64,000 nucleotides of DNA, taken from a virus (Duplodnaviria; Heunggongvirae; Uroviricota; Caudoviricetes). This document shows, piece by piece, positions 1 to 64,000 of this stretch. The notes beneath the pieces are model-generated. The model was given only the letters and a program-made list of their open reading frames with translations. It ran no database searches and had not been told where the DNA came from. Positions within the stretch are counted from its first letter, which is position 1; every line of letters starts with the position of its first letter. The DNA lies in IMG/VR virus record IMGVR_UViG_3300042870_001427, positions 100,147 to 164,146 of that record. One strand, written 5' to 3'. The translations under genes were made by a program, and so were the position numbers.

Positions 1-3000
1 ACTCCATTACCCTTACTACTAATACGGCAAACGTTCAGTCAGCTGTAAACGTTGGTGCAAACGTTAATTTAACTACATCTAGTATTAATGTAGGTAATGC
101 TACAGTTAACTCTACTCTTAATTCTACTACCCTTACAACCAACACCGCCAATGTCCAATCGGATGTTAATGTAGGTGCAAACGTTAATTTAACTACTTCA
201 GGTATTAACGTAGGTAATGCAACAGTTAACACGTTTATTAATTCTGTATCAGTAAATTCAAACACTGTAAATGCTGCGAGTTTAATTAACGTTGGTGCTA
301 ACGTCAATCTATCTACATCTGATATAAACGTAGGTAATGCAACAGTTAACACGTTTATTAATTCCGTTACGGTTAATTCTAATACCATTAATGCAGCAAG
401 TATTGTAAATGTAGGTGCAAACGTAAATCTATCTACATCCAGCATTAATGTTGGTAATGCAACTGTAAACACGTTTATTAATTCAGTAGCAGTTAACTCT
501 AACACAGTTAATGCTGCAAGTGCTGTCAACGTTGGTGCAAACGTCAATCTAACTACTACTAGTATAAACATTGGCAACAGCACTGTTAACTCGTCTATAA
601 CTAGCGGGGAGATTCACACCGATGGTATATTAACAGTAGCTGGTAATACAACCATAAGTGCATCAGCTAATGTAGCAACTGCAGTCAATATCGGTTCTAA
701 TGTTAACTTAACCACCTCAAGTATTAACGTTGGCAATTCGACTGTTAATACCTTCATTAACTCCGATACAATTACTACTAATACTGCCAACGTTTCTAGT
801 GCAGTTAATGTTGGCGCAAATGTTAACTTAAGTACCACTAAAATAAATGTAGGTAATAGTACAGTTAATACTTCTATTAACTCTACCTCCATTGGCATAG
901 GATCAAACGTACAGATTAGTACGTCTAGTTTTAACGTTGGTAATAGTACTGTTAATACGGCTATTACAGCAACAAGCATTTCTTCGGGTACTATAAGTGT
1001 AGGTAATACTACTGTTAATGGATCTTTGGTTGCTAATAATACTAACATTATTGGTACAGCTAATATTTCTGGTCTTTTGACTGCTGCAAGTGCAACATTT
1101 AACGGCAATGTAGCGATCACCGGTAACCTAACTGTAACAGGTACTAGTGTAACCATTAATGCAACTAGCCTGGCCGTTCAAGATAACTTAATTTACTTAA
1201 ACTCAGGCAGCACCGTATCTAACCCCGATCTTGGATTTGCTGGTAACTATAACGATGGTACGTATCATCATGCTGGCTTCTTTAGAGATGCATCAGACGG
1301 GGTATGGAAGGTATTTGACAACTATCAACCAGAGCCAGATGTAAGTCCTTATATTGATACTGCAAACGCAACGTTTAGAATTGCAGATTTCCAATCTAAC
1401 AATACCACCACTGGTAACTTAACAGTAGTTGGTTCGGCTAATGCCTCGGCTGGATTTAATGCCGGTGCTAACGTCAATATCAGTACCAGTGTAATTAATG
1501 TAGGTAACTCAACAGTAAATACTTCGGTTAACTCTACTGCAGTATTTACCAGCGGTACAATTACAAGCGGTAATACAAATGTTACTGGTACGGCTAACGT
1601 CTCTGTTGGTATTAATGTTGGTGCAAATGTCAACTTAGGCACAACTTATATTAACGTAGGCAATTCAACCGTTAATACGACCATTACTAATATATCAGTA
1701 AGCACTAATACTGTTAGTGTAATTAGTGGGGTGAGTGTAGGGTCTAATGTAAGCGTTACTACCGGATCATTATTAATCGGTAATAGCACGGTTAATACAG
1801 TTGTAAATGCTACCTCTTTAAGCACCAATAATGCAACTGTTGATTACATTATTGCCAATACCGCCAACGTTGCCGGTATTGTTAACGTCGGTGCTAATGT
1901 AAATCTTACCACCAGTTCTATAAACGTTGGTAACAGTACTGTTAATACAGTTATTAATAATATTTCTGTTACTAGCAATACTGCTAATCTGGCAAGTGCC
2001 GTCAATGTAGGCGCTAATGTTAACTTAACAACCTCTAGTATCAGTGTTGGAAATTCTACAGTTAATACATTTATTAATTCTGTAGTAGTTAACTCCAATA
2101 CTGTTAATGCAGCAAGCGCCGTTAACGTAGGTGCTAATGTTGCATTGACTACATCAAGCGTTACTGTAGGTAATTCTACAGTCAATACTTTTATTAATTC
2201 AGTAGCGGTTAATTCTAATACAATAAATGCAGCAAGCGTTATTAATATTGGTGCAAACGTAAATCTTTCTACCAGTGCTATAAACGTTGGTAATAGTACA
2301 GTCAACACTGTAATTGATAGTAGTTCTGTTACCAGCAATACCGCCAATCTAACGTTTGCAGTCAATGTAGGTGCAAACGTTAGCCTGACTACATCAAGTG
2401 TAACTGTAGGTAATTCTACAGTCAATACTGTAGTTAATTCAAGCGTCATCACTACTACCTCGGCCAACTTGGCAACCGGTGTATTGTTTGTTGGTGCAAA
2501 CTTAACAGCTAATACTACTGCACTTAAGATAGGTAATACAACGGTCAATACTGTTATTACCAGTGAATCTATCACCACTAATGGAACACTATCGGCTTAT
2601 GGTAACGTTGTATTCTCAGCATACGCCAACGTTGGTACTCAGTTAAATGTCGGTAGTAATACAAATCTTACTGCCTCCCAGATTAATGTTGGTAATGCAA
2701 GCGGTAACTCAATTATTACGGCTACCTTAGTTTCATCAACTACTGCCAATTTAAGTTCTGAAGTTAATGTAGGTGCCAACGTTAACCTGAGCACCACCCA
2801 GATCAGTGTCGGTAATAGTACCGTTAATACTGTTATTACTAGTGCTGGGTTCACCACACCTAACGTTTCTATAACGTATGCAAACGTGGCCACCCAACTT
2901 AACGTTGGTGCTAACGTCAACCTGACTACAACCTACTTTAATGTTGGTAACAGTACAGTTAATACGTACATTACATCTTCAGGTATTATTACCAACACTG

Positions 3001-3503
3001 CCAACCTATCTAACATTCTGAATGTAGGTGCTAATGTTAACTTAGGTACATCTTACTTAAGTATCGGTAATAGTACAGTTAATACTTACCTGACATCGAC
3101 TGGTATTACTACCAATACTATTAATGCATACGCTATATTAAACGTAGGTGCAAACGTTAACATTGGTACCGGTTATATCAATATCGGTAACAGTACAGTT
3201 AATACCTACATTACCAGTTCTAGTATTTACACCACGGGTACTATTGAGACTACAGCTAATGCAATCTTCGGTGCACACGTCAATGTATCAACTCAGGTAA
3301 ACATTGGCTCTGTCATCGTAGGCAAAAATGAAATTAAGGTAGGTAACAGTACAGTCAATACAGTGATTACCTCCACCAGTATAAATACCAATGGAACGAT
3401 GACAGCGAATGTTATTTCTGTTGGTAATGTAGAACAGACACAAATCAACCTTCAAGTTGATCCTGCAGGAACAGCTTTCTTAAATGCTTTGATATACGGA
3501 TAA
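1..3503 (+). CDS. Tail fibre / receptor-binding protein, 5'-partial. Frame is open from position 3 and built from ~22-aa repeats (xNVGANVNLTTSxINVGNSTVNTxI).
   Basis: The frame of ORF 1026..3503 stays open back to the window start and translates into the same repeat unit. The DNA shows ~66-bp tandem periodicity. The gene sits in the gp12/wac position upstream of neck genes gp13-15. Confidence 0.6.
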   Translation, partial: SITLTTNTANVQSAVNVGANVNLTTSSINVGNATVNSTLNSTTLTTNTANVQSDVNVGANVNLTTSGINVGNATVNTFINSVSVNSNTVNAASLINVGANVNLSTSDINVGNATVNTFINSVTVNSNTINAASIVNVGANVNLSTSSINVGNATVNTFINSVAVNSNTVNAASAVNVGANVNLTTTSINIGNSTVNSSITSGEIHTDGILTVAGNTTISASANVATAVNIGSNVNLTTSSINVGNSTVNTFINSDTITTNTANVSSAVNVGANVNLSTTKINVGNSTVNTSINSTSIGIGSNVQISTSSFNVGNSTVNTAITATSISSGTISVGNTTVNGSLVANNTNIIGTANISGLLTAASATFNGNVAITGNLTVTGTSVTINATSLAVQDNLIYLNSGSTVSNPDLGFAGNYNDGTYHHAGFFRDASDGVWKVFDNYQPEPDVSPYIDTANATFRIADFQSNNTTTGNLTVVGSANASAGFNAGANVNISTSVINVGNSTVNTSVNSTAVFTSGTITSGNTNVTGTANVSVGINVGANVNLGTTYINVGNSTVNTTITNISVSTNTVSVISGVSVGSNVSVTTGSLLIGNSTVNTVVNATSLSTNNATVDYIIANTANVAGIVNVGANVNLTTSSINVGNSTVNTVINNISVTSNTANLASAVNVGANVNLTTSSISVGNSTVNTFINSVVVNSNTVNAASAVNVGANVALTTSSVTVGNSTVNTFINSVAVNSNTINAASVINIGANVNLSTSAINVGNSTVNTVIDSSSVTSNTANLTFAVNVGANVSLTTSSVTVGNSTVNTVVNSSVITTTSANLATGVLFVGANLTANTTALKIGNTTVNTVITSESITTNGTLSAYGNVVFSAYANVGTQLNVGSNTNLTASQINVGNASGNSIITATLVSSTTANLSSEVNVGANVNLSTTQISVGNSTVNTVITSAGFTTPNVSITYANVATQLNVGANVNLTTTYFNVGNSTVNTYITSSGIITNTANLSNILNVGANVNLGTSYLSIGNSTVNTYLTSTGITTNTINAYAILNVGANVNIGTGYINIGNSTVNTYITSSSIYTTGTIETTANAIFGAHVNVSTQVNIGSVIVGKNEIKVGNSTVNTVITSTSINTNGTMTANVISVGNVEQTQINLQVDPAGTAFLNALIYG

Positions 3504-3506
3504 CCC

Positions 3507-3827
3507 ATGGCCTCAACACAAACCAGTTTCGTTAACGATGCTATTGGCATTACAGCCAATACAATCTTTACAGCCAACAACACCACCGCCTTGGTAGGTG
3601 TTCAGATTGCTAATATTTCTAACAGTGCAATCACTATAGATCTTTACGTAACCAGAAGTGCTTCAAACTACTACCTGGTCAAAGGCGCAACGGTGGCAGT
3701 AGGTGGTGCGTTGGCCGCAATTGGTGGAGACGTTAAACACTTCCTGGTACTAAACGATGCATTAAAAGTCGTATCAAGCGCGGCTAACTCTGCCCACGCC
3801 CTGACGTCTGTAGCCGTAGGAGTCTAA
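3507..3827 (+). CDS. Small hypothetical protein between fibre genes; possible fibre assembly or adaptor protein.
   Basis: The ORF is tightly packed between two fibre genes, ending at 3827 with the next gene starting at 3828. Confidence 0.4.
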   Translation: MASTQTSFVNDAIGITANTIFTANNTTALVGVQIANISNSAITIDLYVTRSASNYYLVKGATVAVGGALAAIGGDVKHFLVLNDALKVVSSAANSAHALTSVAVGV

Positions 3828-6764
3828 ATGGCAACAATAGGTAATTCATTAGCACCGTACTTCACCGCTACCACCTCTGATGTATTCAGTGCAAATGGTT
3901 CCGGTACTACGTTTACTTTAACCCGTAGTATTTCAAATCTGGTTGATATTGAAGTACTGGTTAACAATATTCAGCAAAACCCATTTAATGGTGCGTATTC
4001 AGTTAATGGTAATACACTAACATTTTCTGAGGCACCTTCGGTAGGTGCTAATAATGTATTAGTAAATTATAGACAGGCGGTAATTGGTTCTTCTATTCCA
4101 ACCCCTAATACTGTTGCCTCTATCTCCTTACAGCGTGATCTTACCCTTGGCGGTAATACTACATCTAACGGTACCATGTTTACCCAGGCCTTGGTACCAA
4201 CGGCCAACGTCACATACGATATCGGTACCAGTACTTTAAGATACAAAGATATTTACCTGAGTGGTGCAACTATTAATCTTGGTGATGTTAGTCTTTCGGC
4301 ATCAGGTAACACATTTACTGTTGCCAATAGTACCGGTGGTACTTTACCATCCAGTATGGGTAATACCACAATTACTGGTACGGCCAACGTAACCGGTGAT
4401 ATGACCATTGGCGGTAATTTGACTGTTACCGGCACAATGACCTATATTAATACCACCGATTTAAATATTGGTGATGCAATCATATCATTGAATGCCGATC
4501 TAGCTGCTAATATTGCACCAACCGAAGATGCAGGCATTAGTATTAACCGCGGTGCTAGTACTAACGCCCAGTTCAAATGGATCGAGTCAACAGATAATTG
4601 GTCACTAGGTAATACAACAATTAGCGGTATCTTAACTTCTAACGATCATGTTATTACAGGTACTGCTAACGTAAGCAGCGCTATTAACGTAGGTGCAAAC
4701 GTTAATTTAAGCACCAGCCAGATTAATGTCGGTAATAGCACTGTTAATACGGTTATATCATCCTCAGCATTAACCACAACATCCAATACTGCTACATTTG
4801 GTACAGCTGTTTATATTGCCGCTAATGGTAACTTGGGTATTGGGATAGGTTCCCCAAGTTATCGAGGTCACTTCAGATCTACAGGAACTTCGTCAATTGT
4901 ACGAGCAGATAGGTCTGAAAACAACTCGTTATATCTTGAAATAGGTGCAGATGGTAACGGCGGCGTGGTTAACGGAAGTCCTGCTGTGTTGTTTCAAACT
5001 ACTGGGACAGAGCGCGCACGTATTGACTCTAGCGGTAACTTGGGTGTTGGCACTACAGCTCCGACCACGAGACTTTCAATTAATACGTCCACACAAAATA
5101 GTGAAGCGGCAACTATTGGCGGTATTGATTATAGCGGTACAAAGCGCGGTTTATCTATTAGAACATATCAAAGTCTTGGTGGCGATGACTGTGGTGTAGA
5201 GTTTAATGCTGCCCCTAGTAACTCAGGGTACGGCGCTTTTAAGTTCAGTGCGGCAAACACTACTCTTGCAATCCTCTCTGCTAACGGTAACTTAGGTATT
5301 GGGACGAGTTCTCCAGCTCAATTAGTTGACGCATATAAATCTGCAAATGCTGACGTTGTTTATCAAATAACCAACGATAACAGCGGTAGTTCTGCAACAG
5401 CTCAATTTTTCGCAAGCAATGGTTCTACTAGAACACAATTCTTCCACACCGGAGGAAGCTACAGCGGCGCTGGCGTATTAGCGTCTGCTCCCGGTATCGG
5501 AGGTATTTACAATACTACGGCTCAAGGACTTGCGTTAATTTCTGCTCATGCTTCTGGTGTAATTAAATTTGCTACAGGCTCTTCCAACACAGAGCGTATG
5601 CGTATTGACTCCAGCGGTAACTTAAGAATGCCATGGGGCAGCGGTAAAATTTCTTGGTATTATGACGGAAGTTATGAGATGGGTTTAGCGACCGATGCTA
5701 GTTCCAGATCTTTGTATATAGATAATAAATCTAGTGACAGTGGTGGCGCTATTATTTTTCGCAATACAATAAATGGTACCCTGTCAGAAAAAATGAGCCT
5801 CGACTCCAGCGGTAACTTGACAGTTGCTGGTAATATTCGTAGTTTTGTATCACCTTCCGGTATTACTCTAAATGCCAATCAATACACAGATATAATGTAT
5901 ATTGGTGCTGGCGGATATGGATCAATAATGTCCGGTATTCTAACAGTATACAGTACATATTCTGGAGCTGTAACACAAAATAGTTATTTTGTTAATGCAA
6001 TTGGTAACGGTGGTGGTACTGGAATTACCATGCTTGCAAATGGTAATTATAGTTCTCCAGCCACTACTATTCTTTATGATAGGGGAAATGGCGTATTAGG
6101 TGGAGGTAGTCGTGTTATTTCTGTGTATAACGCAACTGGTACTACTATTGTTATTTCGTTTAGCTTTACCCCGGTAGGACAGTATAATTCTGCAGCTTTT
6201 TATACATCAGCCATTAATGGTGTAACTGCTGGAGCCGGTACTGGGGTTCCATCATCAGACCCAGTTTACTTTGGCCAAAACTACGCCCAAGTAAAAGCAG
6301 CTAATATTATATTTCCTAGCTCTCAATCAGCATCAACTGACGCAAACTGCTTGGATGATTATGAAGAGGGTAATTGGACTCCAAATTTAACGGGATCCAT
6401 TGGCGGCACTTATACAATGGGCGGTAGTAATAGTGGTCGGTATGTAAAAATTGGAAAGATGATATTTGTAACAGCAACAGTCCATTGGACTGCGGTGTCG
6501 GCAGGATATTCTGGAAACCTTGTTGTTAGCGGGCTTCCTTATCCCTGTGGAACAAATAGAGCAGCTGGTACTGTGGGTGCTGTGAGTAGTGGATTAACTT
6601 TTACGGCAGGATATGGCGAATGGCATATAGTAATTGATCCAAATCAATTTTTCATTTACGTCATACAAAGTTCAACAACAGGATCTGGTTACGCACACAA
6701 TCCAACAGTCGGTTCTTCTGGCCTTGTTTACTCTATATCCCTAGTTTATGAAGCAGGAGCATAA
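3828..6764 (+). CDS. Tail fibre protein, paralogue 2 (978 aa).
   Basis: It shares the module NVTGDMTIGGNLTVTGTMTYINTTDLNIGDAIISLNADLAANIAPTEDAGISINRGASTNAQFKWIESTDNWSLGNT with ORF 12824. It also has the NVGANVNLSTSQINVGNSTVNTVI repeat and RIDSSGNLG motifs. Confidence 0.7.
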   Translation: MATIGNSLAPYFTATTSDVFSANGSGTTFTLTRSISNLVDIEVLVNNIQQNPFNGAYSVNGNTLTFSEAPSVGANNVLVNYRQAVIGSSIPTPNTVASISLQRDLTLGGNTTSNGTMFTQALVPTANVTYDIGTSTLRYKDIYLSGATINLGDVSLSASGNTFTVANSTGGTLPSSMGNTTITGTANVTGDMTIGGNLTVTGTMTYINTTDLNIGDAIISLNADLAANIAPTEDAGISINRGASTNAQFKWIESTDNWSLGNTTISGILTSNDHVITGTANVSSAINVGANVNLSTSQINVGNSTVNTVISSSALTTTSNTATFGTAVYIAANGNLGIGIGSPSYRGHFRSTGTSSIVRADRSENNSLYLEIGADGNGGVVNGSPAVLFQTTGTERARIDSSGNLGVGTTAPTTRLSINTSTQNSEAATIGGIDYSGTKRGLSIRTYQSLGGDDCGVEFNAAPSNSGYGAFKFSAANTTLAILSANGNLGIGTSSPAQLVDAYKSANADVVYQITNDNSGSSATAQFFASNGSTRTQFFHTGGSYSGAGVLASAPGIGGIYNTTAQGLALISAHASGVIKFATGSSNTERMRIDSSGNLRMPWGSGKISWYYDGSYEMGLATDASSRSLYIDNKSSDSGGAIIFRNTINGTLSEKMSLDSSGNLTVAGNIRSFVSPSGITLNANQYTDIMYIGAGGYGSIMSGILTVYSTYSGAVTQNSYFVNAIGNGGGTGITMLANGNYSSPATTILYDRGNGVLGGGSRVISVYNATGTTIVISFSFTPVGQYNSAAFYTSAINGVTAGAGTGVPSSDPVYFGQNYAQVKAANIIFPSSQSASTDANCLDDYEEGNWTPNLTGSIGGTYTMGGSNSGRYVKIGKMIFVTATVHWTAVSAGYSGNLVVSGLPYPCGTNRAAGTVGAVSSGLTFTAGYGEWHIVIDPNQFFIYVIQSSTTGSGYAHNPTVGSSGLVYSISLVYEAGA

Positions 6765-6773
6765 AGGAAAAAA

Positions 6774-7025
6774 ATGTCAATAATTAAAACAACCTCAATT
6801 GATCAAATTACAGTCACCGAAAATGGCGGTGTTCTCTATCGTGAAGCTACACGCATAATTGAAGATGGAAACGAATTAAGTAAAACTTATCATCGTTCAA
6901 GTCTAATGCCAGGCCAAGACCTAACAGGTGTTCCGGATAATGTCGTTGCTATCTGCAATCTTACATGGACCCCAGAAGTCATTGCTGCCTACCAGGCACA
7001 AATTGCAGCCCCTTTCGGAACTTAA
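6774..7025 (+). CDS. Hypothetical small protein (83 aa).
   Basis: ORF with an AGGAAA ribosome-binding site upstream, lying between fibre genes. Confidence 0.4.
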   Translation: MSIIKTTSIDQITVTENGGVLYREATRIIEDGNELSKTYHRSSLMPGQDLTGVPDNVVAICNLTWTPEVIAAYQAQIAAPFGT

Positions 7026-7038
7026 ATAAATATAAACC

Positions 7039-9855
7039 ATGCCATACATAGGTAACCAACCGTTCGGAAAGACAGTACGAACAGTAACCACAGAAACAAT
7101 CACCAGTGTTAAAACTGCCTATTATCCAAACGGTGGATACATGGCCGGTTACGTTGACGTATATGTCAACGGGGTACGTCTATCAGAATCTTTAGACTTC
7201 ACCGCCACCGATGGTTCATTAGTCACCTTACTTTATTCACCAAGCATAGGGGATACGGTAGAAATAGTAACGTATGGGTCGGTAGAAATTGCCAATGCCG
7301 TCAGACGTTCAGGTGATACTTTTTCTGGTAACGTCTATGTTGGTTCCAATGTATACATTTCTACCAGCACCATCAGTGTCGGTAATGCTACCGTTAACAC
7401 CCAGATAACCGCCGGTAACATAGCCTTAAACGGCTCCACATTGACCATTGGTAACAGTACCGTCAATACCGTGTTTACCGGGGATACGGTGACTGTTGGT
7501 GGTACATTGAGTCTAGGTAACACCTCCATTACTGGGACGGCCAATGTAACTACAGCCATCAACGTCGGTGCAAACGTGTCTATGAATACTACCTCTATAC
7601 GGGTTGGTAATAGCACGGTCAACACCTACATTGTTTCCGATACCATTTACGGTCCTTCGACTCTTTACATTGATCCAGCCGCCGCCGGCGACAATACCGG
7701 TCTGGTTATAGTAAAAGGTGACTTACAGGTTGACGGTACGACATTTACTATCAATAGTGCCAACGTTACGGTTAACGATAAGAATGTAGTGTTGGCCAGT
7801 GGTGCTATTAATAATGCTGCCACCGATGGGGCCGGGCTTACTATTTTCGGCACCAATGCTAACCTGACGTATAATGCCACAGGTAACAACTTTGAAATGT
7901 CTCGTGGGTTAAGCATCACCGGGACGGCAAACGTTTCTGTTGGATTGAATGTAGGTGCTAATGTCAATTTAAGTACCAGTCAAATTAACGTCGGTAATAG
8001 TACGGTTAATACAGTTATATCAGCTGCTTCTCTAACCACTACCTCAAATACCGTTTCATTAGGCACAGCTGCATACGTCGTATCCAATGGTAATGTAGGT
8101 ATCGCGACGAATTCACCTGCTACAAAACTTCACGTATCAGGTGGCACTATTAGAAACTCTGGAACAAATGGTGTTTTGCAGTTGATGGATGGCAATGTCA
8201 CTGGCGGTGTAAAAATTGCATCATATAACCCTGCTGCTAGTGCTGATGGATATTTAGCCTTTGAAGGCTACACCATAGAATACGGTAGATTTAATTCCAG
8301 CGGTAACTTGGGTATTGGTACAAGTTCACCGGAGGATAGGCTTCATGCTGTAGCGGCAGTGGCAGCAGGGTTGTCATTGCAAGCAAGTGGTACTGGTGGT
8401 AGCACATGGAGAATTCTATCTACAGATAATGCTGCTAGTTTGGGCGGTGGATATCTTGGGTTTAATAATGGTAGTTATCGCATGGTGCTCGACTCCAGCG
8501 GTAACTTGGGTTTAGGTACTACAAGTCCATATTCAGCAGCGGGATATTCTTCGCTTACATTGAATAATACTACTGGTTCTCAAATTCGGATGCGTTCTAG
8601 CGGAACTGATATTGGTTTGATTTTCAATACCGCAAGTTCATTCAATGTTTATACCAGCGGCGCTATACCTTTAGTTCTTTCAACAAACGACACAGAACGA
8701 GCCCGTATTGACTCCAGCGGTAACTTGGGCTTGGGAACTACAACACCTTCAACTGGTAAATTTAGCGATGCGTCATATGCGTTTTTAATTCAATCTGCAA
8801 GTACAAGCACAGGAACTAATATTTTTGCCAGCAATTCTGATAACTCAAAATTTGTTGGCTTCTGGAGTGGTCATTCGGGGGCAGAGCCTGCAGTTGGGGT
8901 TAAGACTGGTAATGCGTTTACATTTGGTAAATGGGCTGCAATAAACGGGACTGGCGGTTTTACCGAAAATATGCGTATCGACTCCAGCGGCAACTTGAGT
9001 ATAGGTGGTTTTTCTCCTAATGCCTGGAGTACTGGATATAGAGCCATAAATTTATTCAGTTCTAATTCATTAGGCTTAGCTGGTTCAGATTATGGGTCGC
9101 AATTAACTAACAATTGTTATTATTCTGCTGCAAATGAGTGGACAAGAGTAGGTGCGTCATATGGTGCAGGTAGGTATGAGCAGTTTAATGGATACCATGC
9201 TTGGTACGGTAATGCCGCAGGCGCCGCGGGAGCATTTACTCCTACGTTTAATATGATCCTATCAACCGCTGGTTACTTAGGTATAGGTACGTCTAATCCT
9301 TCTGAAAAAATACATGTATACGGTACGGCAGCATCTGGAAGCAACCAAGGTCCTCGCATTAATTTACAATATTCCGGTACTTCCGGGGCTGCTGAATCAT
9401 TAATAAACTTTTTGGACTTTAGAGGTGCAGTAAACGCGGCTATAGGTAATAACTTACAAGATGATGGAGTTGGAACAGCGGCTGCCCATATGGTATTTAA
9501 AACTGCCGTTAGCGGTACATTATATGAGCGCATGCGCTTGGATACTAGCGGCCAATTACAATTTCCTCTAACTTCTCATGGTACAGCACAAATATCAAAC
9601 GTTTATTCTTTAAACGTTGCAAGTGGTGGTACTGTTGACTTTGCAAATTTTTCTGGAATGATTATTGTAAATAATTGGAATCAAGGTTCAGTTTCTTTGT
9701 GGATAGCTGGTGGGGGTACATATACGTTAGTAGCTGGTATTGCTGCCTATTATGGTAGTCTTAGTTTTACTTCTGGATTCTATAGATGGACTTCTAACGC
9801 ACCTTCAACTATGACCTATACCTTTACGGCCATTCGCACCCGTACTAACGCATAA
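7039..9855 (+). CDS. Tail fibre protein, paralogue 3 (938 aa), with a repeated [MR]IDSSGNLG[IL]GTxSP motif.
   Basis: It shares the GTANVSVGLNVGANVNLSTSQINVGNSTVNTVISAASLTTTSNTVSLGTAAYV module with ORFs 3828 and 10208. The SSGNLG motif recurs more than 6 times. Confidence 0.7.
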   Translation: MPYIGNQPFGKTVRTVTTETITSVKTAYYPNGGYMAGYVDVYVNGVRLSESLDFTATDGSLVTLLYSPSIGDTVEIVTYGSVEIANAVRRSGDTFSGNVYVGSNVYISTSTISVGNATVNTQITAGNIALNGSTLTIGNSTVNTVFTGDTVTVGGTLSLGNTSITGTANVTTAINVGANVSMNTTSIRVGNSTVNTYIVSDTIYGPSTLYIDPAAAGDNTGLVIVKGDLQVDGTTFTINSANVTVNDKNVVLASGAINNAATDGAGLTIFGTNANLTYNATGNNFEMSRGLSITGTANVSVGLNVGANVNLSTSQINVGNSTVNTVISAASLTTTSNTVSLGTAAYVVSNGNVGIATNSPATKLHVSGGTIRNSGTNGVLQLMDGNVTGGVKIASYNPAASADGYLAFEGYTIEYGRFNSSGNLGIGTSSPEDRLHAVAAVAAGLSLQASGTGGSTWRILSTDNAASLGGGYLGFNNGSYRMVLDSSGNLGLGTTSPYSAAGYSSLTLNNTTGSQIRMRSSGTDIGLIFNTASSFNVYTSGAIPLVLSTNDTERARIDSSGNLGLGTTTPSTGKFSDASYAFLIQSASTSTGTNIFASNSDNSKFVGFWSGHSGAEPAVGVKTGNAFTFGKWAAINGTGGFTENMRIDSSGNLSIGGFSPNAWSTGYRAINLFSSNSLGLAGSDYGSQLTNNCYYSAANEWTRVGASYGAGRYEQFNGYHAWYGNAAGAAGAFTPTFNMILSTAGYLGIGTSNPSEKIHVYGTAASGSNQGPRINLQYSGTSGAAESLINFLDFRGAVNAAIGNNLQDDGVGTAAAHMVFKTAVSGTLYERMRLDTSGQLQFPLTSHGTAQISNVYSLNVASGGTVDFANFSGMIIVNNWNQGSVSLWIAGGGTYTLVAGIAAYYGSLSFTSGFYRWTSNAPSTMTYTFTAIRTRTNA

Positions 9856-9864
9856 GGAATTAAT

Positions 9865-10167
9865 ATGGAATACAAAAAAGTAAAAATTGACGGGCAACAG
9901 AATCACTTTGAAATTACCGTAGAAAAAGACGGCAAAGAAATTACATTTATTGCAGCCGTTGCATCTGAAGACCAATTGGATGAAGTTGTTCAATATCATT
10001 TGGATTCACTAGATAAACCAATCCCTGTATACACTCCTACCTACAGTGACTTACGTAGGTCAGAATACCCATCGTTTGCCGATCAATTTGATTTGCTGTA
10101 TCACGGCGGCTATGATGAATGGAAGGCAGCCATTGATACTATTAAAGCAAGATATCCTAAACCTTAA
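9865..10167 (+). CDS. Hypothetical protein (100 aa).
   Basis: ORF with a GGAAT ribosome-binding site, lying between fibre genes. Confidence 0.4.
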   Translation: MEYKKVKIDGQQNHFEITVEKDGKEITFIAAVASEDQLDEVVQYHLDSLDKPIPVYTPTYSDLRRSEYPSFADQFDLLYHGGYDEWKAAIDTIKARYPKP

Positions 10168-10207
10168 TTAACACTCTAGTTGACACCAACAACGATAAAT
10201 AACCAAA

Positions 10208-12784
10208 ATGACAAGAGCAAGAAACGTATCAAACCCCCAGGCAATTGACATACCTTTAACGGTATCGGCCAATCTTACTGCCAACGCCGTCATTACTGTA
10301 GGCAACTCCTCTGTAAACTCTGTCATTTCGTCTAATACGTACAGTATAGGCTCAAACGTCAGTCTAAACACATCCAGGTTATTCTTAGGCAACAGCACAG
10401 TTAATTCGGTGCATACTGCGTCCACATTAGACGTTGGTGCCAATGTTAACCTGAGTACTGTGGGCCTGAACGTCGGCAGTAATACCGTCAACGCCTATAT
10501 TAATTCTACATCTTTCGCCATCGGTAACAGTACGGTTAATACCGCCATTACTTCTACCACTATTACCAGTACGGCTTTACTGTCTATAGGTAATACAAAC
10601 GTTACAGGTACTGCTAACGTAAGTACAGGTATTAACGTCGGAGCCAACGTTAATCTTAGCACCAGTCAGATTAATGTCGGTAACAGTACAGTTAATACAG
10701 TCATATCAGCTGCCTCTTTAACCACAACCTCAAACACTGTTTCATTAGGCACTGCAGCATATGTTGTTGCTAACGGTAATGTAGGTGTTAATACAAGTTC
10801 CCCAGGATCTAAATTAGATATTTTAAGGTCAAGCACAACTACTGCCGTTTTTGATGAATCCCTAATTCGTGCAATCAACACCGGTGCGGCTACACTTAAT
10901 CAGCGTGTTGACATTGGAATGCGCTTTCAAGATGGTACCTATAACGGTATAGGTGGCATTTCCATGATTCGAGAATCTGCTACAGCCCGTTCTGGTGGGT
11001 TATCATTCTCTTCAATAGGCAGCGATGGTAATCCTACTAACGCCATGCGCCTTGATTCCAGCGGTAACTTGGGTATTGGGACTACTTCGCCTTCTGCCAA
11101 CTATGGACGTCTTACCGTATCTGGGACAGGTATTACCATTACTGCAGATACTTCTGCAAAATTACAAATTGGCAGATATGGTGAAGGCGCACCATTTAGC
11201 TACATTAAGATGGGGTCAACATCGTCTGGATTAAAAATTACAGACCCTACAGATTCATATGATTTAATGACTATTACTTCTGCAGGTAACTTGGGTGTAG
11301 GAAACACAAGCCCCTCCTACAAACTTGAAGTTACGGGTACGGCGCATATAAGCAGTTATGCATATATTGATAGTTTAGTTTCTGGATACATTCCACATAC
11401 CGGGGTTATCGGGTGGGGGTATACTGTAGGCGGTTCTCAAACTATTGCAAAACTTAAATGGGGTAGTTATGGTCGTATACAGCATACAAGTTTTGGTAAT
11501 ATACCGTTCTTAAGTTTTAATGCAGAACTCTATGAATCAGATTTTACCGGTAGTGGGTCGGGTCAATCAAACCGTAATTATTTTAGACCAGATTATAATT
11601 TAGGTCAGTATGCTATCTTATCTCACGGTAATGGAGGAGTTGCTTTTAATGTTGGAAATTGGTCTAGCAATAATTCTATTAGTTTAAGCGCTTTTAGTGA
11701 CCATACCAGTTATGCCGGTGGCGTGCTGCCAACCGGTAATTGGGAGATTAAAAATAGCATTGGTATAGGAACTAATACCCCTGATGCAAAATTATCTATT
11801 ATATCTGAAGCCGGCGGCGGGCCTATGCTTCAGATACGTAACTTTAGTACAACTGCAACAGGTGCATTTTTAGGAACATACGCAGCAGAGTTAAGAACTG
11901 CATCAACTGGTGCAACTGTACATGGAGTTAGAATTCATTTAAATGAAGCTAATAATGATAGAAGAACTCTAGATGTAGCGGATTATAATGGTGTTTTTGC
12001 CACCTTTGTTAACGGTAACGTAGGAATTGGTACTGTCTATCCCAGTACAAAATTAACAGTTGCTAAAGTTATTGATTCAGCTGCATATGGTTCTGGTACA
12101 AGAATGATTGATTTCAAATCATTCTACCCAGGATATGACGTTGATACGGTTAAAGCCTCATTGTATGCCGGGGTAGATAATACAGGCACCTTAAATACTG
12201 CCTCAGGCTATTTTGCAATTCAAACATCGCTAGCTGGTACATTGTATGAGCGCTTGCGTATTAACTCTCTTGGTAACGTATTAATAGGTACTACTACCAC
12301 TACAGACGCTAACCAAGCATTGCTTGTTCTTCAGTCATCTTATCCTAAGACTCGCATGGAGATTCGGAATGACGGACAAACTGCAGGTCTATACGCTATA
12401 ACATTTTATAATGCTAATGGACTTATAGGGAACATTACCCCAGGAGGCTCTGGAACTGCATATAATACAACCTCTGATTACCGATTAAAACGTGATGTGC
12501 AACCAATGACAGGTGCACTTACAAAAATACTAGCCATTAAGCCTGTGACATATAAGTGGAAAGCAGACGGCTCTGACGGCCAAGGGTTTATTGCTCACGA
12601 ATTGGCTGAAGTTTGTCCTGATGCTGTGACAGGAGTAAAGGATGAAGTAAATGAAGACGGGGCAATCAAACCTCAAGGTGTTGACACTTCATTCTTGGTA
12701 GCTACATTGACAGCTGCCATCCAAGAACAACAAGCCCTCATCACCCAATTACAGGCAGAAGTTGCCGAACTGAAATCTAGATAA
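10208..12784 (+). CDS. Tail fibre protein, paralogue 4 (858 aa), with a C-terminal intramolecular-chaperone, self-cleaving (peptidase S74-like) domain.
   Basis: The C-terminus reads YRLKRDVQPMTGALTKILAIKPVTYKWKADGSDGQGFIAHELAEVCPDAV...IQEQQALITQLQAEVAELKSR, typical of the endosialidase/tail-fibre chaperone domain. The shared fibre module lies upstream. Confidence 0.75.
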   Translation: MTRARNVSNPQAIDIPLTVSANLTANAVITVGNSSVNSVISSNTYSIGSNVSLNTSRLFLGNSTVNSVHTASTLDVGANVNLSTVGLNVGSNTVNAYINSTSFAIGNSTVNTAITSTTITSTALLSIGNTNVTGTANVSTGINVGANVNLSTSQINVGNSTVNTVISAASLTTTSNTVSLGTAAYVVANGNVGVNTSSPGSKLDILRSSTTTAVFDESLIRAINTGAATLNQRVDIGMRFQDGTYNGIGGISMIRESATARSGGLSFSSIGSDGNPTNAMRLDSSGNLGIGTTSPSANYGRLTVSGTGITITADTSAKLQIGRYGEGAPFSYIKMGSTSSGLKITDPTDSYDLMTITSAGNLGVGNTSPSYKLEVTGTAHISSYAYIDSLVSGYIPHTGVIGWGYTVGGSQTIAKLKWGSYGRIQHTSFGNIPFLSFNAELYESDFTGSGSGQSNRNYFRPDYNLGQYAILSHGNGGVAFNVGNWSSNNSISLSAFSDHTSYAGGVLPTGNWEIKNSIGIGTNTPDAKLSIISEAGGGPMLQIRNFSTTATGAFLGTYAAELRTASTGATVHGVRIHLNEANNDRRTLDVADYNGVFATFVNGNVGIGTVYPSTKLTVAKVIDSAAYGSGTRMIDFKSFYPGYDVDTVKASLYAGVDNTGTLNTASGYFAIQTSLAGTLYERLRINSLGNVLIGTTTTTDANQALLVLQSSYPKTRMEIRNDGQTAGLYAITFYNANGLIGNITPGGSGTAYNTTSDYRLKRDVQPMTGALTKILAIKPVTYKWKADGSDGQGFIAHELAEVCPDAVTGVKDEVNEDGAIKPQGVDTSFLVATLTAAIQEQQALITQLQAEVAELKSR

Positions 12785-12823
12785 AAGGACATTGATAGTC
12801 CACCAACAACGATAAATAAAAAC

Positions 12824-14746
12824 ATGGCCTTAGACAAAGTACTATCATCTTCGATTGCAAACGGCGCCGTTACTGCCGCCCTAATTTCTAACACCGCCAA
12901 CTTGGTGGTTAGTTCACTAACGGCCAACGTAATCACGATCACCACCATCAGTGGGTCGGCCAACGTTACCGGTGATATGACTGTTGGTGGCAATCTTACT
13001 ATATCAGGCACCACCACATATGTCAACACCACCGATTTAAACATTGGTGATGCAATCATATCTTTGAATGCCGATTTAGCAGCCAATGTGGCACCTACTG
13101 AAAATGCCGGTTTAAATATTAACCGAGGTGCCAGCACAAACGCTCAATTTGTATGGGTAGAGTCTACCGATAATTGGTCTTTGGGTAATACCAGTATTGG
13201 TGGTACCTTAGCAACTACTTCTAATACAGTCACCCTAGGAACTGCTGCATACTTTGTAGCTAACGGTAATGTAGGAATGGGTACTGATTCACCAGCTTAT
13301 AGATTAGATGTTAATGGTGATTTAAAAGTTGTAAACGCTGTTCGTTATTTTGTTGGCGCCACTCAATATGGTGTTACATTTGCCAACGCAGGTGCAGTAG
13401 GAACTGAAGCATATCAAGGAACATATATTTATTGGGGCACCGGAGCTAGTACATCTGCAACAGAACGCATGCGCCTTGATGCTAGTGGTAACTTGGGATT
13501 GGGTGTTACGCCTAGTACCTCAACATCTAATTATCGAACTTTGCAAATTGGCGGTTCTGCAAAATTTAGTATTTTTGGGCAGCGAGTTGGTGGCGCTTGT
13601 GAAACCTTGGTTGGATGGAATATCTATGGCGGCAGTAATACCACAACTGTTGGTACAGGTTATTACTACACAAACACAGGCGATGCCGCAACTTTATACA
13701 CTCAGACCGATAATCATCGTTGGTGGATAGCTCCCTCAGGTACAGCAGGAGCAAACGTTGCCTTCACCCAAGCAATGACCCTTGATGCAAGCGGTAACTT
13801 AGTTGTTGGAAATTCTACTGCGTGGTCACGCTTTCATGTTACTAAGTCAGTAAACAACACTAATACGGCAGCTACTAATATTACAGATTATCAAAATGCC
13901 GCATTTATCCTGCATAATCAAGATGATGCGGGTACCGGTAATAAAGCAGGCATGTTTTTTGCCTTTGCAGGCTCACCCGGTCTGTTAGCAGGAATGGACG
14001 GATATAAGGTAAGTGGCACCTGGGATACAGGTCTTCGTTGGTATACTAATAATCAAACAGGTGGTAACACTGGCACGTTATATGAACGTATGCGTATTGC
14101 TCCCGATGGCAGGGTGGGTATTGGTGTTACCTCACCTACTTGGAAGCTAGAAGTTGAAGGAAACCAAGAATCGCTGGCGTCATTTAGACCAAGTTCTAAT
14201 ACCAGTGCTGGATATGCTCGATTTATCAATGGAGGTGGCACATTCTATATAGGGATAGATTCTTCTACTGGTGGTAGAATCTCTGGGTCCGGGCTTGCTT
14301 ATGCTGCCTCTATGACTACCGAGGGAAATACAGCACTGACGTTTGGTACTAATAATACTAACCGTATGACCATTGACACTACCGGTCAATTGCTGGTAGG
14401 GACTACAACATCTGCGGGTGCTGTATCCAATACCAAAAGAATAGTTGGTGGATCATTTAGTTCGTTTAATGGTGTATTAAATTCAGTAAGCAGTGGTGTC
14501 GCATACACATTGTTTACCATGACTGCTGACTTTACATCTTATATGGTTACAGTTTCTGCTTTAGTTTCTACTGCGGCTTATTCAGAAACTGCAATAGTCC
14601 ATTTAAACAATACCTCCGTAAATGTAATAGTAATTGCTGGGGGGTCTGCTATTGCAATCCAAAATACAGGTATGGCTGTACAAGTTGTGCAAAGTTCAGG
14701 TGCAACAGTATCAGAGTTATTATGGTCTGCAATGCGAATAACTTAA
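12824..14746 (+). CDS. Tail fibre protein, paralogue 5 (640 aa).
   Basis: It shares the N-terminal module (NVTGDMTVGGNLTISGTTTYVNTTDLNIGDAIISLNADLAANVAPTENAGLNINRGASTNAQF) with ORF 3828. It also has ERMRLDASGNLG repeats. Confidence 0.65.
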   Translation: MALDKVLSSSIANGAVTAALISNTANLVVSSLTANVITITTISGSANVTGDMTVGGNLTISGTTTYVNTTDLNIGDAIISLNADLAANVAPTENAGLNINRGASTNAQFVWVESTDNWSLGNTSIGGTLATTSNTVTLGTAAYFVANGNVGMGTDSPAYRLDVNGDLKVVNAVRYFVGATQYGVTFANAGAVGTEAYQGTYIYWGTGASTSATERMRLDASGNLGLGVTPSTSTSNYRTLQIGGSAKFSIFGQRVGGACETLVGWNIYGGSNTTTVGTGYYYTNTGDAATLYTQTDNHRWWIAPSGTAGANVAFTQAMTLDASGNLVVGNSTAWSRFHVTKSVNNTNTAATNITDYQNAAFILHNQDDAGTGNKAGMFFAFAGSPGLLAGMDGYKVSGTWDTGLRWYTNNQTGGNTGTLYERMRIAPDGRVGIGVTSPTWKLEVEGNQESLASFRPSSNTSAGYARFINGGGTFYIGIDSSTGGRISGSGLAYAASMTTEGNTALTFGTNNTNRMTIDTTGQLLVGTTTSAGAVSNTKRIVGGSFSSFNGVLNSVSSGVAYTLFTMTADFTSYMVTVSALVSTAAYSETAIVHLNNTSVNVIVIAGGSAIAIQNTGMAVQVVQSSGATVSELLWSAMRIT

Positions 14747-14815
14747 TTTATCCAAGAACAACAAGCCCTCATCACCCAACTCACCGCCCGTATAACCGCC
14801 TTAGAGGATGTATAA
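14747..14815 (+). pseudogene. Remnant of a chaperone-domain C-terminal coding segment lying just after the stop of fibre 5.
   Basis: Read-through after TAA translates FIQEQQALITQLTARITALEDV. Its nucleotides ATCCAAGAACAACAAGCCCTCATCACCCAA duplicate positions 12716-12748 of fibre 4. Confidence 0.45.
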
Positions 14816-14895
14816 TCTGTACAGTTGACCTTTAAACCGTAAATATATACAATATAAATATCGTGCTGTAAAGCATTTTTAACTTTGGAGAAACC

Positions 14896-15081
14896 ATGAC
14901 TACAGAAAAAACAGTTGATTTGAATGTAAGCGTAAGCGTACTGAACGTAATTTTGGCCGCATTGGACGAGATTCCACATAAGACCGCACGTCCTATTTTT
15001 GATAACTTAGTTGGCCAAGCCCAACCCCAGTTACAGCAAGCCGAAGGTGGTGCAACCCCTCCTGCCGATCCTGCCCAGTAA
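14896..15081 (+). CDS. Small hypothetical protein (61 aa).
   Basis: A GGAGAAA ribosome-binding site lies 6 nt upstream. A TATAAATA late-promoter-like box is at 14853-14860. Confidence 0.35.
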   Translation: MTTEKTVDLNVSVSVLNVILAALDEIPHKTARPIFDNLVGQAQPQLQQAEGGATPPADPAQ

Positions 15082-15114
15082 CGTTCTCATAAATATGGCC
15101 ATATAGGAGAAAAT

Positions 15115-15858
15115 ATGGCCGTTCCTACAACACGAAGCGAATTTAGAGAGTATTGCCTGCGTAAGTTAGGCAAGCCGGTAATTGAGGTGAATGTCGACGA
15201 TGATCAAGTAGATGATCGCGTAGATGAAGCTTTAAAATATTACTACGACTATCACTTTGATGGGTCGGAAAAGATTTACTATAAGCATGCCGTTACCGAA
15301 ACTGATAAAGTAAACAAATATATTACTCTACCGGAAAACATTATAGGTGCCGTTAGAGTGTTTTCTATTGCCGATCCGTCTATTCGTTCTGATGATCTGT
15401 TCAATATTCGCTACCAGATCGCATTAAACGATCTGTATACACTAACATCGGTCAGCATGGTACCATATTTTATGGTCATGCAGCAATTGGCAACCATCAC
15501 CGAAATGCTCGTTGGTAAACAGCCAATCAGATACAACCGTCACACCAACAAATGCTATATCGATATGGACTGGAATTCTATCCAGACCGGTGAATTTATG
15601 TTGATTGAGGCATATGAGGTCATTAATCCAGATGTCTATACCGATGCCTGGGGCGATCGTTGGTTACAGTCTTATGCCTCGGCTAAAATTAAATATCAAT
15701 GGGGTACCAATCTTACCAAATTCACTGGTATGACCTTACCCGGTGGTGTTCAATTTAATGGTGAAAAGATCCTAGATGATGCCAGACAGGAAATCGACAA
15801 ATTAGAGGCAGAGATGATTTCTAGCTACAGTTTACCAGTGGCCGACATGGTGGGCTAA
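15115..15858 (+). CDS. gp13: Neck protein gp13-like.
   Basis: Position and size match T4 synteny (wac-13-14-15-16-17-18-19-20). A late-promoter-like CATAAATA box lies upstream. Confidence 0.55.
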   Translation: MAVPTTRSEFREYCLRKLGKPVIEVNVDDDQVDDRVDEALKYYYDYHFDGSEKIYYKHAVTETDKVNKYITLPENIIGAVRVFSIADPSIRSDDLFNIRYQIALNDLYTLTSVSMVPYFMVMQQLATITEMLVGKQPIRYNRHTNKCYIDMDWNSIQTGEFMLIEAYEVINPDVYTDAWGDRWLQSYASAKIKYQWGTNLTKFTGMTLPGGVQFNGEKILDDARQEIDKLEAEMISSYSLPVADMVG

Positions 15859-15859
15859 T

Positions 15860-16594
15860 ATGTCAACATCAGTTTTCTTTAATAACTTTCAATCCAGTCA
15901 GGAACAACTCCTGATAGAAGATTTGGTGCTTGAAAGCATCCGAATCTATGGTATTGATTTGTACTATCTACCAAGAACAAGAACGGCCTTTGATTCACTG
16001 TATGGTGAAGATACCTTGTCGGTGTTCTCTAGATATTACTTCGTTGATATGTACGTTAAGAATGTAGATGGATTTGATGGTGATGGGGACTTTATTTCTA
16101 AATTTGGTTTAGAGATAAGAGATAGAATGACATTAACTATTTCACGTCGTGTATTTAACGACGAGATAGGTAACTTAGAAAACATTCAAAGACCGCAGGA
16201 AGGCGATTTAATATTCTTCCCACTGAACAATAAGATCTTTGAAATAAAGTTTGTTGAACATGAATCGGTATTCTATCAGATGGGTGCCTTACAGACTTAT
16301 GATCTTACCTGTGAATTATTTGAATACGGTAGTGAGAAATTCGATACCGGTATTACTAATATTGACAGTCTGTATACTAAGAACTATCTTACCGACCTTA
16401 ATTATTCTACCGCTATTACCGACTTCTCCATTAAGACCGAATACATCTATGATGAATATCTAACAGATGAAGAGGGTAGACGTCTGTTGATCGAACAGTA
16501 CTTGGAAGTTGGTGATAGTGAAATTATTCAAAGTGAGTCCGATGGTTTCATAGACTTTAGTGAACTCAATCCTTTCAGTGAGGGAGTTTACTAA
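15860..16594 (+). CDS. gp14: Neck protein gp14-like.
   Basis: Synteny and size (244 aa). Translationally coupled to its neighbours. Confidence 0.55.
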   Translation: MSTSVFFNNFQSSQEQLLIEDLVLESIRIYGIDLYYLPRTRTAFDSLYGEDTLSVFSRYYFVDMYVKNVDGFDGDGDFISKFGLEIRDRMTLTISRRVFNDEIGNLENIQRPQEGDLIFFPLNNKIFEIKFVEHESVFYQMGALQTYDLTCELFEYGSEKFDTGITNIDSLYTKNYLTDLNYSTAITDFSIKTEYIYDEYLTDEEGRRLLIEQYLEVGDSEIIQSESDGFIDFSELNPFSEGVY

Positions 16595-17409
16595 TGTTTG
16601 GCCAAACGTACTATCATAAGACACTAAGAAAATATGTGTCACTATTTGGTACTCTATTTAATGATATTTACATTAATAGAACCGATTTAGAAAACAATGA
16701 CATTCAGACCTTAAAGGTGCCTATTACCTACGGTCCAAAGAATAAGGGACTGGCAAGACTGACCAGTGATCCTAAACTCAACCGTCCATTTGAAGTGCAA
16801 TCGCCAGTTATTTCCTTTGAAATGACCGGCATGACTTATGCCTCCGATAGAAAATTAAATACTATAAGAAAACACAGTATTAAGGTAGATGCAGGTAATT
16901 CAGAAAAGGTACAATTTGCATATAACCCTGTACCCTATGATATTAATTTCTCACTCTACGTATATACCAAGTATGCCGAAGATGGTACAAGGGTATTAGA
17001 ACAGATTCTTCCTTACTTTACCCCAGACTGGACTGCTACCATTAATTTGATTCCAGAACTGGATATCAAAATGGATATACCAGTTATTATTCAAAGTGTT
17101 AATTCTGAGGATTCTTATGAGGGTGCAGTTGACGAGAGAAGAATTATAGTATGGACATTAAACTTCGTCATGAAGGGCTATATGTTTGGTCGCGTTCGTA
17201 CTTCCGAAATCATTACATTGGCCAATACCAATTTCTATTCCGATCTTACCGCAACTCCTACATATGATAATATTACCATCATGCCAGGGTTACTGGCTAA
17301 TGGTTCTCCTACCACCAATTCATCTCTTTCTATCGATAGAAAGCAAATTGTAGAGACCGATGACTGGGCGTATATCATAACCAAGGATACGATTGAGAAA
17401 AATGGATGA
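16594..17409 (+). CDS. gp15: Tail completion / sheath stabiliser gp15-like (271 aa).
   Basis: Size and position match T4 gp15 (272 aa), immediately upstream of the terminase genes. Confidence 0.6.
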   Translation: MFGQTYYHKTLRKYVSLFGTLFNDIYINRTDLENNDIQTLKVPITYGPKNKGLARLTSDPKLNRPFEVQSPVISFEMTGMTYASDRKLNTIRKHSIKVDAGNSEKVQFAYNPVPYDINFSLYVYTKYAEDGTRVLEQILPYFTPDWTATINLIPELDIKMDIPVIIQSVNSEDSYEGAVDERRIIVWTLNFVMKGYMFGRVRTSEIITLANTNFYSDLTATPTYDNITIMPGLLANGSPTTNSSLSIDRKQIVETDDWAYIITKDTIEKNG

Positions 17410-17776
17410 TGAAATTAGTAAAGCACTGGGGCTCACCCAAATAGAATTGCCCGTGGCAGAGGTGCAGGAAATCCCCCAGATTGATTCCGACTATGAATAT
17501 GCCCGTGGTAATATGATTTCGGCTATTGAAAAGGGTCAAGAGGCGTTGAGTGGTATTTTGGAAGTTGCAGGCATGTCCCAGCATCCAAGAAGCTATGAGG
17601 TGGTGGCCAAGTTACTTGACTCCGTTACTAATGCTAACGAAAAACTTCTTGAACTTACAAAGAAGAAGATGGATATATCAGGTGAAATAGGTCAACCAAA
17701 GACCATTAATAATAATCTATTCGTAGGAAGTACAGCCGAATTACAAAGGCTAATTAAGTCCAATGGCAACGTCTGA
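17393..17776 (+). CDS. gp16: Terminase small subunit gp16-like.
   Basis: SDYEYARGNMISAIEKGQEALSGILEVAGMSQHPRSYEVVAKLLDSVTNANEKLLELTKKKMDI aligns with T4 gp16 (…RRNMHFQQQ…[32 protein letters not shown]). Confidence 0.65.
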   Translation: MRKMDDEISKALGLTQIELPVAEVQEIPQIDSDYEYARGNMISAIEKGQEALSGILEVAGMSQHPRSYEVVAKLLDSVTNANEKLLELTKKKMDISGEIGQPKTINNNLFVGSTAELQRLIKSNGNV

Positions 17777-19388
17777 GAATTATCAAGGTAATAGAAACCT
17801 TAAGAAATCAAATGTAGCCATAGCATGGTCCCAGGATCAGGTACAAGAGTATCTTAAGTGTGCTCGTGATCCGATATACTTCATCACCACTTACATTAAG
17901 ATCGTCAACGTTGACCTAGGTCTTATTCCTTTTGGCATGTATGATTTCCAAAAGGAGATGGTAGATACTGCCGTCAATAATCGTTTCGTTATCTGTAAGA
18001 TGCCTCGACAAGTTGGTAAAACAACTACTATTGCAGCCTTATTACTTTGGTATGTACTATTTCATGAGAATTATTCTGTAGCCTTACTTGCCCATAAGGA
18101 GGCACAGGCCATAGAAATTTTATCTAGAGTACAACTGGCGTATGAACATCTTCCAAAGTGGCTTCAACAGGGTATTGTTGAATGGAATAAGAAATCGGTT
18201 GAATTAGAAAATGGTTCAACCATTATAGCCTCTGCCACCTCTTCTTCCGCCATTCGCGGTACATCTCAAAACCTGGTATACTTGGACGAATTTGCTTTCG
18301 TTCCTAACAACTTACAAGAGTCGTTCTTTGCCTCTGTTTATCCTACCATTTCTTCTGGTAAAACTACCAAAGTATTAATTACATCTACACCTAACGGCTT
18401 AAACCAATTCTATAGAATATGGGCTAATTCCGAAAGAGGACAAAACGATTATAAGAGAGTCGATGTTCATTGGAGTAAGGTACCGGGTAGAGACGAGAAA
18501 TGGAAAGAAGAAACCATTCGTAATACATCTGAAGAACAATTCAGAGTTGAATATGAATGTGAATTTATAGGTTCTACTGATACATTAATATCGGCGGCTA
18601 AATTAAGTCGACTGGTATATAACGATCCAATCAGACAGACCGAACATTTAAAGGTATATGAAGAGCCTGATAAGGATAAGATATACGCAATCACGGTAGA
18701 TACTGCGAGAGGGGGTGGAAATGATTATTCTGCCTTCCAGGTCATGGACATATCTAAATCACCGTACACCCAGGTTGCACGTTACCTTAACAATACTGTC
18801 CCGGTAATGCTGTATCCAACCATTATTTGTGAGACCGCAAAGTATTATAATCACGCCATTATATTAGTTGAAACTAACGACATCGGAGGCCAGATTGCCG
18901 ACATGTTGGCTTATGACTTAGAATACGAAGGTGTTTTAAAAACGATAAGCAATCATAATAACACTGTTGAGTTATCAGCAGGTTTCGCCCCAGGCTCCAA
19001 GCTAGGCATCCGCACCACAAAGTCTACCAAGAGGGTGGGCTGTATGAACCTGAAGAACTTGGTAGAGAGTGATAAAGTAATACTTAACGACTATGAGACG
19101 ATAGATGAGCTGATGAGATTCTCCTACAACGGTACCTCCTATGAGGCCGAGGAAGGACATGATGACTTAACTATGGGATTGGTCCTGTTTGCATGGCTTG
19201 CAACTCAGAATTATTTCAAAGAGATAAGTAATAGTGATGTTCGCCGCGATCTTTTCACAGAAAATCTAAAGCGTATTGAAGAAGAGATGCTGCCTTTTGG
19301 CATGATTGAAGATGGAAATTTACAGATTCCCTCAAGCAGGATGGAGGACTTGGAGCATATGTCCTTTGACAGATGGATGGCAAGTTAA
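17763..19388 (+). CDS. gp17: Terminase large subunit gp17-like (ATPase + nuclease).
   Basis: Walker A motif VICKMPRQVGKTT and Walker B motif LVYLDEFAF are present. Size is 541 aa, and it sits between gp16 and the tail sheath gene. Confidence 0.85.
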   Translation: MATSENYQGNRNLKKSNVAIAWSQDQVQEYLKCARDPIYFITTYIKIVNVDLGLIPFGMYDFQKEMVDTAVNNRFVICKMPRQVGKTTTIAALLLWYVLFHENYSVALLAHKEAQAIEILSRVQLAYEHLPKWLQQGIVEWNKKSVELENGSTIIASATSSSAIRGTSQNLVYLDEFAFVPNNLQESFFASVYPTISSGKTTKVLITSTPNGLNQFYRIWANSERGQNDYKRVDVHWSKVPGRDEKWKEETIRNTSEEQFRVEYECEFIGSTDTLISAAKLSRLVYNDPIRQTEHLKVYEEPDKDKIYAITVDTARGGGNDYSAFQVMDISKSPYTQVARYLNNTVPVMLYPTIICETAKYYNHAIILVETNDIGGQIADMLAYDLEYEGVLKTISNHNNTVELSAGFAPGSKLGIRTTKSTKRVGCMNLKNLVESDKVILNDYETIDELMRFSYNGTSYEAEEGHDDLTMGLVLFAWLATQNYFKEISNSDVRRDLFTENLKRIEEEMLPFGMIEDGNLQIPSSRMEDLEHMSFDRWMAS

Positions 19389-19403
19389 CGACTTCTCTGA
19401 TTT

Positions 19404-19411
19404 TATAAATA
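19404..19411 (+). promoter_or_regulatory. T4-type late promoter box TATAAATA upstream of the sheath gene.
   Basis: An exact TATAAATA lies about 48 nt upstream of ATG 19459. The late sigma factor gp55 is encoded in this window. Confidence 0.45.
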
Positions 19412-19458
19412 AATTTAAGTTTCTTAGTTATAAATACAACCTCTGAAGGGAGATTCAT

Positions 19459-21579
19459 ATGCCATTTCAAGTAAGTCCAGGCGTAAATGTTTCTGAAATT
19501 GACCTGACTACTGTTGTCCCTGCCGTTTCTACAACCGAAGGCGCTATCGCCGGGTTGTTTAGATGGGGACCAGTAAACAAGCGTATTCTGATTGATTCAG
19601 AAGCCGCTTTAGCAGCTCGTTTTGGTAAACCTACCAATCACAACGCCGAAACATTTTTCACCGCCGCCAACTTCCTATCTTACGGTAATAAGCTGTATGT
19701 AGTTCGTACTGCAAATACTACTGATGCTGCAGGTACTACTGGTGTTTTATCAGCCTTTGCAAACGTTGGTTCAGTATCTTCCAACACCAAGATGATTGTT
19801 GCAAGTGACGATCTAATCGATAGTGCTACTGTTACTACCAATTTTGCTGATGAAACCAATGCTCGCTGGACAGCAAGATACCCTGGTGCATTAGGTAACT
19901 CATTAAAGATCTCTGTTTGCGATACTTCTGCAGCATACTTCTCTAATACATCCATCACCGGTGGAAATGCAAACCTTTCTGCAAACGGTGAGCTGACTTG
20001 TATCGTTGCAACCAACAACACAACAAACGTTGTAGTTAAGATTGCAAACTCAAGTTCAGGTACAGTATCTTCTGATTGCGTTGCACGTGCCAACACCCTC
20101 CTTCAGTTAATCACATCTGGTGACTTAGTTGAAGTTGGTAATAGTACAATTGGAACACAACTTCTAAAAGTTAGTGCTCTATCTTCTGTATCTACCAACA
20201 CCACTCACGCATTCTTTACCATTACTGCTGCCTCTAAGTACACATTAGCTGACTTTGGTAACGTGGCTACAGCTAACGTAAGTTCTGTAGATTCTGGTTA
20301 TCTGAAGCGTTACTGGGAGTATGCAACCAATGTTGATGTTGCACCAGGTACATCTACATACAATGCCAATTTTGGTAACTCATCAGCTGTTGATGAACTA
20401 CACGTTGTTGTAGCCGACAATGATGGTGCAATCACCGGCGTTCCAGGTACTGTGCTTGAAGCATACAAAGGGCTTTCAAGAGCAACCGATGCTAAATCAG
20501 AAGACGGCGCATCAAATTACTACAGAACTGTTATTAACCAGAATTCTAACTACGTATATCACGTTAACGTAAGAACATCTGGTTATGCTAATACAGCCTC
20601 TGCACTTACCTCTTTATCTAACAACCAACCACAGACCCTGAACTTTGATTTCGGTTCTGATGGTGCGGATGAGAGCAACGTAACAATTGGTATTATTCAA
20701 TCCGGTTACGACAATTTTGCATCTGCAGAAGATGTTGATGTTTCTCTTATCCTTCAAGGTAAGGCAAGAGGGGGTACAGCTAATACTCAATTGGCTAACT
20801 ACATCATCTCTAATATCTGCGAGTCAAGAAAAGATTGTGTTGCTTTCGTTTCTCCACAGAAGACCGCCGTTGTTCTTAATGCCGGAAGCACTGAGGTAAA
20901 TGATGTACTTACATTCCGAAATGCATTGACCTCTACTTCATACGCCGTTCTTGATTCTGGTTACAAGTATCAATACGACAAATACAATGACGTATATCGC
21001 TACATTCCTCTAAACGGGGATATGGCCGGTCTATGTGTACGTACCGATGATGCAAGAGATCCATGGTATTCACCAGCTGGGTTTAACCGCGGTATTATCA
21101 AGAACAGCATCCGTCTTGCCTATAACCCAGGTAAAGCCGATCGTGACCAACTGTACAAGAATGGTGTAAATCCTGTTGTTACATTCCCAGGTCAAGGCAC
21201 CCTACTATTTGGTGATAAGACATTGCTTGCCCGTCCAAGTGCATTCGATCGTATTAACGTACGTCGTCTGTTCATCGTTCTAGAAAAAGCAATTGCTACT
21301 GCTGCCAAGTTCGCCATCTTTGAATTCAATGATGAGTTTACTCGCGCCCAGTTCAAGAACTTAGTTGAACCTTTCCTACGTGATGTACAAGGTCGTCGTG
21401 GTATTTACGACTTCAGAGTTGTTTGCGATGAGACAAACAACACCGCTGGTGTCGTAGATAGAAATGAGTTCGTAGGTGATATCTACATTAAGCCAGCCAA
21501 GTCTATTAACTTTATCCAATTGAACTTCGTCGCGGTTAGAACAGGTGTTGAGTTCTCCGAAATCGTTGGACAGTTCTAA
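19459..21579 (+). CDS. gp18: Tail sheath protein gp18-like (706 aa).
   Basis: Size and position between gp17 and gp19 match T4. The conserved C-terminal region RINVRRLFIVLEKAIATAAKFAIFEFNDEFTRAQF is typical of sheath proteins. Confidence 0.8.
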   Translation: MPFQVSPGVNVSEIDLTTVVPAVSTTEGAIAGLFRWGPVNKRILIDSEAALAARFGKPTNHNAETFFTAANFLSYGNKLYVVRTANTTDAAGTTGVLSAFANVGSVSSNTKMIVASDDLIDSATVTTNFADETNARWTARYPGALGNSLKISVCDTSAAYFSNTSITGGNANLSANGELTCIVATNNTTNVVVKIANSSSGTVSSDCVARANTLLQLITSGDLVEVGNSTIGTQLLKVSALSSVSTNTTHAFFTITAASKYTLADFGNVATANVSSVDSGYLKRYWEYATNVDVAPGTSTYNANFGNSSAVDELHVVVADNDGAITGVPGTVLEAYKGLSRATDAKSEDGASNYYRTVINQNSNYVYHVNVRTSGYANTASALTSLSNNQPQTLNFDFGSDGADESNVTIGIIQSGYDNFASAEDVDVSLILQGKARGGTANTQLANYIISNICESRKDCVAFVSPQKTAVVLNAGSTEVNDVLTFRNALTSTSYAVLDSGYKYQYDKYNDVYRYIPLNGDMAGLCVRTDDARDPWYSPAGFNRGIIKNSIRLAYNPGKADRDQLYKNGVNPVVTFPGQGTLLFGDKTLLARPSAFDRINVRRLFIVLEKAIATAAKFAIFEFNDEFTRAQFKNLVEPFLRDVQGRRGIYDFRVVCDETNNTAGVVDRNEFVGDIYIKPAKSINFIQLNFVAVRTGVEFSEIVGQF

Positions 21580-21606
21580 TAAATAACAAGACAAGGAGAA
21601 ACAGAC

Positions 21607-22158
21607 ATGGCATTTAATGTAAATGAGATTAGAAGTCAACTGACCTTGGGAGGGGCTAGAAATAGCCTTTTCCAGGTAGTGATTCAAAATCCAGCCAATG
21701 GTGTTGCAGATATTAAAATACCTTTCATGGTTAAAGCAGCCCAAATTCCTGCCTCTACTTTAGGTCTTATCGAAGTACCATACTTCGGTCGTAAGATCAA
21801 ATTAGCAGGGGACAGAACATTTGGTGACTGGACAGTTACTGTCATTAACGATGAAGACTTTTTAGTTCGCAATGCAATGGAGCAATGGTCCAATTATATC
21901 CAAACGTTCCAGACCAACCTAAGACAATTTGGTTCTGCAAGCCCATCTGCTTATAAAGCACAGGCCCAGGTTACCCAATTCTCAAAGACCGGTGTACCTA
22001 TCAGAACATATACGTTCAACGGTATTTACCCATCTGAAATTGCACCTATTGAACTCGATTGGAACTCAACCGATACCATCGAAGAATTCACTGTGACCTT
22101 CCAATATGATTGGTGGGAAGTAAGTGGCGGTGTGACCGGCAATGCCGGCGGCGCTTAA
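21607..22158 (+). CDS. gp19: Tail tube protein gp19-like.
   Basis: KLAGDRTFGDWTVTVINDED and ELDWNSTDTIEEFTVTFQYDWWE match T4 gp19 (AGDRTFDDWTVTVMNDEA…LDWDSNNEIQTFEVTLALDYWE). Confidence 0.85.
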   Translation: MAFNVNEIRSQLTLGGARNSLFQVVIQNPANGVADIKIPFMVKAAQIPASTLGLIEVPYFGRKIKLAGDRTFGDWTVTVINDEDFLVRNAMEQWSNYIQTFQTNLRQFGSASPSAYKAQAQVTQFSKTGVPIRTYTFNGIYPSEIAPIELDWNSTDTIEEFTVTFQYDWWEVSGGVTGNAGGA

Positions 22159-22165
22159 AGTATGA

Positions 22166-22192
22166 GGCGGTGAACTTTCACCGCCATTTTTA
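22166..22192 (+). terminator. Rho-independent terminator after the tail tube gene.
   Basis: Hairpin GGCGGTGA-actt-TCACCGCC followed by ATTTTTATT. Confidence 0.6.
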
Positions 22193-22205
22193 TTGAGGAT
22201 AAAAG

Positions 22206-23801
22206 ATGGCCTTATTTGGTTTTGAAATACGCCGAAAGCAAGAAATTGCCCAGCAAACAAACCCCAACATCCAAACCTTCGCACCGGAGGCCAAAGATGA
22301 TGGGGCTGTTGTTGTTGCTGCAGGAGGTGCTTACGGTACGTACGTGGATATGGAAGGTTCTGCTAGGACAGAAGCCGATTTAGTTAACAAGTATAGAGAG
22401 ATAGCCCAGCACCCCGAGGTTGATGCTGCTATTGATGATATTGTTAATGAGGCTATTGTGTCGGAGCCTGAAGAGAAGGTAGTTCAAATTAACTTAGATG
22501 ATGTTGAACTATCATCAGGTGTTAAGAAGACTATAACTGCAGAGTTTAATGAAATCTTAGGGATGCTTAAATTTGAGCAACAACCCTACGATCTCTTTAG
22601 ACGTTGGTATGTAGATGGTAGATTGTACTACCATTTAGTAATTGATACTTCTAGACCCAATGAAGGTATTCAAGAGATTAGATATCTTGATCCTCGCAAG
22701 ATTAGAAAAATCAGGGAAATTAAAAAGAAAAAAGACCCTGGTACAAATGCATCGATTACCAAGACCCATTCTGAGTATTACATCTATAATGAAAAAGGTC
22801 TTAACAATACAAAGGCAAGTGCAGCAGCTGCATTTGACTCCCAGTCAACAACTGGGTTAAGAATTGCTAAAGATTCAATTGTCCATGTTACATCAGGTAT
22901 CATGGATGTTAACAGTACTATAGTTCTTTCTTATTTACATAAGGCCATTAAGCCTTTAAATCAATTAAGAACACTTGAAGACGCAACTGTCATCTATAGA
23001 GTTTCTCGTGCCCCAGAAAGAAGAATATTTTACATCGACGTAGGTAATCTTCCTAAGATGAAGGCCGAACAGTATCTGAGTGATATCATGACCAAGTTTA
23101 AAAATAGACTGGTATATGACTCATCAACAGGAGAAATTAGAGACGATAGAAAGTTTATGACCATGCTTGAGGACTTCTGGTTCCCAAGACGCGAAGGTGG
23201 AAGAGGTACAGAAGTCACAACCCTTCCTGCCGGTCAAAACCTTGGTGAGATGTCTGATGTAGAGTACTTTCAGAAGAAACTATACAACTCATTAAACGTA
23301 CCTGTGTCACGTCTTCAATCAGAGGGTAACCCGTTTGACGTAGGTAGATCTACACAGGTGTCTAGGGATGAGGTTAAATTTGCTAAGTTTGTAAATAGAC
23401 TTAGACTTCGTTTCTCCCAGATGTTCTTAAAGTGTCTAGAAAGACAACTAATACTTAAAGGCATTACAACTTCATCTGATTGGGAACAAATCTCCCAGAA
23501 GATCCGTTTTGATTATGCAAAAGATAATTACTTTGCAGAATTGAAGGAGTCAGAAATTCTTACCGGTAGATTGAATACTCTTAACTTAGCCGAGCCTTAT
23601 GCTGGTAAGTACTACTCACATGCCTGGATTCGTAAAAATATCCTTCGTCAAACAGAAGAAGATATTGAAGAAATGGATGAGGATATGGAGGAGGAAAAGG
23701 ATGATGAGAGATATAATCCTCCTATGGACGAACAAGGTAACCCAATGACCGGTGGCCCTGGTATTCCTAATCCTGGACAACCAAGTCCTAACGGACAATA
23801 A
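22206..23801 (+). CDS. gp20: Portal protein gp20-like.
   Basis: LYYHLVIDTS…FWFPRREGGRGTEVTTLPAGQNLGE is the hallmark region of T4 gp20. Size is 531 aa. Confidence 0.85.
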   Translation: MALFGFEIRRKQEIAQQTNPNIQTFAPEAKDDGAVVVAAGGAYGTYVDMEGSARTEADLVNKYREIAQHPEVDAAIDDIVNEAIVSEPEEKVVQINLDDVELSSGVKKTITAEFNEILGMLKFEQQPYDLFRRWYVDGRLYYHLVIDTSRPNEGIQEIRYLDPRKIRKIREIKKKKDPGTNASITKTHSEYYIYNEKGLNNTKASAAAAFDSQSTTGLRIAKDSIVHVTSGIMDVNSTIVLSYLHKAIKPLNQLRTLEDATVIYRVSRAPERRIFYIDVGNLPKMKAEQYLSDIMTKFKNRLVYDSSTGEIRDDRKFMTMLEDFWFPRREGGRGTEVTTLPAGQNLGEMSDVEYFQKKLYNSLNVPVSRLQSEGNPFDVGRSTQVSRDEVKFAKFVNRLRLRFSQMFLKCLERQLILKGITTSSDWEQISQKIRFDYAKDNYFAELKESEILTGRLNTLNLAEPYAGKYYSHAWIRKNILRQTEEDIEEMDEDMEEEKDDERYNPPMDEQGNPMTGGPGIPNPGQPSPNGQ

Positions 23802-23821
23802 ATAGAGAATGGAGAATAATT

Positions 23822-24052
23822 ATGTCTGAATATACAGTAGCCGATATGATTGGCAGCGTGCTTGAAAAACAACCAGATCAATTTAAATCAACCTTTAACG
23901 ACTTAATGGTTGATAAGATTACAGCGGCATTAGAGATTAAAAAGCAGGAAGTAGCAAAGGGATACTTTGATACTACTGAAGAAGAATCTGAAACAAATTT
24001 AGAAACAGAAACCGAGGAACAAGATGGCCAAGACTCTGAAACAGATGCTTGA
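23822..24052 (+). CDS. gp67: Prohead core protein gp67-like (76 aa, acidic C-terminal tail).
   Basis: Small protein with an EEESETNLETETEEQDGQDSETDA tail, immediately after the portal gene as in T4. Confidence 0.5.
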   Translation: MSEYTVADMIGSVLEKQPDQFKSTFNDLMVDKITAALEIKKQEVAKGYFDTTEEESETNLETETEEQDGQDSETDA

Positions 24053-25085
24053 AGTTTACAAGCCTAAAGCAGCTGACGAACAAAAGTTCGCCGATAAACA
24101 CATTGTTGCCAAACACAGTGATCCTAATGGCAACGGAGATGATGTGTTCCAAGGCACTAATGTGAAAAAGATCGACCGTAAAAAAGAACGTCACGGGTAT
24201 GATGCCGGAGATGACGAAAAGGTTTACGAAGCAAAAATGGATGATGCCGGCAAATATATTAAAGGCTTTGAAAAGTCAGATGCACCCCAGTTCCAAGGCA
24301 AGTCAAAAGAAAAGCGCCGTGTTATGGCAATCGCCGCCTTCCTTAATAACAAAAAAGGTATGAAGGAAGAAGTAGTGGTAGAGGAAGAAGGTAGTATTCC
24401 TAAGACACCTCGTGAAAAAGAACTAGCTGCAAAGCATGGCAATAAAAATCGTATTACCCACGGTGATGTACTTAAGGCACGTGGTGTTAGTATGAAAAAA
24501 GAAGAAACAGTTGGTGAAAGCATGCTAAACCAATTAAGAGATCGTGGTAATGTTGCTACAGGTAAAAAACAACAAGACCGTAAGAATTTTGATACAAATA
24601 CTGGCGCCTCATTAAAACCTAATAGCACAATTAGTGGTATTAGAGCTAAGATGCAAAATAAAGTCCAAGAAGAAAAAGAGCACCTAGAAGAAGGTGATGT
24701 AGCCCATGCCCAGTTCCAGCATTATCACAATGAGACAGCTAAACTGGTAAAAAACATTCATGGTGCTTTAGGCAAACACTTCGATGCTGTAACAGACAAA
24801 AAGAATTACATGAACGGGCAAGCCCATTGGGGTCATGTTGGTACAATTAAAGACATTCACCGCAGTTTACAAGACATTCATGATAGAGTTTTAGAGCAAG
24901 GTGAATATGCCAAGCCAGCAAAAGTCATGAAAGAAGAAGCAGAAATGGATTCTGAAGTTGACGTTACATTGTTAAATCTATACGTTAACTTAGATGAAGA
25001 CAATCGTGCATCTATGATGAAAATGTTAGACGAAGGTAGAAAAGAGGAGCTCCTTGAGTTTGCATCTACCTTAGGAGATGAATAA
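24024..25085 (+). CDS. Lys/Glu/His-rich hypothetical protein in the prohead-core position; candidate internal or core protein.
   Basis: 353 aa of low complexity, located between gp67 and gp21. Its start overlaps the gp67 C-terminus in a different frame. Confidence 0.4.
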   Translation: MAKTLKQMLEVYKPKAADEQKFADKHIVAKHSDPNGNGDDVFQGTNVKKIDRKKERHGYDAGDDEKVYEAKMDDAGKYIKGFEKSDAPQFQGKSKEKRRVMAIAAFLNNKKGMKEEVVVEEEGSIPKTPREKELAAKHGNKNRITHGDVLKARGVSMKKEETVGESMLNQLRDRGNVATGKKQQDRKNFDTNTGASLKPNSTISGIRAKMQNKVQEEKEHLEEGDVAHAQFQHYHNETAKLVKNIHGALGKHFDAVTDKKNYMNGQAHWGHVGTIKDIHRSLQDIHDRVLEQGEYAKPAKVMKEEAEMDSEVDVTLLNLYVNLDEDNRASMMKMLDEGRKEELLEFASTLGDE

Positions 25086-25462
25086 TGGCTACGTATAATA
25101 TTGTTACTAATAAAATAGGAACAAGAGCCGTTCTGAGAATTAACGGCAATACAAACATCTCTGTAAATGCTCTTTCAATAGGGGCAGGAGAGAATGTTAG
25201 AGCAGCCACCCTTACCTCTATCTTCTACACCAGTAACGGTACTGTAGCAGATGCATATTATCGTGCAAACACAGCAAACGTTGAAAATTGTATTGTAAGA
25301 TTGCTTCCAAACGATCATGCATACCTTGACTTTGCCGGTGTAGGAATGTCCCCAGACTTCGATAACAGAACAGCTAACATTGTGTTTGTAGTAAATGGCG
25401 CAAATAATGCAACCATTATAGCTGAATTTCATAAAATCTCTAGCGCTAATACGGATTACTAA
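25085..25462 (+). CDS. Hypothetical protein (125 aa), head-module position.
   Basis: Translationally coupled through ATGAATAATGG at the 25082 junction. Confidence 0.4.
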   Translation: MATYNIVTNKIGTRAVLRINGNTNISVNALSIGAGENVRAATLTSIFYTSNGTVADAYYRANTANVENCIVRLLPNDHAYLDFAGVGMSPDFDNRTANIVFVVNGANNATIIAEFHKISSANTDY

Positions 25463-25463
25463 A

Positions 25464-26114
25464 ATGAAATTAATGGCCGAGTTAGTTGAAGATGTAAAGT
25501 ACCTGGTCGAAGACAAGGGTAATGGTAAGAAGAATTACTTCATTGAAGGCATCTTCTTACAAGGTGATATTGAAAATAGAAACAAGAGAATGTATCGTAC
25601 AGAGACTCTTAATAAAGAGGTCGAAAGATACAACAAAGAGTACGTTAAGGAAAATAGAGCGTTTGGTGAGTTAGGCCATCCATCAGGTCCTACCCTAAAC
25701 CTTGAACGTGTCTCCCATATGATCAAGTCTTTAGAAAAAGACGGCGCCAACTTTGTTGGTAAGGCTAAGATCATGGATACACCTTACGGAAATATTGTTA
25801 AGAATTTAATGGATGAAGGTGCCAAATTAGGCGTTTCATCTCGCGGCATGGGTTCCCTTCAAATGAATAAAGAAGGTGTAATGGAAGTACAAGATGACTT
25901 CTTCCTTGCAACTGCCGCTGACATTGTAGCTGATCCTTCAGCCCCAGATGCCTTTGTAAGAGGTATTATGGAGGGGGTAGAGTGGATCTGGGATTCAGGT
26001 GTATTAAAAGCTCAAAAGCTAGATGAAATCAAAAAAGAAATCACCAATACCCCTTCCCGTCGTCTTGATGAAGCTAAGATGAATGCATTTAAGAAATTCT
26101 TAAACTCATTGTAA
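25464..26114 (+). CDS. gp21: Prohead core protease gp21-like.
   Basis: Size (216 aa, T4 gp21 is 212 aa) and position directly upstream of the scaffold and MCP genes. The assignment rests on position and size only. Confidence 0.5.
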   Translation: MKLMAELVEDVKYLVEDKGNGKKNYFIEGIFLQGDIENRNKRMYRTETLNKEVERYNKEYVKENRAFGELGHPSGPTLNLERVSHMIKSLEKDGANFVGKAKIMDTPYGNIVKNLMDEGAKLGVSSRGMGSLQMNKEGVMEVQDDFFLATAADIVADPSAPDAFVRGIMEGVEWIWDSGVLKAQKLDEIKKEITNTPSRRLDEAKMNAFKKFLNSL

Positions 26115-26122
26115 TATAAATA
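26115..26122 (+). promoter_or_regulatory. Late promoter box TATAAATA upstream of the scaffold gene.
   Basis: An exact TATAAATA lies about 29 nt upstream of ATG 26151. Confidence 0.45.
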
Positions 26123-26150
26123 AAATTACATTCCTAATAGGAGAAATTTA

Positions 26151-27116
26151 ATGGACCAAAAAAAGAAGACTGATCTACAAGAAAAAGCTTCTGACCCTGT
26201 AGGTGGAGGTGAAACTGGAGTTTCCAAATCAGCCGAGCCAACAGGTGTAAGATCTAAAGCACCTGGTAATTCAAAAGACCAAGGTGACAAGGCATCAGGC
26301 AAGCTTGCTGGTGAGCAGATGGATACTGATTCAGAAAACAATACCAAGGCTACTGGTGATACTTCAGCTAAAAACAAAGCATCTGTCTCTATGAAAGAAG
26401 ACATGGCTGTTATGTTTGATGGTGAAGAATTATCAGAAGAATTCAAAGAGAAAGCAACCACCTTCTTCGAAGCTGCCGTTCACGCACGCCTACAAGAAGA
26501 AGTTACTCGTATTGAAGAAGAATATAGCACCAAACTAGAAGAACAAGTTACAGAGATTGCTGAAGAGCTTTCAACCAAACTTAACGACTACATGGATTAT
26601 GTTGTTCAAGAGTGGATGACAGAGAATGAAGTAGCTATTACCTCATCACTTCGTTCAGACATTACCGAAGAATTCATTGAAGGTCTGAAGAAACTATGTG
26701 AAGATCACTACATTGATCTACCAGAAGACAAGGTAGACGTGGTAGAAGAGTTATCAGCACAAGTAGAAGAACTGACCGCTAAGTTAAACGGTTCTATTGA
26801 AGAACAAATCGAACTTAAAAAACAAATTGATGAACAGACCAAGCAACTAGTATTTGCTGAAGTCTCTGAAGGTCTAGCTGACACCCAAGCCGATAAGTTC
26901 AAAACCTTAGCCGAAGGTGTTGAGTACTCTGATGCTGACTCATACAAACACAAACTAGAGATCGTTAAGGAAAGCTATTTTACCGGTAAAAAGCCTGCCC
27001 AGTTGATCGTAGAGAGTGAGATTGATAGCGCAGAACCTGGCGAAGCTCCAGCACCTGTCGTTGCTCCTTCCGTTGCTAATTACGTAAGAGCAATTTCTCG
27101 CACAGTCAAGAAATAA
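26151..27116 (+). CDS. gp22: Prohead scaffold protein gp22-like (acidic, coiled-coil).
   Basis: Highly acidic, E/K-rich and heptad-like (EEVTRIEEEYSTKLEEQVTEIAEEL…), lying directly upstream of the MCP gene as in T4. Confidence 0.55.
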   Translation: MDQKKKTDLQEKASDPVGGGETGVSKSAEPTGVRSKAPGNSKDQGDKASGKLAGEQMDTDSENNTKATGDTSAKNKASVSMKEDMAVMFDGEELSEEFKEKATTFFEAAVHARLQEEVTRIEEEYSTKLEEQVTEIAEELSTKLNDYMDYVVQEWMTENEVAITSSLRSDITEEFIEGLKKLCEDHYIDLPEDKVDVVEELSAQVEELTAKLNGSIEEQIELKKQIDEQTKQLVFAEVSEGLADTQADKFKTLAEGVEYSDADSYKHKLEIVKESYFTGKKPAQLIVESEIDSAEPGEAPAPVVAPSVANYVRAISRTVKK

Positions 27117-27124
27117 GTATTATA

Positions 27125-27132
27125 AATAAACT
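27125..27132 (+). promoter_or_regulatory. Late promoter box TATAAATA upstream of the major capsid gene.
   Basis: An exact TATAAATA lies about 37 nt upstream of ATG 27169. Confidence 0.5.
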
Positions 27133-27168
27133 TAACCCGATAATTTTTAAACGGAAGGAAAAAACTCT

Positions 27169-28533
27169 ATGTTAACTGAAGAAATTCAAAGAAAATGGGC
27201 TCCAGTATTAGAGCACGAAGATCTTGTAGCAATTAAAGATCCTCACAAGCGTGCTGTTACTGCTCAAATCTTAGAGAATACCGAAAGAGCTCTTCGCGAA
27301 AGCGGCGGCTACGGCGGTCAGTCTCTATTAGAAGCCAATCAGCCTGCTAACGCTATTCAAGCCCAAGGCGGTTCAAGCAATATCGATACATTCGATCCTG
27401 TTTTAATCAGCTTGGTTCGTCGTGCAATGCCTAACCTAATGGCCTATGATGTTTGCGGTGTACAGCCAATGACAGGTCCTACAGGTTTGATCTTTGCAAT
27501 GCGTGCACGTTACAGCAACAACTCTGGAACCGAAACATTCTACGGTGAAGTCAACACTGCATTCTCCTCAGTCCTATCTGGTGCTAACACCTTTGGTCTG
27601 AAGAACGCAGGAAACATTCCAGGTAACACCTCTGTTACTCTTGGTGCTGACATGGTCTCCAACGGCCTGTACAACACCGGTACTGGTATGTCTACAGCTT
27701 CTGCTGAGAACCTTGGTTCTAACGCATCTCTGGTATTCCCAGAAATGGCCTTCTCTATCGAGAAAGTAACTGTTACTGCTAAGTCACGTGCTCTGAAAGC
27801 TGAATACTCAATGGAACTAGCGCAAGACTTGCGTGCTGTTCACGGTCTGGATGCTGAGACAGAATTGTCAAATATTCTTTCTTCTGAAATCCTAGCCGAA
27901 ATCAATCGTGAAGTTATCCGTACAATCAATATCACCTCTACCCGCGGTGCTACTGAGAACGTAACAACTTCTGGTGTTTTCGATCTTGACACCGACTCTA
28001 ACGGTCGTTGGTCAGTTGAGAAGTTCAAAGGCCTGATGTTCCAAGTCGAGCGTGAAGCAAATCAAATTGCTAAAGCAACTCGTCGTGGTAAAGGTAACAT
28101 CATCATCTGTTCATCTGACGTAGCTTCTGCTCTTCAAATGGCTGGTGTTCTTGATTACGCTCCAGCCCTGAACAGCAACAACCTGAACGTTGATGACACA
28201 GGTAACACTTTCGCTGGTGTTCTAAACGGTCGTATTCGTGTTTACATCGATCCATATGCTGGTGGTCAAAACAGTGCCTCTGGTCAATATCTGACCGTAG
28301 GTTACAAAGGCTCTAGCGCATTCGATGCTGGTCTATTCTATTGCCCATATGTTCCTCTACAAATGGTTCGTGCAGTTGATCAAGACACATTCCAACCAAA
28401 GATTGGCTTCAAGACCCGTTACGGAATGGTTGCAAACCCATTCAGTGATGGTGCTACAGCAGCCGGTACTGGTGCATTGACCGCTGACTCCAACGTGTAC
28501 TACAGACGTGTTATCGTTGCTAACTTAATGTAA
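27169..28533 (+). CDS. gp23: Major capsid protein gp23-like.
   Basis: VCGVQPMTGPTGLIFAMRA, SRALKAEYSMELAQDLRAVHGLDAETELSNILSSEILAEINREV, FAGVLNGRIRVYIDPYA, TVGYKGSSAFDAGLFYCPYVPL and GFKTRYG correspond to blocks of T4 gp23. Confidence 0.92.
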   Translation: MLTEEIQRKWAPVLEHEDLVAIKDPHKRAVTAQILENTERALRESGGYGGQSLLEANQPANAIQAQGGSSNIDTFDPVLISLVRRAMPNLMAYDVCGVQPMTGPTGLIFAMRARYSNNSGTETFYGEVNTAFSSVLSGANTFGLKNAGNIPGNTSVTLGADMVSNGLYNTGTGMSTASAENLGSNASLVFPEMAFSIEKVTVTAKSRALKAEYSMELAQDLRAVHGLDAETELSNILSSEILAEINREVIRTINITSTRGATENVTTSGVFDLDTDSNGRWSVEKFKGLMFQVEREANQIAKATRRGKGNIIICSSDVASALQMAGVLDYAPALNSNNLNVDDTGNTFAGVLNGRIRVYIDPYAGGQNSASGQYLTVGYKGSSAFDAGLFYCPYVPLQMVRAVDQDTFQPKIGFKTRYGMVANPFSDGATAAGTGALTADSNVYYRRVIVANLM

Positions 28534-28574
28534 TCAAAATAAAAATAATAATAGATTGCATTTTGTAGACTTAA

Positions 28575-28599
28575 AAGGGCTCTTCGGAGCCCTTTTTTT
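28575..28599 (+). terminator. Rho-independent terminator after the MCP gene.
   Basis: Hairpin AAGGGCTC-ttcg-GAGCCCTT followed by TTTTTTT. Confidence 0.75.
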
Positions 28600-28629
28600 A
28601 TTGCCGATAAATACTCATAAGGAGATATT

Positions 28630-29148
28630 ATGGCTGCTATAGATAGATTACCTACGAATAAGAACTTCCTATCACCACTTGGGTTCAATTTCTCAATTTA
28701 CAAGACACCTGGCGTTAATTTCTTTGTACAGAGTGCAAGTATTCCTTCCTTAAATATTGGAAGGGCAGAAGTTAACACCCCATTCAACACATTGAAGTAT
28801 CCTGGTGATAAGATTGACTACGGTGATATGAACATTACATTTCGTGTTGATGAAGAACTTCGTAATTACTACGAACTGTATACCTGGCTAACTAAGATTA
28901 CTCGTAATGAAGGCTTTACTGGTTATAATTCGTTAGTAAACGCCAATCCAGGAGAAGGGGTGTTCTCCGATGCCACCCTTACCATTCTCTCCAGTTCTAA
29001 GAAGCCTATCGCACTGTGCAAGTTCAAGAACCTATATCCATCAGCCTTATCTGAACTAGTGTTTGACACCCGTATGACAGACATAGATTACATTGATGCT
29101 GTCGCCACCTTTACCTATCAATCTTTCGATCTGGAATACTTGATTTAA
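28630..29148 (+). CDS. Tail-tube-fold paralogue (gp19-like family, 172 aa).
   Basis: PGDKIDYGDMNITFRVDEELRNYYELYTWL resembles the gp19 block AGDRTFxDWTVTVxNDE. It has a good ribosome-binding site (AAGGAGA). Confidence 0.4.
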   Translation: MAAIDRLPTNKNFLSPLGFNFSIYKTPGVNFFVQSASIPSLNIGRAEVNTPFNTLKYPGDKIDYGDMNITFRVDEELRNYYELYTWLTKITRNEGFTGYNSLVNANPGEGVFSDATLTILSSSKKPIALCKFKNLYPSALSELVFDTRMTDIDYIDAVATFTYQSFDLEYLI

Positions 29149-29196
29149 GAATACGATTACATTATAATACATTTGTTGTGCATACAGTGAGGTGAT

Positions 29197-29631
29197 ATGA
29201 AGTTAGAAGAGATAGAGGCATTGTGGGAAAGAGACTCATGCGTTGACCGTACTGAGTTAGGTGAAGAGTCCCTACGCATTCCCCAACTACATTCCAAGTA
29301 CTACAAGATCTACTCCCAGGAAAGAACCACTCTAAGGAACTGGGAAAGAGATTATAAACGGTTATACAAGGAAAAATTCGAATACTATAACGGAACACTG
29401 AGTGAGGAAGAACTACGGGCAAATCAATGGGAGCCCTTTAGTCTCCGTATTTTAAAGACCGATATATCTACCTACATGGAAGCTGATAAGGATATCTCCA
29501 AGGCCAAGGCCATGATAAGCCTCCAGGCCGATAAGGTAGAGTTTGTTGAGTCAATTATTAAATCATTACCTTCCCGGGGCTATCAAATAAAAGCTGCAAT
29601 CGATTGGGAAAAGTTTAAAGTAGGTGCATGA
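29197..29631 (+). CDS. uvsY: Recombination mediator UvsY-like.
   Basis: LHSKYYKIY, EYYNGTL and the C-terminal PSRGYQIKAAIDWEKFKVGA parallel T4 UvsY (LYSKWLNKH…DYYSGRG…KSRGFAIKHIQDMRAFEAGK). Size is 144 aa. Confidence 0.6.
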   Translation: MKLEEIEALWERDSCVDRTELGEESLRIPQLHSKYYKIYSQERTTLRNWERDYKRLYKEKFEYYNGTLSEEELRANQWEPFSLRILKTDISTYMEADKDISKAKAMISLQADKVEFVESIIKSLPSRGYQIKAAIDWEKFKVGA

Positions 29632-31103
29632 GTACACTAGTTATAACACGTATAGATGATGTTTACATAAAGATACAATGTGATCCTGATGTAGCATATG
29701 AACTGAGTGCATACTTTACGTTTAGTGTACCCGGGGCTAAATTCACACCCATGTACCGTAATAAGATGTGGGATGGGAAGATACGTCTATACAACATTAT
29801 GACTAAGAGGATCTATGCCGGTCTTCGTTTGTATGTGGAGATATTTGCACGTGAAAGGGAGTATGAGATAGAGTATGATAATCATAATTCTTTCCTGGAT
29901 GAAGATTACTCACTCGTAGATGCAAACATAGATGTAAAGAGATACATTAAGAGACCGGATATTGAGGTGAGGGATTATCAGGTAGAATCCTATACCCATG
30001 CTGTAAGAACTAAACGTGCATTATTTGTATCACCAACGGCCTCGGGCAAGTCCTTGATGATCTTTTCTATCGTAATGCAGTTATTGAGTAGAAATCCAAA
30101 TAGACCGGCACTCATCATCGTCCCTACCACCTCCCTGGTACACCAAATGGCTACCGACTTTGGTGATTATATGCAGGACGATCCCAATAAACTATGCCAC
30201 AGAATATTGGCCGGGGCAGAAAAAGACTCCAATAAACCTATTTACATCTGCACCTGGCAATCCATATACAAGTTACCTAAAGAATGGTTTAAGAGATTTG
30301 GTATAGTGGTAGGGGACGAGGCCCATCTGTTTAAGGCCAAAAGTCTAACTGACATTATGAGTAAAATGACCGATTGTCAATATCGGTTTGGCTTTACCGG
30401 TACATTGGATGGTACTGAGACCCATAAACTGGTCCTTGAAGGATTATTTGGCCCGGTTAAGAAAGTCACTACAACAGCTAAGTTAATTGAGAACAATACA
30501 TTATCAAAGTTTAAGATCAAAGCCATAGTACTCAACCACTCAGAAGAGACCAGGAAATTAGTAAAGGGGATGCAATATGCAGATGAGATTAATTTTATCA
30601 CTACTAGCCAGCATCGTAATAAATTTGTTACTAATCTCGCTCTTTCTCTAAAAGGTAACAGCCTGGTATTGTTCAGACATAAGGCCCATGGCAAGGCCAT
30701 CTACGATATGCTTAAAGATAAAATGGACGGTAGACAACTCTACTACGTAGATGGGGACGTTGATGGGGAGATAAGAGAAGATATTAGGAAAGAGGTTGAA
30801 GATATACAAGACGGTATCATTGTAGCCTCCCTAGGTACATTCTCCACAGGGATAAATATTAAGAATTTACATAATGTTATATTTGCAAGTCCATCAAAGT
30901 CTAGAATCAAAGTTCTTCAATCCATTGGACGCGGTCTTAGGAAGTTGTTTAGCAAGAGTATGTTTACATTATATGACATTGCTGACGACTTGAGCTGGAA
31001 GTCAAAGAAGAATCATACTATACTACACTTCGTTGAACGTATTAAGATGTACAACGAAGAAAAGTTCGACTATAAAATATATAACGTTGAACTAAGGAGC
31101 TAA
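29628..31103 (+). CDS. uvsW: UvsW-like SF2 DNA helicase.
   Basis: Walker A motif SPTASGKSLM and DEAH-like motif VGDEAHL are present. It directly follows uvsY as in T4, at 491 aa. Confidence 0.75.
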   Translation: MSTLVITRIDDVYIKIQCDPDVAYELSAYFTFSVPGAKFTPMYRNKMWDGKIRLYNIMTKRIYAGLRLYVEIFAREREYEIEYDNHNSFLDEDYSLVDANIDVKRYIKRPDIEVRDYQVESYTHAVRTKRALFVSPTASGKSLMIFSIVMQLLSRNPNRPALIIVPTTSLVHQMATDFGDYMQDDPNKLCHRILAGAEKDSNKPIYICTWQSIYKLPKEWFKRFGIVVGDEAHLFKAKSLTDIMSKMTDCQYRFGFTGTLDGTETHKLVLEGLFGPVKKVTTTAKLIENNTLSKFKIKAIVLNHSEETRKLVKGMQYADEINFITTSQHRNKFVTNLALSLKGNSLVLFRHKAHGKAIYDMLKDKMDGRQLYYVDGDVDGEIREDIRKEVEDIQDGIIVASLGTFSTGINIKNLHNVIFASPSKSRIKVLQSIGRGLRKLFSKSMFTLYDIADDLSWKSKKNHTILHFVERIKMYNEEKFDYKIYNVELRS

Positions 31104-31104
31104 A

Positions 31105-31491
31105 TTGGTTACAGTACTAAGGTTATCATCAGGGACGGAAATTGTAGGGAGTATAGTTAAAGAGGATTACGAAAGTATCACCGTTAACAATCCATTACAA
31201 ATTCTGTACATACATAGGGCTAATGGACCACCATCCATTACTTTACAGCGTTACATTCCTTTTACATCTGATGAGAACCTTAGGGTACAAAGACATTGTG
31301 TTGAGACAACTTGTAACCCAATCCAGGGATTGCCTGAGTACTACGATAGTGCACTCAAAGCAATACAAGAACACATCGACCCAAGTCTGGTGGCCGATTT
31401 GATGGAGGCGGTGGAGCCAAGAAAACCAGCTAATTATGATAGCTATCTTGCTATGTTAGAGAGACATATGGCTAAGAAGCCTTTGAACTAA
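31105..31491 (+). CDS. Hypothetical protein (128 aa) downstream of uvsW.
   Basis: ORF coupled to the uvsW stop (TAAATTGG). Confidence 0.4.
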   Translation: MVTVLRLSSGTEIVGSIVKEDYESITVNNPLQILYIHRANGPPSITLQRYIPFTSDENLRVQRHCVETTCNPIQGLPEYYDSALKAIQEHIDPSLVADLMEAVEPRKPANYDSYLAMLERHMAKKPLN

Positions 31492-31498
31492 GGATATT

Positions 31499-32077
31499 AT
31501 GAGTGAACCCAATCATTATGTAGACAATAAGAAATTATTGGCCGCAGTTGTTGAATATAGAAATGCTGTTATTGAGTCAAGGGCAAATAATACAGAAAAA
31601 CCACGCATCCCTAATTACATTGGGCATTGTATGTTAATGATTGCCCAAAGGCTTTCATATAAGCCTAACTTTATTAACTACTCGTATAGAGAAGAGATGA
31701 TAAGTGATGGTATTGAAAACTGTATTAGCTATATTGATAATTTTGACCCTAGTAAATCTGATAATCCTTTTGCGTATTTCACGCAAATCATCTACTACGC
31801 CTTCCTTAGACGCATCCAAAAAGAGAAGAAACAACTCTACATCAAACACAAAGTATTAGGTAACTCCTTACTCATGAATACACTCATTGAGCAGGGGGAG
31901 CATGATGATGGGGAGTTTACCCCGGCATACATTGATATGGAAAACGAGAATATGAATGATTTTATTCTCAACTTCGAAGAGAACTTAGATAAGAAGAAAA
32001 AGCTTCGTAAAAAAGGTCTTGAGAAATTTATTGAAGAGGAAGAGCCGGTAGATGAAGATAGCGATACTCGGGGATAG
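31499..32077 (+). CDS. gp55: Late-transcription sigma factor gp55-like.
   Basis: YVDNKKLLAAVVEYRN…IGHCMLMIAQRLSYKPNFINYSYREEMISDGIENCI aligns with T4 gp55 (YVNNKELLQAIIDWK…[38 protein letters not shown]). Confidence 0.8.
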   Translation: MSEPNHYVDNKKLLAAVVEYRNAVIESRANNTEKPRIPNYIGHCMLMIAQRLSYKPNFINYSYREEMISDGIENCISYIDNFDPSKSDNPFAYFTQIIYYAFLRRIQKEKKQLYIKHKVLGNSLLMNTLIEQGEHDDGEFTPAYIDMENENMNDFILNFEENLDKKKKLRKKGLEKFIEEEEPVDEDSDTRG

Positions 32078-33137
32078 TCATTTCGGTGCTAGAGGTGATA
32101 GCCCACACTTTCATAAGCACTTTAAGAAATTTTATGATGAGGTATTCTTTCCTTATCTAAAACAAAATGGAATAACAAACGTTATTCAACTTGGTGATGT
32201 GTTTGACAGGCGTAAGTATATTAACTTTCAGACGTTGAAGCATTGCAGTGAGTATTTTTTTGAACCTTTGAATCACCCATCGGGACCAAACCCTCAATGG
32301 TATAAAAGTTGGCTGCTTGTTGGCAATCACGATACTTACTACAAAAATACAAACGAAGTCAACTCACTTGACTTACTTTTAAAACAATACCCTAATATAA
32401 ACCAGGTGCAGATACCAATGGAGTACGACTTCAATGGTACGAGTATACTAATGGTGCCTTGGATATGTCAGGAGAATGAGGTAGAGGTGCTTAAGGCAAT
32501 GGAAATGTCAACAGCACAAATCTGTATAGGTCATTTTGAGATCAGTGGGTTTGAAATGCACAAAGGTGCTGTATGTGATACTGGGTTAGATAAGGGCATA
32601 TTCGATAAGTTCGATATGGTTATATCTGGCCATTTCCATACCCGTAGTAAAAGAGGTAACATTGTCTATACCGGTACCCCCTATCAGATGACATGGTCAG
32701 ACTTTGAAGATGCAAAAGGATTCCATATACTGGATACCAATACCAGGGAGTTAGAGTTTGTACCTAACCCCAATGTTATGTTCCATAAAATATGGTATGA
32801 TGATCTTAATAAGAGCATGTCTGACGTTATCGTAGATGACTATAATCAATATAAGGATAGTATAGTTAAGGTCATCATCAAGAACAAAACTAATCCATAC
32901 TGGTTTGATTTGTTTATTGAGAGATTGGAAAGAGGGGGCCTGTTAGACTTACAGGTAGTAGAAGATCACCTTAACCTCAACTTAGAAGATGACGCCGATA
33001 TTGTTAATGAGGCAGAAGATACCTTAACTATACTTAACAAGTTTGTGGATCAATTAGAACTCAAAGTAGATAAACCAAAGTTGGAAAATCTACTCCGTAA
33101 CCTATACAATGAAGCGTTAAGTATGGAGATTGCGTGA
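32052..33137 (+). CDS. gp47: Recombination nuclease subunit gp47-like (Mre11 family phosphoesterase).
   Basis: N-terminal MKIAILGDSHFG, then VIQLGDVFD and GNHD phosphoesterase motifs. It is paired with the Rad50-like gene downstream. Confidence 0.8.
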   Translation: MKIAILGDSHFGARGDSPHFHKHFKKFYDEVFFPYLKQNGITNVIQLGDVFDRRKYINFQTLKHCSEYFFEPLNHPSGPNPQWYKSWLLVGNHDTYYKNTNEVNSLDLLLKQYPNINQVQIPMEYDFNGTSILMVPWICQENEVEVLKAMEMSTAQICIGHFEISGFEMHKGAVCDTGLDKGIFDKFDMVISGHFHTRSKRGNIVYTGTPYQMTWSDFEDAKGFHILDTNTRELEFVPNPNVMFHKIWYDDLNKSMSDVIVDDYNQYKDSIVKVIIKNKTNPYWFDLFIERLERGGLLDLQVVEDHLNLNLEDDADIVNEAEDTLTILNKFVDQLELKVDKPKLENLLRNLYNEALSMEIA

Positions 33138-34849
33138 TATACTTTAAGACGATAAGATGGAAGAACTTTCTTTCAACCGGAAATACATTTACTGAGATTG
33201 ACTTTACCAAACATAAGTCAACACTCATTGTGGGTGAGAATGGGGCAGGTAAGTCTACACTGCTGGATGCCCTGTGTTACTCACTCTACGGCAAGCCGTT
33301 CCGTAAAATAAACAAACCACAACTCATCAACTCCATCAACAGCAAGGGGTTGGAGGTGGAGGTGGAATTCTCTATTGGTAAGAGGGAATACAAAGTAAGA
33401 AGAGGTATGAAGCCTTCTATCTTTGAGATCCTACAAGACGGCAAACCAATAAATCAAGATGCAGAGGCTCGCGACTACCAGGAAATGTTTGAACGTAGCA
33501 TACTTAAGTTAAGTCATAAATCATTTTCGCAAATTGTAATCCTTGGTAGTGCAGCCTTTGTACCTTTCATGCAGCTATCGGCCCAGCACCGTAGAGATGT
33601 TATTGAGGATTTGTTAGATATTCAAATCTTCTCCACCATGAATACCTTACTCAAGGGTAAGCTAACGGCTAATAGAGATACTATAATCGCAACCGATTTC
33701 AATACTAAGGCGGTAGGGGAGAAGATAGAGTTATACAAGAAACATATCGACTCACTTAAACAAAATAACGAAGAGTTAGTAAAGCAGAAGGAGGCAAAAG
33801 TAAATGAACTCACTACCAACATCCAGCATACGAATGCCTCTATCGAAAAGCTACAAACTGAAATCGAAAAAAAGTCTAGTGACATTGGCGATCAAGACAA
33901 GGTACGGGGTAGGTTGGAGAAAATCCGCGATATTGCAAGACAAGTTGATCTCCGATTGGAAAAGCTTCGCAAGGAGACGCAATTCTTTTCATCATATGAT
34001 GATTGTCCAACTTGTCGTCAAGGAATCGCCCACGAACACAAAGCCACTATTATTGAGAAAAGCAATTCACAGATTACTGAAATTGAATCAGGTAAGGGAA
34101 AAATTGCTGAAGAATTGGATAGTATTAATAGCAGGCTTACCGAAATCTCAAATATATCCTTTGACATATCTACTAAAAACAGAGAAGTTTCCGACTTAAA
34201 CGTCCAGTGTCGTACCTGGGCAAGTTTTATTGCCGATATTAATAAAGAGATAGATTTACTAAAAACAACCAACAAGCAGATTGAGTCTAATAATGAGGAA
34301 TTAAAGACTCTTAAAGATGAGTTAAAAGAGTTGATTGCATCCAAGGAAGCATTGATAATAGACAAGCAAGTACTTGACATTGCCAATACTCTTCTAAAGG
34401 ATACTGGTATTAAGACTAAGATCATTAAGCAGTACGTTCCTATCATGAACAAACTGATTAACAAGTATCTTGCATCCATGGACTTCTTCGTTAACTTTGA
34501 ACTTAACGAAGGATTTGAAGAAACAATTAAATCGAGGTTTAGAGATGAATTTAGTTATGAGTCTTTTAGTGAAGGTGAAAAGTCTCGCATTGACCTGGCT
34601 TTGTTATTTACCTGGAGAGCTGTGGCTAAGCTGCGCAATAGTGCTTCAACAAATCTTCTTATATTGGACGAAGTATTCGACAGCTCTATGGACGTACAAG
34701 GAAGTGATGAGTTGATGAAGATCTTACAAACATTAGCTGGTGACACTAATGTATTTGTAATCAGTCATAAGACCGATCAATTAGTAGATAAATTTGCTAA
34801 TGTGATACGGTTTGAGAAGCATAAGAATTTTTCAAGGTGTGCAACATGA
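33134..34849 (+). CDS. gp46: Recombination endonuclease subunit gp46-like (Rad50/SbcC family ATPase).
   Basis: N-terminal Walker A motif LIVGENGAGKSTLLDA, a long coiled-coil middle with a CPTC zinc hook, and C-terminal signature/Walker B motifs SEGEKSRIDLAL…LILDEVFD. Confidence 0.85.
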   Translation: MIYFKTIRWKNFLSTGNTFTEIDFTKHKSTLIVGENGAGKSTLLDALCYSLYGKPFRKINKPQLINSINSKGLEVEVEFSIGKREYKVRRGMKPSIFEILQDGKPINQDAEARDYQEMFERSILKLSHKSFSQIVILGSAAFVPFMQLSAQHRRDVIEDLLDIQIFSTMNTLLKGKLTANRDTIIATDFNTKAVGEKIELYKKHIDSLKQNNEELVKQKEAKVNELTTNIQHTNASIEKLQTEIEKKSSDIGDQDKVRGRLEKIRDIARQVDLRLEKLRKETQFFSSYDDCPTCRQGIAHEHKATIIEKSNSQITEIESGKGKIAEELDSINSRLTEISNISFDISTKNREVSDLNVQCRTWASFIADINKEIDLLKTTNKQIESNNEELKTLKDELKELIASKEALIIDKQVLDIANTLLKDTGIKTKIIKQYVPIMNKLINKYLASMDFFVNFELNEGFEETIKSRFRDEFSYESFSEGEKSRIDLALLFTWRAVAKLRNSASTNLLILDEVFDSSMDVQGSDELMKILQTLAGDTNVFVISHKTDQLVDKFANVIRFEKHKNFSRCAT

Positions 34850-35079
34850 CAAAGTTTCTTTCAGAGTATACAGATGGTGGACCAGGGTGTATGAGGGATG
34901 ACTGTATGATACAGGAGAATGGTCCTAGTACTACTACCTCTATGTCCTACCCTCCAACATACAACAAACAAGGGGTAAATTTAAACCCCGATATGAATAT
35001 AACTACGACCAATAAGAGATGTCTCTCCTGTGGTAAGAGTTGGTCGGAAAGGTGGCAGAATGGTATTAAAATTAGTTGA
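34846..35079 (+). CDS. Small hypothetical Cys-containing protein.
   Basis: ORF overlapping the gp46 stop; contains CLSCGKSW. Confidence 0.3.
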   Translation: MTKFLSEYTDGGPGCMRDDCMIQENGPSTTTSMSYPPTYNKQGVNLNPDMNITTTNKRCLSCGKSWSERWQNGIKIS

Positions 35080-35578
35080 TCCGAGTAACGAATTATTACA
35101 CAATAAGATTCCTACTTTTGACTTTAAGGATCCACCTACCGACCCGGTTATGCTTGCCCGTGACTTACTTGAGACATTAATTGAACGTAAGTGTATAGGC
35201 CTATCGGCTAACGAATGTGGGCTACCTTATCGTGTATGCGTCTTTCATACCCAAGACCCATTAGTGATCTTTAATCCAAAGTTGATTGACGAAACAACCG
35301 AACATATCATATTAGAAGAGACATGTGCCTCTAACACTAACATGGTTGTTAAGATTAAGAGACCAAAAATAATAAAGGTAAGGTATCAAGATGTAACAGG
35401 TGAGTTTCATACAGAGAAATTTATCGGTATGACAGCCCGTGCCATCTTACACGAACTTGATCATTTAAATGGGATCAGCTATACTAAAAGAGCTAACCCT
35501 GTGCACCTACAACGGGCACTTAATAAGAAGAAGCAACTCGATAGACAACATGCACGTGAACTAAAACAAGCTATATAA
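35060..35578 (+). CDS. def: Peptide deformylase-like protein.
   Basis: The three PDF motifs are present: GLSANECG (GxGxAAxQ-like), EETCAS (EGCLS-like) and HELDHLNG (HExxH metal site). The start was chosen at MVLKLVDP. Confidence 0.7.
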   Translation: MVLKLVDPSNELLHNKIPTFDFKDPPTDPVMLARDLLETLIERKCIGLSANECGLPYRVCVFHTQDPLVIFNPKLIDETTEHIILEETCASNTNMVVKIKRPKIIKVRYQDVTGEFHTEKFIGMTARAILHELDHLNGISYTKRANPVHLQRALNKKKQLDRQHARELKQAI

Positions 35579-35608
35579 TCTATCGTGCCCTTCCACGTAT
35601 AACTAGGA

Positions 35609-36466
35609 GTGTTAATGTCGAAATTAAAAGTATCGGAGTTGTTCTACTCCATTCAAGGTGAGGGTCGCTATATGGGCGTACCTTCTGTCTTTCTAAGAAC
35701 CTTTGGCTGTAATTTTACCTGTGATGGCTTTGGTATGCCGGCTGGTGAGAAGAGTCAAGAAAGAGAAGTGATAGCACACAATGCAGACAATTACAAGACT
35801 TATAAAAGTCTCCCTCTTGTTTCTACTGGTTGTGATTCATATGCTTCTTGGGATGTTCGTTTTAAGCATCTCAGTCCTGTTATCCCTACTGACTCATTGG
35901 CCGATTCGATTGTGGATCTCCTACCGTACAAGCAATGGGAAGACGAACATCTCGTAATCACTGGCGGTGAGCCCTTACTGGGATGGCAACGAGCATACCC
36001 TGATCTCCTATCCCATCCTAAAATGGACACTCTAAAAGAGTTGACATTTGAGACAAATGGCACCCAGGAACTATCACAGGAGTTCTATAACTACCTCGGT
36101 GAATGGACATTTGCAAGAGGCATGTATGAGAACCTAACCTTCTCTGTCTCCCCCAAGCTATCGGCATCAGGCGAGAAATGGGAAGATGCAATTAAACCCG
36201 ATATTGTGGCACAATACTCTATGATTGGTTATACCTACCTTAAGTTTGTAGTAAGTGATATGCTTCACGTGCAAGAAGCAGAGGAGGCAGTTAATGAGTA
36301 TCGCAAAAAAGGCTTTGATGGCCCTGTTTACCTTATGCCTGTTGGTGGGGTTGAACGGGTGTACGCTCTTAATAATAGACAGGTTGCTGAATACGCCATG
36401 AAAAAAGGATGGAGATATAGTGACCGTTTACAAGTACCGCTATTTAAAAATGAATGGGGAACCTAA
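35609..36466 (+). CDS. queE: 7-carboxy-7-deazaguanine synthase QueE-like (radical SAM).
   Basis: ELFYSIQGEGRYMGVPSVFLRTFGCNFTCDGFG corresponds to the QueE N-terminal signature (FxSIQGEG…FxRxxGCNLxC). Confidence 0.8.
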   Translation: MLMSKLKVSELFYSIQGEGRYMGVPSVFLRTFGCNFTCDGFGMPAGEKSQEREVIAHNADNYKTYKSLPLVSTGCDSYASWDVRFKHLSPVIPTDSLADSIVDLLPYKQWEDEHLVITGGEPLLGWQRAYPDLLSHPKMDTLKELTFETNGTQELSQEFYNYLGEWTFARGMYENLTFSVSPKLSASGEKWEDAIKPDIVAQYSMIGYTYLKFVVSDMLHVQEAEEAVNEYRKKGFDGPVYLMPVGGVERVYALNNRQVAEYAMKKGWRYSDRLQVPLFKNEWGT

Positions 36467-36942
36467 TGGCAAAATATATTTCAACAAAGACCTACAGACA
36501 CTTAGGACCTGTAGCATATAGACAGTGGAGGGCTGATAGTCATTGTAATCTGATTCACGGATATGCTCTATCCTTCCATTTTGAATTCGAATGTGATACC
36601 TTGGATGCCCGTAACTGGTGCGTTGACTTTGGTGGTCTAAAGGATCTAAAGTATAACTTAGAAGACTGGTTCGATCATACGTTGTTGGTTGCACAAGATG
36701 ACCCCCAGCGTGAGGAGTTACTGAAACTAGGTAAACTAGGATTGGCTAAAATCACCGAGGTAGAGAAGACCGGATGTGAAGGATTGGCTGACTTCCTATA
36801 CGAATACATCAACACAATCATGCTACCGGGCTGGGGTGAAGAAGCCAAACGTGTATGGTGTAGCAGGGTTGAGGTGAGGGAGACGGACTCAAACATGGCA
36901 ATGAGAGTCGGTCATAGAGAAGATAATGAATTTGTGGGATAA
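36454..36942 (+). CDS. queD: 6-carboxytetrahydropterin synthase QueD-like.
   Basis: CNLIHGYALSFHFEFEC corresponds to the QueD CxxxHGH zinc motif. Size is 162 aa. Confidence 0.8.
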   Translation: MGNLMAKYISTKTYRHLGPVAYRQWRADSHCNLIHGYALSFHFEFECDTLDARNWCVDFGGLKDLKYNLEDWFDHTLLVAQDDPQREELLKLGKLGLAKITEVEKTGCEGLADFLYEYINTIMLPGWGEEAKRVWCSRVEVRETDSNMAMRVGHREDNEFVG

Positions 36943-36944
36943 TT

Positions 36945-37637
36945 ATGGAACGATATTTTTCTGATGTGTTACGTGAGAGAATGAAGCAAGACGGTAAACG
37001 GTTCTTTGCTTGTGATAATATTTCTGAATACCTTGACGATCATGGTCGAGAGTTTTTAGTGAATGAGTTAACAGAGAAGTTCAATGGTGTATTAAGTTCC
37101 TTACTCATTGATACCGAGAATGATCCTAATAGTAAGGGTACGGGGAAGCGTCTGGCTAAGATGTATGTAGACGAGATCATGTCCGGTCGCTATTACCCCG
37201 AACCAGACTCTACTGCATTTCCTAACGACGGAACAGAACGCTATACAGGTATGCTGGTGGTGAGGGCAGAACTTAAATCAATGTGTTCCCATCACCATCA
37301 ACCGGTAAGGGGGATTGCATACATTGGTATCATTCCAGGTAATAAGGTGATTGGTCTGTCCAAGTATGCACGGGTGGCTCAATGGCATGCACGTAGAGGT
37401 ACATTACAGGAAGAACTGTGTACCCATATTGCTAACTCTATCATGAAATCGACTGAATCACCTGACGTTGCAGTATACATTGCCGCACGTCACGGGTGTT
37501 GTGAGAATAGAGGAATCAATGCCCATTCCTCCCTCACCCAGACAACCGTCCTTCACGGTCAATTCCATCAGGCAGACGTAAAGAAAGAGTTCTTCGATAA
37601 CATTGCCTTACAGCAAACATATAACGAAAAACTTTAA
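36945..37637 (+). CDS. folE: GTP cyclohydrolase I FolE-like.
   Basis: MCSHHHQPVRGIAYIGIIPGNKVIGLSKYARVAQWHARRGTLQEELCTHIANSI aligns with the FolE core (MCEHHLVPF…IPNGKVIGLSKLARIV…RRLQVQERLT). Confidence 0.85.
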   Translation: MERYFSDVLRERMKQDGKRFFACDNISEYLDDHGREFLVNELTEKFNGVLSSLLIDTENDPNSKGTGKRLAKMYVDEIMSGRYYPEPDSTAFPNDGTERYTGMLVVRAELKSMCSHHHQPVRGIAYIGIIPGNKVIGLSKYARVAQWHARRGTLQEELCTHIANSIMKSTESPDVAVYIAARHGCCENRGINAHSSLTQTTVLHGQFHQADVKKEFFDNIALQQTYNEKL

Positions 37638-37692
37638 TTGCCTTAAATTACATAAGTGGCTATAATAGATTATCTTAACTTTGGAGATGACT

Positions 37693-37842
37693 ATGAGTTG
37701 CAATGGTGAGTGCTATGAAGGCCGCTGGTGTGATTGTAAGGATGAAGTAATGAAAGATATCGACGAAAGAATGTATGCATATGCTATTTCGTTTGTCTTC
37801 TGTATGTTTGTAGGAGTGATAGCATGGCTGATTCGATAACTC
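37693..37842 (+). CDS. Small Cys-rich membrane peptide (49 aa).
   Basis: MSCNGECYEGRWCDCKDE… followed by a hydrophobic tail. The ribosome-binding site TTTGGAGA recurs at 14880. A TATAAT box lies upstream. Confidence 0.3.
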
Positions 37843-38093
37843 AATCAAGCTCCAAGCCAAGGGTCAAGAAAGATACTATTGGTGAGGAGGCAATGACCGA
37901 ACTGTTCAAGGCACTAGAAACGGCCGATCTTGAAGAGTTTAAGTCTATGTGCTATGATATTATTGAAAGTTCAAGCGCATCTTCTACTACAAAGACTAAA
38001 TTTATTAAGATTATAGGTCAATCAGAGTCTAAGAAGTTATTGGTGTTTACTATGACTAACTATTTTCTAGCTGGTGAAGGGAAAGGTGTATGA
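37824..38093 (+). CDS. Hypothetical protein (89 aa).
   Basis: ORF in the same orientation, coupled to its neighbours. Confidence 0.35.
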   Translation: MADSITQSSSKPRVKKDTIGEEAMTELFKALETADLEEFKSMCYDIIESSSASSTTKTKFIKIIGQSESKKLLVFTMTNYFLAGEGKGV

Positions 38094-38491
38094 ACGGTAA
38101 GATGTACTTAGCACGCTTTACTAATAAGCAGACCAAAGAGGTTGATTTCTTTAAGTTTGGGCATACCTCCTCATACGATGCAATGGATAGGTTTACCTAT
38201 GATCCCGAACAGTATAATAAATGGGATATCAAGATCATGAAGACCGTTTATGGTCCATTGGAGGAGATGAAGGGTGTGGAGGAGACATTTAAAGCATTCT
38301 ATCCTAAGAACTTATGGATTGAAGATAAGGTATCAGGAGTAACAGAGATTGTTAAATTAACTAGACCGGAGATTGATCGTATCATCGATCGTATGACCTG
38401 GCTCAATACTGTATACTATCAAAAGCGTGAGCGTGAAAAGGCTCAAGAAACTAAAAAACTATTAGAGGTATTTGATGAAAATCGCCCATGA
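38090..38491 (+). CDS. Hypothetical protein (133 aa).
   Basis: ORF coupled through GTATGAACGG. Confidence 0.4.
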   Translation: MNGKMYLARFTNKQTKEVDFFKFGHTSSYDAMDRFTYDPEQYNKWDIKIMKTVYGPLEEMKGVEETFKAFYPKNLWIEDKVSGVTEIVKLTRPEIDRIIDRMTWLNTVYYQKREREKAQETKKLLEVFDENRP

Positions 38492-39260
38492 AGCACCCCT
38501 GTGTATCTTTAACCGTGTACAAGAGGTTACAGATTATGACTATGCCCTTGTTCATCTGTTTGAAGAGAATGAGGAGTATTGGGATAAGTTTGTACGTGCT
38601 AAGGAGATAGGTCGAGAGATTATTCTTGATAACTCTATCTTTGAGTTGGGTGAGGCCTTTGAGGCTGATAAATTTTATCCTTGGATTGAAAAACTACAAC
38701 CTACTTACTATGTCATACCTGATGCATTGGAGAATGCTGAGAAGACAGTCGCTAATGCCAAAAGTTGGAAGCCAGTTAACGGGTGTAAGTCTATCGGAGT
38801 AGTGCAGGGTAAGACATATGAGGAGATTAAATGGTGTTACCAGGAAGTAGAACCATTGGTTGATAAGGTTGCTATCTCCTTTGACTATAGTTTCTTTATT
38901 AACCCTGAACTCAATGGCTATCTTCCTACAAAGTACCATCACTACATGTATGGGCGAGATGCACTCATCCATCGTCTACTAACTGATAACGTTATCAACA
39001 CCGATAAGCCCCATCACCTACTTGGTTGCGGACTGCCACAGGAGTTCGATAGCTATTCTGATTACGAATGGATTGATAGCGTAGATACATCTAACCCAGT
39101 AGTTGCCGCTATCAAGGGAATGAGGTATAATGGTAGGAACGGACTAGAAGATAAACCTTCCCAGAAACTCCATACCATGATCGATAGTAAACTTAGTTCA
39201 TACGAACTACAATTGGTACTCTATAACATCGAATGCTTTAGGGCTATTTGTAATGGCTAA
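38472..39260 (+). CDS. dpdA: DpdA-like 7-deazaguanine DNA transglycosylase (tRNA-guanine transglycosylase superfamily).
   Basis: HHLLGCGLPQEF resembles the TGT motif (Y)LMGVGKPED. DSVDTSNP resembles the TGT D(M)FDCV(M)PTR region. It lies inside the Que gene cluster. Confidence 0.55.
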   Translation: MMKIAHEAPLCIFNRVQEVTDYDYALVHLFEENEEYWDKFVRAKEIGREIILDNSIFELGEAFEADKFYPWIEKLQPTYYVIPDALENAEKTVANAKSWKPVNGCKSIGVVQGKTYEEIKWCYQEVEPLVDKVAISFDYSFFINPELNGYLPTKYHHYMYGRDALIHRLLTDNVINTDKPHHLLGCGLPQEFDSYSDYEWIDSVDTSNPVVAAIKGMRYNGRNGLEDKPSQKLHTMIDSKLSSYELQLVLYNIECFRAICNG

Positions 39261-39807
39261 GAAGTGGATTGCATTCTTTAGTCAGACAGGTTCGGAGATA
39301 GTCAACCTATCTTATGCCCTGGGCGTCAAGCCAGACCTCATTGTTACTAATAACATGCTAGAGGATAAGTGGAAATACCATCCCGATCTCAGAACTATGG
39401 GTACTATCATGGCAGCCAAGCATGATAGGTTGATGGCTTATATGATGGATAACGTGATCTATAATCCAGATGATGTTATAATCACCCTCCATGGCTATCT
39501 TAGAATCATTCCAGCCGAGGTGTGTGGTAAGTATAAGATGCTCAATGGGCATCCAGGTGCAATCGATTTGTATCCAGATTTAAAAGGTAAGGATCCCCAG
39601 GAGAGAACATGGGAGAACAAAGGGAACTATAAGTTCTTAGGCAGCGTAGTACATGAGGTTGTACCAGAGGTAGATGCAGGTAAAATCATAAAGAGCGTTC
39701 ACCTTACCAATAATGCGATCTCATTAGAAGAAACATTTGCTATGTTAAAGAGCACATCCCTAGCGGCATGGATATTTGCAATGAAGGAAATGGGTATATG
39801 CGTATAG
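39253..39807 (+). CDS. Formyltransferase-family protein (PurN/Fmt-like catalytic domain); candidate DpdN-type deazaguanine formyltransferase.
   Basis: IAFFSQTGSEIVNL matches the PurN N-terminal iavliSGsGSNL motif. MLNGHPGAIDLYPDLKG matches the iNiHPSLLPxfxG motif, and HEVVPEVDAGKII matches the HxVxexvDxGpii motif. Confidence 0.5.
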   Translation: MAKKWIAFFSQTGSEIVNLSYALGVKPDLIVTNNMLEDKWKYHPDLRTMGTIMAAKHDRLMAYMMDNVIYNPDDVIITLHGYLRIIPAEVCGKYKMLNGHPGAIDLYPDLKGKDPQERTWENKGNYKFLGSVVHEVVPEVDAGKIIKSVHLTNNAISLEETFAMLKSTSLAAWIFAMKEMGICV

Positions 39808-40337
39808 GTATAACGGGTGCTCAATCAGTAGGTAAGACTACTCTATTGAATGCTTTACGTTCGGAGAAACTATTCTCTGAAAATAACTTTGTTATATGCG
39901 ATGAGGTTACTCGCCGGGTGAAGAGTTATGGGTTACCTATCAATGAGAGTGGGACTGATACAACCCAGCGCCTCATTATGAATGAGCATATCGTAAATGT
40001 ATTCATGCATGAAAGAATGCTTACCGATCGTACTGCATTGGATGGGTTGGTCTATACTACCTATTTGTATAAGCATGCAAAGGTCAATATGCAAACGGTT
40101 GCCTATGCTACTGAAGTGTTCAATAAGGTATGGAAGCAATACAATCACGTATTCTATATTGAGCCAGAATTTGATATAGTAGATGATGGAGTACGTAGTG
40201 TAGATATAGACTTTAGAAACGAGATAGCAGATATGTTTGAGTCTATTATCGTTAATAAGAAACTATCCATGCATCGAGTTAAAGGTTCTGTTCGTAACAG
40301 AGTCAATTCGATTATGGATTTACTAGAAGGAAGATAA
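39768..40337 (+). CDS. Deoxynucleoside-kinase-like P-loop kinase.
   Basis: Walker A motif GITGAQSVGKTTLLNAL, followed by HERMLTDRTALDGLVY, which resembles the dNK ERSxxSDR motif. Confidence 0.5.
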   Translation: MDICNEGNGYMRIGITGAQSVGKTTLLNALRSEKLFSENNFVICDEVTRRVKSYGLPINESGTDTTQRLIMNEHIVNVFMHERMLTDRTALDGLVYTTYLYKHAKVNMQTVAYATEVFNKVWKQYNHVFYIEPEFDIVDDGVRSVDIDFRNEIADMFESIIVNKKLSMHRVKGSVRNRVNSIMDLLEGR

Positions 40338-41260
40338 TGAATAATCAAGATGAATTAAATAAACTAGTATCCGTTCACCTGGGTAAAGCCGGTGATGGTA
40401 CTGTAGTTAAACCATATGTAACACCAGATGAAGTCGATCCAAGCCTTCTAGTATCTGTACCCCGTTCACTTAATCGTGAACAGTATGGTATTGAGGAAGG
40501 TAACTTGCCCTTTGCTGGATGTGATGCATGGAATGCATATGAGTTTTCTACTCTATTGAAGAACGGGTTCCCTGTATCGGGTTGGCTTAAGTTCTCTTAC
40601 AGTTCCAGCACACCCAATATTGTAGAGAGTAAGTCAGTTAAGTTGTATCTTAACTCCTATAACATGGCATGTGTTGTAGAAGAGCTGCAAGACCTTTGGA
40701 GGTTAGAGGACAAGATTGCCGCCGATCTATCAAGGGCTGTTGGTGGGGAGGTTGACGTCTGTCTGTTCCTAGGTGATGTAGATACAACACGCCCGATCAT
40801 TGGCGATTTTACAGCACTAGAAACATACTGTAATGTAGGTGGTATGGAGTTCAATAACTATAACGAGAGTGCAGATATTCTTGAAGTGGTTCCAAGCATA
40901 GGTAGATACGAGAGATGGCGTTCGAACTCACTTCGTTCCAATTGCCGAGTTACTAATCAACCGGACTGGGGCGATGTATACATTCACATCAAGGGCGATC
41001 AATCAGTAACACCCGAATCGTTACTCCGATATATTATCTCTATGAGACGTGAGAATCATTTCCATGAAGAGATTTGTGAATGTATTTACAAGCGTATTAA
41101 AGACTTAATCAATCCTAAAGAGTTGTTTGTAGCATGTCTGTATACACGCCGGGGTGGTATTGATATTAATCCAGTACGTGCAACTGATAGCCGACTCATG
41201 CATGTATACGGTTCAATTGTTAACGCAGGGCTTCCTTGCACTAAAACGGCGAGACAATAA
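40337..41260 (+). CDS. queF: NADPH-dependent 7-cyano-7-deazaguanine reductase QueF-like (bimodular YqcD type).
   Basis: The QueF motif VESKSVKLYLNSY (E-S/L-K-S-x-K-L-Y) is present. The catalytic Cys motif CRVTNQPDWG matches CPVTGQPDF. Size is 307 aa. Confidence 0.8.
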   Translation: MNNQDELNKLVSVHLGKAGDGTVVKPYVTPDEVDPSLLVSVPRSLNREQYGIEEGNLPFAGCDAWNAYEFSTLLKNGFPVSGWLKFSYSSSTPNIVESKSVKLYLNSYNMACVVEELQDLWRLEDKIAADLSRAVGGEVDVCLFLGDVDTTRPIIGDFTALETYCNVGGMEFNNYNESADILEVVPSIGRYERWRSNSLRSNCRVTNQPDWGDVYIHIKGDQSVTPESLLRYIISMRRENHFHEEICECIYKRIKDLINPKELFVACLYTRRGGIDINPVRATDSRLMHVYGSIVNAGLPCTKTARQ

Positions 41261-41496
41261 TGGAATTTGAAACACAGCCTATTGATAAGAATGTAGAAGC
41301 CGTTCGTAAGTTACTTTGGCAGCGTATGGGCGCAGGGTATGCAAAGTACGGCACCACTACTGAACGAACTGATATTGATATGTTAGGATGGCTACAGCAC
41401 CTACAAGAAGAACTGTTAGATGCTGCAGTATATGTTGAAAGGTTAAAAGATGAACTTAGAACAAGCGCTAGCAAAGCTCCCAGAAACGCCATTTAA
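41260..41496 (+). CDS. Hypothetical protein (78 aa), overlapping the queC start.
   Basis: ORF coupled at TAATGG. Its 3' end overlaps queC by about 47 nt, so the call is uncertain. Confidence 0.3.
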   Translation: MEFETQPIDKNVEAVRKLLWQRMGAGYAKYGTTTERTDIDMLGWLQHLQEELLDAAVYVERLKDELRTSASKAPRNAI

Positions 41497-42199
41497 TGTT
41501 GTATCGGTCCTATCTGGAGGACTTGATTCAACTATCCTCACCTATATCTTAGTTAAGAAGTATGGTAAGGATAGAGTGTTCGCACTCTCATATGACTATG
41601 GACAAAAGCAGGTACGTGAATTGGCTATGGCAGCAGCTACTTGTAGTCACTTAAACATACCACATAAGATTTTACATCTTGGCATCCTTGGTGATATTGT
41701 AAAGAACGTATCTGCTAACATTGGCGGTACAAGTGTTGCAATGCCAACGATCAAAGACGTGCTTGGTGACCCACAACCAAAGACGTACGTGCCGTTTCGT
41801 AATATGATCCTTAACTCACTGGCATTCTCATTCGCGGAATCTAATAAGGCATCTCATGTCTTTACCGGCTTGCAGGTGCATGACGAATATGGCTACTGGG
41901 ATACATCTCAACGCTTTGTCGATAGTATGAATGCTGTTGCCGAACAAAACCGTTCGCATAAGGTTAGACTGGAGGCACCATTCTCTACCCTATCCAAGTA
42001 CGATGAGTTGATGATTGCCAACGAGCTGGGCAATGTCGAGCTATCATATACCTTGACATGCTATAACCCAGACTCGGCAGGTAAGAGTTGTGGTAAGTGT
42101 CCTTCATGTAGTGAACGTATTGCCAACTTTGCCAAAGCTGGCATTAAAGATCCAATTCCGTATAATGTTGATATACCTTGGGACAAGTTAATTAAATAA
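41450..42199 (+). CDS. queC: 7-cyano-7-deazaguanine synthase QueC-like.
   Basis: PP-loop motif VVSVLSGGLDSTI and C-terminal zinc cluster CYNP…CGKCPSCSER are present. Size is 249 aa. Confidence 0.85.
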   Translation: MNLEQALAKLPETPFNVVSVLSGGLDSTILTYILVKKYGKDRVFALSYDYGQKQVRELAMAAATCSHLNIPHKILHLGILGDIVKNVSANIGGTSVAMPTIKDVLGDPQPKTYVPFRNMILNSLAFSFAESNKASHVFTGLQVHDEYGYWDTSQRFVDSMNAVAEQNRSHKVRLEAPFSTLSKYDELMIANELGNVELSYTLTCYNPDSAGKSCGKCPSCSERIANFAKAGIKDPIPYNVDIPWDKLIK

Positions 42200-42828
42200 T
42201 GTGTGCAATTATAGGATCGTTTAATAAAGACAAACTGATTGAGTTGATAGATCTTAATAGCTATCGAGGCAGTCATTCGTTTTCTTTTTCTGTTATACCG
42301 TTGCATGGTGACTTACATGTGATGGTTAAAGGAATGGGCACATTAGATAAAAACTTACTTGATCTAATACAGGATGGGGGCTATGGTATCGTTCACATAC
42401 AGGCGCCAACTACAGAGGCAAAAGACTTTGATAGTGTTCATCCGGCAAGGGAGTGGTTTACTGCTCTCTGGCATAACGGTATCATAAAGGCAAATTATGT
42501 TAAAGAGATGCAAGCACGCTTTGGCAACGATACGAACTGGGATACGCAATTGTTACTTCGAGCTGTCAATACGTCTAGAGATGAAATTAACAACGTGGAC
42601 GGATCTTTTAGTTGTCTGTGGTATGACGGGGCTGGAGCTTATCTTTTTAGGAATGATATTAGCCCTATGTTCTTCGATAATGAGTTAAACATTTCATCAA
42701 CGAAGTTTGAAGGTAGTATACCAACACCACCAAATAAGTTTTTGTTTATGGACTTTGAGACCAAGGCGCTATATAATAGAGGTGAGTTTAAAACGGTAGA
42801 AAATCCGTACTATTTTGGAGATGATTAA
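42199..42828 (+). CDS. Class-II (Ntn) glutamine amidotransferase-like protein, stand-alone, adjacent to queC.
   Basis: It begins MCAIIG, and Cys2 is the hallmark Ntn nucleophile of GATase-2 / asparagine-synthase N-domains. Its start overlaps the queC stop (TAATGTG). Confidence 0.55.
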   Translation: MCAIIGSFNKDKLIELIDLNSYRGSHSFSFSVIPLHGDLHVMVKGMGTLDKNLLDLIQDGGYGIVHIQAPTTEAKDFDSVHPAREWFTALWHNGIIKANYVKEMQARFGNDTNWDTQLLLRAVNTSRDEINNVDGSFSCLWYDGAGAYLFRNDISPMFFDNELNISSTKFEGSIPTPPNKFLFMDFETKALYNRGEFKTVENPYYFGDD

Positions 42829-42830
42829 GC

Positions 42831-43331
42831 ATGAAGCATATCTTAGGACCAGATTCAAGGTCTACCCTAACTGCTGTCCAAGAAGGCGACAGCCAACCCA
42901 ACGCCATTGACCTAAGGGTCGACAAAGTATTCAAAGTTAATGATGGACTATTCGAAGTATCAAACGAACACAAAAAGCACAGAGGATCAATCGAGATCAA
43001 ACCTGACTTGGAAGGATACTTTAACCTACCCATCGGCCATTACGAGGTCGTTATGGAGAACATTATCAGTGTGGGACAAGGCGAGGCAGGATGGGTCATT
43101 ACCCGCAGCACTCTTAACCGTAACGGTCTTTTTCTTACATCTGGCTTGTACGATAGCGGCTATCATGGTGCTATGGCCGGTATGCTTCACGTTACAATTG
43201 GCCAGGCTAGGATTAAAAAGGGTACGAGGATAGGACAGTATTTAAGTTTTGATGCAGAGTCATTAGGAATGTATGATGGTGACTATGGTATTAATAAAGA
43301 GCATGATAAAAAATATGGAGTAACACAATGA
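42831..43331 (+). CDS. dCTP deaminase/dUTPase-fold protein.
   Basis: NAIDLRV and GLYDSGYHGAMAGMLHV match the dUTPase/DCD motifs (xIDLR, GxIDxGYxG). Confidence 0.55.
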   Translation: MKHILGPDSRSTLTAVQEGDSQPNAIDLRVDKVFKVNDGLFEVSNEHKKHRGSIEIKPDLEGYFNLPIGHYEVVMENIISVGQGEAGWVITRSTLNRNGLFLTSGLYDSGYHGAMAGMLHVTIGQARIKKGTRIGQYLSFDAESLGMYDGDYGINKEHDKKYGVTQ

Positions 43332-44173
43332 AAATAGAAGTACAGATTGCAGAATTACAGAAGAAGAAACTCTTCGTTGCCACACCCATGTACGGGGGTC
43401 AGTGCGCTGGTATGTATTGCCGTTCAGTTGCTGACTTGTCTGCATTCTGCGCCAAGTACAACATCCCCTTACAGCTTTACTATCTCTTTAATGAGTCGTT
43501 GATCACCCGGGCACGTAACTATTGTGTGGATGAGTTCATGCGCAGTGATGCTACTCACTTGATGTTTATTGATAGTGATATTGGCTTTAACCCCCAAGAC
43601 GTTATCGCCTTGATGGCGTTGATGACAGACGAGAGTGACTATGACGTCATTGGCGGTCCATATCCTAAGAAATGTATCAGCTGGGAGAAGATTAAACTGG
43701 CTGTTGATAAGGGTGTAGCTGACGAGGATGCTAACCTATTAGAGAAATACGTAGGTGACTATGTGTTTAATCCTAAAGGTGGGCAGAAGGAGATCCCATT
43801 AGGTGAGCCTGTAGAGGTGTTAGAAATTGGTACCGGGTTCATGATGGTACGCAAAGAAACATTCACCAAGTATGCAGCTGCCTATCCTGAGCTGAGCTAC
43901 AAACCCGATCACGTTCGTACAGAGCACTTCGATGGTAGTAGAGAGATCCATGCATACTTTGATTGTATCATTGATCCTGAAAGCAAACGTTATCTGTCTG
44001 AGGACTATAACTTCTGTTATCATGCCCAGAAAATTGGATTGAGAGTCTGGTTCTGTCCTTGGATGCAACTCCAGCACGTTGGTAGTTATATCTTCGGTGG
44101 TAGCTTGGCTGACCTGGCAACCATTGGTGCCTCTGCTACTGCTGACTCTAGTCAATTGAAAAAGAAAAAGTAA
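43328..44173 (+). CDS. Glycosyltransferase-like protein (GT-A fold, DxD).
   Basis: LFVATPMYGG…LITRARN…HLMFIDSDIGF gives a Rossmann-like N-terminal region with a DSD metal motif. Confidence 0.45.
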   Translation: MKIEVQIAELQKKKLFVATPMYGGQCAGMYCRSVADLSAFCAKYNIPLQLYYLFNESLITRARNYCVDEFMRSDATHLMFIDSDIGFNPQDVIALMALMTDESDYDVIGGPYPKKCISWEKIKLAVDKGVADEDANLLEKYVGDYVFNPKGGQKEIPLGEPVEVLEIGTGFMMVRKETFTKYAAAYPELSYKPDHVRTEHFDGSREIHAYFDCIIDPESKRYLSEDYNFCYHAQKIGLRVWFCPWMQLQHVGSYIFGGSLADLATIGASATADSSQLKKKK

Positions 44174-44188
44174 ACTGAAAGTTATATT

Positions 44189-44848
44189 ATGAAATTAGAA
44201 TCAAGAACGATTCAAATATTGAAAAGCTTTTCCTCTATCAATCCTTCAATGGCATTTAGACCCGGGAGCACCCTTAGTACGGTCTCCCCTCTTAAGACCG
44301 TTATGGCAAAGGCAACTATTGGGGAGGTCATTCCTAGTAGCTTTGCCATCTATGATCTGTCTAAGTTTCTTGGGGTACTTTCTCTCTTTGAATCACCTCA
44401 ATTGACCATTGGTGATAGGAGTATGGACATTGCCGGAGGCCATCAAAGGGTGAGCTATACCTTTGCTGCCGAGAACATGATCGTATCTCCTAGCGACAAA
44501 GAAGTAAAGATGCCCGATAGTGAGATACAATTCAGATTCACTACTGATGATCTGTCTAAGGTTATGAAGGCAATGGGGGTGTTGCAGTTACCAGAGATCG
44601 CCGTTACCGGGGACGGATCTAGCATGCACATTGAAGCTATCGACTCAAAGAACCCATCGAGTGATAACTATAAAGTTCGTCTGGGTGATACCTCTCTTAC
44701 CTTCAAGATGATTTTTAAATCAGAAAATATTAAAATTATGCCAGGTGACTATGATGTGCAGATATCATCTAAGGGTATTGCATATTTTAAGGGTACTGAT
44801 GTTGAGTACTGGATTGCAACTGAGGCATCTAGTACATTTGAACAATGA
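44189..44848 (+). CDS. gp45: Sliding clamp gp45-like.
   Basis: MKLESRTIQILKSFSSIN…FAIYDLSKFLGVLSLF parallels T4 gp45 (MKLSKDTTALLKNFATINSG…VAIYDLNGFLGILSLV). Size is 219 aa. Confidence 0.8.
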   Translation: MKLESRTIQILKSFSSINPSMAFRPGSTLSTVSPLKTVMAKATIGEVIPSSFAIYDLSKFLGVLSLFESPQLTIGDRSMDIAGGHQRVSYTFAAENMIVSPSDKEVKMPDSEIQFRFTTDDLSKVMKAMGVLQLPEIAVTGDGSSMHIEAIDSKNPSSDNYKVRLGDTSLTFKMIFKSENIKIMPGDYDVQISSKGIAYFKGTDVEYWIATEASSTFEQ

Positions 44849-45072
44849 AGAACAACCTACTCATCATCACCTACCTCATCTACTGTATAGTATATGAATT
44901 GATGGTGTGGGGTGGGGGTATGTACATTATTCTAAATTATGATTGGTCTGCATGGTGGATAGTATTCATTGCTATCCTATCTGGATCACAAATTAAACCT
45001 GAAAACTGGCGAAACTTATATTATGATGAATCACTTCCTATGGGTGGAAAAATATCGGCCACAGACAATTGA
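44845..45072 (+). CDS. Possible small hydrophobic protein overlapping the gp45/gp44 junction.
   Basis: 75-aa ORF with two hydrophobic stretches. It starts at the ATGA overlapping the gp45 stop and overlaps the gp44 start in another frame, so the call is weak. Confidence 0.2.
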   Translation: MKNNLLIITYLIYCIVYELMVWGGGMYIILNYDWSAWWIVFIAILSGSQIKPENWRNLYYDESLPMGGKISATDN

Positions 45073-45961
45073 GGATGCGATCTTACCGGAAGATCTAAAG
45101 AAGACCTTCCAACAATTTGTAGATGATGGGAGCGTTCCTAATCTACTACTGACCGGGCGCGCAGGCATTGGTAAGACGACTGTAGCACGTGCCATGCTCG
45201 AACAACTCGATTGTGACTACATCGTCATTAACGGGTCGATGAATGGTAATATTGATACTTTGCGTAACGAGATAAAGGCATTCGCCTCTTCTGTCTCCTT
45301 ACAAGGCGGGCGCAAATATGTTATCTTAGATGAGGCTGACTATCTTAACCCCAACAGCACTCAACCCGCCCTCCGTAACTTCATGGAAGAGTTTAGTAAG
45401 AATTGTGGCTTCATCCTTACATGCAATTTTAAGAATCGTATCATTGAACCTCTACATTCTCGCTGCAGTGTGGTTGAGTTTAAGATCGAGGGCAAAGACA
45501 AATCAAAGATGGCTATGCAATTCCTCAGCAGGGTATGTGGCATCCTTGATGGAGAGGGTGTGGAGTATGATAAAAAGGTTCTAGCTGAGTTAATCATTAA
45601 GTTCATACCTGATTGGAGAAGGGTACTCAATGAGTTGCAAAGGTATGCTGCAACTGGCAAGATCGATACTGGCATCCTATCTAACTTCCATGACGATAAC
45701 GTTCGTAACTTGATCAAGCTATTGAAGGAGAAGAACTTTACCGATATGCGTAAGTGGGTTGGGTCCAATAGCGATATCGATAGCGCATCGTTCTTTCGTA
45801 AGTTGTATGATGTGGCAGCTGAGTACCTAACACCTAACACCATTCCCATCTTGGTGCTTAAGATTGCTGACTATCAATACAAATCGGCCTTTGTTGCCGA
45901 TCAAGAGATCAATATGGCTGCCTGTCTGACTGAACTGATGGTTGAATGTGAATTTAAATGA
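45023..45961 (+). CDS. gp44: Clamp loader large subunit gp44-like (AAA+).
   Basis: WVEKYRPQTIEDAILPED, Walker A motif LLLTGRAGIGKTT, DEAD box motif ILDEAD and sensor motif LTCN are present. The start was chosen at MMNHF (45023); the ORF track's first in-frame Met (44969) is the alternative. Confidence 0.8.
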   Translation: MMNHFLWVEKYRPQTIEDAILPEDLKKTFQQFVDDGSVPNLLLTGRAGIGKTTVARAMLEQLDCDYIVINGSMNGNIDTLRNEIKAFASSVSLQGGRKYVILDEADYLNPNSTQPALRNFMEEFSKNCGFILTCNFKNRIIEPLHSRCSVVEFKIEGKDKSKMAMQFLSRVCGILDGEGVEYDKKVLAELIIKFIPDWRRVLNELQRYAATGKIDTGILSNFHDDNVRNLIKLLKEKNFTDMRKWVGSNSDIDSASFFRKLYDVAAEYLTPNTIPILVLKIADYQYKSAFVADQEINMAACLTELMVECEFK

Positions 45962-46128
45962 GATCACTTTGGTCACTCTGGGCTAAGGCTTTAGGTGAGA
46001 AAGCATCACCTGATAATAATGTGGTTGCAGACAGAGTTGCAATCATTCGTACTTTGATAGTATTATCATACATCATCACAAATTGTTTCATTGTCGCCGG
46101 TGTCATCCGGCATTGGTAAGGAGTTAGA

Positions 46129-46572
46129 ATGAATGGACGTAGAAATTTTGTTAAGGGCTTTGGTCTGCTCTCTGCTGCTCTTGCAGGGGGTGTTGCTGCT
46201 GGTGCACAAGGTAGAGATGCCTCAATGGGCAGCCCCGTTGTATCTAATCCTAATATCACTCCTGCTATCCCGCCCATTGATCCTTCCATACTTGCCCAGT
46301 TAGAGGAAGAATCAACTAATCTATGTCTGAATAGAAGTTATGGTGAGATAGCACCTCCTGAGCCCCAGCCCTCAGGCCATTATTTTTTTAGCGGATCATC
46401 CGGGGAGGAGGTAATGAGGCTTAGTTCAGATGGTGGGTTAATGATTGGAGGGTCTAGAAAGAAGTTTGTGCCAGGGACAGAGAATCAGGTGAGTGTTAAG
46501 ATGGCACCAGGTCCTGATGGTGAGTTATACCTCAACATCAAAGGCAAATGGAAGAGGGTGCTTACGACATGA
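46129..46572 (+). CDS. Exported protein with a twin-arginine-like signal peptide (147 aa).
   Basis: A strong ribosome-binding site (GGTAAGGAG) lies upstream. The N-terminus reads MNGRRNFVKGFGLLSAALAGGVAAGAQG (RRxFVK followed by an h-region and AxA). The mature part is Pro-rich. Confidence 0.5.
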   Translation: MNGRRNFVKGFGLLSAALAGGVAAGAQGRDASMGSPVVSNPNITPAIPPIDPSILAQLEEESTNLCLNRSYGEIAPPEPQPSGHYFFSGSSGEEVMRLSSDGGLMIGGSRKKFVPGTENQVSVKMAPGPDGELYLNIKGKWKRVLTT

Positions 46573-46856
46573 TAGAACTGTTTAGACCAACTTTTGATTG
46601 GATTAAAGATGATTATGCTTCTAATCGCATTCGTTTTACTGTTGAGTTGTTGGCTTGGGCTATTAGTATTGGGTGCTCAATTACTATGGCAACTACCGTA
46701 CCTACTCCACCTCTTCTCACTCTGTATCCTATATGGATTGTTGGTTGTGCTATGTACGCTTGGGCTGCTTATACTCGGCAATCATTTGGGATGCTTGCTA
46801 ACTACATCCTGCTCACATCTATTGATACCATTGGCCTTATAAGGATGTTGACGTGA
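46548..46856 (+). CDS. Small integral membrane protein (102 aa, about 3 TM segments).
   Basis: Hydrophobic segments LLAWAISIGCSITMA, LYPIWIVGCAMYAWAAY and LANYILLTSIDTIGL are present. It is coupled to the preceding gene. Confidence 0.4.
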   Translation: MEEGAYDMIELFRPTFDWIKDDYASNRIRFTVELLAWAISIGCSITMATTVPTPPLLTLYPIWIVGCAMYAWAAYTRQSFGMLANYILLTSIDTIGLIRMLT

Positions 46857-47275
46857 ACCCATTTGACTATGTAACCTCCATCAGTCACAGCAAGGCCGAT
46901 CTGATGACCGATGAGTTGGAGGAGAAGAGTTACCCAGCCTTCTTAGTCAATAAAGGACTATCCTACTTTACCGATACCATTCTTTATGCCAATGAGATGA
47001 ACCAGCGTGGCCAACTCGATAACAGACTTCAATATTCCTATCTCCTAAATAGTATAAGACCGGCAAAGAGATTTGCCAAATGGGTCAAGAGAGAAGATAG
47101 TAATGATCTGGATGCTGTTAAAGAATACTATGGCTATAGCAATGAAAAAGCCTCGCATGCACTAAGCATACTATCATCTGATGAACTCGGCATGATAAAA
47201 GAACAATTACAAAGAGGTGGGGTACATGAGTCTGGTAGACAATCTAATCGAGGTGCACCTAAAGAACGAAGATGA
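46853..47275 (+). CDS. gp62: Clamp loader small subunit gp62-like.
   Basis: NSIRPAKRFAKWVKREDSNDLDAVKEYYG parallels T4 gp62 (AAVPRGKRYGKWAKLVEDSTEVL). It sits in the T4 position before regA. Confidence 0.55.
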   Translation: MNPFDYVTSISHSKADLMTDELEEKSYPAFLVNKGLSYFTDTILYANEMNQRGQLDNRLQYSYLLNSIRPAKRFAKWVKREDSNDLDAVKEYYGYSNEKASHALSILSSDELGMIKEQLQRGGVHESGRQSNRGAPKERR

Positions 47276-47624
47276 TTTCCTTAAAGTTAGAGAGACTCTG
47301 ACCAGGATTGGGGTTGCCTCTAAGAAGGACAAGATGCTCTACCAATCTTGCCATATCCTCCACAAACAAGGCAAGTACTACATTGTTCATTTCAAAGAAC
47401 TATTTCTCCTAGACGGGAAGCCATCCAGCTTTGGTGAGGAAGATGTAGGAAGACGGAACACCATCACCAACTTGCTTGCCGAATGGGGATTGATTGACAT
47501 AGTTGATCCTACCAAGACAAAGGAACCAATCGCCCTCCTATCCCAGATCAAAGTCCTTCCATACAAAGAGAAGGAAGAGTGGAATCTAGTCGCCAAATAC
47601 AATATAGGACGTAAGATTAACTGA
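47226..47624 (+). CDS. regA: Translational repressor RegA-like.
   Basis: EDDFLKVRETLTRIGVASKKDKMLYQSCHILHKQGKYYIVHFKELF…WGLIDIV is nearly collinear with T4 RegA (EDFLKVKETLTRMGIANNKDKVLYQSCHILQKKGLYYIVHFKEML…WGLIEIV). Confidence 0.88.
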   Translation: MSLVDNLIEVHLKNEDDFLKVRETLTRIGVASKKDKMLYQSCHILHKQGKYYIVHFKELFLLDGKPSSFGEEDVGRRNTITNLLAEWGLIDIVDPTKTKEPIALLSQIKVLPYKEKEEWNLVAKYNIGRKIN

Positions 47625-47627
47625 ACA

Positions 47628-47652
47628 AAGCCACTGTAGAGTGGCTTTTTTT
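47628..47652 (+). terminator. Rho-independent terminator after regA.
   Basis: Hairpin AGCCACT-gtag-AGTGGCT followed by TTTTTTT. Confidence 0.7.
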
Positions 47653-47689
47653 ATGGATAGCTGGTATAATTCATGTACACTTAGGAGAG

Positions 47690-48196
47690 ATGTGCATGTT
47701 TGAGATTTGTAATACTGATAAATGGGTTGCTACTGGCATCTATGCTTCAGGCTTTGCCTATTATAATAAGCAATTGAAGGGCAAGACAGCGTTTGCTGCC
47801 CAGATTATCTCTAAGACTCTGCCTGAGTTTAGAAAACTCCTTAATATCCCTAAGGATGTTGTATTTCGCATTGCACCCATCAAGGGTAAGGCGCTGGGTC
47901 GATATAACTCTACCGATCGAATTGCTGTCATTGATCCTCGTCAGGATTTCTTCTCCTTACTTAACTGCATTGCCCATGAGTTGGTGCATGCCGAGCAATA
48001 CCATGAGAATCGATTAGACATTACCTATGTCAGGGGCAAGGGCTATCTTCATATGTGGAATGGTGATAAGATTAATAACAAAGGCACTACCTATAAAGCC
48101 TATCGTAACCAGCCTTGGGAGATAGAGGCATTCTCCCGTCAAGCATCACTAGCCGAAAAGGTATCTGATGCCTTAGATCTTCAAACTACATCTTGA
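47690..48196 (+). CDS. Putative zinc metallopeptidase (HExxH; SprT/WLM-like).
   Basis: CIAHELVHAEQYH contains the HExxH motif. Size is 168 aa. Confidence 0.45.
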   Translation: MCMFEICNTDKWVATGIYASGFAYYNKQLKGKTAFAAQIISKTLPEFRKLLNIPKDVVFRIAPIKGKALGRYNSTDRIAVIDPRQDFFSLLNCIAHELVHAEQYHENRLDITYVRGKGYLHMWNGDKINNKGTTYKAYRNQPWEIEAFSRQASLAEKVSDALDLQTTS

Positions 48197-48232
48197 TAAA
48201 TATCTTATCGATTTATAGTAAGAAGGATAGGT

Positions 48233-49537
48233 ATGAATCCATACGAACCACTTGAAGAAGAAAAAGATTACTCTAAACCAATCAACTCATTGAAAGATAA
48301 GTTGATGGCGATGAAGAAAGATCTATCAACTGTTACTAAGGCCCATGCCAAGATGGCCAAGGAAGAGGAGAAGGAAAAGGATAAGATGAATCAGGCACCA
48401 ACTCCTGAAGACCATCAAGCCGCCCTATCTCATTTCAAGAATCAGTACATGAACGCCAAGAGAAACAAGGATGATGCTGGGGCCACAGATGCTGCCAGAG
48501 GCTATCATGACTATTCCAACAAACTGGCCGATATCTATCAAAGAAAACTAAAGGAAGACATGAATAATCCTTATTCGAACCAATATAGCTTAGATGAGGC
48601 AGTCACTGTCGATAAGAAGAAATACTCCTGGGGCAAGATGGTAACTGTCCATCGCGGGAGTGATACCTCCTTCCCATTGCATCCAGAGCACCAAGCGGCC
48701 ATCAAGAAGTTAAGACCTGGTATGAAGACCACATTCAAAGACGAGACCGGGCGTCAAATTCATGCCCATCGTGAAGGTGATGATGTTCATTTAGTTCATC
48801 ACAACACCGGCTCTAGTACTGCCAAGAAGACTACAGTAGGATATCATCACTTTGATGAAGGTTACACCGAGGATGATATTGCTAGAGGGGGGACGGTGAT
48901 CTATAAGCATGGTGGGAAGCACTACATGTCCAAGGTATCCCACATGACCGGGGGCGGGGCAGGTACAAAGATCCATACCACATCTAAACTTGGTCACGAG
49001 GTCAAACTCAATCATGTAGTCTCTACTGATGCCTCCGATTGGAAAAGGTTTAAGGACAAGACAGTAAACGAGGCCAAGGATCCTGGGGAATATGACCAGG
49101 AAGGTGACATGGCCATGACCCAGTTAAGAAGCATTGCCTATCATGCCAAACAATTGCATGATCAACTAAAACCAAACGACAATCTACCTGAATGGGTACA
49201 ATCCAAGATTACTCTTGCCCAAGACTATATGCAAACGGCCCATGACTACATGGTGTCACAGATGAATGAGGGAGCATATGAGGGGGATCGTGCCAATAAA
49301 TTGGTTAAGCATTCCCAGGAGCTGTTCAACAAGTCTAAGACAGAGGCCGATCCAGATAAAAAAGCACATTTACAGAAGATGTCTTCAAAGGCCCATAAGA
49401 TCTACGGCAAGGCTGTTGCCCAGCATTTCAAGAGAAAGCCTGAAGAATACGAGAAGTTCAAGGCACACATCATGTCTTCGGCCGCAGTTGATTACAACAA
49501 ACCTGCCAGAATGGGTGGGAACTGGACAGGGGACTGA
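48233..49537 (+). CDS. His/Lys-rich hypothetical protein (434 aa).
   Basis: Long ORF with AAGGATAGG ribosome-binding site. Low-complexity, K/H/D-rich composition. Confidence 0.5.
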   Translation: MNPYEPLEEEKDYSKPINSLKDKLMAMKKDLSTVTKAHAKMAKEEEKEKDKMNQAPTPEDHQAALSHFKNQYMNAKRNKDDAGATDAARGYHDYSNKLADIYQRKLKEDMNNPYSNQYSLDEAVTVDKKKYSWGKMVTVHRGSDTSFPLHPEHQAAIKKLRPGMKTTFKDETGRQIHAHREGDDVHLVHHNTGSSTAKKTTVGYHHFDEGYTEDDIARGGTVIYKHGGKHYMSKVSHMTGGGAGTKIHTTSKLGHEVKLNHVVSTDASDWKRFKDKTVNEAKDPGEYDQEGDMAMTQLRSIAYHAKQLHDQLKPNDNLPEWVQSKITLAQDYMQTAHDYMVSQMNEGAYEGDRANKLVKHSQELFNKSKTEADPDKKAHLQKMSSKAHKIYGKAVAQHFKRKPEEYEKFKAHIMSSAAVDYNKPARMGGNWTGD

Positions 49538-49538
49538 T

Positions 49539-49967
49539 ATGATATCGTTCAAAGATTTTTTAGAAGAGAAGATAGGCTTGTGGGACAGGATACATGCCAA
49601 GCGTGCACGCATCAAAGCCGGTTCTGGTGAAAGGATGAGGAAACCTGGATCGGAAGGCGCCCCAACCAAACAAAACTTCATTGATGCCCAGGAATCGGCG
49701 GCATGGCAGAGAAAAGAGGGCAAATCAGAATCTGGTGGTCTCAATCAAAAGGGCATTGCCTCGTACAGAAGAGAGAACCCGGGGTCAAAACTTTCAATGG
49801 CGGTAACGACCAAGCCTTCTAAACTTAAGAAAGACTCAAAGGCGGCTAATAGAAGGAAATCATTCTGTGCTAGAATGGGTGGGATGAAGAGATCGAGAAC
49901 TAGTGCAAAGACGGCCAGAGACCCTGATTCAAGAATCAACAAAGCACTAAGGAAATGGAATTGTTAA
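49539..49967 (+). CDS. Basic (Arg/Lys-rich) hypothetical protein (~142 aa).
   Basis: Coupled through TGATATGATA. It is the 3' part of track ORF 49266..49967; the upstream part of that frame overlaps the 434-aa gene and is judged noncoding. Confidence 0.4.
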   Translation: MISFKDFLEEKIGLWDRIHAKRARIKAGSGERMRKPGSEGAPTKQNFIDAQESAAWQRKEGKSESGGLNQKGIASYRRENPGSKLSMAVTTKPSKLKKDSKAANRRKSFCARMGGMKRSRTSAKTARDPDSRINKALRKWNC

Positions 49968-50152
49968 GTTTCAAACAATTCAACGAGAACTTCCAAGACG
50001 GAAGAAACCCCCAGGACAAGGGCGATATGGGAAGGCATGGACTGAGGGGCAAATCTATCTCTCAATTGAAGAAGATAAGATCATCATCAAATGCCTCACC
50101 AAGAAAGAAACAACTCGCCCATTGGTACATCAACATGCATTCTAAAGACTGA
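49955..50152 (+). CDS. Small basic hypothetical protein (65 aa).
   Basis: ORF overlapping the preceding stop. Confidence 0.3.
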   Translation: MELLSFKQFNENFQDGRNPQDKGDMGRHGLRGKSISQLKKIRSSSNASPRKKQLAHWYINMHSKD

Positions 50153-50669
50153 ACATCTTACCAAACTCCAAATCAGGATTGCGCCCCCATAGCATTCCTT
50201 CAGGCAGTATCTCTTTGCGATACTCCTTCCCAGTAATAGGATCATAACACCATTTCTTTCCAACATTACGTTTATGGCCGGTTGCACGTAAGGCCATAAC
50301 GTTACGTGTGTTCACGGAATGTCTTTTGCCGGTATGATTACCTCTTTTGCCGGTCTTACCCTCACTTATACGTTTTTTCTGATGTTCAGATAATGGACGA
50401 CCGGCACGGGTCTTAGACATCATAGAACGGTATAATAACTTCTGTTCTTCAGTAAAATACTTCCACCCCATCTTCTTCTTTATCTTATAGTCCAGTATGA
50501 CGTCCTCGGTACGATACTGTTTCTTCATCTTGTTGATGATGGGGGTAAGGTTGGAATCATCTTTGACAAAGGCAATCTGTTCAAAGGACGAACCATACTT
50601 GGCTTTAAACTCCTTATCAGATTGATTGTATACAACGATAGTGTTGTTGTGAAAGAACAGCTTAAACAT
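50142..50669 (-). mobile_element. Free-standing homing-endonuclease-like gene (NUMOD3-type DNA-binding repeats), opposite strand.
   Basis: SEHQKKRISEGKTGKRGNHTGKRHSVNTRNV and GHKRNVGKKWCYDPITGKEYR resemble NUMOD3/NUMOD1 modules of seg/mob-type HEGs. It is the only minus-strand gene in the window, in an intergenic position. The catalytic motif was not recognised. Confidence 0.5.
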
Positions 50670-50832
50670 GGGGCTCCCAATGATTAGATATAGGTTTATA
50701 TAGGGGAAGAACTATTTGGAGTAAAATTAAAAAGAGTTTTACGATGCAAAACGGATATTTTGCGATGCAAAACGTAAAGAACGCAGGAAAGGGGTAACTA
50801 GTTCATTTGCATAAGGGCCTGCAACATTTCGC

Positions 50833-50861
50833 TTGACTTAATTTCCGAATATTACTACAAT
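50833..50861 (+). promoter_or_regulatory. Early sigma70-like promoter cassette (TTGACT-N17-TACAAT) with conserved leader.
   Basis: gcTTGACTtaatttccgaatattacTACAATagggCATCAACAGGAGgaaac…ATG. Member of a repeated promoter family. Confidence 0.6.
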
Positions 50862-50887
50862 AGGGCATCAACAGGAGGAAACACGAC

Positions 50888-51193
50888 ATGTTTAAGCGTA
50901 TGAAGGATGAGTATCTGCCTACCGGGCTTTGGTTTGAATTGCCTACTGTGACCAATGCTATGGTCAGGGCCAAGTTCGGTACCGGGATGGTTAGTCAAGA
51001 CCGGGAGAAGTACAGTGATAGCATTCAGATCAAATCCGATATGACCGGGGTGAAGTACTCACTCTACAAATGCTATGGGGTTTGGCGGGTTGGCCGTGTT
51101 GCCGGTACCGGTAATGCCACCCAGGAGGCCTTTGATCGTGCTGAAATCCATAAGTTGTTTGGGGTTGAAGAAGTAACCAGTAATAGTTACTGA
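50888..51193 (+). CDS. Hypothetical early protein (101 aa).
   Basis: Sits downstream of the promoter cassette and shared leader. Confidence 0.45.
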   Translation: MFKRMKDEYLPTGLWFELPTVTNAMVRAKFGTGMVSQDREKYSDSIQIKSDMTGVKYSLYKCYGVWRVGRVAGTGNATQEAFDRAEIHKLFGVEEVTSNSY

Positions 51194-51220
51194 AATATCG
51201 GTTGACTTAATTACGGAATA
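51192..51220 (+). promoter_or_regulatory. Early promoter cassette (TTGACT-N17-TATAAT).
   Basis: gTTGACTtaattacggaatattacTATAATtggtaCATCAACAGGAGAAAAC. Confidence 0.6.
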
Positions 51221-51229
51221 TTACTATAA

Positions 51230-52141
51230 TTGGTACATCAACAGGAGAAAACAAAGATGCATCAGCTCAAACAAGTCAACGGTTACTATGTTGGTTACAT
51301 CAACGGGGAAGAAGTAGTGAAGTCTAAGTCTAAGTACTACGCCGAGAGAAAGCTTTATAACACCTCGGCTCCGGCTTTCAAGGCACCGGAGACTGTTGTC
51401 GAATCTGCAGTCGAATTCCCCATTAACCAACGCTTTGGCTTTGTTACCGATCTGGTCTCTATGGTGGCCAATGGTGCGACTCCTTCCTGCATCGTATCCG
51501 GTGAAGGCGGCCTGGGCAAGACCTTTACCGTGATCCAGGCACTCGAGGCCGCCGGTCTTCGCAACATCACCGAAGTCCCTGTTGGTGAGGTGGTGCCTCC
51601 GAAGTCTACCTACCGGGTGGTTAAGGGCTACAGTACTCCTAAGGGTCTCTATCGCATCTTGGCCGAAAACGCCAATTCAATCATCGTGTTTGACGATTGT
51701 GATAGCGTACTGAAGGATGACAATGCCCTGAACATCCTGAAGGGTGCTTTGGATACCTTTGATAAACGCATCATCTCCTGGAACTCTTCTAAAGACGAGG
51801 ACGATGTGCCCCGTTGGTTCCAGTTCAAGGGTGGCATCATCTTCATCTCCAACATGCCTCTCCATAAGATGGAACAGGCCGTTCGTTCACGCGCCATGTG
51901 TGTTGATCTCTCTATGACCCTGTCCCAGAAGATCGAACGTATGGCCGTTATCATGAATGATGATGGGTTTATGCCTGAGGTTGCCATGTCGGTGAAGAAG
52001 GCGGCCTTGGCCTTGGTTGATGAACTGAAGGAGAAATCCAAAGAAGTTAGCCTTCGTACGCTGATCAAGACGGCAAAGATTGCCAACTCCAAGTCTGCCA
52101 ATTGGAAGTCCTTGGCCGAATACATGCTGATTCAGGGCTAA
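51230..52141 (+). CDS. P-loop ATPase (Walker A + B), function unknown.
   Basis: Walker A motif VSGEGGLGKTFTV and Walker B motif SIIVFDDCDS are present. Size is 303 aa. Confidence 0.5.
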   Translation: MVHQQEKTKMHQLKQVNGYYVGYINGEEVVKSKSKYYAERKLYNTSAPAFKAPETVVESAVEFPINQRFGFVTDLVSMVANGATPSCIVSGEGGLGKTFTVIQALEAAGLRNITEVPVGEVVPPKSTYRVVKGYSTPKGLYRILAENANSIIVFDDCDSVLKDDNALNILKGALDTFDKRIISWNSSKDEDDVPRWFQFKGGIIFISNMPLHKMEQAVRSRAMCVDLSMTLSQKIERMAVIMNDDGFMPEVAMSVKKAALALVDELKEKSKEVSLRTLIKTAKIANSKSANWKSLAEYMLIQG

Positions 52142-52158
52142 ATTTTGCATCGTAAAAC

Positions 52159-52176
52159 GTAACTAGGAATAGTTAC
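52159..52176 (+). promoter_or_regulatory. Conserved palindrome GTAACTA-N4-TAGTTAC upstream of an early promoter; terminator-like stem-loop or operator.
   Basis: GTAACTAggaaTAGTTAC followed by TTTTTTT, then the -35 box. Copies recur at 52801, 53642, 56039 and 63927. Confidence 0.45.
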
Positions 52177-52186
52177 TTTTTTTCAG

Positions 52187-52215
52187 TTGACTTTATTACG
52201 GAATATGTCTATAAT
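52187..52215 (+). promoter_or_regulatory. Early promoter cassette (TTGACT-N17-TATAAT).
   Basis: agTTGACTttattacggaatatgtcTATAATaagaCATCAACAGGAGAAAAC. Confidence 0.6.
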
Positions 52216-52239
52216 AAGACATCAACAGGAGAAAACGAT

Positions 52240-52497
52240 ATGAAAGAACTCAAAGAATACGTAGATCAAAAGAACCCGTGGAAGGGGATCTTCGAGAACA
52301 AAGGCCTGAACCTTGCATCCGCTGTAGACCGCCAGAGCATTGCCGATATGATCGACTCAGACCTGTCTCCGGAGAACATCACATGCAATGGCTGGCGCAC
52401 CCGTAGCATGGTGATTGCCCGTCGCAAGCAACTGACCATTATTGCAAAGCAACTCTTGGCACTAGACCCCAGCGTTAAGTTCTACGAATTCGCTTAA
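52240..52497 (+). CDS. Hypothetical early protein (85 aa).
   Basis: Sits downstream of the cassette. Confidence 0.45.
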   Translation: MKELKEYVDQKNPWKGIFENKGLNLASAVDRQSIADMIDSDLSPENITCNGWRTRSMVIARRKQLTIIAKQLLALDPSVKFYEFA

Positions 52498-52583
52498 GGA
52501 AACAACATGGATATGATCGATTTGGCCACCATTGCTTTTGCCCTCGTAGGCATTGTGTACTTGATTGTTGAAGGAGAACTGTT

Positions 52584-52805
52584 ATGAATGACGTATCTGC
52601 TTGTGTGTTCAGTGATATGCGATACACGTTGATTGAGATGGGGGAGCGGGCTGCTGATGACATCTCTGCTGACGTCTTCCATGTGATGGCCGATAGCCTC
52701 CTCTACCCCCCTGCAACCAATGGGGAATGGGGTGGGTGGACGGCCAAGGATATCGCCGATTTCGAACGCTATAATGACCAATCCAGTGAGTTCGATCCTA
52801 CGTAA
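52584..52805 (+). CDS. Hypothetical acidic protein (73 aa).
   Basis: Coupled ORF with GGAGAA upstream. Confidence 0.4.
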   Translation: MNDVSACVFSDMRYTLIEMGERAADDISADVFHVMADSLLYPPATNGEWGGWTAKDIADFERYNDQSSEFDPT

Positions 52806-52849
52806 CTATAACTAGTTACATTTTGCATCGTAAAACGTGCAAAATAACG

Positions 52850-52878
52850 GTTGACTTTATTACGTAGCTGGACTATAA
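52850..52878 (+). promoter_or_regulatory. Early promoter cassette.
   Basis: gTTGACTttattacgtagctggacTATAATtggaCATCAACAGGAGAAAAC. It is preceded by the palindrome GTAACTAtaacTAGTTAC at 52801-52818. Confidence 0.6.
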
Positions 52879-52903
52879 TTGGACATCAACAGGAGAAAAC
52901 GAT

Positions 52904-53179
52904 ATGACAGAATTCGAAACCAAGTGCTACGGGATGTCCGAGGCCGATATCCGCGAACAGTACATCCATAGCATCACCGCCCGCTTCAGCGGAATTGAGA
53001 TGGTGGTGATGGGTTTGTTGTCCGATGCCCAGGAGCTGCTGACCTTTGGTCATGCCCAGGCCCTGGACCAGTCTCGGAAGAACATGAACATTGCCAAATT
53101 CATCTTGTCTGATATGATGGAGCAACGTGATGAGTTGCTTGCAAACAATGCCCGCAAATCACATAAGGTGGCAAAATGA
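52904..53179 (+). CDS. Hypothetical early protein (91 aa).
   Basis: Sits downstream of the cassette. Confidence 0.45.
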   Translation: MTEFETKCYGMSEADIREQYIHSITARFSGIEMVVMGLLSDAQELLTFGHAQALDQSRKNMNIAKFILSDMMEQRDELLANNARKSHKVAK

Positions 53180-53346
53180 GTAGAATGGCTGAATTGTATC
53201 AGGACATGGTGGACATGATAGAGGGTGGGGTTGATTCTACAGAGATCGCCTATGACCTGGAGTGTAGGTTTGGTGTGCCATTTCTGGACGGTATAGCGAT
53301 GGCCGAACGTTTGGCTGCCGAAATCAAATCATTGGAGGATATATGA
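53176..53346 (+). CDS. Small hypothetical protein (~56 aa), translationally coupled.
   Basis: ATGA overlaps at both ends (53176 and 53343). Below the 60-aa cut-off of the ORF track. Confidence 0.3.
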   Translation: MSRMAELYQDMVDMIEGGVDSTEIAYDLECRFGVPFLDGIAMAERLAAEIKSLEDI

Positions 53347-53633
53347 GATTTGGATTTAACGACTATTGTGATCAGGTCCAGCGCCTGATTGATGCCTGCA
53401 TCGCCGAATCTGTGGACTTGGTAGAATGCATGGATGAGGATAGCCCAGAAAATGAGGTGGAGAACCGCACCCGTGCCCAATACCGTAAGATGATTAGTGA
53501 TACCGCAGTTGATTGCTTTAAGCGTGCCCTGGATCCAGAAGACTATGATACGGTGACGATACCTGATACTCTCATCTTGGCCATCTTTGACCGGGTTAAG
53601 GTAGGGGTGGCCCTTCGTGCGTACGTTTTATAA
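53343..53633 (+). CDS. Hypothetical protein (96 aa).
   Basis: Coupled ORF. Confidence 0.45.
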   Translation: MRFGFNDYCDQVQRLIDACIAESVDLVECMDEDSPENEVENRTRAQYRKMISDTAVDCFKRALDPEDYDTVTIPDTLILAIFDRVKVGVALRAYVL

Positions 53634-53670
53634 TGCAAAACGTAACTAGTATTAGTTACTAAAATAACAG

Positions 53671-53699
53671 TTGACTTTATTACGGATATTGACTATAAT
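53671..53699 (+). promoter_or_regulatory. Early promoter cassette, preceded by the palindrome at 53642-53659.
   Basis: agTTGACTttattacggatattgacTATAATtacgtATG. The -10 box lies only 5 nt before ATG 53705. Confidence 0.55.
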
Positions 53700-53728
53700 T
53701 ACGTATGAACAATGAAAAGGAACAGACC

Positions 53729-54124
53729 ATGAACTACTTCTTCAACGACGTTAAGGTGACTGAGGCTGAGTATCACAAGTTGATCGAAGACGCCGAATCC
53801 CATCACCAGTTGTTGGCTGATGCCAAGGCCAAGCAAGTGGCCGCAGACAAGGAACTGGCCAAGGCAAAACCCAAGGCTAAGTCCCGTAAGGTGGCTAAGA
53901 TGCCTGCCCCGGTGGATCTCAACAAAGTGACCATCAAGGGCATGGCCGATAAGGTGGAGGCTCCTAAGAAAGGCTCCAAAACCGCCGTAGCTGCCGAATG
54001 CATGGTGAAGGTTGGTGTGGAGAACAAGGTCGGATGTGTTGAGGCTATCATGGTGGCCTTGGGTGTTACTAAGGGTAACGCAACCTGCTACTACTTCAAC
54101 GTGATGAAAAAAGGGTTGATTTAA
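53729..54124 (+). CDS. Basic hypothetical protein. The track start 53705 is probably too early; an internal Met at 53729 has a ribosome-binding site.
   Basis: AAAGGAACAGACC-ATG at 53729. The upstream ATG at 53705 sits inside the promoter's transcription-start zone. Confidence 0.4.
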   Translation: MNYFFNDVKVTEAEYHKLIEDAESHHQLLADAKAKQVAADKELAKAKPKAKSRKVAKMPAPVDLNKVTIKGMADKVEAPKKGSKTAVAAECMVKVGVENKVGCVEAIMVALGVTKGNATCYYFNVMKKGLI

Positions 54125-54145
54125 ATAGTAGGATTGGCCTATAAT
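54116..54145 (+). promoter_or_regulatory. Sigma70-like promoter (TTGATT-N18-TATAAT) driving a noncoding region.
   Basis: ggTTGATTtaaatagtaggattggccTATAATaagg. No ribosome-binding site or ORF follows. Confidence 0.5.
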
Positions 54146-54149
54146 AAGG

Positions 54150-54735
54150 CATAGGGTGAGGGGATCGGATCCCCAAGCCGCCAGTTGAAAAATTACTGGC
54201 AACTATAACCCCTGATTCCACGCAGGTTAAGGCGTGGAAGTCCTATCCCAAGGATCACCTAGGCTAGAACCTAGGGCCGATGAGCATCGCAAGCCCTACC
54301 ACGGGTGCCGATGGACGATGAATTTGGGAAGCAGTAGTTAGCAGTGGGAGGTGTAGGCCTAACCAAGTATAGAGATTTTAAGGAGAGGCGCTGCGAGGCG
54401 CGGGCTGCGAAGCTACTCTTAAACGACCTGTAGAACACTCAGGCGTCCTTAATCTGATCCTGTTACCATTTCTCGTTAAAATGGCGTTTGATTAGCGATA
54501 GAGATCCGGTGGCAGAAAACCGTTAGCGAGAGAAATACTCAGACTCTGATAGGCAGAATCCTAACTGCACACAGAATAAAATGGATGGACAGGGTAACCA
54601 CTCAAGTAGGGGCGAACATGGAAAAACGTAGCCTACAACTAACTTTTCGCCATAGGATGTAATGGAGTGCGGTTTGCTTCAACCTCTGGTACCGGGGGTT
54701 ATCTTGCGTGGGTTCGAATCCCACATGGCGAGCCA
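54150..54735 (+). ncRNA. GC-richer structured noncoding RNA region ending in a tRNA-like module.
   Basis: No ORF over ~590 nt. Multiple GC hairpins are present (GGGGATCgGATCCCC, GGCGCTGCGAGGCGCGGGCTGCGAAGC). It is downstream of the promoter and ends with the tRNA-like element. Confidence 0.45.
54647..54735 (+). tRNA. tRNA-like element: 7-bp acceptor helix, canonical T-arm, discriminator and encoded CCA. The D-arm is non-canonical, so a genuine tRNA is unproven.
   Basis: 5' strand TCGCCAT … T-arm GTGGG-TTCGAAT-CCCAC … 3' strand ATGGCGA-G-CCA. A possible anticodon-like hairpin is cCTC-tggtacc-GGGg. Confidence 0.4.
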
Positions 54736-54751
54736 ATACATAGGGATAGAC

Positions 54752-54907
54752 ATGCAGTACATCATTGAATGGATTCTCCGCCTTCTGGGCTGGTGTCTGA
54801 CGGCTGTGGCCCTGTTTGGCATGTCCATCCTCCTCATCGTGCTCGCCGGTATGACGTACGGTGGATACGTGGAATTCATGAAGTACATAAAAATAGTTAC
54901 TTCTTGA
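54752..54907 (+). CDS. Small hydrophobic peptide (~51 aa).
   Basis: MQYIIEWILRLLGWCLTAVALFGMSILLIVLAGM… sits 3' of the tRNA-like element. Its ribosome-binding site (AGGGA) is weak. Confidence 0.25.
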   Translation: MQYIIEWILRLLGWCLTAVALFGMSILLIVLAGMTYGGYVEFMKYIKIVTS

Positions 54908-54910
54908 CCA

Positions 54911-54939
54911 GTTGACTTTATTACGGGTATAGCCTATAA
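54911..54939 (+). promoter_or_regulatory. Early promoter cassette.
   Basis: agTTGACTttattacgggtatagccTATAATaaggCATCAACAGGAGAAAAg. Confidence 0.6.
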
Positions 54940-54965
54940 TAAGGCATCAACAGGAGAAAAGATAG

Positions 54966-55148
54966 ATGAAACCAACTGAACGCTACTTTGATAAGACCCT
55001 CAATGCCTGGGTCAACATCTACGAAGAACAAAAAGTCAAGCGCATTCCTTGGCAAAGGGGTGAGGCCTATCTGGCCATGAAGATGCGCATCCCTTCCGAT
55101 ACCGGCATGATCATGCACCAATTCACTCGTAAAAACGGAAAGTACTGA
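54966..55148 (+). CDS. Hypothetical protein (60 aa).
   Basis: Sits downstream of the cassette. Confidence 0.4.
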   Translation: MKPTERYFDKTLNAWVNIYEEQKVKRIPWQRGEAYLAMKMRIPSDTGMIMHQFTRKNGKY

Positions 55149-55149
55149 A

Positions 55150-55323
55150 ATGAATAACCCTATACCTCGTTCGAGTCTCTTTGTGACCCCGGAGTCATTG
55201 GCTGATCTAGATGAGATGATCCGTCAATTGCCTGCCACTGAACGTGCCACCGTATACCAATACGTCATGTTTGCCTTTAACCTTGCCCATAAACTCATTG
55301 AAGAAAGCAAAGAAAATGCCTAA
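55150..55323 (+). CDS. Small hypothetical protein (57 aa).
   Basis: Coupled (TGAAATGA); below the track cut-off. Confidence 0.3.
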   Translation: MNNPIPRSSLFVTPESLADLDEMIRQLPATERATVYQYVMFAFNLAHKLIEESKENA

Positions 55324-55519
55324 TCTAGGACAAAGAGAATACCAAGTACTCATTGACCAGTTCATTGATGCCTCTGTTGCCAAGTATGGATCCCATTCCT
55401 ATGCCGCCGGCTGGTTGGGTGCTACGTTGGCGGCATCCATGGCCCATCCATCCAAGGATTCATCAGACACCGTCACACGATTTTTGTTGAGAGCCATCGA
55501 TGGACTTAAATCGCCATAA
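55316..55519 (+). CDS. Small hypothetical protein (67 aa).
   Basis: Starts at AAAATGCCTAA, overlapping the previous stop. Confidence 0.35.
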   Translation: MPNLGQREYQVLIDQFIDASVAKYGSHSYAAGWLGATLAASMAHPSKDSSDTVTRFLLRAIDGLKSP

Positions 55520-55685
55520 GTGCCAAGTATGTGAACACGAGTACGACGAAGGTGCCAAGGATAAACATGGTCTACCCATGTATACCGATAAGATACCTTC
55601 GTGTCCGGAATGCTGGAACCAGTTTCTACTGAAAATTGGTCATGGTTATATTACTCTAAGGAAAAATGATGAGACAGAAGATTGA
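55500..55685 (+). CDS. Small zinc-ribbon-like protein (61 aa).
   Basis: Contains CQVCEH…CPEC. Confidence 0.4.
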   Translation: MDLNRHKCQVCEHEYDEGAKDKHGLPMYTDKIPSCPECWNQFLLKIGHGYITLRKNDETED

Positions 55686-55872
55686 ATTGACGGAAGAACT
55701 CAAAGAACAGGTGTTTGGCTTTTTGGATGCCTTCCGTGAAACCGGCCATATCAACATGTTCGGTTCCGGCCCCCTGGTCCAGGAGGCGTATGGTGTGGAT
55801 CGCTACCAGGCCAAAGAACTGGTGCTGGAATGGATGGACACCTTTGCCTCACGTCACTATAGTGGTGCATGA
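55666..55872 (+). CDS. Hypothetical protein (68 aa).
   Basis: Coupled ORF. Confidence 0.4.
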   Translation: MMRQKIELTEELKEQVFGFLDAFRETGHINMFGSGPLVQEAYGVDRYQAKELVLEWMDTFASRHYSGA

Positions 55873-56030
55873 TGGATAAATCTGTAGTAGCTGTGTGCAT
55901 CAGCATCACCCTCTTCATTACCGTCATGTTTGGAACTATTGTATACAATAACTCCCAGTTGCATGAATGCCGTAAGATTGGCATGGAACGTTCCATGTCT
56001 GCCATCGATATCCAGGCTATCTGTAGGTGA
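55869..56030 (+). CDS. Small membrane-anchored peptide (53 aa).
   Basis: ATGATGG overlap with the previous stop; a TM segment VAVCISITLFITVMFGTIVY is present. Confidence 0.3.
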   Translation: MMDKSVVAVCISITLFITVMFGTIVYNNSQLHECRKIGMERSMSAIDIQAICR

Positions 56031-56038
56031 AAGAAAGG

Positions 56039-56056
56039 GTAACTAGAAATAGTTAC
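56039..56056 (+). promoter_or_regulatory. Palindrome GTAACTA-N4-TAGTTAC followed by a T-run, then a promoter.
   Basis: GTAACTAgaaaTAGTTACTTTTT. Confidence 0.45.
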
Positions 56057-56066
56057 TTTTTAGGAG

Positions 56067-56095
56067 TTGCTTTAATTACGAAAACGGACTATAAT
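56067..56095 (+). promoter_or_regulatory. Early promoter (TTGCTT-N17-TATAAT).
   Basis: agTTGCTTtaattacgaaaacggacTATAATaacg. Confidence 0.5.
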
Positions 56096-56123
56096 AACGT
56101 ATGTTCAGTAAGAAAGGTAGTAT

Positions 56124-56480
56124 ATGAAACTCGTCATCGAAACCCAGTATATGGAGAACTACGGTGCCCATGATTGGGATGGTGAAAGCTTTGGCCCTTG
56201 TCCCCAGTACTGGAAGATGAAGGGTGGGTACTCCTACGTGGCCGAGAATATTGAGCATTCCATTAAAGGTGGGGAGTTCTTTGAGAAGAGATGTCAGATG
56301 ATCGTCGATAGTGTTCGTGATAAGATAGAACATGATACCTTCTATTCGCGTGAGTATATCATCGGATGGTCGGTGCAACCGGATGACTGGATGTCCGAGT
56401 TTGAGAAGTCCCAGTTAGAGTACGAAGGCTCTATTACCCATAAAGAACCACGCATTGATCTAGAAGGCAACCGTCTATGA
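56124..56480 (+). CDS. Hypothetical protein (118 aa).
   Basis: AAAGGTAG ribosome-binding site upstream. Confidence 0.45.
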   Translation: MKLVIETQYMENYGAHDWDGESFGPCPQYWKMKGGYSYVAENIEHSIKGGEFFEKRCQMIVDSVRDKIEHDTFYSREYIIGWSVQPDDWMSEFEKSQLEYEGSITHKEPRIDLEGNRL

Positions 56481-56653
56481 AAATCATCTATGTGGTCAAC
56501 ATTAACGTGGCAGAAGACTCCCTGGGTCTTACTTGGGAACCCGTGAGAGCCTATACAACACGGTTGGCGGCTGCAAAGCACATAGAATGGTGCTGGCAGG
56601 AATACGGTCATGAGCTTGAATACTGCATTGAGGAATTGGAATTGTATGAATGA
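56477..56653 (+). CDS. Small hypothetical protein (58 aa).
   Basis: Coupled at CTATGA; its end overlaps array member A1 (TATGAATGA). Confidence 0.3.
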   Translation: MKIIYVVNINVAEDSLGLTWEPVRAYTTRLAAAKHIEWCWQEYGHELEYCIEELELYE

Positions 56654-56846
56654 CCGAATTAAAGAACTTGCTGAACAATGTCGTGGTAATCCAATGACTT
56701 CTGAGTTTGAACCTTTGTTTGATAAAGCAAAGTTCGCCGAGTTGATTGTAAGAGAATGTGCCGAAATTGCATTGACGGAAGCACAATCAAATGGTAATTT
56801 TGACACATTCAATAAAATTGTAAAACATTTCGGAATTAAAGCATAA
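56646..56846 (+). CDS. Paralogue array member A1 (MNDRIKELAEQ…KFAELIVREC…KHFGIKA).
   Basis: Family signature with N-terminal MNERIKEL, central KFAELIV-EC and C-terminal HFGV. Confidence 0.55.
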   Translation: MNDRIKELAEQCRGNPMTSEFEPLFDKAKFAELIVRECAEIALTEAQSNGNFDTFNKIVKHFGIKA

Positions 56847-56856
56847 GGAGTTAGAA

Positions 56857-57219
56857 ATGAGTTTGTATAATATGGTGTTTGGTGAGAATGGTTCACAAAA
56901 AGAATTCTTGTTTAGTTTGCTAGACAAAGGTCAACAAGATTTTGGTCGTTATCGTGACATTTATGTTACTGATACTCACATTGTTGTCCATACCCGTAAT
57001 GGTGGCGGCAACCGTGAAGACTATCAGGATGTATTTGATGAGATGTTTCATCACCCATTGTATGATTATGATGAGGATGATGATTTTGATTGCACCTATG
57101 CCAATATTTACTTTAAACACCCAGAGGGTTATTCTGAGGTTTTGAAAGAGATGGCAGAAGGTACTATCACGCCTAGTGAGAAGTGGCAGATGCTATTTGC
57201 CGCATTGGAGAAGAAATGA
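56857..57219 (+). CDS. Cargo gene: acidic hypothetical protein (120 aa).
   Basis: AAGGAG ribosome-binding site upstream. Its stop overlaps the ATG of A2. Confidence 0.45.
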   Translation: MSLYNMVFGENGSQKEFLFSLLDKGQQDFGRYRDIYVTDTHIVVHTRNGGGNREDYQDVFDEMFHHPLYDYDEDDDFDCTYANIYFKHPEGYSEVLKEMAEGTITPSEKWQMLFAALEKK

Positions 57220-57473
57220 ACGAACGATTTAAACAACTTGCTAAACAATGCTATGAAACTGGACCGCTGGGTAAAGATGGGTGGCCAGAATATACAAAAT
57301 TTAATGAAGTGAAGTTCGCCGAGTTGATTGTTCAAGAATGTGCTAAAATTGCTAGGGCCACTCCTTGTCCTTATGAAGAAGATGAAGTAAGACAACGACT
57401 TGGCCATACCTGGGATATGGCTTGTATTGAATCTGGGCGTGAAATTGTAAAGCATTTCGGAGTTGGAAAATGA
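57216..57473 (+). CDS. Array member A2 (MNERFKQLAKQC…KFAELIVQEC…KHFGVGK).
   Basis: Family signature. Confidence 0.55.
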   Translation: MNERFKQLAKQCYETGPLGKDGWPEYTKFNEVKFAELIVQECAKIARATPCPYEEDEVRQRLGHTWDMACIESGREIVKHFGVGK

Positions 57474-57730
57474 AGTGTGATAAATGCGGAGTTTCCGATA
57501 ACGGCACCGGTGACTGGGCTCATGTGTGCGGACCGGTGAAGGTTAAGGAATACGATGTTGTCATAGATGTGTTACAAAAGCATCGTGAGAAACTGTGGAT
57601 GATGACAAACCTGAACATGAATGCCGATTCGTTCAATATGATGGATCAGATTCGCCTAGAACAAATTGACCAGTTGGATAAAGCAATCATAATGTGGTTG
57701 AACAGCATTTCGGAGTTGAAGAATGAATGA
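57470..57730 (+). CDS. Cargo gene: Cys-rich zinc-ribbon-like protein (86 aa). Its 3' end reads the family junction sequence in a different frame.
   Basis: CDKCGVSDNGTGDWAHVCGP. Its terminal nucleotides CATTTCGGAGTTGAAGAATGAATGA translate as NSISELKNE. Confidence 0.45.
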   Translation: MKCDKCGVSDNGTGDWAHVCGPVKVKEYDVVIDVLQKHREKLWMMTNLNMNADSFNMMDQIRLEQIDQLDKAIIMWLNSISELKNE

Positions 57731-57929
57731 TCGAATCAAAGAACTTTTTGAACAGGTCAAGGCAGAATCTAACCAATGGCTTGGTAGTAAACCTGGTATT
57801 GCCATAACTTATGATGAACTTGGAAAACTCGCCGAGTTGATTGTCAAGGAGTGTATTGACAGAGCCGAACGATATGGTCTTGGATCTGATGCTGTTGAAC
57901 AAATGAAGGAAGATTTCGGAGTTGAATGA
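57723..57929 (+). CDS. Array member A3 (MNDRIKELFEQ…LAELIVKEC…EDFGVE).
   Basis: Family signature. Confidence 0.55.
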   Translation: MNDRIKELFEQVKAESNQWLGSKPGIAITYDELGKLAELIVKECIDRAERYGLGSDAVEQMKEDFGVE

Positions 57930-58114
57930 TGAACACAGAAGATGACTACTATGATGGTGATATGAGTGATGCAGAATATCGCCAGAGAATTAAGCGAGAG
58001 GAAGAATCTGAACGATATTATGCCCATCAGCGAGAGTTATACAAACAAAAACAATCATCTAATAAGGTCTACTATTCACCTTCTGAGAATGAAGATAGTG
58101 GGAGTATGTGGTGA
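57926..58114 (+). CDS. Cargo gene: acidic/Tyr-rich small protein (62 aa).
   Basis: ATGATGA coupling. Confidence 0.35.
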   Translation: MMNTEDDYYDGDMSDAEYRQRIKREEESERYYAHQRELYKQKQSSNKVYYSPSENEDSGSMW

Positions 58115-58371
58115 ACGAACGAATTAAAGAACTTGCTGAACAGGCTACATCAATTGTAGAAATGGTAGGACCCGAAGGTTATACCAGCAGTTATGCCAAC
58201 TTTGATAGGGAAAAGTTCGCCGAGTTGATTGTGAAGGAATGTTTAGCACATGGTAAGTTGACTCAATCACAGGCAGTGGTGAACGGATCAGAAGAATATA
58301 ATGCTGGCAGAGAGATGGGCATTGAAGTTTTTATGAATCAGATTAAACTACATTTTGGAGTTGAAGAATGA
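58108..58371 (+). CDS. Array member A4 (VNERIKELAEQ…KFAELIVKEC…LHFGVEE); GTG start.
   Basis: Family signature. Confidence 0.5.
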   Translation: MVNERIKELAEQATSIVEMVGPEGYTSSYANFDREKFAELIVKECLAHGKLTQSQAVVNGSEEYNAGREMGIEVFMNQIKLHFGVEE

Positions 58372-58574
58372 ACGAACGAATTGAAAAACTTGCTGAACAA
58401 TGCTATCATCGGTACAGTGTGCACTACATTGATTTAGAAAAGTTCGCCGAGTTGATTGTGAAAGAATGTGCCAAGTCTTTGTGGACCGAAGAATGCCATA
58501 ACAGTGACCTGGCATTAGAAGAATTTGAAAGAAACAGTGCTAAGATTAAAGAACATTTCGGAGTTGATGAATGA
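58368..58574 (+). CDS. Array member A5 (MNERIEKLAEQC…KFAELIVKEC…EHFGVDE).
   Basis: Family signature. Confidence 0.55.
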   Translation: MNERIEKLAEQCYHRYSVHYIDLEKFAELIVKECAKSLWTEECHNSDLALEEFERNSAKIKEHFGVDE

Positions 58575-58759
58575 ACGAACAAGATAAACTATGGATTGAT
58601 AATGCATCCTATGAGGATCTGCTACGTAAATGGCGGTACGCTCCTTTGGGGGACCATATGCTCCAGGGCGAAACTGGTGAGTATTTTAGTAAGGTCATGT
58701 TTGCAAAGAAGAAGAATTGTGACCATGTTCAGGCATCAAAGAATGTAGGTTGGGAATGA
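58571..58759 (+). CDS. Cargo gene sharing only the junction codons (MNEQ… …VGWE).
   Basis: Its body is unrelated, flanked by GAATGAACGAAC and GGGAATGAACAAACGA junctions. Confidence 0.4.
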   Translation: MNEQDKLWIDNASYEDLLRKWRYAPLGDHMLQGETGEYFSKVMFAKKKNCDHVQASKNVGWE

Positions 58760-58965
58760 ACAAACGACTAGAACAACTTGCTGAACTAGCTACTGATATA
58801 GTAGAAACGGTAAACCCACAAGGCTATACCAGCAGCTATGCAAAATTTGACCGTGAAATGTTTGCCCTGTTGATTATTCGGGAATGTGCTGACTTCTTGA
58901 AAGATACAATGGATGATCATTTTGCAGCAGAGCAGTTATTGGAACTTTTCGGAGTTGATGAATGA
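58756..58965 (+). CDS. Array member A6 (MNKRLEQLAELA…MFALLIIREC…ELFGVDE).
   Basis: Family signature. Confidence 0.5.
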   Translation: MNKRLEQLAELATDIVETVNPQGYTSSYAKFDREMFALLIIRECADFLKDTMDDHFAAEQLLELFGVDE

Positions 58966-59138
58966 ATAAAATGATTTTAGCTTTTGCTGTTGTATTTTTG
59001 CTATTCTTTTACGGTATCAAAGCCGTTAGAGAATTGACCGGAAAAGAAATGTTAGGTTTGGTAAAGCTCTTGACTTACAGTGCAGGTTGTGCTATAATTA
59101 CCATTGTTAGTTTAGTCTCCCTTGTGATACTTTTTTAA
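58962..59138 (+). CDS. Cargo gene: small 2-TM membrane peptide (58 aa) with an embedded promoter.
   Basis: MNKMILAFAVVFLLFFYG… The motif TTGACT-N18-TATAAT at 59070-59099 lies inside the ORF. Confidence 0.35.
   Translation: MNKMILAFAVVFLLFFYGIKAVRELTGKEMLGLVKLLTYSAGCAIITIVSLVSLVILF
59070..59099 (+). promoter_or_regulatory. Sigma70-like promoter upstream of the SPFH lipoprotein gene.
   Basis: cTTGACTtacagtgcaggttgtgcTATAATtacc. Confidence 0.45.
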
Positions 59139-59144
59139 GGATGT

Positions 59145-59942
59145 ATGATGAAAAAATTTGCTCTTACTGGTTTGGTTGTTGCTTCAATTCTCGCCTCGGG
59201 TTGTACCCGTATCGAAACGGGTGAAGTAGGTGTCCGTGTTGGCTTTGACAAACAGGTCCAGCAAGGTGAACTTTTGCCAGGTTCCTTCAATCAGGTACTG
59301 ATCGGTGATGTTCTTACATTCCCTATCAAGGACGTTAATGTCAAACTAGATGACATGACCCCGGTGGCTAAAGATAACAGCACCATGAAAGACTTTGATG
59401 CCGTGGTCATCTATAACATTAATCAGGCCCAGGTTGCCGAACTATACAGCCAAAAGAGCCAGGCATTCCATGCCCGCCATAACGGCGACATCTACTTGAT
59501 GTATAACTACATGGTTCAAACCACCCGTAATGCCATCTACAAAGAAGCCCGTAAGTACGAGGCGCTAGACATGGCCGATAGTCGTCAAGCTATGGAACAG
59601 GCCATCAAAGAACAAATTCAAAAGAGTTTGGCCGACGAAAAGCTTGACGGTAGTCTAATGGTTGGTCAAGTGTTGATTCGTAACATTGTGCCTGCAGACT
59701 CTGTGGTTGCTAGTGCAAACGAATTGGTTCGTGCCAAGAATGAATTGAAACAAAAAGAAGTTGAAGTAAAGACTGCTAAGATGGAGGCTGAACGTATGCA
59801 GGCTTTGAGCAACCAAGGTGCCCAGAGCATTGCTTACATGCAGGCCCAGGCTATGATGAATATCTCAGAAGGTATCAAGAACGGTCGTGTGCAAACGATT
59901 GTTGTGCCTGCAAACTTCAATGCGCTGATGCTGCAAAAATGA
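59145..59942 (+). CDS. SPFH/band-7 (stomatin-prohibitin-HflK/C-like) lipoprotein.
   Basis: Signal peptide with lipobox LASGC. The SPFH core GEVGVRVGF… is followed by an Ala/Glu-rich coiled-coil tail. AAGGA ribosome-binding site upstream. Confidence 0.6.
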   Translation: MMKKFALTGLVVASILASGCTRIETGEVGVRVGFDKQVQQGELLPGSFNQVLIGDVLTFPIKDVNVKLDDMTPVAKDNSTMKDFDAVVIYNINQAQVAELYSQKSQAFHARHNGDIYLMYNYMVQTTRNAIYKEARKYEALDMADSRQAMEQAIKEQIQKSLADEKLDGSLMVGQVLIRNIVPADSVVASANELVRAKNELKQKEVEVKTAKMEAERMQALSNQGAQSIAYMQAQAMMNISEGIKNGRVQTIVVPANFNALMLQK

Positions 59943-60166
59943 ACGAACGAATTAAAGAACTTTGGTCGCAGGCTGGAGGTCACTATGATAGCGGCAATCA
60001 GCACACTTGGCCACAATATACAATTGACGATCCAGAAAGGTTCGCCGAGTTGATTGTTCGAGAATGTTTAGACATTGTAAATAGGAAAGAGTATAGTTAT
60101 CATGAGACCGACCCACTTTGGGAAACAGCACAATTGATTAAAGAACATTTCGGAGTTGAAGAATGA
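59939..60166 (+). CDS. Array member A7 (MNERIKELWSQ…RFAELIVREC…EHFGVEE).
   Basis: Family signature. Confidence 0.55.
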   Translation: MNERIKELWSQAGGHYDSGNQHTWPQYTIDDPERFAELIVRECLDIVNRKEYSYHETDPLWETAQLIKEHFGVEE

Positions 60167-60333
60167 ACATACTGATTAGGATTCTACATACTATACCGTT
60201 TGTACATTTCTATGATAAATGGTCTGATACCGGAACTTGTTCTGGTTATGATGGTGAAGAACGCCAGCAAAGATTCTGTATTATCTGCAATAAGAAACAA
60301 TACCGTACCATAACCAATAGTCCCATAATCTGA
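60163..60333 (+). CDS. Cargo gene: small Cys-containing protein (56 aa).
   Basis: Flanked by junction sequences; below the track cut-off. Confidence 0.3.
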   Translation: MNILIRILHTIPFVHFYDKWSDTGTCSGYDGEERQQRFCIICNKKQYRTITNSPII

Positions 60334-60336
60334 CAA

Positions 60337-60594
60337 ATGAACGAACGAATTAAACAACTTGCTATCGAAGCCAGGCTACTAACTGGGTGGCCAGTAGGTG
60401 AAGTCGAGTATCAAAAGTTCGCCGAGTTGATTGTGCAGGAATGTATTGGCATTTTAGAGGCAGAGATTGAATTAGAAAAAGGATATAAATCTACTGCCTG
60501 TAATGACTTTGATGTCCGCTGGCATCAAGGTAAGATCGAACACTTTGCCAAACTGGTAGAAAAGAGTAAGAAACATTTCGGAGTTGAAGAATGA
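60337..60594 (+). CDS. Array member A8 (MNERIKQLAIEA…KFAELIVQEC…KHFGVEE).
   Basis: Family signature. Confidence 0.55.
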   Translation: MNERIKQLAIEARLLTGWPVGEVEYQKFAELIVQECIGILEAEIELEKGYKSTACNDFDVRWHQGKIEHFAKLVEKSKKHFGVEE

Positions 60595-60779
60595 ACGAAC
60601 GAATTCAGGAACTTTGGGAACAAGCTGTTCGGGGTGATGGACCCCATGCATCAGTGATTGCAGATTTCGCTGAGTTGATTGTTCAGGAATGTATTGACAT
60701 TGCCCGCGATGAAGAAGGCCATTCGCCTTTCGAGGGTCCTGTAGAAACTAAGATTAAACAACATTTCGGAGTTAAATGA
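60591..60779 (+). CDS. Array member A9 (MNERIQELWEQ…FAELIVQEC…QHFGVK).
   Basis: Family signature. Confidence 0.55.
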   Translation: MNERIQELWEQAVRGDGPHASVIADFAELIVQECIDIARDEEGHSPFEGPVETKIKQHFGVK

Positions 60780-60979
60780 TGATTAAAGTTGGAGCCACAA
60801 CCTTTGTACTGCTGATTGCCCTAGCCCTTCTTGCCCCCTTTGCATACCTGTGGGCTTTGAATACTCTGTTCCCAGTACTAGAACTTGAGTACAGCTTTGT
60901 TAACTATATCGCCATCTGTCTGGTACATGCATTCCTACGTGCTGATATAGGTATAAGAAAAAATGAACGAACAGATTAA
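60776..60979 (+). CDS. Cargo gene: 2-TM membrane protein (67 aa).
   Basis: TM segments TTFVLLIALALLAPFAYLWAL and YIAICLVHAFL are present. Confidence 0.4.
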   Translation: MMIKVGATTFVLLIALALLAPFAYLWALNTLFPVLELEYSFVNYIAICLVHAFLRADIGIRKNERTD

Positions 60980-61184
60980 ACTATTCGCCGAACAAGCCGG
61001 CTTTATGATGTGGGAAGATGAACCGTGGAATCCCGGGGACGTAGTTGACTGGAGTGCACGCTATGATACTGAACTGGAAAAGTTTGCTAACATGATTATA
61101 TTCGAATGTTTCAAGCTGGCAGTATTCAATGGTAATCACGTAACAGCAAAAGCAATCAAAGAACATTTTGGAGTTGGAGAATGA
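60963..61184 (+). CDS. Array member A10 (MNEQIKLFAEQ…KFANMIIFEC…EHFGVGE).
   Basis: Family signature (diverged). Confidence 0.5.
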   Translation: MNEQIKLFAEQAGFMMWEDEPWNPGDVVDWSARYDTELEKFANMIIFECFKLAVFNGNHVTAKAIKEHFGVGE

Positions 61185-61549
61185 AAGTAGTGATCAACGG
61201 TGACTTCGGGGGCTTTAGCCTTTCGGATGAGGCATTTGAAAAGTTTTTACATCGTAAGGGCATTGCCTGGGAGAAGAGTATCAACAAATATGATATGATG
61301 GATTACTACCATGCCCGCCACCTCGATAGTGATGAACATTATTTGGCCCAGCATGAAGTTTTGCATAACCGGGCCGATCCCGATCTGGTGGCAGTGGTGG
61401 AGGAGATGGGCCATAAAGCCAATGGTCAGTATGCCAATCTGGTGATTGTGGAGATACCTGACGACGTTCAATGGCACCTGGCCGAATACGATGGCGTTGA
61501 ACATATTGCCGAAAACCACAGAACCTGGGGGCCAGGATATGAGCCTTGA
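61181..61549 (+). CDS. Hypothetical protein (122 aa).
   Basis: Coupled to A10 (GAATGAAAG). Confidence 0.45.
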   Translation: MKVVINGDFGGFSLSDEAFEKFLHRKGIAWEKSINKYDMMDYYHARHLDSDEHYLAQHEVLHNRADPDLVAVVEEMGHKANGQYANLVIVEIPDDVQWHLAEYDGVEHIAENHRTWGPGYEP

Positions 61550-61880
61550 TGTTGATTTAATGGTGACCCAGCCTACCTCTGTATACAGTGGTAACATTAC
61601 CCATAACCTTGGTTTTATGGCTAAGGAAGTCGTTCTCAGAAACGGTCTGACTTTATACCAGGTTCTTTGGCGTCCGGATGAGTGTAATTTGCTGTTTGCA
61701 AGAAATATCTCCAAATTGTTGGATGAGGGGTGGAATATTCTTTTATCTGATCCAGAACGTTTTCAGAAATTTGATCCTCCCAATGGATGGGGCTCATATG
61801 AAGGACTATGTGACTTTGTTTATAAGTACAGGAATGCGTGTTGGGATAATCCTGATGCTGAACTTAGAATATCTAGATAG
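61539..61880 (+). CDS. Hypothetical protein (~113 aa).
   Basis: Starts at the internal Met of track ORF 61446..61880 (ATGAGCCTTGA), overlapping the previous stop. Confidence 0.4.
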   Translation: MSLDVDLMVTQPTSVYSGNITHNLGFMAKEVVLRNGLTLYQVLWRPDECNLLFARNISKLLDEGWNILLSDPERFQKFDPPNGWGSYEGLCDFVYKYRNACWDNPDAELRISR

Positions 61881-61886
61881 AGAAAA

Positions 61887-62105
61887 ATGTACCAACTAGT
61901 CCTACTCACATTCCTAGTCACTAACGGCAAGTTAGAAATTCAACAAAACAAAATTGATATCTTCTATACGGCATCTGAATGTGAGAGGTTTAAAGTAGTG
62001 CTTGAAAAAAATACCCTGATAAGCTACAATCAAATACTACCAATGCCGCCATTGTATTTGAATGTAGGAGGGAGATATGAAAAGGAACTGGAAAGATTCT
62101 GCTGA
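61887..62105 (+). CDS. Hypothetical small protein (72 aa).
   Basis: ORF. Confidence 0.35.
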   Translation: MYQLVLLTFLVTNGKLEIQQNKIDIFYTASECERFKVVLEKNTLISYNQILPMPPLYLNVGGRYEKELERFC

Positions 62106-62307
62106 TGATTGCCATTACTATTATAATGAAGAAGATGGTAGGATCATTGGTCAAGTAAACAAGATAGCGTTTACTAAAGTGTTTATTGCAAAAATTATTA
62201 GAAATCATAATGATGAGGCGTTTCTTGGGCAATTCATATCTTGTGCGTTTGCCCAATCCGCAGTTCAACTTTTTTGGGATGCCCAAGATAGGACGTTTAT
62301 AGAATGA
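62077..62307 (+). CDS. Hypothetical small protein (76 aa).
   Basis: GGAGGGAG ribosome-binding site upstream. Confidence 0.4.
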   Translation: MKRNWKDSADDCHYYYNEEDGRIIGQVNKIAFTKVFIAKIIRNHNDEAFLGQFISCAFAQSAVQLFWDAQDRTFIE

Positions 62308-62726
62308 GAGCAGAACTAGATAGGGAGCTTTGTGAAAAGTATCCTAAGATGATGGTCAACCGTCATAAAGATATGAAGGAGACCACCATGTGCTGGGGCT
62401 TTGAAGTTGGTGATGGATGGTATAACATCATTAGAAATCTTATGAGCCAGATCCAACATCATATTGATTGGAAAAACCGAGACAGTGAAGTTGTTCAGCA
62501 AGTCACACTTGACCAGGTCAAAGAAAAATTTGGTACCCTTCGTTTCTATTATACCGGGGGCGATGACCGTATTCGTGGCATGGTGACTATGGCAGAGGCT
62601 ATGTCCGCCGTTACCTGTGAGGTGTGCGGGAATGCAGGTAAGTTCCGAGGCCGGAACTGGTATTATACCTCTTGTGAGGAACATGCCAGGGAAGAAGATA
62701 AACTCCCAGTGGAAAATATGTCTTGA
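62304..62726 (+). CDS. Hypothetical Cys-containing protein (140 aa).
   Basis: Coupled ORF containing CEVCGN…CEEH. Confidence 0.45.
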   Translation: MRAELDRELCEKYPKMMVNRHKDMKETTMCWGFEVGDGWYNIIRNLMSQIQHHIDWKNRDSEVVQQVTLDQVKEKFGTLRFYYTGGDDRIRGMVTMAEAMSAVTCEVCGNAGKFRGRNWYYTSCEEHAREEDKLPVENMS

Positions 62727-62751
62727 CTTAATTTCCGTAATATACTATAAT
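62723..62751 (+). promoter_or_regulatory. Early promoter cassette.
   Basis: cTTGACTtaatttccgtaatatacTATAATtgtc. Confidence 0.55.
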
Positions 62752-62776
62752 TGTCTTATATCAACTAGGAGTTATT

Positions 62777-63196
62777 ATGACAATGCCAGCCGGTAAGTAT
62801 TATGTGGGTGATTTGTGCTATGTGATGCATGAATGTTGGGATGAGGTATGTGGCCTGTTCTTCAAAGGTCGTACCGACCATGGTTGTAACGAAGGTGAGT
62901 TCGTACTCAAGGACGGCCGCCGGTTTGTATCCATTAATACGAAATACGGTGACGGTAGTTATCACGATCAATATGGTAACGAGTACGGTGTTGATGCCGG
63001 TCTCATTGGCTGTATCCTTATCAACGACATTAACTTCAACTCCGATGGTAACGGTACCGAAGGTGGTAATGTAGTTAACTTTGAGCACCCGTTCGATTGC
63101 GGTGGTGGCCGAAATAAAGGTCGTGACTGGGATGGTAATATCCATATAGGTCATCTGGTTATTGAAACCGACCCTGTCTGCGAGTACGACGAATGA
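62777..63196 (+). CDS. Hypothetical Gly/Asp/Cys-rich protein (139 aa).
   Basis: TAGGAG ribosome-binding site upstream. Confidence 0.45.
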   Translation: MTMPAGKYYVGDLCYVMHECWDEVCGLFFKGRTDHGCNEGEFVLKDGRRFVSINTKYGDGSYHDQYGNEYGVDAGLIGCILINDINFNSDGNGTEGGNVVNFEHPFDCGGGRNKGRDWDGNIHIGHLVIETDPVCEYDE

Positions 63197-63513
63197 GAAA
63201 AAGACAGATAGCAAGATTGATACAAGCCAAAGAAATGGGCAATAGCATGAACAACAGTCAAACAGAAATTTTAAATATCCTGCAGGAAGAGTGTGCCGAA
63301 GTCATTCAGGCCGTTTCTAAGATTCGCCGGTTTGGTGAAGAGACTAACCGCTTTGGTTTCATTCAGGAACTAGCCGACCTACAATGCATGATTAACTTGT
63401 GTTACGAATTTGGTATTGTAGGTGAGGAGGATGCATTGGATAAACTCATTGACGCCAAACGAGACAAGTTGAAGATATACAGCAATATTTTTGAAGAGGA
63501 AGAACAATCATGA
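63193..63513 (+). CDS. MazG-like nucleotide pyrophosphohydrolase-fold protein (small).
   Basis: LQEECAEVIQA carries the EExxE motif of the MazG/HisE all-alpha NTP-PPase fold. Size is 106 aa. Confidence 0.4.
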   Translation: MRKRQIARLIQAKEMGNSMNNSQTEILNILQEECAEVIQAVSKIRRFGEETNRFGFIQELADLQCMINLCYEFGIVGEEDALDKLIDAKRDKLKIYSNIFEEEEQS

Positions 63514-63704
63514 TGCCCAGCCTTATCGATGTAAAGACAGTCAACAATACCCGTTACACTCTTTGGCAAAAGAGTGATTACAATTACGAGATTGATATCT
63601 CTAAACAAGGCGTTCGTACTACTATCGAATTCAATGAAAAGCCTTTTGAGTATGCCAAGGGCGTTTTTGATACCCTGGGGTCAGAAGTGGACGTGTACGC
63701 ATGA
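63510..63704 (+). CDS. Hypothetical small protein (64 aa).
   Basis: Coupled ORF. Confidence 0.35.
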   Translation: MMPSLIDVKTVNNTRYTLWQKSDYNYEIDISKQGVRTTIEFNEKPFEYAKGVFDTLGSEVDVYA

Positions 63705-63886
63705 GGTACTGGACATATTGCTTTTCTGATGGTGAGAATGCAGTAGATGGGGTAGAGACTCTATCAGAAAAAGAAATTCTAGATAGTTACTTTCCCCACT
63801 GGTTGTCACTCATGGCCAAGGCAGGAAAAGATCTTCCCCCTAATGCCGAACAAGTATGCATTGACGATTGGGTGGTTGTTCACTAG
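63701..63886 (+). CDS. Hypothetical small protein (61 aa).
   Basis: Coupled ORF. Confidence 0.35.
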   Translation: MRYWTYCFSDGENAVDGVETLSEKEILDSYFPHWLSLMAKAGKDLPPNAEQVCIDDWVVVH

Positions 63887-63926
63887 GCAATAGAATCTGA
63901 TGCCAATGGTGTTATGCTGGATAAAC

Positions 63927-63973
63927 GTAACTAGTAATAGTTACTTGACTTATTTACGGATATAGACTATAAT
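63927..63973 (+). promoter_or_regulatory. Palindrome GTAACTAgtaaTAGTTAC abutting an early promoter TTGACT-N17-TATAAT.
   Basis: GTAACTAgtaaTAGTTAC-TTGACTtatttacggatatagacTATAAT. Confidence 0.55.
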
Positions 63974-64000
63974 ATCCGTATGAGCACTTATCACATTGGC

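Follow-up and report, generated by a model that had tools for sequence, protein, structure and literature searches.

An open reading frame (ORF) at positions 39253–39807 (plus strand, ATG start, 184 aa) of the 64-kb window, the whole stretch of viral DNA analysed here, is supported by sequence comparison as an orthologue of DpdN, a predicted N-formyltransferase that has the PurN fold and would depend on folate. We consider it quite probable that this enzyme takes part in a pathway leading to 7-(formylamino)methyl-7-deazaguanine (fdPreQ1), and that formylation takes place before the base enters DNA. Systems of this kind are known, and what is new here is the occurrence of one in an uncultured T4-like phage. 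Four DpdN proteins have been named in the literature, one from a cultured Flavobacterium phage and three metagenomic; LC-MS of the DNA of phage immuto showed that every G was replaced by fdPreQ1 (100% of G), the modified base was found in virion DNA of immuto alone, and the activity of DpdN was described as “predicted” (PMC10516641). Among 50,697 phage records, the only matches to the ORF were to this founding DpdN (gp067 of Flavobacterium phage immuto; 38.9% identity, 97% coverage, E 6e-34). A megablast search of positions 38400–41300 against phages gave no match, which indicates that no cultured phage is closely related at the DNA level.

At the sequence level the kinship of the ORF with formyltransferases is modest: the Pfam family PF00551 (Formyl_trans_N) was matched at 30.1 bits (GA 26.1, E 4.9e-7), with an alignment confined to residues 76–148, and among known structures the sequence matched PurN (3kcq, E 1.4e-5). 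The AlphaFold2 model (pLDDT 94.6) could be superposed over its full length on the PurN structures 4s1n and 5cjj (TM 0.76–0.80, Foldseek E 3e-11), and PurN was the top fold match. The preliminary description had reported a short PurN/Fmt-like catalytic domain; the formyltransferase fold was borne out, but judging from the model the protein is a complete single-domain enzyme of PurN size rather than a short domain. The three motifs named in that description were all found at PurN-equivalent positions: S10-Q-T-G-S-E15-I-V-N-L in place of the PurN SGNGSNL (SGSGSNL-like), N98-G-H100-P-G-A-I-D-L-Y-P in place of N-I-H-P-S-L-L-P (HPSLLP-like), and H134-E-V-V-P-E-V-D141-A-G143-K-I145, which fits HxVxxxxDxGxI exactly. 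Residues N98, H100 and D141 align with N106, H108 and D144 of E. coli PurN, and this Asn/His/Asp triad, the loss of which had been considered, is invariant in 73/73 distinct homologues of 38–97% identity. In the folate segment, R84 and H134 correspond in the alignment to PurN R90 and H137. The β1-α1 loop S10-Q-T-G-S-E15 is likewise invariant in the DpdN-type homologues, and residue 166 is basic in 72 of the 73 sequences. Compared with two close relatives, the ORF showed a dN/dS of 0.21–0.28, in line with purifying selection on what is confirmed as a genuine, conserved gene.

The gene lies, as had been described, inside a deazaguanine cluster, all of it on the plus strand. Upstream are QueE (CDG synthase, 35609–36466; phrog_2076, E 1.9e-54), QueD (CPH4 synthase, 36454–36942; PF01242, phrog_2389) and FolE (GTP cyclohydrolase I, 36945–37637; PF01227, E 6e-38), followed by a homologue of the DpdA3-type deazaguanine transglycosylases (38475–39260, 261 aa from the ATG at 38475; phrog_19058), for which the mechanical ORF start is a TTG at 38472. 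Downstream are a P-loop protein of nucleoside/nucleotide-kinase fold (39798–40337, 179 aa from the ATG at 39798; PF13521, AAA_28) and a bimodular QueF (40337–41260; PF14819 and PF14489, TIGR03138 at 234 bits), the NADPH-dependent enzyme that converts preQ0 into preQ1, in which the ESKSVKLY (NADPH) motif, the catalytic Cys in CRVTNQPD and HEE are present. The DpdA gene overlaps the start of dpdN by 8 nt, the end of dpdN overlaps the kinase gene by 10 nt, and the kinase gene overlaps the start of queF by 1 nt. Thus, of the position first given for the gene, between dpdA and queF, the adjoining dpdA was correct, but the kinase gene intervenes before queF is reached. In 80 related viral contigs, QueF was found downstream of DpdN in 70/70 testable loci and the kinase, also downstream, in 66/70; on the upstream side, DpdA3 was present in 62/68. 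A glycosyltransferase-like gene 3.5 kb downstream of DpdN is present in 19 related loci only.

Beyond queF the cluster continues with a conserved 78-aa protein (41260–41496), matched only by PHROGs of unknown function and kept in most related loci, QueC (preQ0 synthase, 41450–42199; PF06508, E 1.5e-51), and a Gat-like protein (42199–42828; phrog_12378) that resembles Ntn class-II glutamine amidotransferases (MCAIIG..., HNGII, a weak match to the GlmS glutaminase) and probably supplies ammonia to QueC. At the edge, a dCTP-deaminase/dUTPase-family protein (42831–43331; PF22769; PRK02253 at 80 bits against a cutoff of 130) has an uncertain role in the pathway; its gene is adjacent in 41 related loci. 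By eye the 78-aa protein had been taken as MazG-/DUF1599-like, and this was abandoned: Pfam gave no match, a 15-sequence profile gave no match in the PDB, and hhalign against the DUF1599-like domain fused to DpdN in other viruses returned a probability of 0.3%. A diversion of the pathway to archaeosine (dG+) by the Gat-like gene is unlikely, since a gene of this type also adjoins QueC in Vibrio phage nt-1, the DNA of which carries mainly dPreQ0, and since an intact QueF is always present here. Promoter and terminator scans gave signals not above chance, and no Rfam family, preQ1 riboswitches included, was found in the window.

In the published classification DpdN comprises the group 1 formyltransferases, which are separated from groups 2 and 3 by a co-encoded DpdA and FolE-to-QueF set (PMC10516641); here DpdA and the full FolE-to-QueF set were found within 35.6–42.8 kb of the window. 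Together with the homology to immuto DpdN, the shared gene order and the strict QueF linkage, this complete pathway supports the DpdN-type reading that had been proposed. The same order of DpdA3, DpdN, P-loop kinase and QueF is found in immuto, where DpdN has 175 aa, the same fold family and the same triad, and where the FolE-to-QueF pathway is also complete. The two phages differ in other respects: the phage studied here is an uncultured T4-like myovirus (gp44, gp45 and gp46 homologues) with a Gat-like gene next to queC, while immuto encodes a family A polymerase and has a 50-aa ORF between dpdA and dpdN, as well as a phosphoribosyltransferase and a MazG-like gene in its cluster, none of which was found in the 64-kb window.

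Other members of the formyltransferase fold had to be weighed against this assignment. DpdN shares with PurN (E. coli P08179; 1cde, 4s1n, 5cjj) the whole-protein fold (TM 0.74–0.80), the Asn/His/Asp triad, the GxxRI folate segment and the SVH motif. It differs in its overall sequence (~20% identity), in the loop, where SGNGSN is replaced by the invariant SQTGSE, in having three residues inserted after the HP motif, where LKGKDPQ is invariant, in a C-terminal helix with conserved K/R166, S169 and W173 of its own, and in its location among deazaguanine and not purine genes. At the GAR-binding positions of PurN (loop G11-S12-N13, Q/K170 and E173) the loop thus reads SQTGSE, and the alignment of the C-terminal helix is uncertain within one residue. 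An ordinary PurN-type auxiliary metabolic gene, encoding a GAR transformylase that boosts purine biosynthesis and located in the cluster by coincidence, would agree with PurN being the best structural and sequence match and with existing annotations, as relatives are labelled PurN at source and PHROG 9240 is named GAR formyltransferase. We regard it as very improbable: the PurN equivalog TIGR00639 scored 30 bits against a cutoff of 150.1, and a DpdN profile run against 1.84 billion representatives retrieved only 889 clusters at E<=1e-3, from which it follows that the family is well separated from PurN. The invariable QueF neighbour, the existence of DpdA3::DpdN fusions and the near absence of the family from cellular genomes (4 MAG contigs among 185,579 species genomes) point the same way. 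Fmt was rejected on size and domain content (184 against ~310 aa, PF00551 only, no C-terminal tRNA-binding domain) and on its 47th place in the fold search (TMt 0.47), and PurU on a TIGR00655 score of 16 bits against a cutoff of 286 and the lack of an ACT domain.

Still less probable, in our opinion, is that the triad serves a different reaction, such as PurU-like hydrolysis of formyl-THF or the formylation of another amine, for instance that of an amino sugar nucleotide. PurU, WbkC and ArnA do have this fold and were retrieved as structural matches, and the glycosyltransferase-like gene downstream would suit such a role. PurN nevertheless ranked above all three in the fold search, Pfam detected neither an ACT domain nor a sugar-formyltransferase C-terminal domain, and the association is strict with QueF, DpdA3 and the kinase, but not with the glycosyltransferase-like gene; furthermore, fdPreQ1 is the modification in the sole cultured phage with the gene (PMC10516641).

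The proposed pathway would start from GTP, which the phage's own FolE, QueD, QueE and QueC would convert into preQ0, with the ammonia for QueC probably coming from the Gat-like subunit. QueF would reduce preQ0 to preQ1, and DpdN would then formylate the 7-aminomethyl nitrogen of preQ1 through Asn98, His100 and Asp141, with N10-formyl-tetrahydrofolate, judging by homology, as the donor. Free preQ1 may serve as acceptor, but a preQ1 (deoxy)nucleotide phosphorylated at the 5' position is more likely; in either case a small molecule would be formylated before it reaches DNA. The deazaguanine would be put into DNA by the DpdA3-type enzyme, and virion DNA should carry fdPreQ1 in place of G, probably completely.

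The assignment of the upstream gene to the DpdA3 type is based on similarity to the immuto DpdA (54.9% identity) and to a Campylobacter CP220-group protein (38–39%), both over 100% of the protein, and its transglycosylase function is predicted. It had no sequence match in Pfam or the PDB, and an 18-sequence DpdA3 profile retrieved no TGT from the PDB. In published work the TGT-like assignment was based on HHpred, the activity on DNA could not be reconstituted, and DpdA3 was viewed as acting after replication. For the P-loop protein, the model matched small-molecule kinases (dAK, dCK, Tmk and the RNK of NadR) and not ParB-like NTPases, and a role as DpdB-like ATPase partner of DpdA is therefore disfavoured. 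The kinase also adjoins DpdA3 in Campylobacter phages whose G is completely replaced, beside an HD::P-loop protein.

Gene fusions and recurring neighbours provide further information on the substrate. Fusions of DpdN to a Tmk-like kinase were seen in seven cluster members, which come from at least 9 contigs, and fusions to a DUF1599-like “nucleotide modification associated” domain in three clusters; DpdN is also fused to the AAA_28 kinase and to DpdA3. Both kinase::DpdN and DpdN::kinase orders occur, and three of the DpdN fusions are single-contig observations. A profile of the DUF1599-like domain found no relative in the PDB. MazG, HD and phosphoribosyltransferase genes recur near the module. 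In one locus (L093) DpdA3 and a kinase::DpdN fusion are located beside a YhhQ-type transporter and MazG, and no Que biosynthesis genes were found within the 17 kb read.

We infer from the fusions to kinases and to the DUF1599-like domain, as well as from the L093 arrangement, that DpdN acts on a small molecule. The single domain and near-neutral pI (6.6) of the protein count in the same direction, and so does the invariant S-x-T-G-S loop which, by alignment and by its secondary-structure position in the model, occupies the β1-α1 site that binds the GAR phosphate in PurN and, with the basic residue 166, would favour a phosphorylated substrate. The published view that DpdA3 acts after replication counts against such a step, and formylation of dPreQ1 in DNA may occur: DpdA3 would first put preQ1 in the place of G in double-stranded DNA, where the resulting dPreQ1 would be formylated in situ by DpdN, an order that the 2023 paper had kept as one of two possibilities (PMC10516641). 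DpdA3::DpdN fusions would likewise be compatible with two enzymes acting next to each other on DNA. We nevertheless consider this order of events unlikely. DpdM, which was proposed by its authors to methylate preQ1 already in DNA, reaches ~5% conversion, while immuto DNA is without residual dPreQ1 (PMC10516641, Table 1 and Discussion). DpdN moreover consists of a minimal PurN fold to which no domain for nucleic-acid binding has been added, its robust fusions are to nucleotide kinases and the DUF1599-like domain and not to DNA-binding modules, and DpdA3 activity on DNA, as mentioned above, was never reconstituted. DpdM, known from Cellulophaga phage phiSM and Vibrio phage VH7D, decorates the same 7-aminomethyl nitrogen of preQ1; it differs from DpdN in having an unrelated fold and cofactor, in being validated in vivo as a dPreQ1 methyltransferase, and in accompanying low-level DpdA types with partial conversion (PMC10516641).

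The preference for a small-molecule substrate can be extended, tentatively and with more doubt than confidence, to the whole of G replacement in DpdA3-type phages, which would then be a nucleotide-pool pathway and not a post-replicative base exchange. In such a pathway an NTP phosphohydrolase (MazG, HD, DUF1599-like or DCD-like) would remove dGTP and make dGMP, DpdA3 would swap the base on the nucleotide, and DpdN would formylate the resulting preQ1 deoxynucleotide, a GAR-like 5'-phosphate substrate that, like the substrate of PurN, would carry its primary amine on a scaffold of (deoxy)ribose-phosphate type. The product would be phosphorylated for the polymerase by the conserved AAA_28 or Tmk-like kinase, and a small phosphoribosyltransferase would recycle the released guanine. 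This extension is suggested by the kinase-fold protein encoded between dpdN and queF, by its presence next to DpdA3 and an HD::P-loop protein in the Campylobacter phages, by the kinase::DpdN, DpdN::kinase and DpdN::DUF1599-like fusions, by MazG beside the module in both L093 and immuto, by phosphoribosyltransferase genes in many related clusters, and by a modified-dGTP route proposed earlier for Campylobacter phages. A functional analogy is offered by the hydroxymethylcytosine pathway of T4, with its gp56 dCTPase, gp42 dCMP hydroxymethylase and gp1 dNMP kinase. There too one base is completely replaced, and the enzymes grouped together include a folate-dependent one for the one-carbon step, one of NTP pyrophosphatase type and a nucleotide kinase dedicated to the pathway; unlike in T4, a TGT-like DpdA3 is present in the DpdN system, the proteins are not homologous, and action at the nucleotide level would have to be assumed.

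Few natural DNA bases have been described more recently than fdPreQ1, the formyltransferase for which is still a prediction. The preliminary description had called the modification a rare derivative of a few phages, which is true of the literature but not of metagenomes: the DpdN family amounts to at least 555 IMG/VR contigs and ~240 clusters at 50% identity. The known range of the module, until now one cultured phage and three metagenomic proteins, thereby becomes a large family restricted to viruses and carried by T4-like and other phages; by implication, restriction-resistant genomes in which G is fully substituted are common in aquatic viromes. For biochemistry, hundreds of orthologues are now available, as well as natural fusion proteins. 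With a kinase-fold gene in almost every case and recurring genes for phosphohydrolases and phosphoribosyltransferases, the question of where the most efficient deazaguanine systems work, on DNA or on the nucleotide pool, is reopened, and its answer bears on how a base is replaced completely and on the enzymatic production of modified DNA.

The ORF at 39253..39807 (+ strand) opens with ATG and encodes a 184-aa protein that matches PHROG 9240 and Pfam PF00551 (Formyl_trans_N) at 30.1 bits (curated threshold 26.1, E 4.9e-7, residues 76-148 aligned), in agreement with the PurN/Fmt-like catalytic domain reported in the preliminary description. Its sequence matches in the PDB are PurN chains, namely 3kcq (E 1.4e-5) and the human and E. 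coli GAR transformylases (1e-4 to 1e-3). The SGSGSNL-like, HPSLLP-like and HxVxxxxDxGxI-like motifs claimed for it are all present: S10-Q-T-G-S-E15 takes the place of PurN SGNGSN, N-G-H-P-G-A-I-D-L-Y-P corresponds to PurN N-I-H-P-S-L-L-P, and the third reads H134..D141.G143.I145. A check for loss of the Asn/His/Asp triad found it intact, with N98, H100 and D141 aligned pairwise to N106, H108 and D144, the catalytic residues of E. coli PurN; R84 aligned to R90 of the PurN GFMRIL folate segment and H134 to PurN H137. An AlphaFold2 model (mean pLDDT 94.6, built with 70 homologues) matched the PurN structures 4s1n and 5cjj over its full length (TM 0.76-0.80, E 3e-11), with WbkC, PurU, ArnA and Fmt ranked below PurN in the fold search. 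The domain had been called short, but because of this full-length match the product is a complete, PurN-size enzyme rather than a fragment. Among 73 distinct sequences, N98, H100, D141, H134, G143, W5, S10, G13, E15, K/R113-D114-Q116 and W173 were invariant or nearly so, and position 166, in the C-terminal helix, was basic in 72. The gene is under purifying selection (dN/dS 0.21-0.28, two close relatives), and seven metagenome contigs carry an identical copy of the protein.

The only phage hit by tblastn among 50,697 records was Flavobacterium phage vB_FspM_immuto (E 6e-34; 38.9% identity at 97% coverage), through its gene immuto26A_67, whose product was given the name DpdN in Nucleic Acids Res 2023 (PMC10516641). 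According to that paper, fdPreQ1 (7-(formylamino)methyl-7-deazaguanine) stands in place of all G in immuto DNA, as detected by LC-MS, and the function of DpdN was predicted only, from annotation and gene position. The literature searched yielded nothing later on DpdN, fdPreQ1 or DpdA3. With the PurN equivalog model the score was 30 bits, where the cutoff is 150, and the membership criteria of PurN, PurU and Fmt place the protein outside these families; it displays all the sequence- and context-based features of the DpdN group. The proposed DpdN-type reading is thus supported by the immuto match, the shared gene order and the linkage to QueF, DpdA3 and a kinase, and the protein is an orthologue of DpdN and a further member of the predicted preQ1 formyltransferase group, the chemical features of which are predictions for this protein and the whole family alike.

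A DpdA-like gene (38475-39260, +) precedes dpdN, its product being 54.9% identical to immuto DpdA and 38-39% to a Campylobacter CP220-group protein; it is of the DpdA3 type, the subfamily tied to complete G replacement (PMC10516641). The location given earlier, between dpdA and queF, holds for the upstream and downstream genes, but a gene for a PF13521 P-loop protein with a kinase fold (39798-40337, +; Pfam and model) intervenes before queF (40337-41260, +). The bimodular QueF carries the ESKSVKLY NADPH motif, Cys-x7-Asp and HEE. Immuto shares this gene order, DpdA being followed there by a 50-aa ORF, DpdN, a 'thymidylate kinase' and QueF. QueE, QueD and FolE are encoded upstream of this block and a 78-aa ORF, QueC and a Gat-like protein downstream, and the window encodes a complete preQ1 pathway. 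From dpdA through dpdN, the kinase gene and queF to the 78-aa ORF, each stop codon overlaps the next start codon, as it also does between queC and the Gat-like gene, which points to a single translationally coupled unit.

The 78-aa protein (41260-41496, +) is encoded between queF and queC, as it is in most related loci, and has a strongly conserved motif, G(Y/F)xKYGxTTERxD...WxQHLxEELxDAxVY; its assignment to MazG/DUF1599 was considered and not supported. The 209-aa Gat-like protein (42199-42828, +), whose start codon shares 1 nt with the stop of queC, begins with MCAIIG, contains an HNGII motif and resembles Ntn class-II amidotransferases, with no Pfam or NCBIfam match. Vibrio phages nt-1 and VH7D likewise have the QueC-Gat pair, and Pseudomonas phage pf16 has a homologue of the Gat-like protein. 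At the cluster edge follow a divergent DCD/dUTPase-family gene (42831-43331, +; 80 bits, below the dUTPase cutoff of 130), kept in 41 related loci, and a gene (43328-44173, +), kept in 19, whose 281-aa product belongs to phrog_1574 and faintly resembles glycosyltransferases. Directly upstream of queE, a peptide deformylase is encoded (PF01327, E 3e-29; 35030-35578, +), and one is also found near the deazaguanine cluster of a related 162-kb contig (L086). A 133-aa ORF (38090-38491, +), directly upstream of dpdA and overlapping it, recurs in some of the related loci; Pfam, PHROGs and NCBIfam gave it no family match. Across window positions 1-64000 no Rfam family reached its gathering score, and no preQ1 riboswitch was thus detected.

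Conservation is higher for the P-loop protein than for DpdN, with 70-95% identity in its 120 top-ranking relatives. Its model (pLDDT 85.4) reached TM 0.65-0.74 with deoxyadenosine kinases, the NadR ribosylnicotinamide kinase domain, dCK and thymidylate kinases, so that a small-molecule kinase fold is predicted, unlike DpdB, the ParB-like ATPase required by bacterial DpdA, of which it had been considered a counterpart. Homologues in cultured phages occur in immuto, Streptomyces phages and the Campylobacter CP220 group. In CP220, whose DNA is 100% dADG, this P-loop (AAA_28) kinase directly follows DpdA3 and adjoins an HD-phosphohydrolase::P-loop protein (gp055-gp057, CP220 locus 5050-7543). PMC10516641 makes no mention of any kinase.

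The derivative had been called rare and reported in only a few phages, which the abundance of the family corrects: at least 555 IMG/VR contigs carry a relative, and related sequences form 1,565 clusters of a large protein collection (E<=1e-3), with the top 120 all ~180 aa long and 54-96% identical. Four matches were found in 185,579 species genomes, all on short MAG contigs also carrying DpdA3. Against 1.84 billion representatives, the DpdN profile found 240 clusters at E<=1e-30 and just 889 at E<=1e-3; the family is diverse yet well separated from canonical PurN. Among testable cases in the 80 top-ranked viral loci, QueF was located <=3.5 kb downstream of DpdN in 70/70, a P-loop gene separated the two in 66/70, and DpdA3 lay <=1.5 kb upstream in 62/68; loci without adjacent DpdA3 retained the DpdN-kinase-QueF trio. 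The window's phage is T4-like (33134-46000), with gp45 and gp46-like genes present and a gp44 that shares 65% identity with its Stenotrophomonas phage DLP6 counterpart, and L086 encodes Gp23, UvsY and UvsW, whereas the DNA polymerase of immuto is of family A. The DpdA3-DpdN-kinase-QueF cassette is therefore common to unrelated phage lineages, which implies horizontal transfer between them.

Some DpdN-family representatives are natural gene fusions (metagenome proteins P0365, P0407, P0336, P0368, P0302, P0317 and P0380). DpdA3::DpdN occurred twice, on one contig each, with a DpdA part 41-42% identical to the window protein, and DpdN::AAA_28 once, on a single contig. Two further types recur on many contigs: Tmk-like kinase::DpdN is represented by 7 cluster members, spread over at least 9 contigs of independent origin, and fusion of DpdN to a DUF1599-like 'nucleotide modification associated domain 1' was seen in three clusters, one with 8 members (PF07659 at 24.8 bits against a GA of 25 on one representative). 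A 44-kb, non-T4-like phage contig encodes, at its positions 7216-10103, DpdA3, Tmk-like kinase::DpdN, MazG and a transporter of the Vut_1/YhhQ family, whose members carry queuosine precursors. Because FolE, QueC, QueD, QueE and QueF were absent from the 17 kb read, its gene content suggests that preQ1 is imported or supplied by the host. Inside the cluster of immuto (locus positions 5893-6288), and in or near that of many related loci, among them L086 (19579-20025), L094 (493-942) and several from IMG/VR, there is a gene for a small PF00156 phosphoribosyltransferase (130-149 aa), with a possible role in recycling the released guanine or in making a deazaguanine nucleotide; none was found in the 64-kb window.

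We regard the fold, the triad, the orthology to DpdN, the complete preQ1 pathway and the strict linkage to QueF, DpdA3 and the kinase as established. By family homology, the formyl donor would be N10-formyl-THF; 5-methyl-THF cannot supply a formyl group. The latter is given as donor in PMC10516641. Formylation would take place on the aminomethyl nitrogen of preQ1, and fdPreQ1 would be the form present in DNA. As acceptor of DpdN, base, nucleotide and DNA are all compatible with the literature (PMC10516641); a small molecule is favoured here, since immuto DNA contains no residual dPreQ1, whereas DpdM, a methyltransferase proposed by its authors to act on preQ1 already in DNA, reaches only ~5% conversion (PMC10516641). 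The same is suggested by the bare PurN fold with its pI of 6.6, by the gene fusions, which point to nucleotide chemistry, by the invariant hydroxyl- and glycine-rich loop S10-E15, placed by the model at the beta1-alpha1 junction, where PurN binds the GAR 5'-phosphate, and by the basic residue 166.

A pre-replicative route resembling that to T4 hmC is conceivable, if rather doubtful: an NTP phosphohydrolase would remove dGTP to give dGMP, DpdA3 would exchange the base on the nucleotide, DpdN would formylate the preQ1 deoxynucleotide, and the kinase would pass it on towards the triphosphate. It draws on the modified-dGTP route proposed earlier for Campylobacter phages and on DpdA3 never having been reconstituted on DNA (PMC10516641). 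These neighbouring genes also fit post-replicative exchange, in which the phosphoribosyltransferase and kinase would recycle released guanine into GTP for FolE. DpdN as such was to be expected here; neither the conserved kinase nor the fusions nor the family size figure in the literature searched, and together they make the question of pre- versus post-replicative modification directly testable.

Follow-up and report, generated by a model that had tools for sequence, protein, structure and literature searches.

Gene content of the locus

The window analysed here comprises 64,000 nt of the IMG/VR record IMGVR_UViG_3300042870_001427 (positions 100,147-164,146), which belongs to the Caudoviricetes. 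It carries a 7-deazaguanine gene cluster, in which queC is directly followed by a gene for a stand-alone amidotransferase-like protein, here called gat. The genes of the cluster are the following:

35609-36466, plus strand: QueE (radical-SAM CDG synthase), named by conserved position and sequence, syntenic in relatives
36454-36942, plus strand: QueD (CPH4 synthase), named from its translation, matching QueD of phage immuto_2-6A, and from synteny
36945-37637, plus strand: FolE (GTP cyclohydrolase I), 38.5% identical to FolE of immuto_2-6A, syntenic in relatives
38472-39260, plus strand: DpdA3-type DNA guanine transglycosylase (phrog_19058)
39253-39807, plus strand: DpdN-like formyltransferase (PurN superfamily, PF00551)
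39768-40337, plus strand: AAA_28 / "thymidylate kinase"-like P-loop protein, conserved between dpdN and queF, in the same position in immuto_2-6A and 29 loci
40337-41260, plus strand: bimodular QueF, NADPH-dependent preQ0 reductase (QueF_N E 9e-30, QueF E 7e-20)
41260-41496, plus strand: small conserved ORF of 78 aa between queF and queC, overlapping the queC start by 47 nt, with homologues in the same place in many loci
41450-42199, plus strand: queC (PF06508 E 1.5e-51; TIGR00364 164 bits, cut-off 150)
42199-42828, plus strand: gat, stand-alone class-II (Ntn) glutamine-amidotransferase-like protein of 209 aa, proposed glutaminase subunit of QueC

The presence of a genuine queF in the same genome, noted in the first-pass annotation of this DNA, was borne out. 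The protein matches TIGR03138 with E 1.7e-69 and 234 bits, below the cut-off of 293, and contains ESKSVKLYL at the QueF NADPH motif, E(S/L)K(S/A)hK(L/Y)(Y/F/W), as well as the catalytic Cys in CRVTNQPDWG.

Homologues of DpdN and DpdA3 lie in one cluster with the genes from FolE to QueF, and the gene order is that of Flavobacterium phage immuto_2-6A. The DpdA3 of the window is 54.9% identical to DpdA of this phage and 38-39% to that of the Campylobacter CP220 group, and the DpdN-like protein is 38.9% identical to the formyltransferase of immuto_2-6A, the sole phage isolate with a match. Transglycosylases of the DpdA3 type are associated with a complete replacement of guanine. In immuto_2-6A all guanine is replaced by fdPreQ1, and DpdN was defined in the same study (PMC10516641). 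As the window encodes both a DpdA3 and a DpdN-like formyltransferase, its gene content predicts fdPreQ1 as the DNA product of this phage.

The start codon of gat (ATG, 42199-42201) overlaps the stop codon of queC (TAA, 42197-42199) by one base, the junction reading ...AAATAATGTGTGCA, and the two ORFs, of which queC comes first, are read in different frames. The translated N-terminus is MCAIIGSF, and because this ATG is the first start codon past the in-frame stop, Cys2 is the true second residue.

A near-identity DNA search of the cluster against isolated phages gave no match; the phage is uncultivated, and its nearest relatives are IMG/VR contigs with 95-96% protein identity. The protein matches phrog_12378 (E 5e-44), a PHROG with no assigned function. 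There are 640 homologues with E<=1e-3 and, among cluster representatives (50% identity), 307 with E<=1e-30, which shows the ORF to be a genuine conserved gene. The gene is present in 52 phage-isolate records, among them KVP40, nt-1, phi-Grn1, phi-ST2 and pf16, and with 302 matches in IMG/VR the queC-gat pair can serve as a marker for a large group of aquatic phages that are uncultivated and have modified DNA. Among 185,579 bacterial and archaeal genomes just five short MAG contigs contained a homologue; these look phage-derived, and four of the five also carry queC. Nothing points to an origin of the family in cells. Judged from these searches, the proteins form a large, stand-alone and almost purely viral family of hundreds of aquatic phages.

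Fold and active site of the gat protein

Searches with the single sequence were uninformative, as the gat protein matched nothing in Pfam and NCBIfam and phmmer against the PDB reached just E 0.53, so that profiles were needed. When curated models were run on 38 relatives, GATase_6 matched 17 (best E 5e-10) and GATase_7 matched 14. The family profile found GlmS (E 3.9e-6) and PurF (E 3.7e-3) in the PDB, and the family HMM gave 32.5 bits for E. coli GlmS, 23.7 for PurF and 9.4 for the Gat domain of AsnB. An AF2 model with a pLDDT of 92.7 was compared with solved structures by Foldseek, which returned GlmS (1xff/3ooj), PurF (1ecb), EgtC (4zfl) and ASNS (6gq3) with E values of 1e-8 to 1e-5 and query-normalised TM-scores of 0.58-0.70. 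The top matches were the glutaminase domains of GlmS and PurF, which are therefore closest to gat both by sequence profile and by fold. In BFVD, the model matched generic viral Gn_AT_II proteins, with the Gat-QueC of phage Vid5 at rank 18. By model and structure matches, the protein has the Ntn alpha-beta-beta-alpha fold.

Conservation was counted in 150 diverse representatives of the family. Cys2 is present in all 146 that have an intact N-terminus (144 of the 150 begin with MC), Arg23 is kept in 147, and Thr71, His92-Asn93-Gly94 and Asp115 are kept in all of them. These residues correspond to Cys1, Arg26, Thr76, Asn98-Gly99 and Asp123 of GlmS (GlmS numbering), where the HNG motif of gat (N93-G94) aligns with that of GlmS (N98-G99) and D115 with D123. 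Modelled fold, family profile and the 146/146 Cys2 thus bear out what had first been noticed at this ORF, a stand-alone class-II (Ntn) amidotransferase-fold protein with the nucleophile at position 2.

In difference to GlmS and PurF, the carboxylate-binding Arg (R73 in both) is absent. The aligned residue is Gln68 (HxQAPT in gat versus HTRWAT and HVRYPT), found in 149 of the 150 representatives, and Trp74 is replaced by Ala. Because this invariant Gln replaces the residue that contacts the carboxylate of the substrate, the use of glutamine by the gat protein is not assured. The protein also lacks a fused isomerase or phosphoribosyltransferase domain and instead ends in a tail of its own, FxTxxNPYYF, which is near-invariant in the family. 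In the model this tail has a pLDDT of 56, as would be expected for a peptide that docks to a partner. Three longer members of 327-349 aa have C-terminal extensions that are of low complexity or DUF3310 and were uninformative. In size and architecture gat resembles the EgtC/YafJ-type proteins found by Foldseek, which are single-domain Ntn class-II proteins of ~200-250 aa with an N-terminal Cys. However, EgtC is a gamma-glutamyl amidohydrolase and not an ammonia donor, is ~10% identical to gat and has no link to QueC.

queC is the constant neighbour of gat

In 82 of 87 gat loci queC is located immediately upstream on the same strand, including those of KVP40, nt-1, phi-Grn1 and pf16; three of the five loci with no adjoining queC are contig ends. 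Stop and start codons overlap (by one base, or by 8-16 nt) in 40 of the 82 loci, and a gap of 1-59 nt separates the genes in another 22. The translational coupling first seen in the window goes along with close queC linkage across the family. Among the 57 loci with at least 4.5 kb of upstream DNA, queC is found in all, queF in 42 and DpdN in 30, and the transglycosylase is either DpdA3 or DpdA2. As gat occurs with or without queF, its co-occurrence with this gene, which the first-pass annotation had pointed out, is nothing special.

The QueC of the window retains SGGLDS, VPFRN, K183 and the zinc site (C204-Y205...C214, C217, C220), all invariant in the QueC alignment, and also shows weak matches to Asn_synthase and NAD_synthase. 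A QueC with 52-67% identity to it is found in 51 phage-isolate records, while the next-best QueC reaches at most 33%; by this measure the partner of gat forms its own QueC clade. The nearly one-to-one occurrence of gat and this clade (52 versus 51 isolate records) indicates a co-inherited module. Compared to the QueC signature YxQxHxxE / YPDC (PMC13082051), the Gat-linked clade has YGQKQxxE, with His exchanged for Gln, and YWDT, whereas the essential Tyr residues are kept.

This linkage bears on the question whether gat has anything to do with deazaguanines. It could be a remnant or auxiliary GlmS/PurF-like glutaminase of nucleotide or amino-sugar metabolism, acting with the dUTPase/dCTP-deaminase-like or glycosyltransferase-like genes downstream, and its adjacency to queC would then merely reflect shared phage ancestry. 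GlmS and PurF are indeed the best matches by sequence and fold, and dcd-like and phrog_1574 genes follow gat in many loci. However, what follows gat differs between loci, and these downstream genes are missing from pf16, nt-1 and many others, whereas queC is its sole constant neighbour in DpdA2 as well as DpdA3 lineages and in different groups of phages. Together with the one-to-one match to a special QueC clade and the lack of a synthase domain in the gat protein itself, this makes an unrelated function highly improbable.

Comparison with Gat-QueC and DNA products of related phages

In Gat-QueC, known from Enterobacteria phage 9g, Pantoea phage Vid5 and some Crenarchaeota, a class-II amidotransferase is N-terminally fused to a QueC homologue. 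The first-pass annotation had seen in queC-gat the reversed order of this fusion and had noted that such fusions are linked to amidino (dG+) products. Both systems pair an Ntn amidotransferase fold with a PP-loop enzyme of the QueC family within the 7-deazaguanine cluster of a phage, and share the N-terminal MC, the HNG motif of the oxyanion hole, a PTTE stretch and a conserved Asp. However, Gat-QueC is one polypeptide with Gat first, whereas here two genes follow each other as queC and gat; Gat-QueC keeps the Arg (RAEPTTE) that is Gln in the gat family; and its QueC domain is of a different clade, that of 9g being 24% identical to the QueC of the window.

The profile comparison to the Gat domain of Gat-QueC that had been suggested did not reveal a special relationship. 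The family HMM gave no significant score for 9g Gat-QueC and at most 11 bits for 20 other Gat-QueC proteins, compared to the 32.5 and 23.7 bits of GlmS and PurF, and the Gat-QueC sequence type (RAEPTTE, DQQPY, HNGTIAND, IDSAAI) was not found in the gat family. Profile-profile alignment with Gat-QueC Gat domains reached 85-89% probability, with QAPTTE aligned to RAEPTTE, a similarity that is of superfamily level only. Alignment of the family to the single 9g Gat-QueC sequence by hhalign gave 1.6-2.4% probability. Therefore, and as the HMM favours GlmS/PurF and the QueC partner is of the canonical type, the idea that gat is a split and reversed Gat-QueC was rejected; in sequence, gat stands no nearer to Gat-QueC than to GlmS or PurF. 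An alignment to domains unrelated to Gat-QueC had been named beforehand as evidence against the idea, and in spirit this is what was found, the best alignments being of the GlmS/PurF type.

A related question is whether gat and QueC, although not derived from Gat-QueC, could still act as a split archaeosine-type synthase that turns preQ0, or an activated amide, into the amidine G+. In this case dG+ would be expected, either together with preQ1 derivatives or in their place. The adjacency of a class-II amidotransferase to QueC, the profile-profile match, the 15 of 57 gat loci with no queF and the little dG+ found in nt-1 besides mostly dPreQ0 are all in line with this. The product data, however, point the other way. 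Phages with Gat-QueC carry dG+, whereas relatives of the queC-gat module carry dPreQ0 or dPreQ1 derivatives: phi-Grn1 and phi-ST2, which have queC-gat and QueF, contain dPreQ1 and mdPreQ1 with dG+ = 0 (PMC10516641), and 6E35.1a contains 15% dPreQ1 (PMC12028318). The trace of dG+ in nt-1 is explained by ArcS, as DpdA2 and ArcS alone reproduced dG+ in E. coli (PMC10516641). In the window itself, QueF and DpdN need the nitrile and then the amine. With the low HMM scores for Gat-QueC and the canonical QueC partner, a split synthase is very unlikely, and an amidino product is not supported by the phages analysed so far. The bases found in the relatives (dPreQ0, dPreQ1, mdPreQ1) instead fit preQ0 as the output of the pair.

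A putative glutaminase subunit of QueC

The synthetase domains of AsnB, NadE and GuaA, to which QueC as a PP-loop ATP pyrophosphatase is related, are fed by glutaminase domains or subunits. By analogy, we propose that gat is a trans-acting glutaminase subunit, which together with QueC forms a two-protein glutamine-dependent preQ0 synthase, and give this reading a probability of about 0.6. Removal of Met1 would leave a free N-terminal Cys as the nucleophile, Asn93-Gly94 would form the oxyanion hole and Asp115 would hold the alpha-amino group, so that the protein could hydrolyse the amide of glutamine. The NH3 released would be passed to the docked QueC, which with NH3 and two ATP would convert 7-carboxy-7-deazaguanine via the amide (ADG) to the nitrile preQ0. 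QueF would then reduce preQ0 to preQ1, the DpdN-like enzyme would formylate it and DpdA3 would exchange the base into DNA, yielding fdPreQ1. For a phage that replaces a large share of its guanines the benefit may be that its nitrogen supply does not depend on free ammonium. The novel use of glutamine-derived ammonia that the first-pass annotation had offered as one explanation comes close to this proposal; that glutamine is the donor, we infer.

Known enzymes provide partial models. In AsnB and other PP-loop amidoligases an Ntn glutaminase likewise delivers NH3 to a carboxylate-activating PP-loop ATP-pyrophosphatase. However, AsnB consists of one polypeptide, in which ammonia passes through an internal tunnel, its acceptor is aspartate and not CDG/ADG, and its Gat domain is scored poorly by the gat family (9.4 bits). 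The archaeal split GMP synthase also pairs a PP-loop ATP-PPase with a separately encoded adjoining glutaminase subunit (PMC13082051), but this glutaminase is of class I (triad, PF00117) and not of class II (Ntn).

Several observations speak against a glutaminase subunit. Gln68 is found where GlmS and PurF (R73) and Gat-QueC (RAEPTTE) have Arg. There was no natural QueC-Gat fusion among the best 120 matches to an artificial QueC+Gat chimera, all of which are stand-alone QueCs covering 53-56% of the query; in all of the 150 top gat representatives the alignment starts at Gat residue 1. To our knowledge, class-II amidotransferases that have been characterised carry their synthase on the same chain, and those stand-alone Ntn relatives that have been characterised, for example EgtC, are plain hydrolases.

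Gln68 and the hydrolase activity of stand-alone relatives could also be read in favour of an Ntn amidohydrolase that belongs to the pathway but has a substrate other than glutamine, that is, a tailoring or proofreading enzyme coupled to the divergent QueC clade and directed at another amide, a gamma-glutamyl compound or an intermediate such as the ADG amide or the preQ0 nitrile. The altered motifs at the pocket rim of QueC (YGQKQxxE and YWDT) and the presence of EgtC among the Foldseek matches would suit such a role, as would the ability of the QueC-fold enzymes QatC and Cap9 to ligate CDG to amines (PMC13082051). We consider it rather unlikely, since the remaining glutamine site (Asp115, Thr71, Arg23, Asn-Gly) is essentially invariant, relatives make ordinary preQ0-derived bases, and no unexplained deazaguanine species has been reported in phi-Grn1, phi-ST2 or nt-1.

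Also as a glutaminase subunit, gat would be accessory at best, because QueC works with free ammonia (PMC13082051) and because immuto_2-6A, in which no gat homologue was detectable, is fully modified. For the DpdA2 phages that carry gat, the high-flux rationale is weaker, as their modification levels are very low (PMC10516641).

If the proposal is true, the pathways by which phages modify DNA with 7-deazaguanines, where QueC is described as ammonia-dependent, would gain a missing component in the form of a glutaminase partner, and this would explain how phages keep up a high deazaguanine flux where the water is poor in ammonium. A class-II amidotransferase that acts in trans would, moreover, be unusual. 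In addition, queC-gat provides a tractable system to study the role of an amidotransferase next to QueC, a question that also stands for the fused Gat-QueC (PMC5699537). The gene is absent from the published gene catalogue of nt-1, and no description of a stand-alone Gat adjoining a phage queC was found in the literature searched; it has been overlooked although it is present in well-studied phages.

Finally, gat and its dedicated QueC clade could represent a new kind of enzyme pair, which would be the first with a trans-acting class-II (Ntn) subunit and whose chemistry may differ from plain preQ0 synthesis. The exchange of Arg for Gln in gat, and of His for Gln and PDC for WDT in QueC, could reflect such different chemistry, for example a nitrogen donor other than glutamine or an amide or amidine base as the direct product. 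We regard this as unlikely. Direct amide or amidine formation would be most plausible in the 15 loci with no queF, 11 of which have a DpdA3.

The queC-gat gene pair and its surroundings

All genes between 35.6 and 46 kb of the window lie on the plus strand, among them the following:

40337-41260, plus strand: bimodular QueF, by Pfam and NCBIfam domain matches
41450-42199, plus strand: QueC (PF06508, E 1.5e-51; TIGR00364, 164 bits against a cut-off of 150)
42199-42828, plus strand: gat, 209 aa by translation, starting MCAIIGSF

The gat ATG, the earliest start codon downstream of an in-frame stop, overlaps the TAA of queC by a single base (junction AAATAATGTGTGCA). This confirms the reading frame, the MCAIIG start and the coupling to queC described in the first-pass annotation, and the domain matches likewise bear out its statement that queC and queF occur in one genome. 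The QueF translation has ESKSVKLYL, the NADPH motif, and a cysteine within CRVTNQPDW. A search of the plus strand from 38.7 to 46.3 kb found no terminator-like sites.

Between queF and queC there is a conserved 78-aa ORF (41260-41496) whose 3' end runs 47 nt into queC; its matches are several PHROGs without an assigned function, and it has similarly placed homologues in many loci. Downstream of gat (42831-44173) follow a dUTPase/dCTP-deaminase-like gene (PRK02253, E 1e-22) and a phrog_1574 protein with a weak Anp1 glycosyltransferase match; both are syntenic in most window-like loci and missing from phages pf16 and nt-1. Further along, the N-terminus of a 147-aa ORF at 46129-46572 (MNGRRNFVKGFGLLSAALAGGVAAGAQG) resembles a twin-arginine (Tat) signal peptide, an unusual feature for a phage replication-gene region. 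AT skew is strong (0.25) in the stretch that holds a Lys/His-rich, low-complexity ORF of 434 aa (48233-49537), and G+C content there is slightly above the rest of the window.

The gat protein family

As a single query the gat protein had no match in Pfam or NCBIfam and reached the GlmS glutaminase domain at E 0.53 only; it matches phrog_12378 (unknown function) with E 5e-44. At E<=1e-3, 640 homologues were found among 90%-identity clusters and 1256 representatives among 50%-identity clusters, 307 of the latter at E<=1e-30. The best 150 representatives are almost all 196-235 aa long and align from residue 1. Against the PDB, a profile of 38 family sequences matched E. coli GlmS (E 3.9e-6) and PurF (E 3.7e-3), and in a Pfam scan of 38 members GATase_6 was matched by 17 and GATase_7 by 14.

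Among solved structures, the confident AF2 model (pLDDT 92.7, pTM 0.89) is closest to the GlmS and PurF glutaminase domains, which are of the Ntn type; EgtC, asparagine synthetase and beta-lactam synthetase come next. Conservation was counted in 150 diverse representatives: Cys2 is present in all 146 having an N-terminus, Arg23 in 147, and Thr71, His92-Asn93-Gly94 and Asp115 in all 150. These residues align with GlmS Cys1, Arg26, Thr76, Asn98-Gly99 and Asp123, and as modelled the gat protein has the Ntn fold together with its catalytic residues. The C-terminal tail FxTxxNPYYF (42790-42828, residues 197-209) is near-invariant and modelled at a pLDDT of only 56, which makes it a candidate docking peptide.

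Linkage of gat to a QueC clade

Altogether 52 phage records carry gat, and in pf16, nt-1, KVP40, phi-Grn1, phi-ST2, VH7D, 6E35.1a and others it lies directly downstream of queC. From IMG/VR 302 relatives were obtained, and 80 of their loci were examined besides five MAG contigs. In 82 of the 87 loci queC is immediately 5' of gat and in the same orientation, a count that is not fully independent because some loci are near-duplicates; of the other five, three lie at contig ends. The two genes overlap by 1-16 nt in 40 loci, are 1-59 nt apart in 22 and have one gene inserted between them in 20. Two such insertions were assigned by eye: a HAD/5'-nucleotidase (NT5C)-like protein with the motif DMDGV (locus L017, 9501-10040) and a 198-aa membrane protein resembling the YhhQ preQ0/preQ1 transporter (locus L039, 9404-10000).

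Pathway genes were counted in the 57 loci whose upstream flank is 4.5 kb or longer.

Pathway genes in 57 gat loci
queC: 57
queF: 42
DpdA3, DpdN, kinase-like gene and QueF (the set of the window): 28
DpdA2 and QueF: 11
DpdA3 without QueF: 11
DpdA2 without QueF: 3
DpdA2 and ArcS: 1 (nt-1)

Since queC occurs in every one of these loci and so regularly 5' of gat, and queF in fewer, the constant partner of gat is QueC rather than QueF or one of the genes downstream. A gat function unrelated to the deazaguanine pathway is very improbable beside this linkage.

In 51 phage-isolate records, the same Vibrio phage group plus pf16 as in the gat search, QueC is 52-67% identical to that of the window, and the next-best QueC reaches at most 33%. 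Alignment of QueC sequences (A3) shows that this clade retains SGGxDS, VPxRN, the Lys and the zinc cysteines, whereas the canonical YxQxHxxE and YPDC (PMC13082051) have become YGQKQxxE and YWDT. The clade also has a conserved C-terminal PYxxxIPW extension, absent from E. coli, phiSM, Skure and 9g QueC. The two genes are thus syntenic, coupled by stop and start codons, co-inherited at clade level and independent of queF.

Within cellular genomes the family was seen only on short MAG contigs (L084-L088: FZLS01000081, PBHE01000045, NZ_JAQTPQ010000119, PBYV01000032, JABSQC010000141), binned to Rhodobacteraceae, Acidimicrobiaceae, Flavobacterium and Mycoplasmataceae. As queC is present on four of the five and directly 5' of gat on three, they are probably mis-binned phage DNA.

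Glutaminase-synthetase pairs and fused Gat-QueC are already known, and gat-family sequences have been publicly available ever since KVP40. The apparent advance is to recognise them as a large class-II amidotransferase family that is virus-specific, consists of stand-alone proteins and is coupled to a QueC clade of its own. The 2019 supplement's nt-1 gene table gives the neighbouring proteins and lacks gat, and the protein is not mentioned in the accessible text of phage-deazaguanine and QueC work including PMC10516641, PMC13082051 and PMC12028318. Its function is directly testable in cultured phages.

Proposed role as a glutaminase for QueC

QueC converts CDG via ADG to preQ0, consuming ammonia and two ATP (PMC13082051). 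It is a PP-loop ATP-pyrophosphatase related to AsnB, NadE and GuaA, which work with glutaminase domains or subunits, archaeal GMP synthase being a split example (PMC13082051). The best-supported reading, to which we assign a probability of roughly 0.6, is that the gat protein is a trans-acting glutaminase supplying NH3 to its dedicated QueC. Glutamine would be the nitrogen donor; the protein would dock on QueC, perhaps via its NPYYF tail and the C-terminal extension of QueC, and hand over NH3, which may pay under ammonium limitation or at high flux. However, the arginine that binds the glutamine alpha-carboxylate (R73 in GlmS/PurF) is replaced by Gln68 in 149 of 150 members, which counts against this reading. 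An Ntn hydrolase acting within the deazaguanine pathway on a substrate other than glutamine is an unlikely alternative.

Comparison with fused Gat-QueC

Gat-QueC is a single fused chain, whereas the window has separate genes with queC upstream. A natural QueC-Gat fusion was sought and none was found, a further point against the trans-acting glutaminase. The comparison set comprised the 9g sequence and 20 relatives. Profile against profile, the gat family matched the Gat domains with 85-89% probability (E about 1e-6); against single sequences its profile gave 93% for E. coli GlmS, 77% for PurF, 38% for AsnB and 2% for 9g Gat-QueC. With HMMER, GlmS scored 32.5 bits, PurF 23.7 and AsnB 9.4, 9g gave no reportable score and the 20 relatives at most 11 bits. 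These scores favour GlmS and PurF over single Gat-QueC sequences and rule out a detached Gat-QueC domain, so the kinship suggested at first pass is not supported beyond the superfamily; by sequence, gat is an independent branch of class-II amidotransferases. The window QueC is 24% identical to the 9g QueC domain and 29% to E. coli QueC.

The amidino (dG+) product also raised there is not supported by published measurements. [quoted passage not shown] These data neither require nor suggest amidine formation by queC-gat. That gat and QueC form a split G+ synthase, as the profile-profile match might allow, is hence improbable. The very low modification levels of gat-carrying DpdA2 phages also weigh against the glutaminase.

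Predicted DNA modification of the window phage

The window transglycosylase is of the DpdA3 type (54.9% identity to Flavobacterium phage immuto_2-6A, 38-39% to the CP220 group), and the formyltransferase is 38.9% identical to immuto DpdN, the four immuto records being the only isolate matches among 50,697 phage records. The order DpdA3, DpdN, kinase-like gene, QueF is common to the window and immuto_2-6A. DNA of the latter contains 345,000 fdPreQ1 per 10^6 nt, and complete replacement of guanine has been linked to DpdA3 (both PMC10516641). By analogy, fdPreQ1 is the predicted product of the window phage; it requires the nitrile preQ0 and then preQ1. Immuto_2-6A, however, has no detectable gat homologue and yet attains full replacement, which again argues against the trans-acting glutaminase.

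The AAA_28/'thymidylate kinase'-like P-loop gene (39768-40337) between dpdN and queF, a position it shares with its counterparts in immuto_2-6A and 29 related loci, is given no role in the accessible text of the fdPreQ1 pathway work (PMC10516641). The DpdA3-type and DpdN-like genes are paired at 38472-39807. As the DpdN-like gene occurs in at least 30 IMG/VR loci, against the four immuto isolate records, fdPreQ1-type phages may be common in uncultivated aquatic viromes.

What the first reader, a model, noticed from the sequence alone, without database searches (positions are those of the whole stretch)
54116..54735. Promoter-driven ~600-nt GC-richer noncoding region ending in a tRNA-like module with encoded CCA
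No ORF of 60 aa or more is present. Composition is visibly more GC-rich than the flanks, with many hairpins. Its own TTGATT-N18-TATAAT promoter has no ribosome-binding site. The 3' end carries a near-perfect tRNA T-arm (GTGGG-TTCGAAT-CCCAC), a 7-bp acceptor helix (TCGCCAT/ATGGCGA), discriminator G and CCA. No canonical D-arm could be folded by eye. Candidates are a divergent class-II tRNA, a tRNA-like stable RNA (as T4 species 1/2 RNAs) or a larger tRNA-like-structure-capped ncRNA.
Basis: seen in the sequence. Interest (0 to 1): 0.65.

Follow-up and report, generated by a model that had tools for sequence, protein, structure and literature searches.

The report
Phage operon of three small RNAs
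The 620-base gene-free stretch is not one long RNA but a promoter-driven row of three separate, conserved, folded small RNA genes of unknown function, normally found among the tRNA genes of lake phages; the last is a tRNA look-alike with no anticodon.

Summary
The single ~600-nt RNA reading does not hold. The interval is a mosaic of independently conserved modules.

- **E1** (54211-54359) occurs in 57 other loci, including the cultured Bordetella phage PHB04.
- **E2** (54456-54640) occurs in more than 119 viral contigs and has a covariation-supported pseudoknot.
- **T** (54647-54735) has 13 distinct relatives.

In related freshwater phages these modules sit in a different order, usually between tRNA genes. 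A 95-99% identical relative (L227) lacks E1 and T cleanly but keeps E2.

All three folds are supported by compensatory changes (0 of 500 shuffles reach the observed values). None reaches threshold in Rfam 15 or ARAGORN.

T has an acceptor stem and T-arm but no D-arm and no conserved anticodon loop. Its relatives carry the alanine identity set (G3·U70, A73, CCA), as in the tRNA-like domain of tmRNA. The window copy instead has U1-A72, G3-C70 and G73.

Function is unknown. The closest analogues are T4 RNAC/RNAD, GOLLD/ROOL and the TLD-only tmRNA of phage DS6A.

The parts
54116..54145 (+). Sigma-70-type promoter (TTGATT, 18-nt spacer, TATAAT). It overlaps the last codons and stop of the upstream ORF 53705-54124.
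   Evidence: 10 of 12 consensus positions. The extended -10 motif GCCTATAATAAGGCAT occurs 3 times in the window against 0.08 expected. It is conserved in the relative L227.
54160..54200 (+). Leader E0: two hairpins, GGGGATCGGATCCCC (54160-54174) and GCCAGTTGAAAAATTACTGGC (54180-54200).
   Evidence: MFE z-score -2.1. Conserved at 85-95% in L227, L015, L037, L038, L017, L204, L013 and L253. Role not established.
54211..54359 (+). E1, a structured RNA gene of about 150 nt. It comprises a 5' hairpin, a multi-helix junction, a hairpin with a palindromic loop, and a terminal hairpin.
   Evidence: nhmmer score 152 bits. 57 other loci hold it. On alignment A4, 98.9% of cells are paired, 21 of 41 pairs show changes on both sides, and 0 of 500 shuffles reach this. 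It is absent as a clean indel from L227.
54241..54258 (+). E1 near-invariant 18-mer TCCTATCCCAAGGATCAC.
   Evidence: Exact in 52 viral contigs. It is present in every complete locus found by an independent pattern elsewhere in E1; the one exception, L108, is cut off by the locus end. The only variant seen is TCCTTTCCC, in L128 and L130.
54331..54342 (+). E1 hairpin GC-AGTAGTTA-GC, whose loop carries a self-complementary core (AGTT within TAGTTA).
   Evidence: The loop tetramer is self-complementary in 57 of 57 copies across 5 variants (AGTT, TGTA, CGCG, CGTG, TGCA). The chance rate per tetramer is 0.14. Positions 1 and 4 of the tetramer covary, yet they are too close to pair within one molecule.
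54360..54455 (+). Spacer between E1 and E2. No homologue was found other than L227.
   Evidence: 98.8% identical to L227 over 54376-54460; nothing else matched.
54456..54640 (+). E2, a pseudoknotted structured RNA gene of about 185 nt.
   Evidence: nhmmer score 175 bits. On alignment A6 (67 sequences), 95.8% of cells are paired, 17 pairs show changes on both sides, and 0 of 500 shuffles reach this.
54557..54586 (+). E2 pseudoknot. The hairpin loop AATCCTAA (54557-54564; ATCC at 54558-54561) pairs with GGAT at 54583-54586, just before the conserved GGAC.
   Evidence: Helix 8: 5 of 6 pairs show changes on both sides, for example AUCUC/GAGAU, AUCCCU/AGGGAU, AUCUUU/AAAGAU and AUUCCU/AGGAAU.
54647..54735 (+). 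T, an 89-nt tRNA-like RNA.

- Acceptor: 54647-54653 with 54725-54731.
- Conserved 10-nt linker.
- Hairpin A: 54664-54680.
- Hairpin B: 54681-54700.
- Linker.
- T-arm: 54708-54724.
- G73: 54732.
- CCA: 54733-54735.
   Evidence: On alignment A7, 99.7% of cells are paired, 7 pairs show changes on both sides, and 0 of 500 shuffles reach this. It is absent as a clean indel from L227. ARAGORN and Rfam do not call it.
54752..54907 (+). Downstream small ORF of 51 aa, hydrophobic, with AGGGA 6 nt upstream of the ATG. It is probably on the same transcript, because no + strand terminator intervenes.
   Evidence: A homologous ORF follows E2 directly in L227. No Pfam match.

Best explanation
The interval is a polycistronic small-RNA operon of a T4-like freshwater myophage. 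It is the non-tRNA content of a phage tRNA island, in a phage that has no canonical tRNA.

One early-type sigma-70 promoter (54116-54145) drives, in order:
- a two-hairpin leader;
- E1 (54211-54359);
- a spacer;
- E2 (54456-54640);
- T (54647-54735);
- and probably the small ORF at 54752.

Shown here:
- E1, E2 and T are three separate, independently inherited RNA gene cassettes.
- Each has a fold supported by covariation.
- None is covered by Rfam 15.

Inferred:
- The primary transcript is cut into separate stable RNAs by the host tRNA-processing machinery. RNase P would cut at the 5' end of T, and of the flanking tRNAs in relatives. Trailer processing would act after CCA ends. This is how T4 RNAC/RNAD are made.
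- T is an anticodon-less tRNA mimic that presents only an acceptor/T-arm 'top half'. In most relatives it carries the alanine identity set, so it should be alanylated like the tRNA-like domain of tmRNA. The window copy has lost G3·U70. Its most likely action is therefore as an uncharged competitor or decoy for proteins that read the tRNA top half: SmpB, EF-Tu, RNase P, CCA-adding enzyme, or acceptor-end-directed tRNA toxins.
- E1 forms homodimers through a palindromic kissing loop.
- The target of E2 is unknown.

My confidence is about 0.85 for the organisation (three separate RNA genes), about 0.5 for processing into separate stable RNAs, and 0.25 or less for any specific molecular function.
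For: Modularity:
- Local BLAST and nhmmer find E1, E2 and T separately, and in other orders. In L009 the order is tRNA-Glu, E2, tRNA-Asp, T, E1.
- T occurs in 12-15 kb loci that hold no E1 or E2.
- L227 is 95-99% identical to the window in the flanks. It keeps the promoter, leader, spacer and E2 but lacks E1 (172 nt) and T (about 100 nt).

Reality of the RNAs:
- E1: 98.9% of cells paired, 21 pairs with compensatory changes.
- E2: 95.8% paired, 17 pairs with compensatory changes, including the pseudoknot.
- T: 99.7% paired, 7 pairs with compensatory changes.
- In all three cases 0 of 500 shuffles reach the observed values, and the slid-partner controls pair in only 22-50% of cells.

tRNA-island context:
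- Of 102 distinct E2 contexts, 75 have a tRNA within 40 nt downstream (58 of them tRNA-Asp) and 67 have one within 40 nt upstream.
- T sits in a tRNA-sized slot between tRNA-Ala and tRNA-Pro in L275.
- The same arrays hold permuted tmRNAs and GOLLD.

Promoter. There is no + strand terminator in 53600-55300.

Identity of T:
- G3·U70 is kept in 11 of 12 aligned distinct sequences, while the adjacent pair 4-69 covaries through A-U, U-A and C-G.
- A73 is present in 9 of 13 and an encoded CCA in 12 of 13.
- Among 1307 distinct tRNAs from the same loci, G3·U70 is found in 43 of 43 tRNA-Ala and in 18 of 1264 others.

Precedent: Hudson et al. 2014 (PMC4131195) cite Mao et al. 2009 for a TLD-like RNA that strongly inhibits tmRNA, whether or not it can be charged with alanine, perhaps by titrating SmpB.

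E1 dimer: the loop core is self-complementary in 57 of 57 copies across 5 variants.
Against: - No expression or processing data exist; transcription, RNA ends and stability are all inferred.
- MFE z-scores for T and for 54360-54736 are not significant.
- The window copy of T lacks the G3·U70 and A73 of its family. It is the lowest-scoring member, at 82 bits against 88-95 for complete copies, so it could be decaying. Against decay, its 1-72 pair changed by a compensatory G-C to U-A switch.
- Several phages that carry T also encode a complete tmRNA (L009, L016, L040). That fits poorly with T being an inhibitor of trans-translation.
- Hairpin A of T, the P2-type helix of E1 and several E2 helices are invariant, so they are untested by covariation.
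- The 5' pseudoknot of E1 rests on a single compensatory event, in L008/L022.
- The relatedness of the sequences inflates the shuffle statistics.
Confidence: 0.7

Rival explanations
1. The region encodes a single ~600-nt non-coding RNA whose 3' end is capped by a tRNA-like structure.
For: There is one promoter and no + strand terminator between 54116 and 54907. The primary transcript probably does span everything. GOLLD RNAs in the same phage clade can contain tRNAs internally (PMC12286853).
Against: - The three conserved parts occur independently, in other orders, and separated by tRNA genes.
- L227 lacks E1 and T but keeps E2.
- The stretches between modules are not conserved outside L227.
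- No helix linking modules is supported. The 10-bp E2-T pairing seen in the window has two mismatches in L009.
Confidence: 0.08
2. T is a functional but divergent decoding tRNA, either class II or lacking a D-arm.
For: - It has a 7-bp acceptor, a canonical T-arm, CCA, and a tRNA-sized slot in arrays.
- The Rfam tRNA model aligns end to end on relatives at 21.9 bits.
- One arrangement gives a 5-bp stem with a 7-nt loop (GGAGU-GYGGUUU-GCUUC).
Against: - ARAGORN does not call it in any locus.
- Its score is below the 29-bit tRNA gathering score.
- There is no D-stem.
- The candidate 7-nt loop has C or U at position 33 and U at position 37.
- The loop of hairpin B varies from 4 to 7 nt with no conserved triplet.
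Confidence: 0.05
3. E2 and T together form a tmRNA-like ribosome-rescue RNA. T would supply the tRNA-like domain, and E2 the pseudoknotted, mRNA-like part.
For: - A weak Rfam tmRNA hit (16.9 bits, E = 1e-4 in the 751-nt search) spans the 3' end of E2 through the T-arm, with a 10-bp P2-like pairing in the window.
- The T family carries G3·U70, A73 and CCA.
- E2 has an H-type pseudoknot followed by a GGAUGGAC motif that recalls the tmRNA GGAUUCGAC.
Against: - The score is far below the 47-bit tmRNA gathering score, and ARAGORN tmRNA mode is silent.
- T contains both acceptor strands itself.
- E2 is about ten times commoner than T, and T occurs without E2.
- No conserved tag reading frame is present: the frames differ between the window and the consensus, and the region covaries as a hairpin.
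- The P2-like pairing is not maintained in L009.
- The window copy of T lacks G3·U70.
Confidence: 0.05
4. The region is an eroding remnant of a tRNA island. In this phage the RNAs are non-functional relics.
For: - The window and L227 have no tRNA at all, whereas relatives carry 6-29.
- The window copies of E1, E2 and T score at the low end of their families.
- T has lost G3·U70 and A73.
- E1 and T are dispensable in L227.
Against: - All invariant positions of E1 and E2 are retained in the window.
- The 1-72 pair of T changed by compensation.
- A strong, conserved promoter sits directly upstream.
- E2 differs between the window and L227 mainly by a swapped but still paired variable hairpin.
Confidence: 0.1

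Closest known systems
T4 RNAC (species 1) and RNAD (species 2) stable RNAs
   Same: - They are small non-tRNA RNAs (139 and 119 nt) encoded inside the tRNA cluster of a T4-type myovirus.
- RNAC has a T-arm near its 3' end.
- Their function is still unknown (PMC3014915 and PMC9697503).
   Different: There is no detectable sequence similarity to E1, E2 or T apart from the 13-nt T-loop match. The sizes and folds differ. The window has no tRNAs around the RNAs.
tmRNA tRNA-like domain, and the TLD-only tmRNA of mycobacteriophage DS6A
   Same: - Acceptor stem plus T-arm, with no anticodon arm.
- The T family carries G3·U70, A73 and CCA.
- There is a phage-encoded precedent in DS6A, and a reported inhibitory effect of such RNAs on trans-translation (PMC4131195).
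   Different: - T scores only 12.6-16.9 bits on the Rfam tmRNA model, against a gathering score of 47. ARAGORN does not call it.
- T has two extra hairpins where tmRNA has a D-loop analogue and P2.
- The window copy has G3-C70, U1-A72 and G73.
- The DS6A sequence could not be located for direct comparison.
GOLLD and ROOL RNAs
   Same: - They are phage and prophage structured RNAs of unknown function, found near tRNA islands.
- GOLLD occurs in the same contigs as E1, E2 and T.
- They self-assemble into homo-oligomers (PMC12286853), which parallels the palindromic loop of E1.
   Different: - GOLLD and ROOL are 580-800 nt or more and form 8- to 14-mer cages. E1 and E2 are 150-190 nt.
- There is no Rfam hit to either family in the window.
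- Oligomerisation of E1 is only inferred.
Canonical tRNA-Ala
   Same: G3·U70 with A73 and CCA occurs in T relatives, exactly as in 43 of 43 tRNA-Ala from the same phage arrays. T lies next to tRNA-Ala(UGC) in L275.
   Different: T has no D-arm and no UGC/GGC anticodon loop, and falls below tRNA model thresholds. The window copy has lost the G·U pair.

Membership tests
tRNA (Rfam RF00005 / ARAGORN) | A 7-bp acceptor stem, a 5-bp T-stem with a 7-nt T-loop (UUCRANY), a discriminator base and a CCA end. | tested here: met
   Window 54647-54653 with 54725-54731; T-arm 54708-54724; G73 and CCA. The acceptor and T-stems covary in the family.
tRNA (Rfam RF00005 / ARAGORN) | A D-arm (3-4 bp stem) and an anticodon arm (5-bp stem, 7-nt loop with U33 and a purine at 37). 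| tested here: not met
   No D-stem can be formed. The only 7-nt loop (GYGGUUU) has C or U at position 33 and U at position 37. The loop of hairpin B varies from 4 to 7 nt and is not conserved.
tRNA (Rfam RF00005 / ARAGORN) | The score reaches the model threshold. | tested here: not met
   ARAGORN finds 0 genes in the window. Rfam gives no hit at gathering score. Relatives in L297 and L299 score 21.9 bits against a 29-bit gathering score.
tmRNA (RF00023 and clan; ARAGORN tmRNA mode) | Alanine acceptor identity: G3·U70, A73 and CCA. | tested here: not met
   The window copy has G3-C70, U1-A72 and G73. The family otherwise meets the feature: G3·U70 in 11 of 12, A73 in 9 of 13, CCA in 12 of 13.
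tmRNA (RF00023 and clan; ARAGORN tmRNA mode) | An mRNA-like domain with a resume codon, a tag ORF and flanking pseudoknots, joined to the TLD by helix P2. | tested here: not met
   T ends in a capped 8-bp hairpin. E2 has one pseudoknot but no conserved reading frame, and it is inherited independently of T.
tmRNA (RF00023 and clan; ARAGORN tmRNA mode) | The score reaches the model threshold. | tested here: not met
   16.9 bits against a 47-bit gathering score. ARAGORN finds none. True permuted tmRNAs in related loci score 104-143 bits.
TLD-only tmRNA-like RNA (DS6A type) | Little more than the acceptor/T-arm domain of tmRNA; binds SmpB and inhibits trans-translation. | not testable with these tools
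   T has a comparable architecture. Binding and inhibition need experiments. The DS6A element was not found in the first 50 kb with a T-loop pattern.
T4 RNAC/RNAD | Sequence homology to T4 rnaC or rnaD. | tested here: not met
   nhmmer with the E1, E2 and T profiles against the T4 region, run with --max and E up to 100, matched only the 13-nt T-loop.
T4 RNAC/RNAD | Stable RNAs co-transcribed with phage tRNAs and processed out of the same precursor. | not testable with these tools
   The genomic position between tRNAs is met for E2, E1 and T in relatives. Processing and stability need RNA data.
GOLLD (RF02032) / ROOL | A match to the family covariance model. | tested here: not met
   There is no hit in the window at gathering score, nor at E up to 10 in 54050-54800. 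GOLLD is detected elsewhere in L009, L036 and L293.
Any Rfam 15 family (for E1 and E2) | A match to any of the 4227 covariance models. | tested here: not met
   window; PHB04; ten related loci. Only tRNA, tmRNA and GOLLD are found, and none overlaps E1 or E2.

The most novel reading that the evidence does not exclude
T may represent a previously unrecognised class of phage-encoded, anticodon-less tRNA-Ala mimics, in effect free-standing tmRNA-type tRNA-like domains. Such RNAs would be alanylated and used off the normal decoding pathway. They might block or hijack SmpB-dependent ribosome rescue, or sponge toxins directed at the tRNA acceptor end. The window copy would be an identity-switched variant with the U1-A72/G73 signature that tRNA-Asn carries in these arrays. 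E1 and E2 would be two new self-assembling or pseudoknotted phage RNAs, expanding the GOLLD/ROOL-type 'tRNA-island RNA' repertoire. E1 is testable now in the cultured Bordetella phage PHB04.
Probability: 0.3. Interest if true: 0.8.

Novelty: new variant of a known kind. Interest (0 to 1): 0.64.

Why it matters
Phage tRNA islands are known to hide large RNAs of unknown function. T4 RNAC/RNAD have been unexplained for about 50 years, and GOLLD and ROOL were recently shown to form RNA cages.

This window adds three further families with strong covariation that are not curated in Rfam 15. One of them, E2, is in well over a hundred freshwater phage contigs. Another, E1, is in a cultured Bordetella phage, where it can be deleted and probed.

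The tRNA-like family keeps the alanine identity pair but has no anticodon. That makes a concrete biochemical prediction: it should be charged by AlaRS and bound by SmpB or EF-Tu. If so, phages would be manipulating translation quality control or tRNA-directed defence.

The window phage is useful because it carries these RNAs without any tRNA. Their value to the phage is therefore separable from codon supply.

Tried and rejected
- ARAGORN (tRNA and tmRNA modes) on the window found nothing.
- Rfam at gathering thresholds on the window found nothing. The permissive mode on 54050-54800 gave only a sub-threshold tmRNA hit and two chance hits.
- megablast of 48-60 kb against GenBank phages found no match.
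- A degenerate E1 pattern (GACG...TTGGGAAGC) was too unspecific: 120 or more mostly chance loci. Only L128 and L130 proved real.
- The E1 18-mer in 185,579 reference bacterial and archaeal genomes gave 17 hits. None has E1-like flanking sequence and most lie in apparent coding sequence, so no true E1 was found.
- By-eye resemblances of E1 and E2 to SRP RNA (GGAAGCAG, CAGGUCA), to the RNase P P4/ACAGAA motif, to 5S loop E, and of the E1 GGAUCAC to the 16S 3' end were considered. They were dropped because no covariance model supports them and the architectures differ.
- Trans pairing of the E1 GUCCUAUCCC with the E2 GGGAUGGAC was rejected. The E2 strand covaries with its own hairpin loop instead, and E1 and E2 co-occur in only 6 loci.
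- A tag ORF in E2 was rejected because it is not conserved.
- Homology to T4 rnaC/rnaD: none.
- The DS6A TLD-only element was not located.
- Pfam on the flanking small proteins, and on the 75-aa protein that precedes E1 in many loci, gave no family.
Full report
**1. Observation**

- A sigma-70-type promoter (TTGATT, N18, TATAAT) lies at 54116-54145.
- Its extended -10 region GCCTATAATAAGGCAT recurs at 54932 and, with one mismatch, at 52207. That is three matches against 0.08 expected, and no shuffle reached three. It is therefore one of a set of repeated phage promoters.
- No ORF of 60 aa or more lies wholly inside the interval.
- GC is only mildly raised, 0.54 at 54150-54449 against 0.44-0.50 nearby.
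- The 3' module is exactly as described: TCGCCAT 54647-54653 pairs with ATGGCGA 54725-54731; the T-arm is 54708-54724; G is at 54732 and CCA at 54733-54735.
- Folding energies alone are not unusual, with z-scores of -0.93 and -0.32.

**2. Detectors**

- ARAGORN finds no tRNA or tmRNA anywhere in the 64-kb window.
- Rfam 15 at gathering thresholds finds nothing in the window.
- With permissive settings on 54050-54800, the only notable hit is tmRNA at 16.9 bits against a 47-bit gathering score. It covers the T-arm and a P2-like pairing.

**3. The region is a mosaic, not one RNA**

blastn against 50,697 GenBank phages matched only 93 nt (54240-54332), in an unannotated gap of Bordetella phage PHB04. 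That gap lies beside three tRNAs and a permuted tmRNA.

An 18-mer from that core is exact in 52 IMG/VR contigs. An independent pattern from another part of the element recovers the same set. Local BLAST and nhmmer then showed that two further parts of the window interval have their own homologues elsewhere. I call the parts:
- E1, 54211-54359;
- E2, 54456-54640;
- T, 54647-54735.

A short two-hairpin leader, E0 (54160-54200), is also conserved in several loci.

The modules occur in different orders and are usually separated by tRNA genes. In L009 the order is tRNA-Glu, E2, tRNA-Asp, T, E1. T occurs in 12-15 kb loci with neither E1 nor E2, and E1 and E2 share a locus in only 6 cases.

The clearest evidence is L227. 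It is 95-99% identical to the window in the promoter, leader, spacer and E2. It lacks E1 (172 nt) and T (about 100 nt) as clean indels, and E2 runs straight into the homologue of the small ORF at 54752.

**4. Each module is a real structured RNA**

- **E1** (27 distinct sequences): 98.9% of cells are paired, and 21 of 41 pairs show changes on both sides. No shuffle of 500 reaches this, and slid-partner controls pair in 22-42% of cells.
- **E2** (67 sequences): 95.8% of cells are paired and 17 pairs are compensatory, again with 0 of 500 shuffles. The set includes a pseudoknot between the loop of the GGCAG/CUGC hairpin and the strand just before the conserved GGAC. Five of its six pairs covary, for example AUCUC/GAGAU, AUCCCU/AGGGAU, AUCUUU/AAAGAU and AUUCCU/AGGAAU.
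- **T** (12 distinct sequences after a metagenome scan): 99.7% of cells are paired. Seven pairs are compensatory, in the acceptor stem, hairpin B and the T-stem, with 0 of 500 shuffles.

Several helices are invariant and therefore untested: hairpin A of T, the UCCCAA/UUGGGA helix of E1, and several in E2.

**5. Context and distribution**

The window is a T4-like myovirus, with a terminase, a tail sheath, a T4-type portal and a clamp loader. All its genes are on the + strand.

Relatives that carry E1, E2 or T are freshwater IMG/VR contigs, many of them 100-364 kb. They hold arrays of up to 29 tRNAs, permuted (beta-type) tmRNAs and GOLLD RNA.

Of 102 distinct E2 contexts, 75 have a tRNA within 40 nt downstream (58 of them tRNA-Asp) and 67 have one within 40 nt upstream (34 Tyr, 19 Glu). 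E1 is more often outside arrays. T occupies a tRNA-sized slot between tRNA-Ala(UGC) and tRNA-Pro in L275.

The E1 18-mer gave only matches without E1 flanks in 185,579 reference prokaryotic genomes. Apart from E1 in PHB04, none of the three modules is in GenBank phage genomes at blastn sensitivity. The window and L227 carry these RNAs without a single canonical tRNA.

**6. What T is**

T has a 7-bp acceptor, a conserved 10-nt linker and an invariant 5-bp/7-nt hairpin A. It then has an 8-bp hairpin B whose loop is unconserved at 4-7 nt, a 7-nt linker, a canonical T-arm, a discriminator and CCA. It has no D-arm and no anticodon, so it is not a decoding tRNA.

In 11 of 12 aligned distinct sequences the third acceptor pair is G·U, while the neighbouring 4-69 pair covaries through A-U, U-A and C-G. 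A73 is present in 9 of 13 and CCA is encoded in 12 of 13.

As an internal control I examined 1307 distinct ARAGORN tRNAs from the same loci. G3·U70 occurs in 43 of 43 tRNA-Ala, all with A73, and in 18 of 1264 others.

By established knowledge, G3·U70 is the major AlaRS determinant and acts independently of the anticodon. The family is therefore predicted to be alanylated, like the tRNA-like domain of tmRNA.

The window copy is the exception, with U1-A72 (a compensatory switch), G3-C70 and G73. In these arrays U1-A72 plus G73 is the signature of 41 of 41 tRNA-Asn. AsnRS needs the anticodon, however, so charging is doubtful.

Hudson et al. [quoted passage not shown] They add that a similar molecule, chargeable or not, strongly inhibits tmRNA, perhaps by titrating SmpB (PMC4131195). 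That is the best precedent for a mechanism.

Against it, several phages that carry T also encode a full tmRNA. T also fails the tmRNA and tRNA model thresholds.

**7. What E1 and E2 are**

Neither matches any Rfam family.

E1 has a hairpin (GC, then AG-UNGYNA, then GC) whose loop core is self-complementary in 57 of 57 copies. Five variants occur (AGUU, UGUA, CGCG, CGUG, UGCA), and the chance rate per tetramer is 0.14. The covarying positions are too close to pair within one molecule. I infer an intermolecular kissing-loop homodimer, as in the HIV-1 dimerisation site. GOLLD and ROOL from the same type of locus also self-assemble (PMC12286853).

A 5' CCUG to loop CAGG pseudoknot in E1 has one compensatory event.

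The 3' domain of E2 (GGACAGAGUAAC plus a hairpin with GGGC...GUAGC) recurs in another, unidentified RNA in L178, L183, L210 and L233. I could not assign a function to E1 or E2.

**8. Comparison with the known**

The nearest analogues in kind are T4 RNAC and RNAD. These are stable RNAs made from the T4 tRNA cluster whose roles remain unknown. There is no sequence homology to them.

GOLLD and ROOL share the tRNA-island habitat and unknown function, but are much larger and do not match. T resembles a free-standing tmRNA TLD, or a tRNA-Ala 'top half'.

I therefore classify the finding as new RNA families within a known kind: phage tRNA-island non-coding RNAs. T is a new variant of the tRNA-like/TLD-only theme. 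The Fremin et al. 2023 catalogue of 8,495 unnamed IMG/VR candidate RNAs (PMC10690425) may already contain E1 or E2. I could not check this.

**9. Verdict**

The most likely mechanism is a single promoter-driven precursor that is cut by tRNA-processing enzymes into E1, E2 and T. This step is inferred. T would then act as a tRNA top-half mimic or decoy, and E1 as a dimer; both are inferred with low confidence. Nothing here has expression data behind it.

Noticed in passing
window 54752-54907: A small hydrophobic ORF of 51 aa (MQYIIEWILRLLGWCLTAVALFGMSILLIVLAGMTYGGYVEFMKYIKIVTS) follows the RNA cluster with no terminator in between. A homologue follows E2 directly in L227. It has no Pfam family.
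   Followed up: partly
window 52207-52222, 53671-53699, 54116-54152, 54912-54947: A repeated strong promoter family with an extended conserved -10 region (GCCTATAATAAGGCAT) punctuates a run of very small + strand ORFs. This is typical of an early-gene region.
   Followed up: partly
window 1-64000 and L227: The window encodes T4-like structural and replication genes but no canonical tRNA or tmRNA. Its close relative L227 also has none in 11.3 kb. More distant relatives with the same RNAs carry 6-29 tRNAs.
   Followed up: partly
L001 (Bordetella phage PHB04, NC_047861) 911-3616: The RefSeq record annotates no RNA genes in this stretch. It nevertheless holds tRNA-Met, tRNA-Asn, tRNA-Pro, a permuted tmRNA (tag ANDDYIRAAA) and E1. 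The 37-aa CDS HOS14_gp047 inside the gap looks doubtful. A weak hit resembling tRNA-Sec (21.7 bits) at 2575-2659 was not resolved.
   Followed up: partly
L210 7403-7471, L233 2161-2222, L183 6514-6577, L178 1604-1668: Another, unidentified RNA shares only the 3' domain of E2 (AUGGACRGRGUAAC, a small hairpin, then a hairpin with GGGC...GUAGC). This suggests a reusable structural module.
   Followed up: no
L009 10928-11336, L036 1-452, L293 1791-1906: GOLLD RNA, with an embedded tRNA, lies in the same tRNA islands as E1, E2 and T.
   Followed up: no
E2 loci generally (e.g. L009 8526-8600, L221, L203): E2 is followed by tRNA-Asp(GUC) in 58 of 102 distinct contexts and preceded by tRNA-Tyr or tRNA-Glu in 53. 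That tRNA-Asp has an unusual T-arm (GGGGAUCGUUACCCC). E1 can occupy the same Tyr-to-Asp slot, as in L019 and L036.
   Followed up: partly
L002 3993-4220 and 4413-4871: In one phage subgroup E1 lies directly after a conserved 75-aa ORF (ending ...VVYRLGHSHQSY) with no Pfam family. There it is followed by an ORF whose sequence looks like an HNH/NUMOD-type homing endonuclease, judged by eye and not tested.
   Followed up: partly
window 54643-54745 vs L227: CATAGG is repeated at both edges of the T insertion (54651-54656 and 54739-54744). This could reflect gain or loss of the cassette by microhomology, although the junction in L227 is not an exact repeat-mediated deletion.
   Followed up: no
window 54570-54580: The window E2 lacks about 6-8 nt (GACnnU) of the linker between the CUGCACACAGA helix and GAAUAAA. 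These bases are present in L227 and nearly all other members. The flanking helices are preserved.
   Followed up: no
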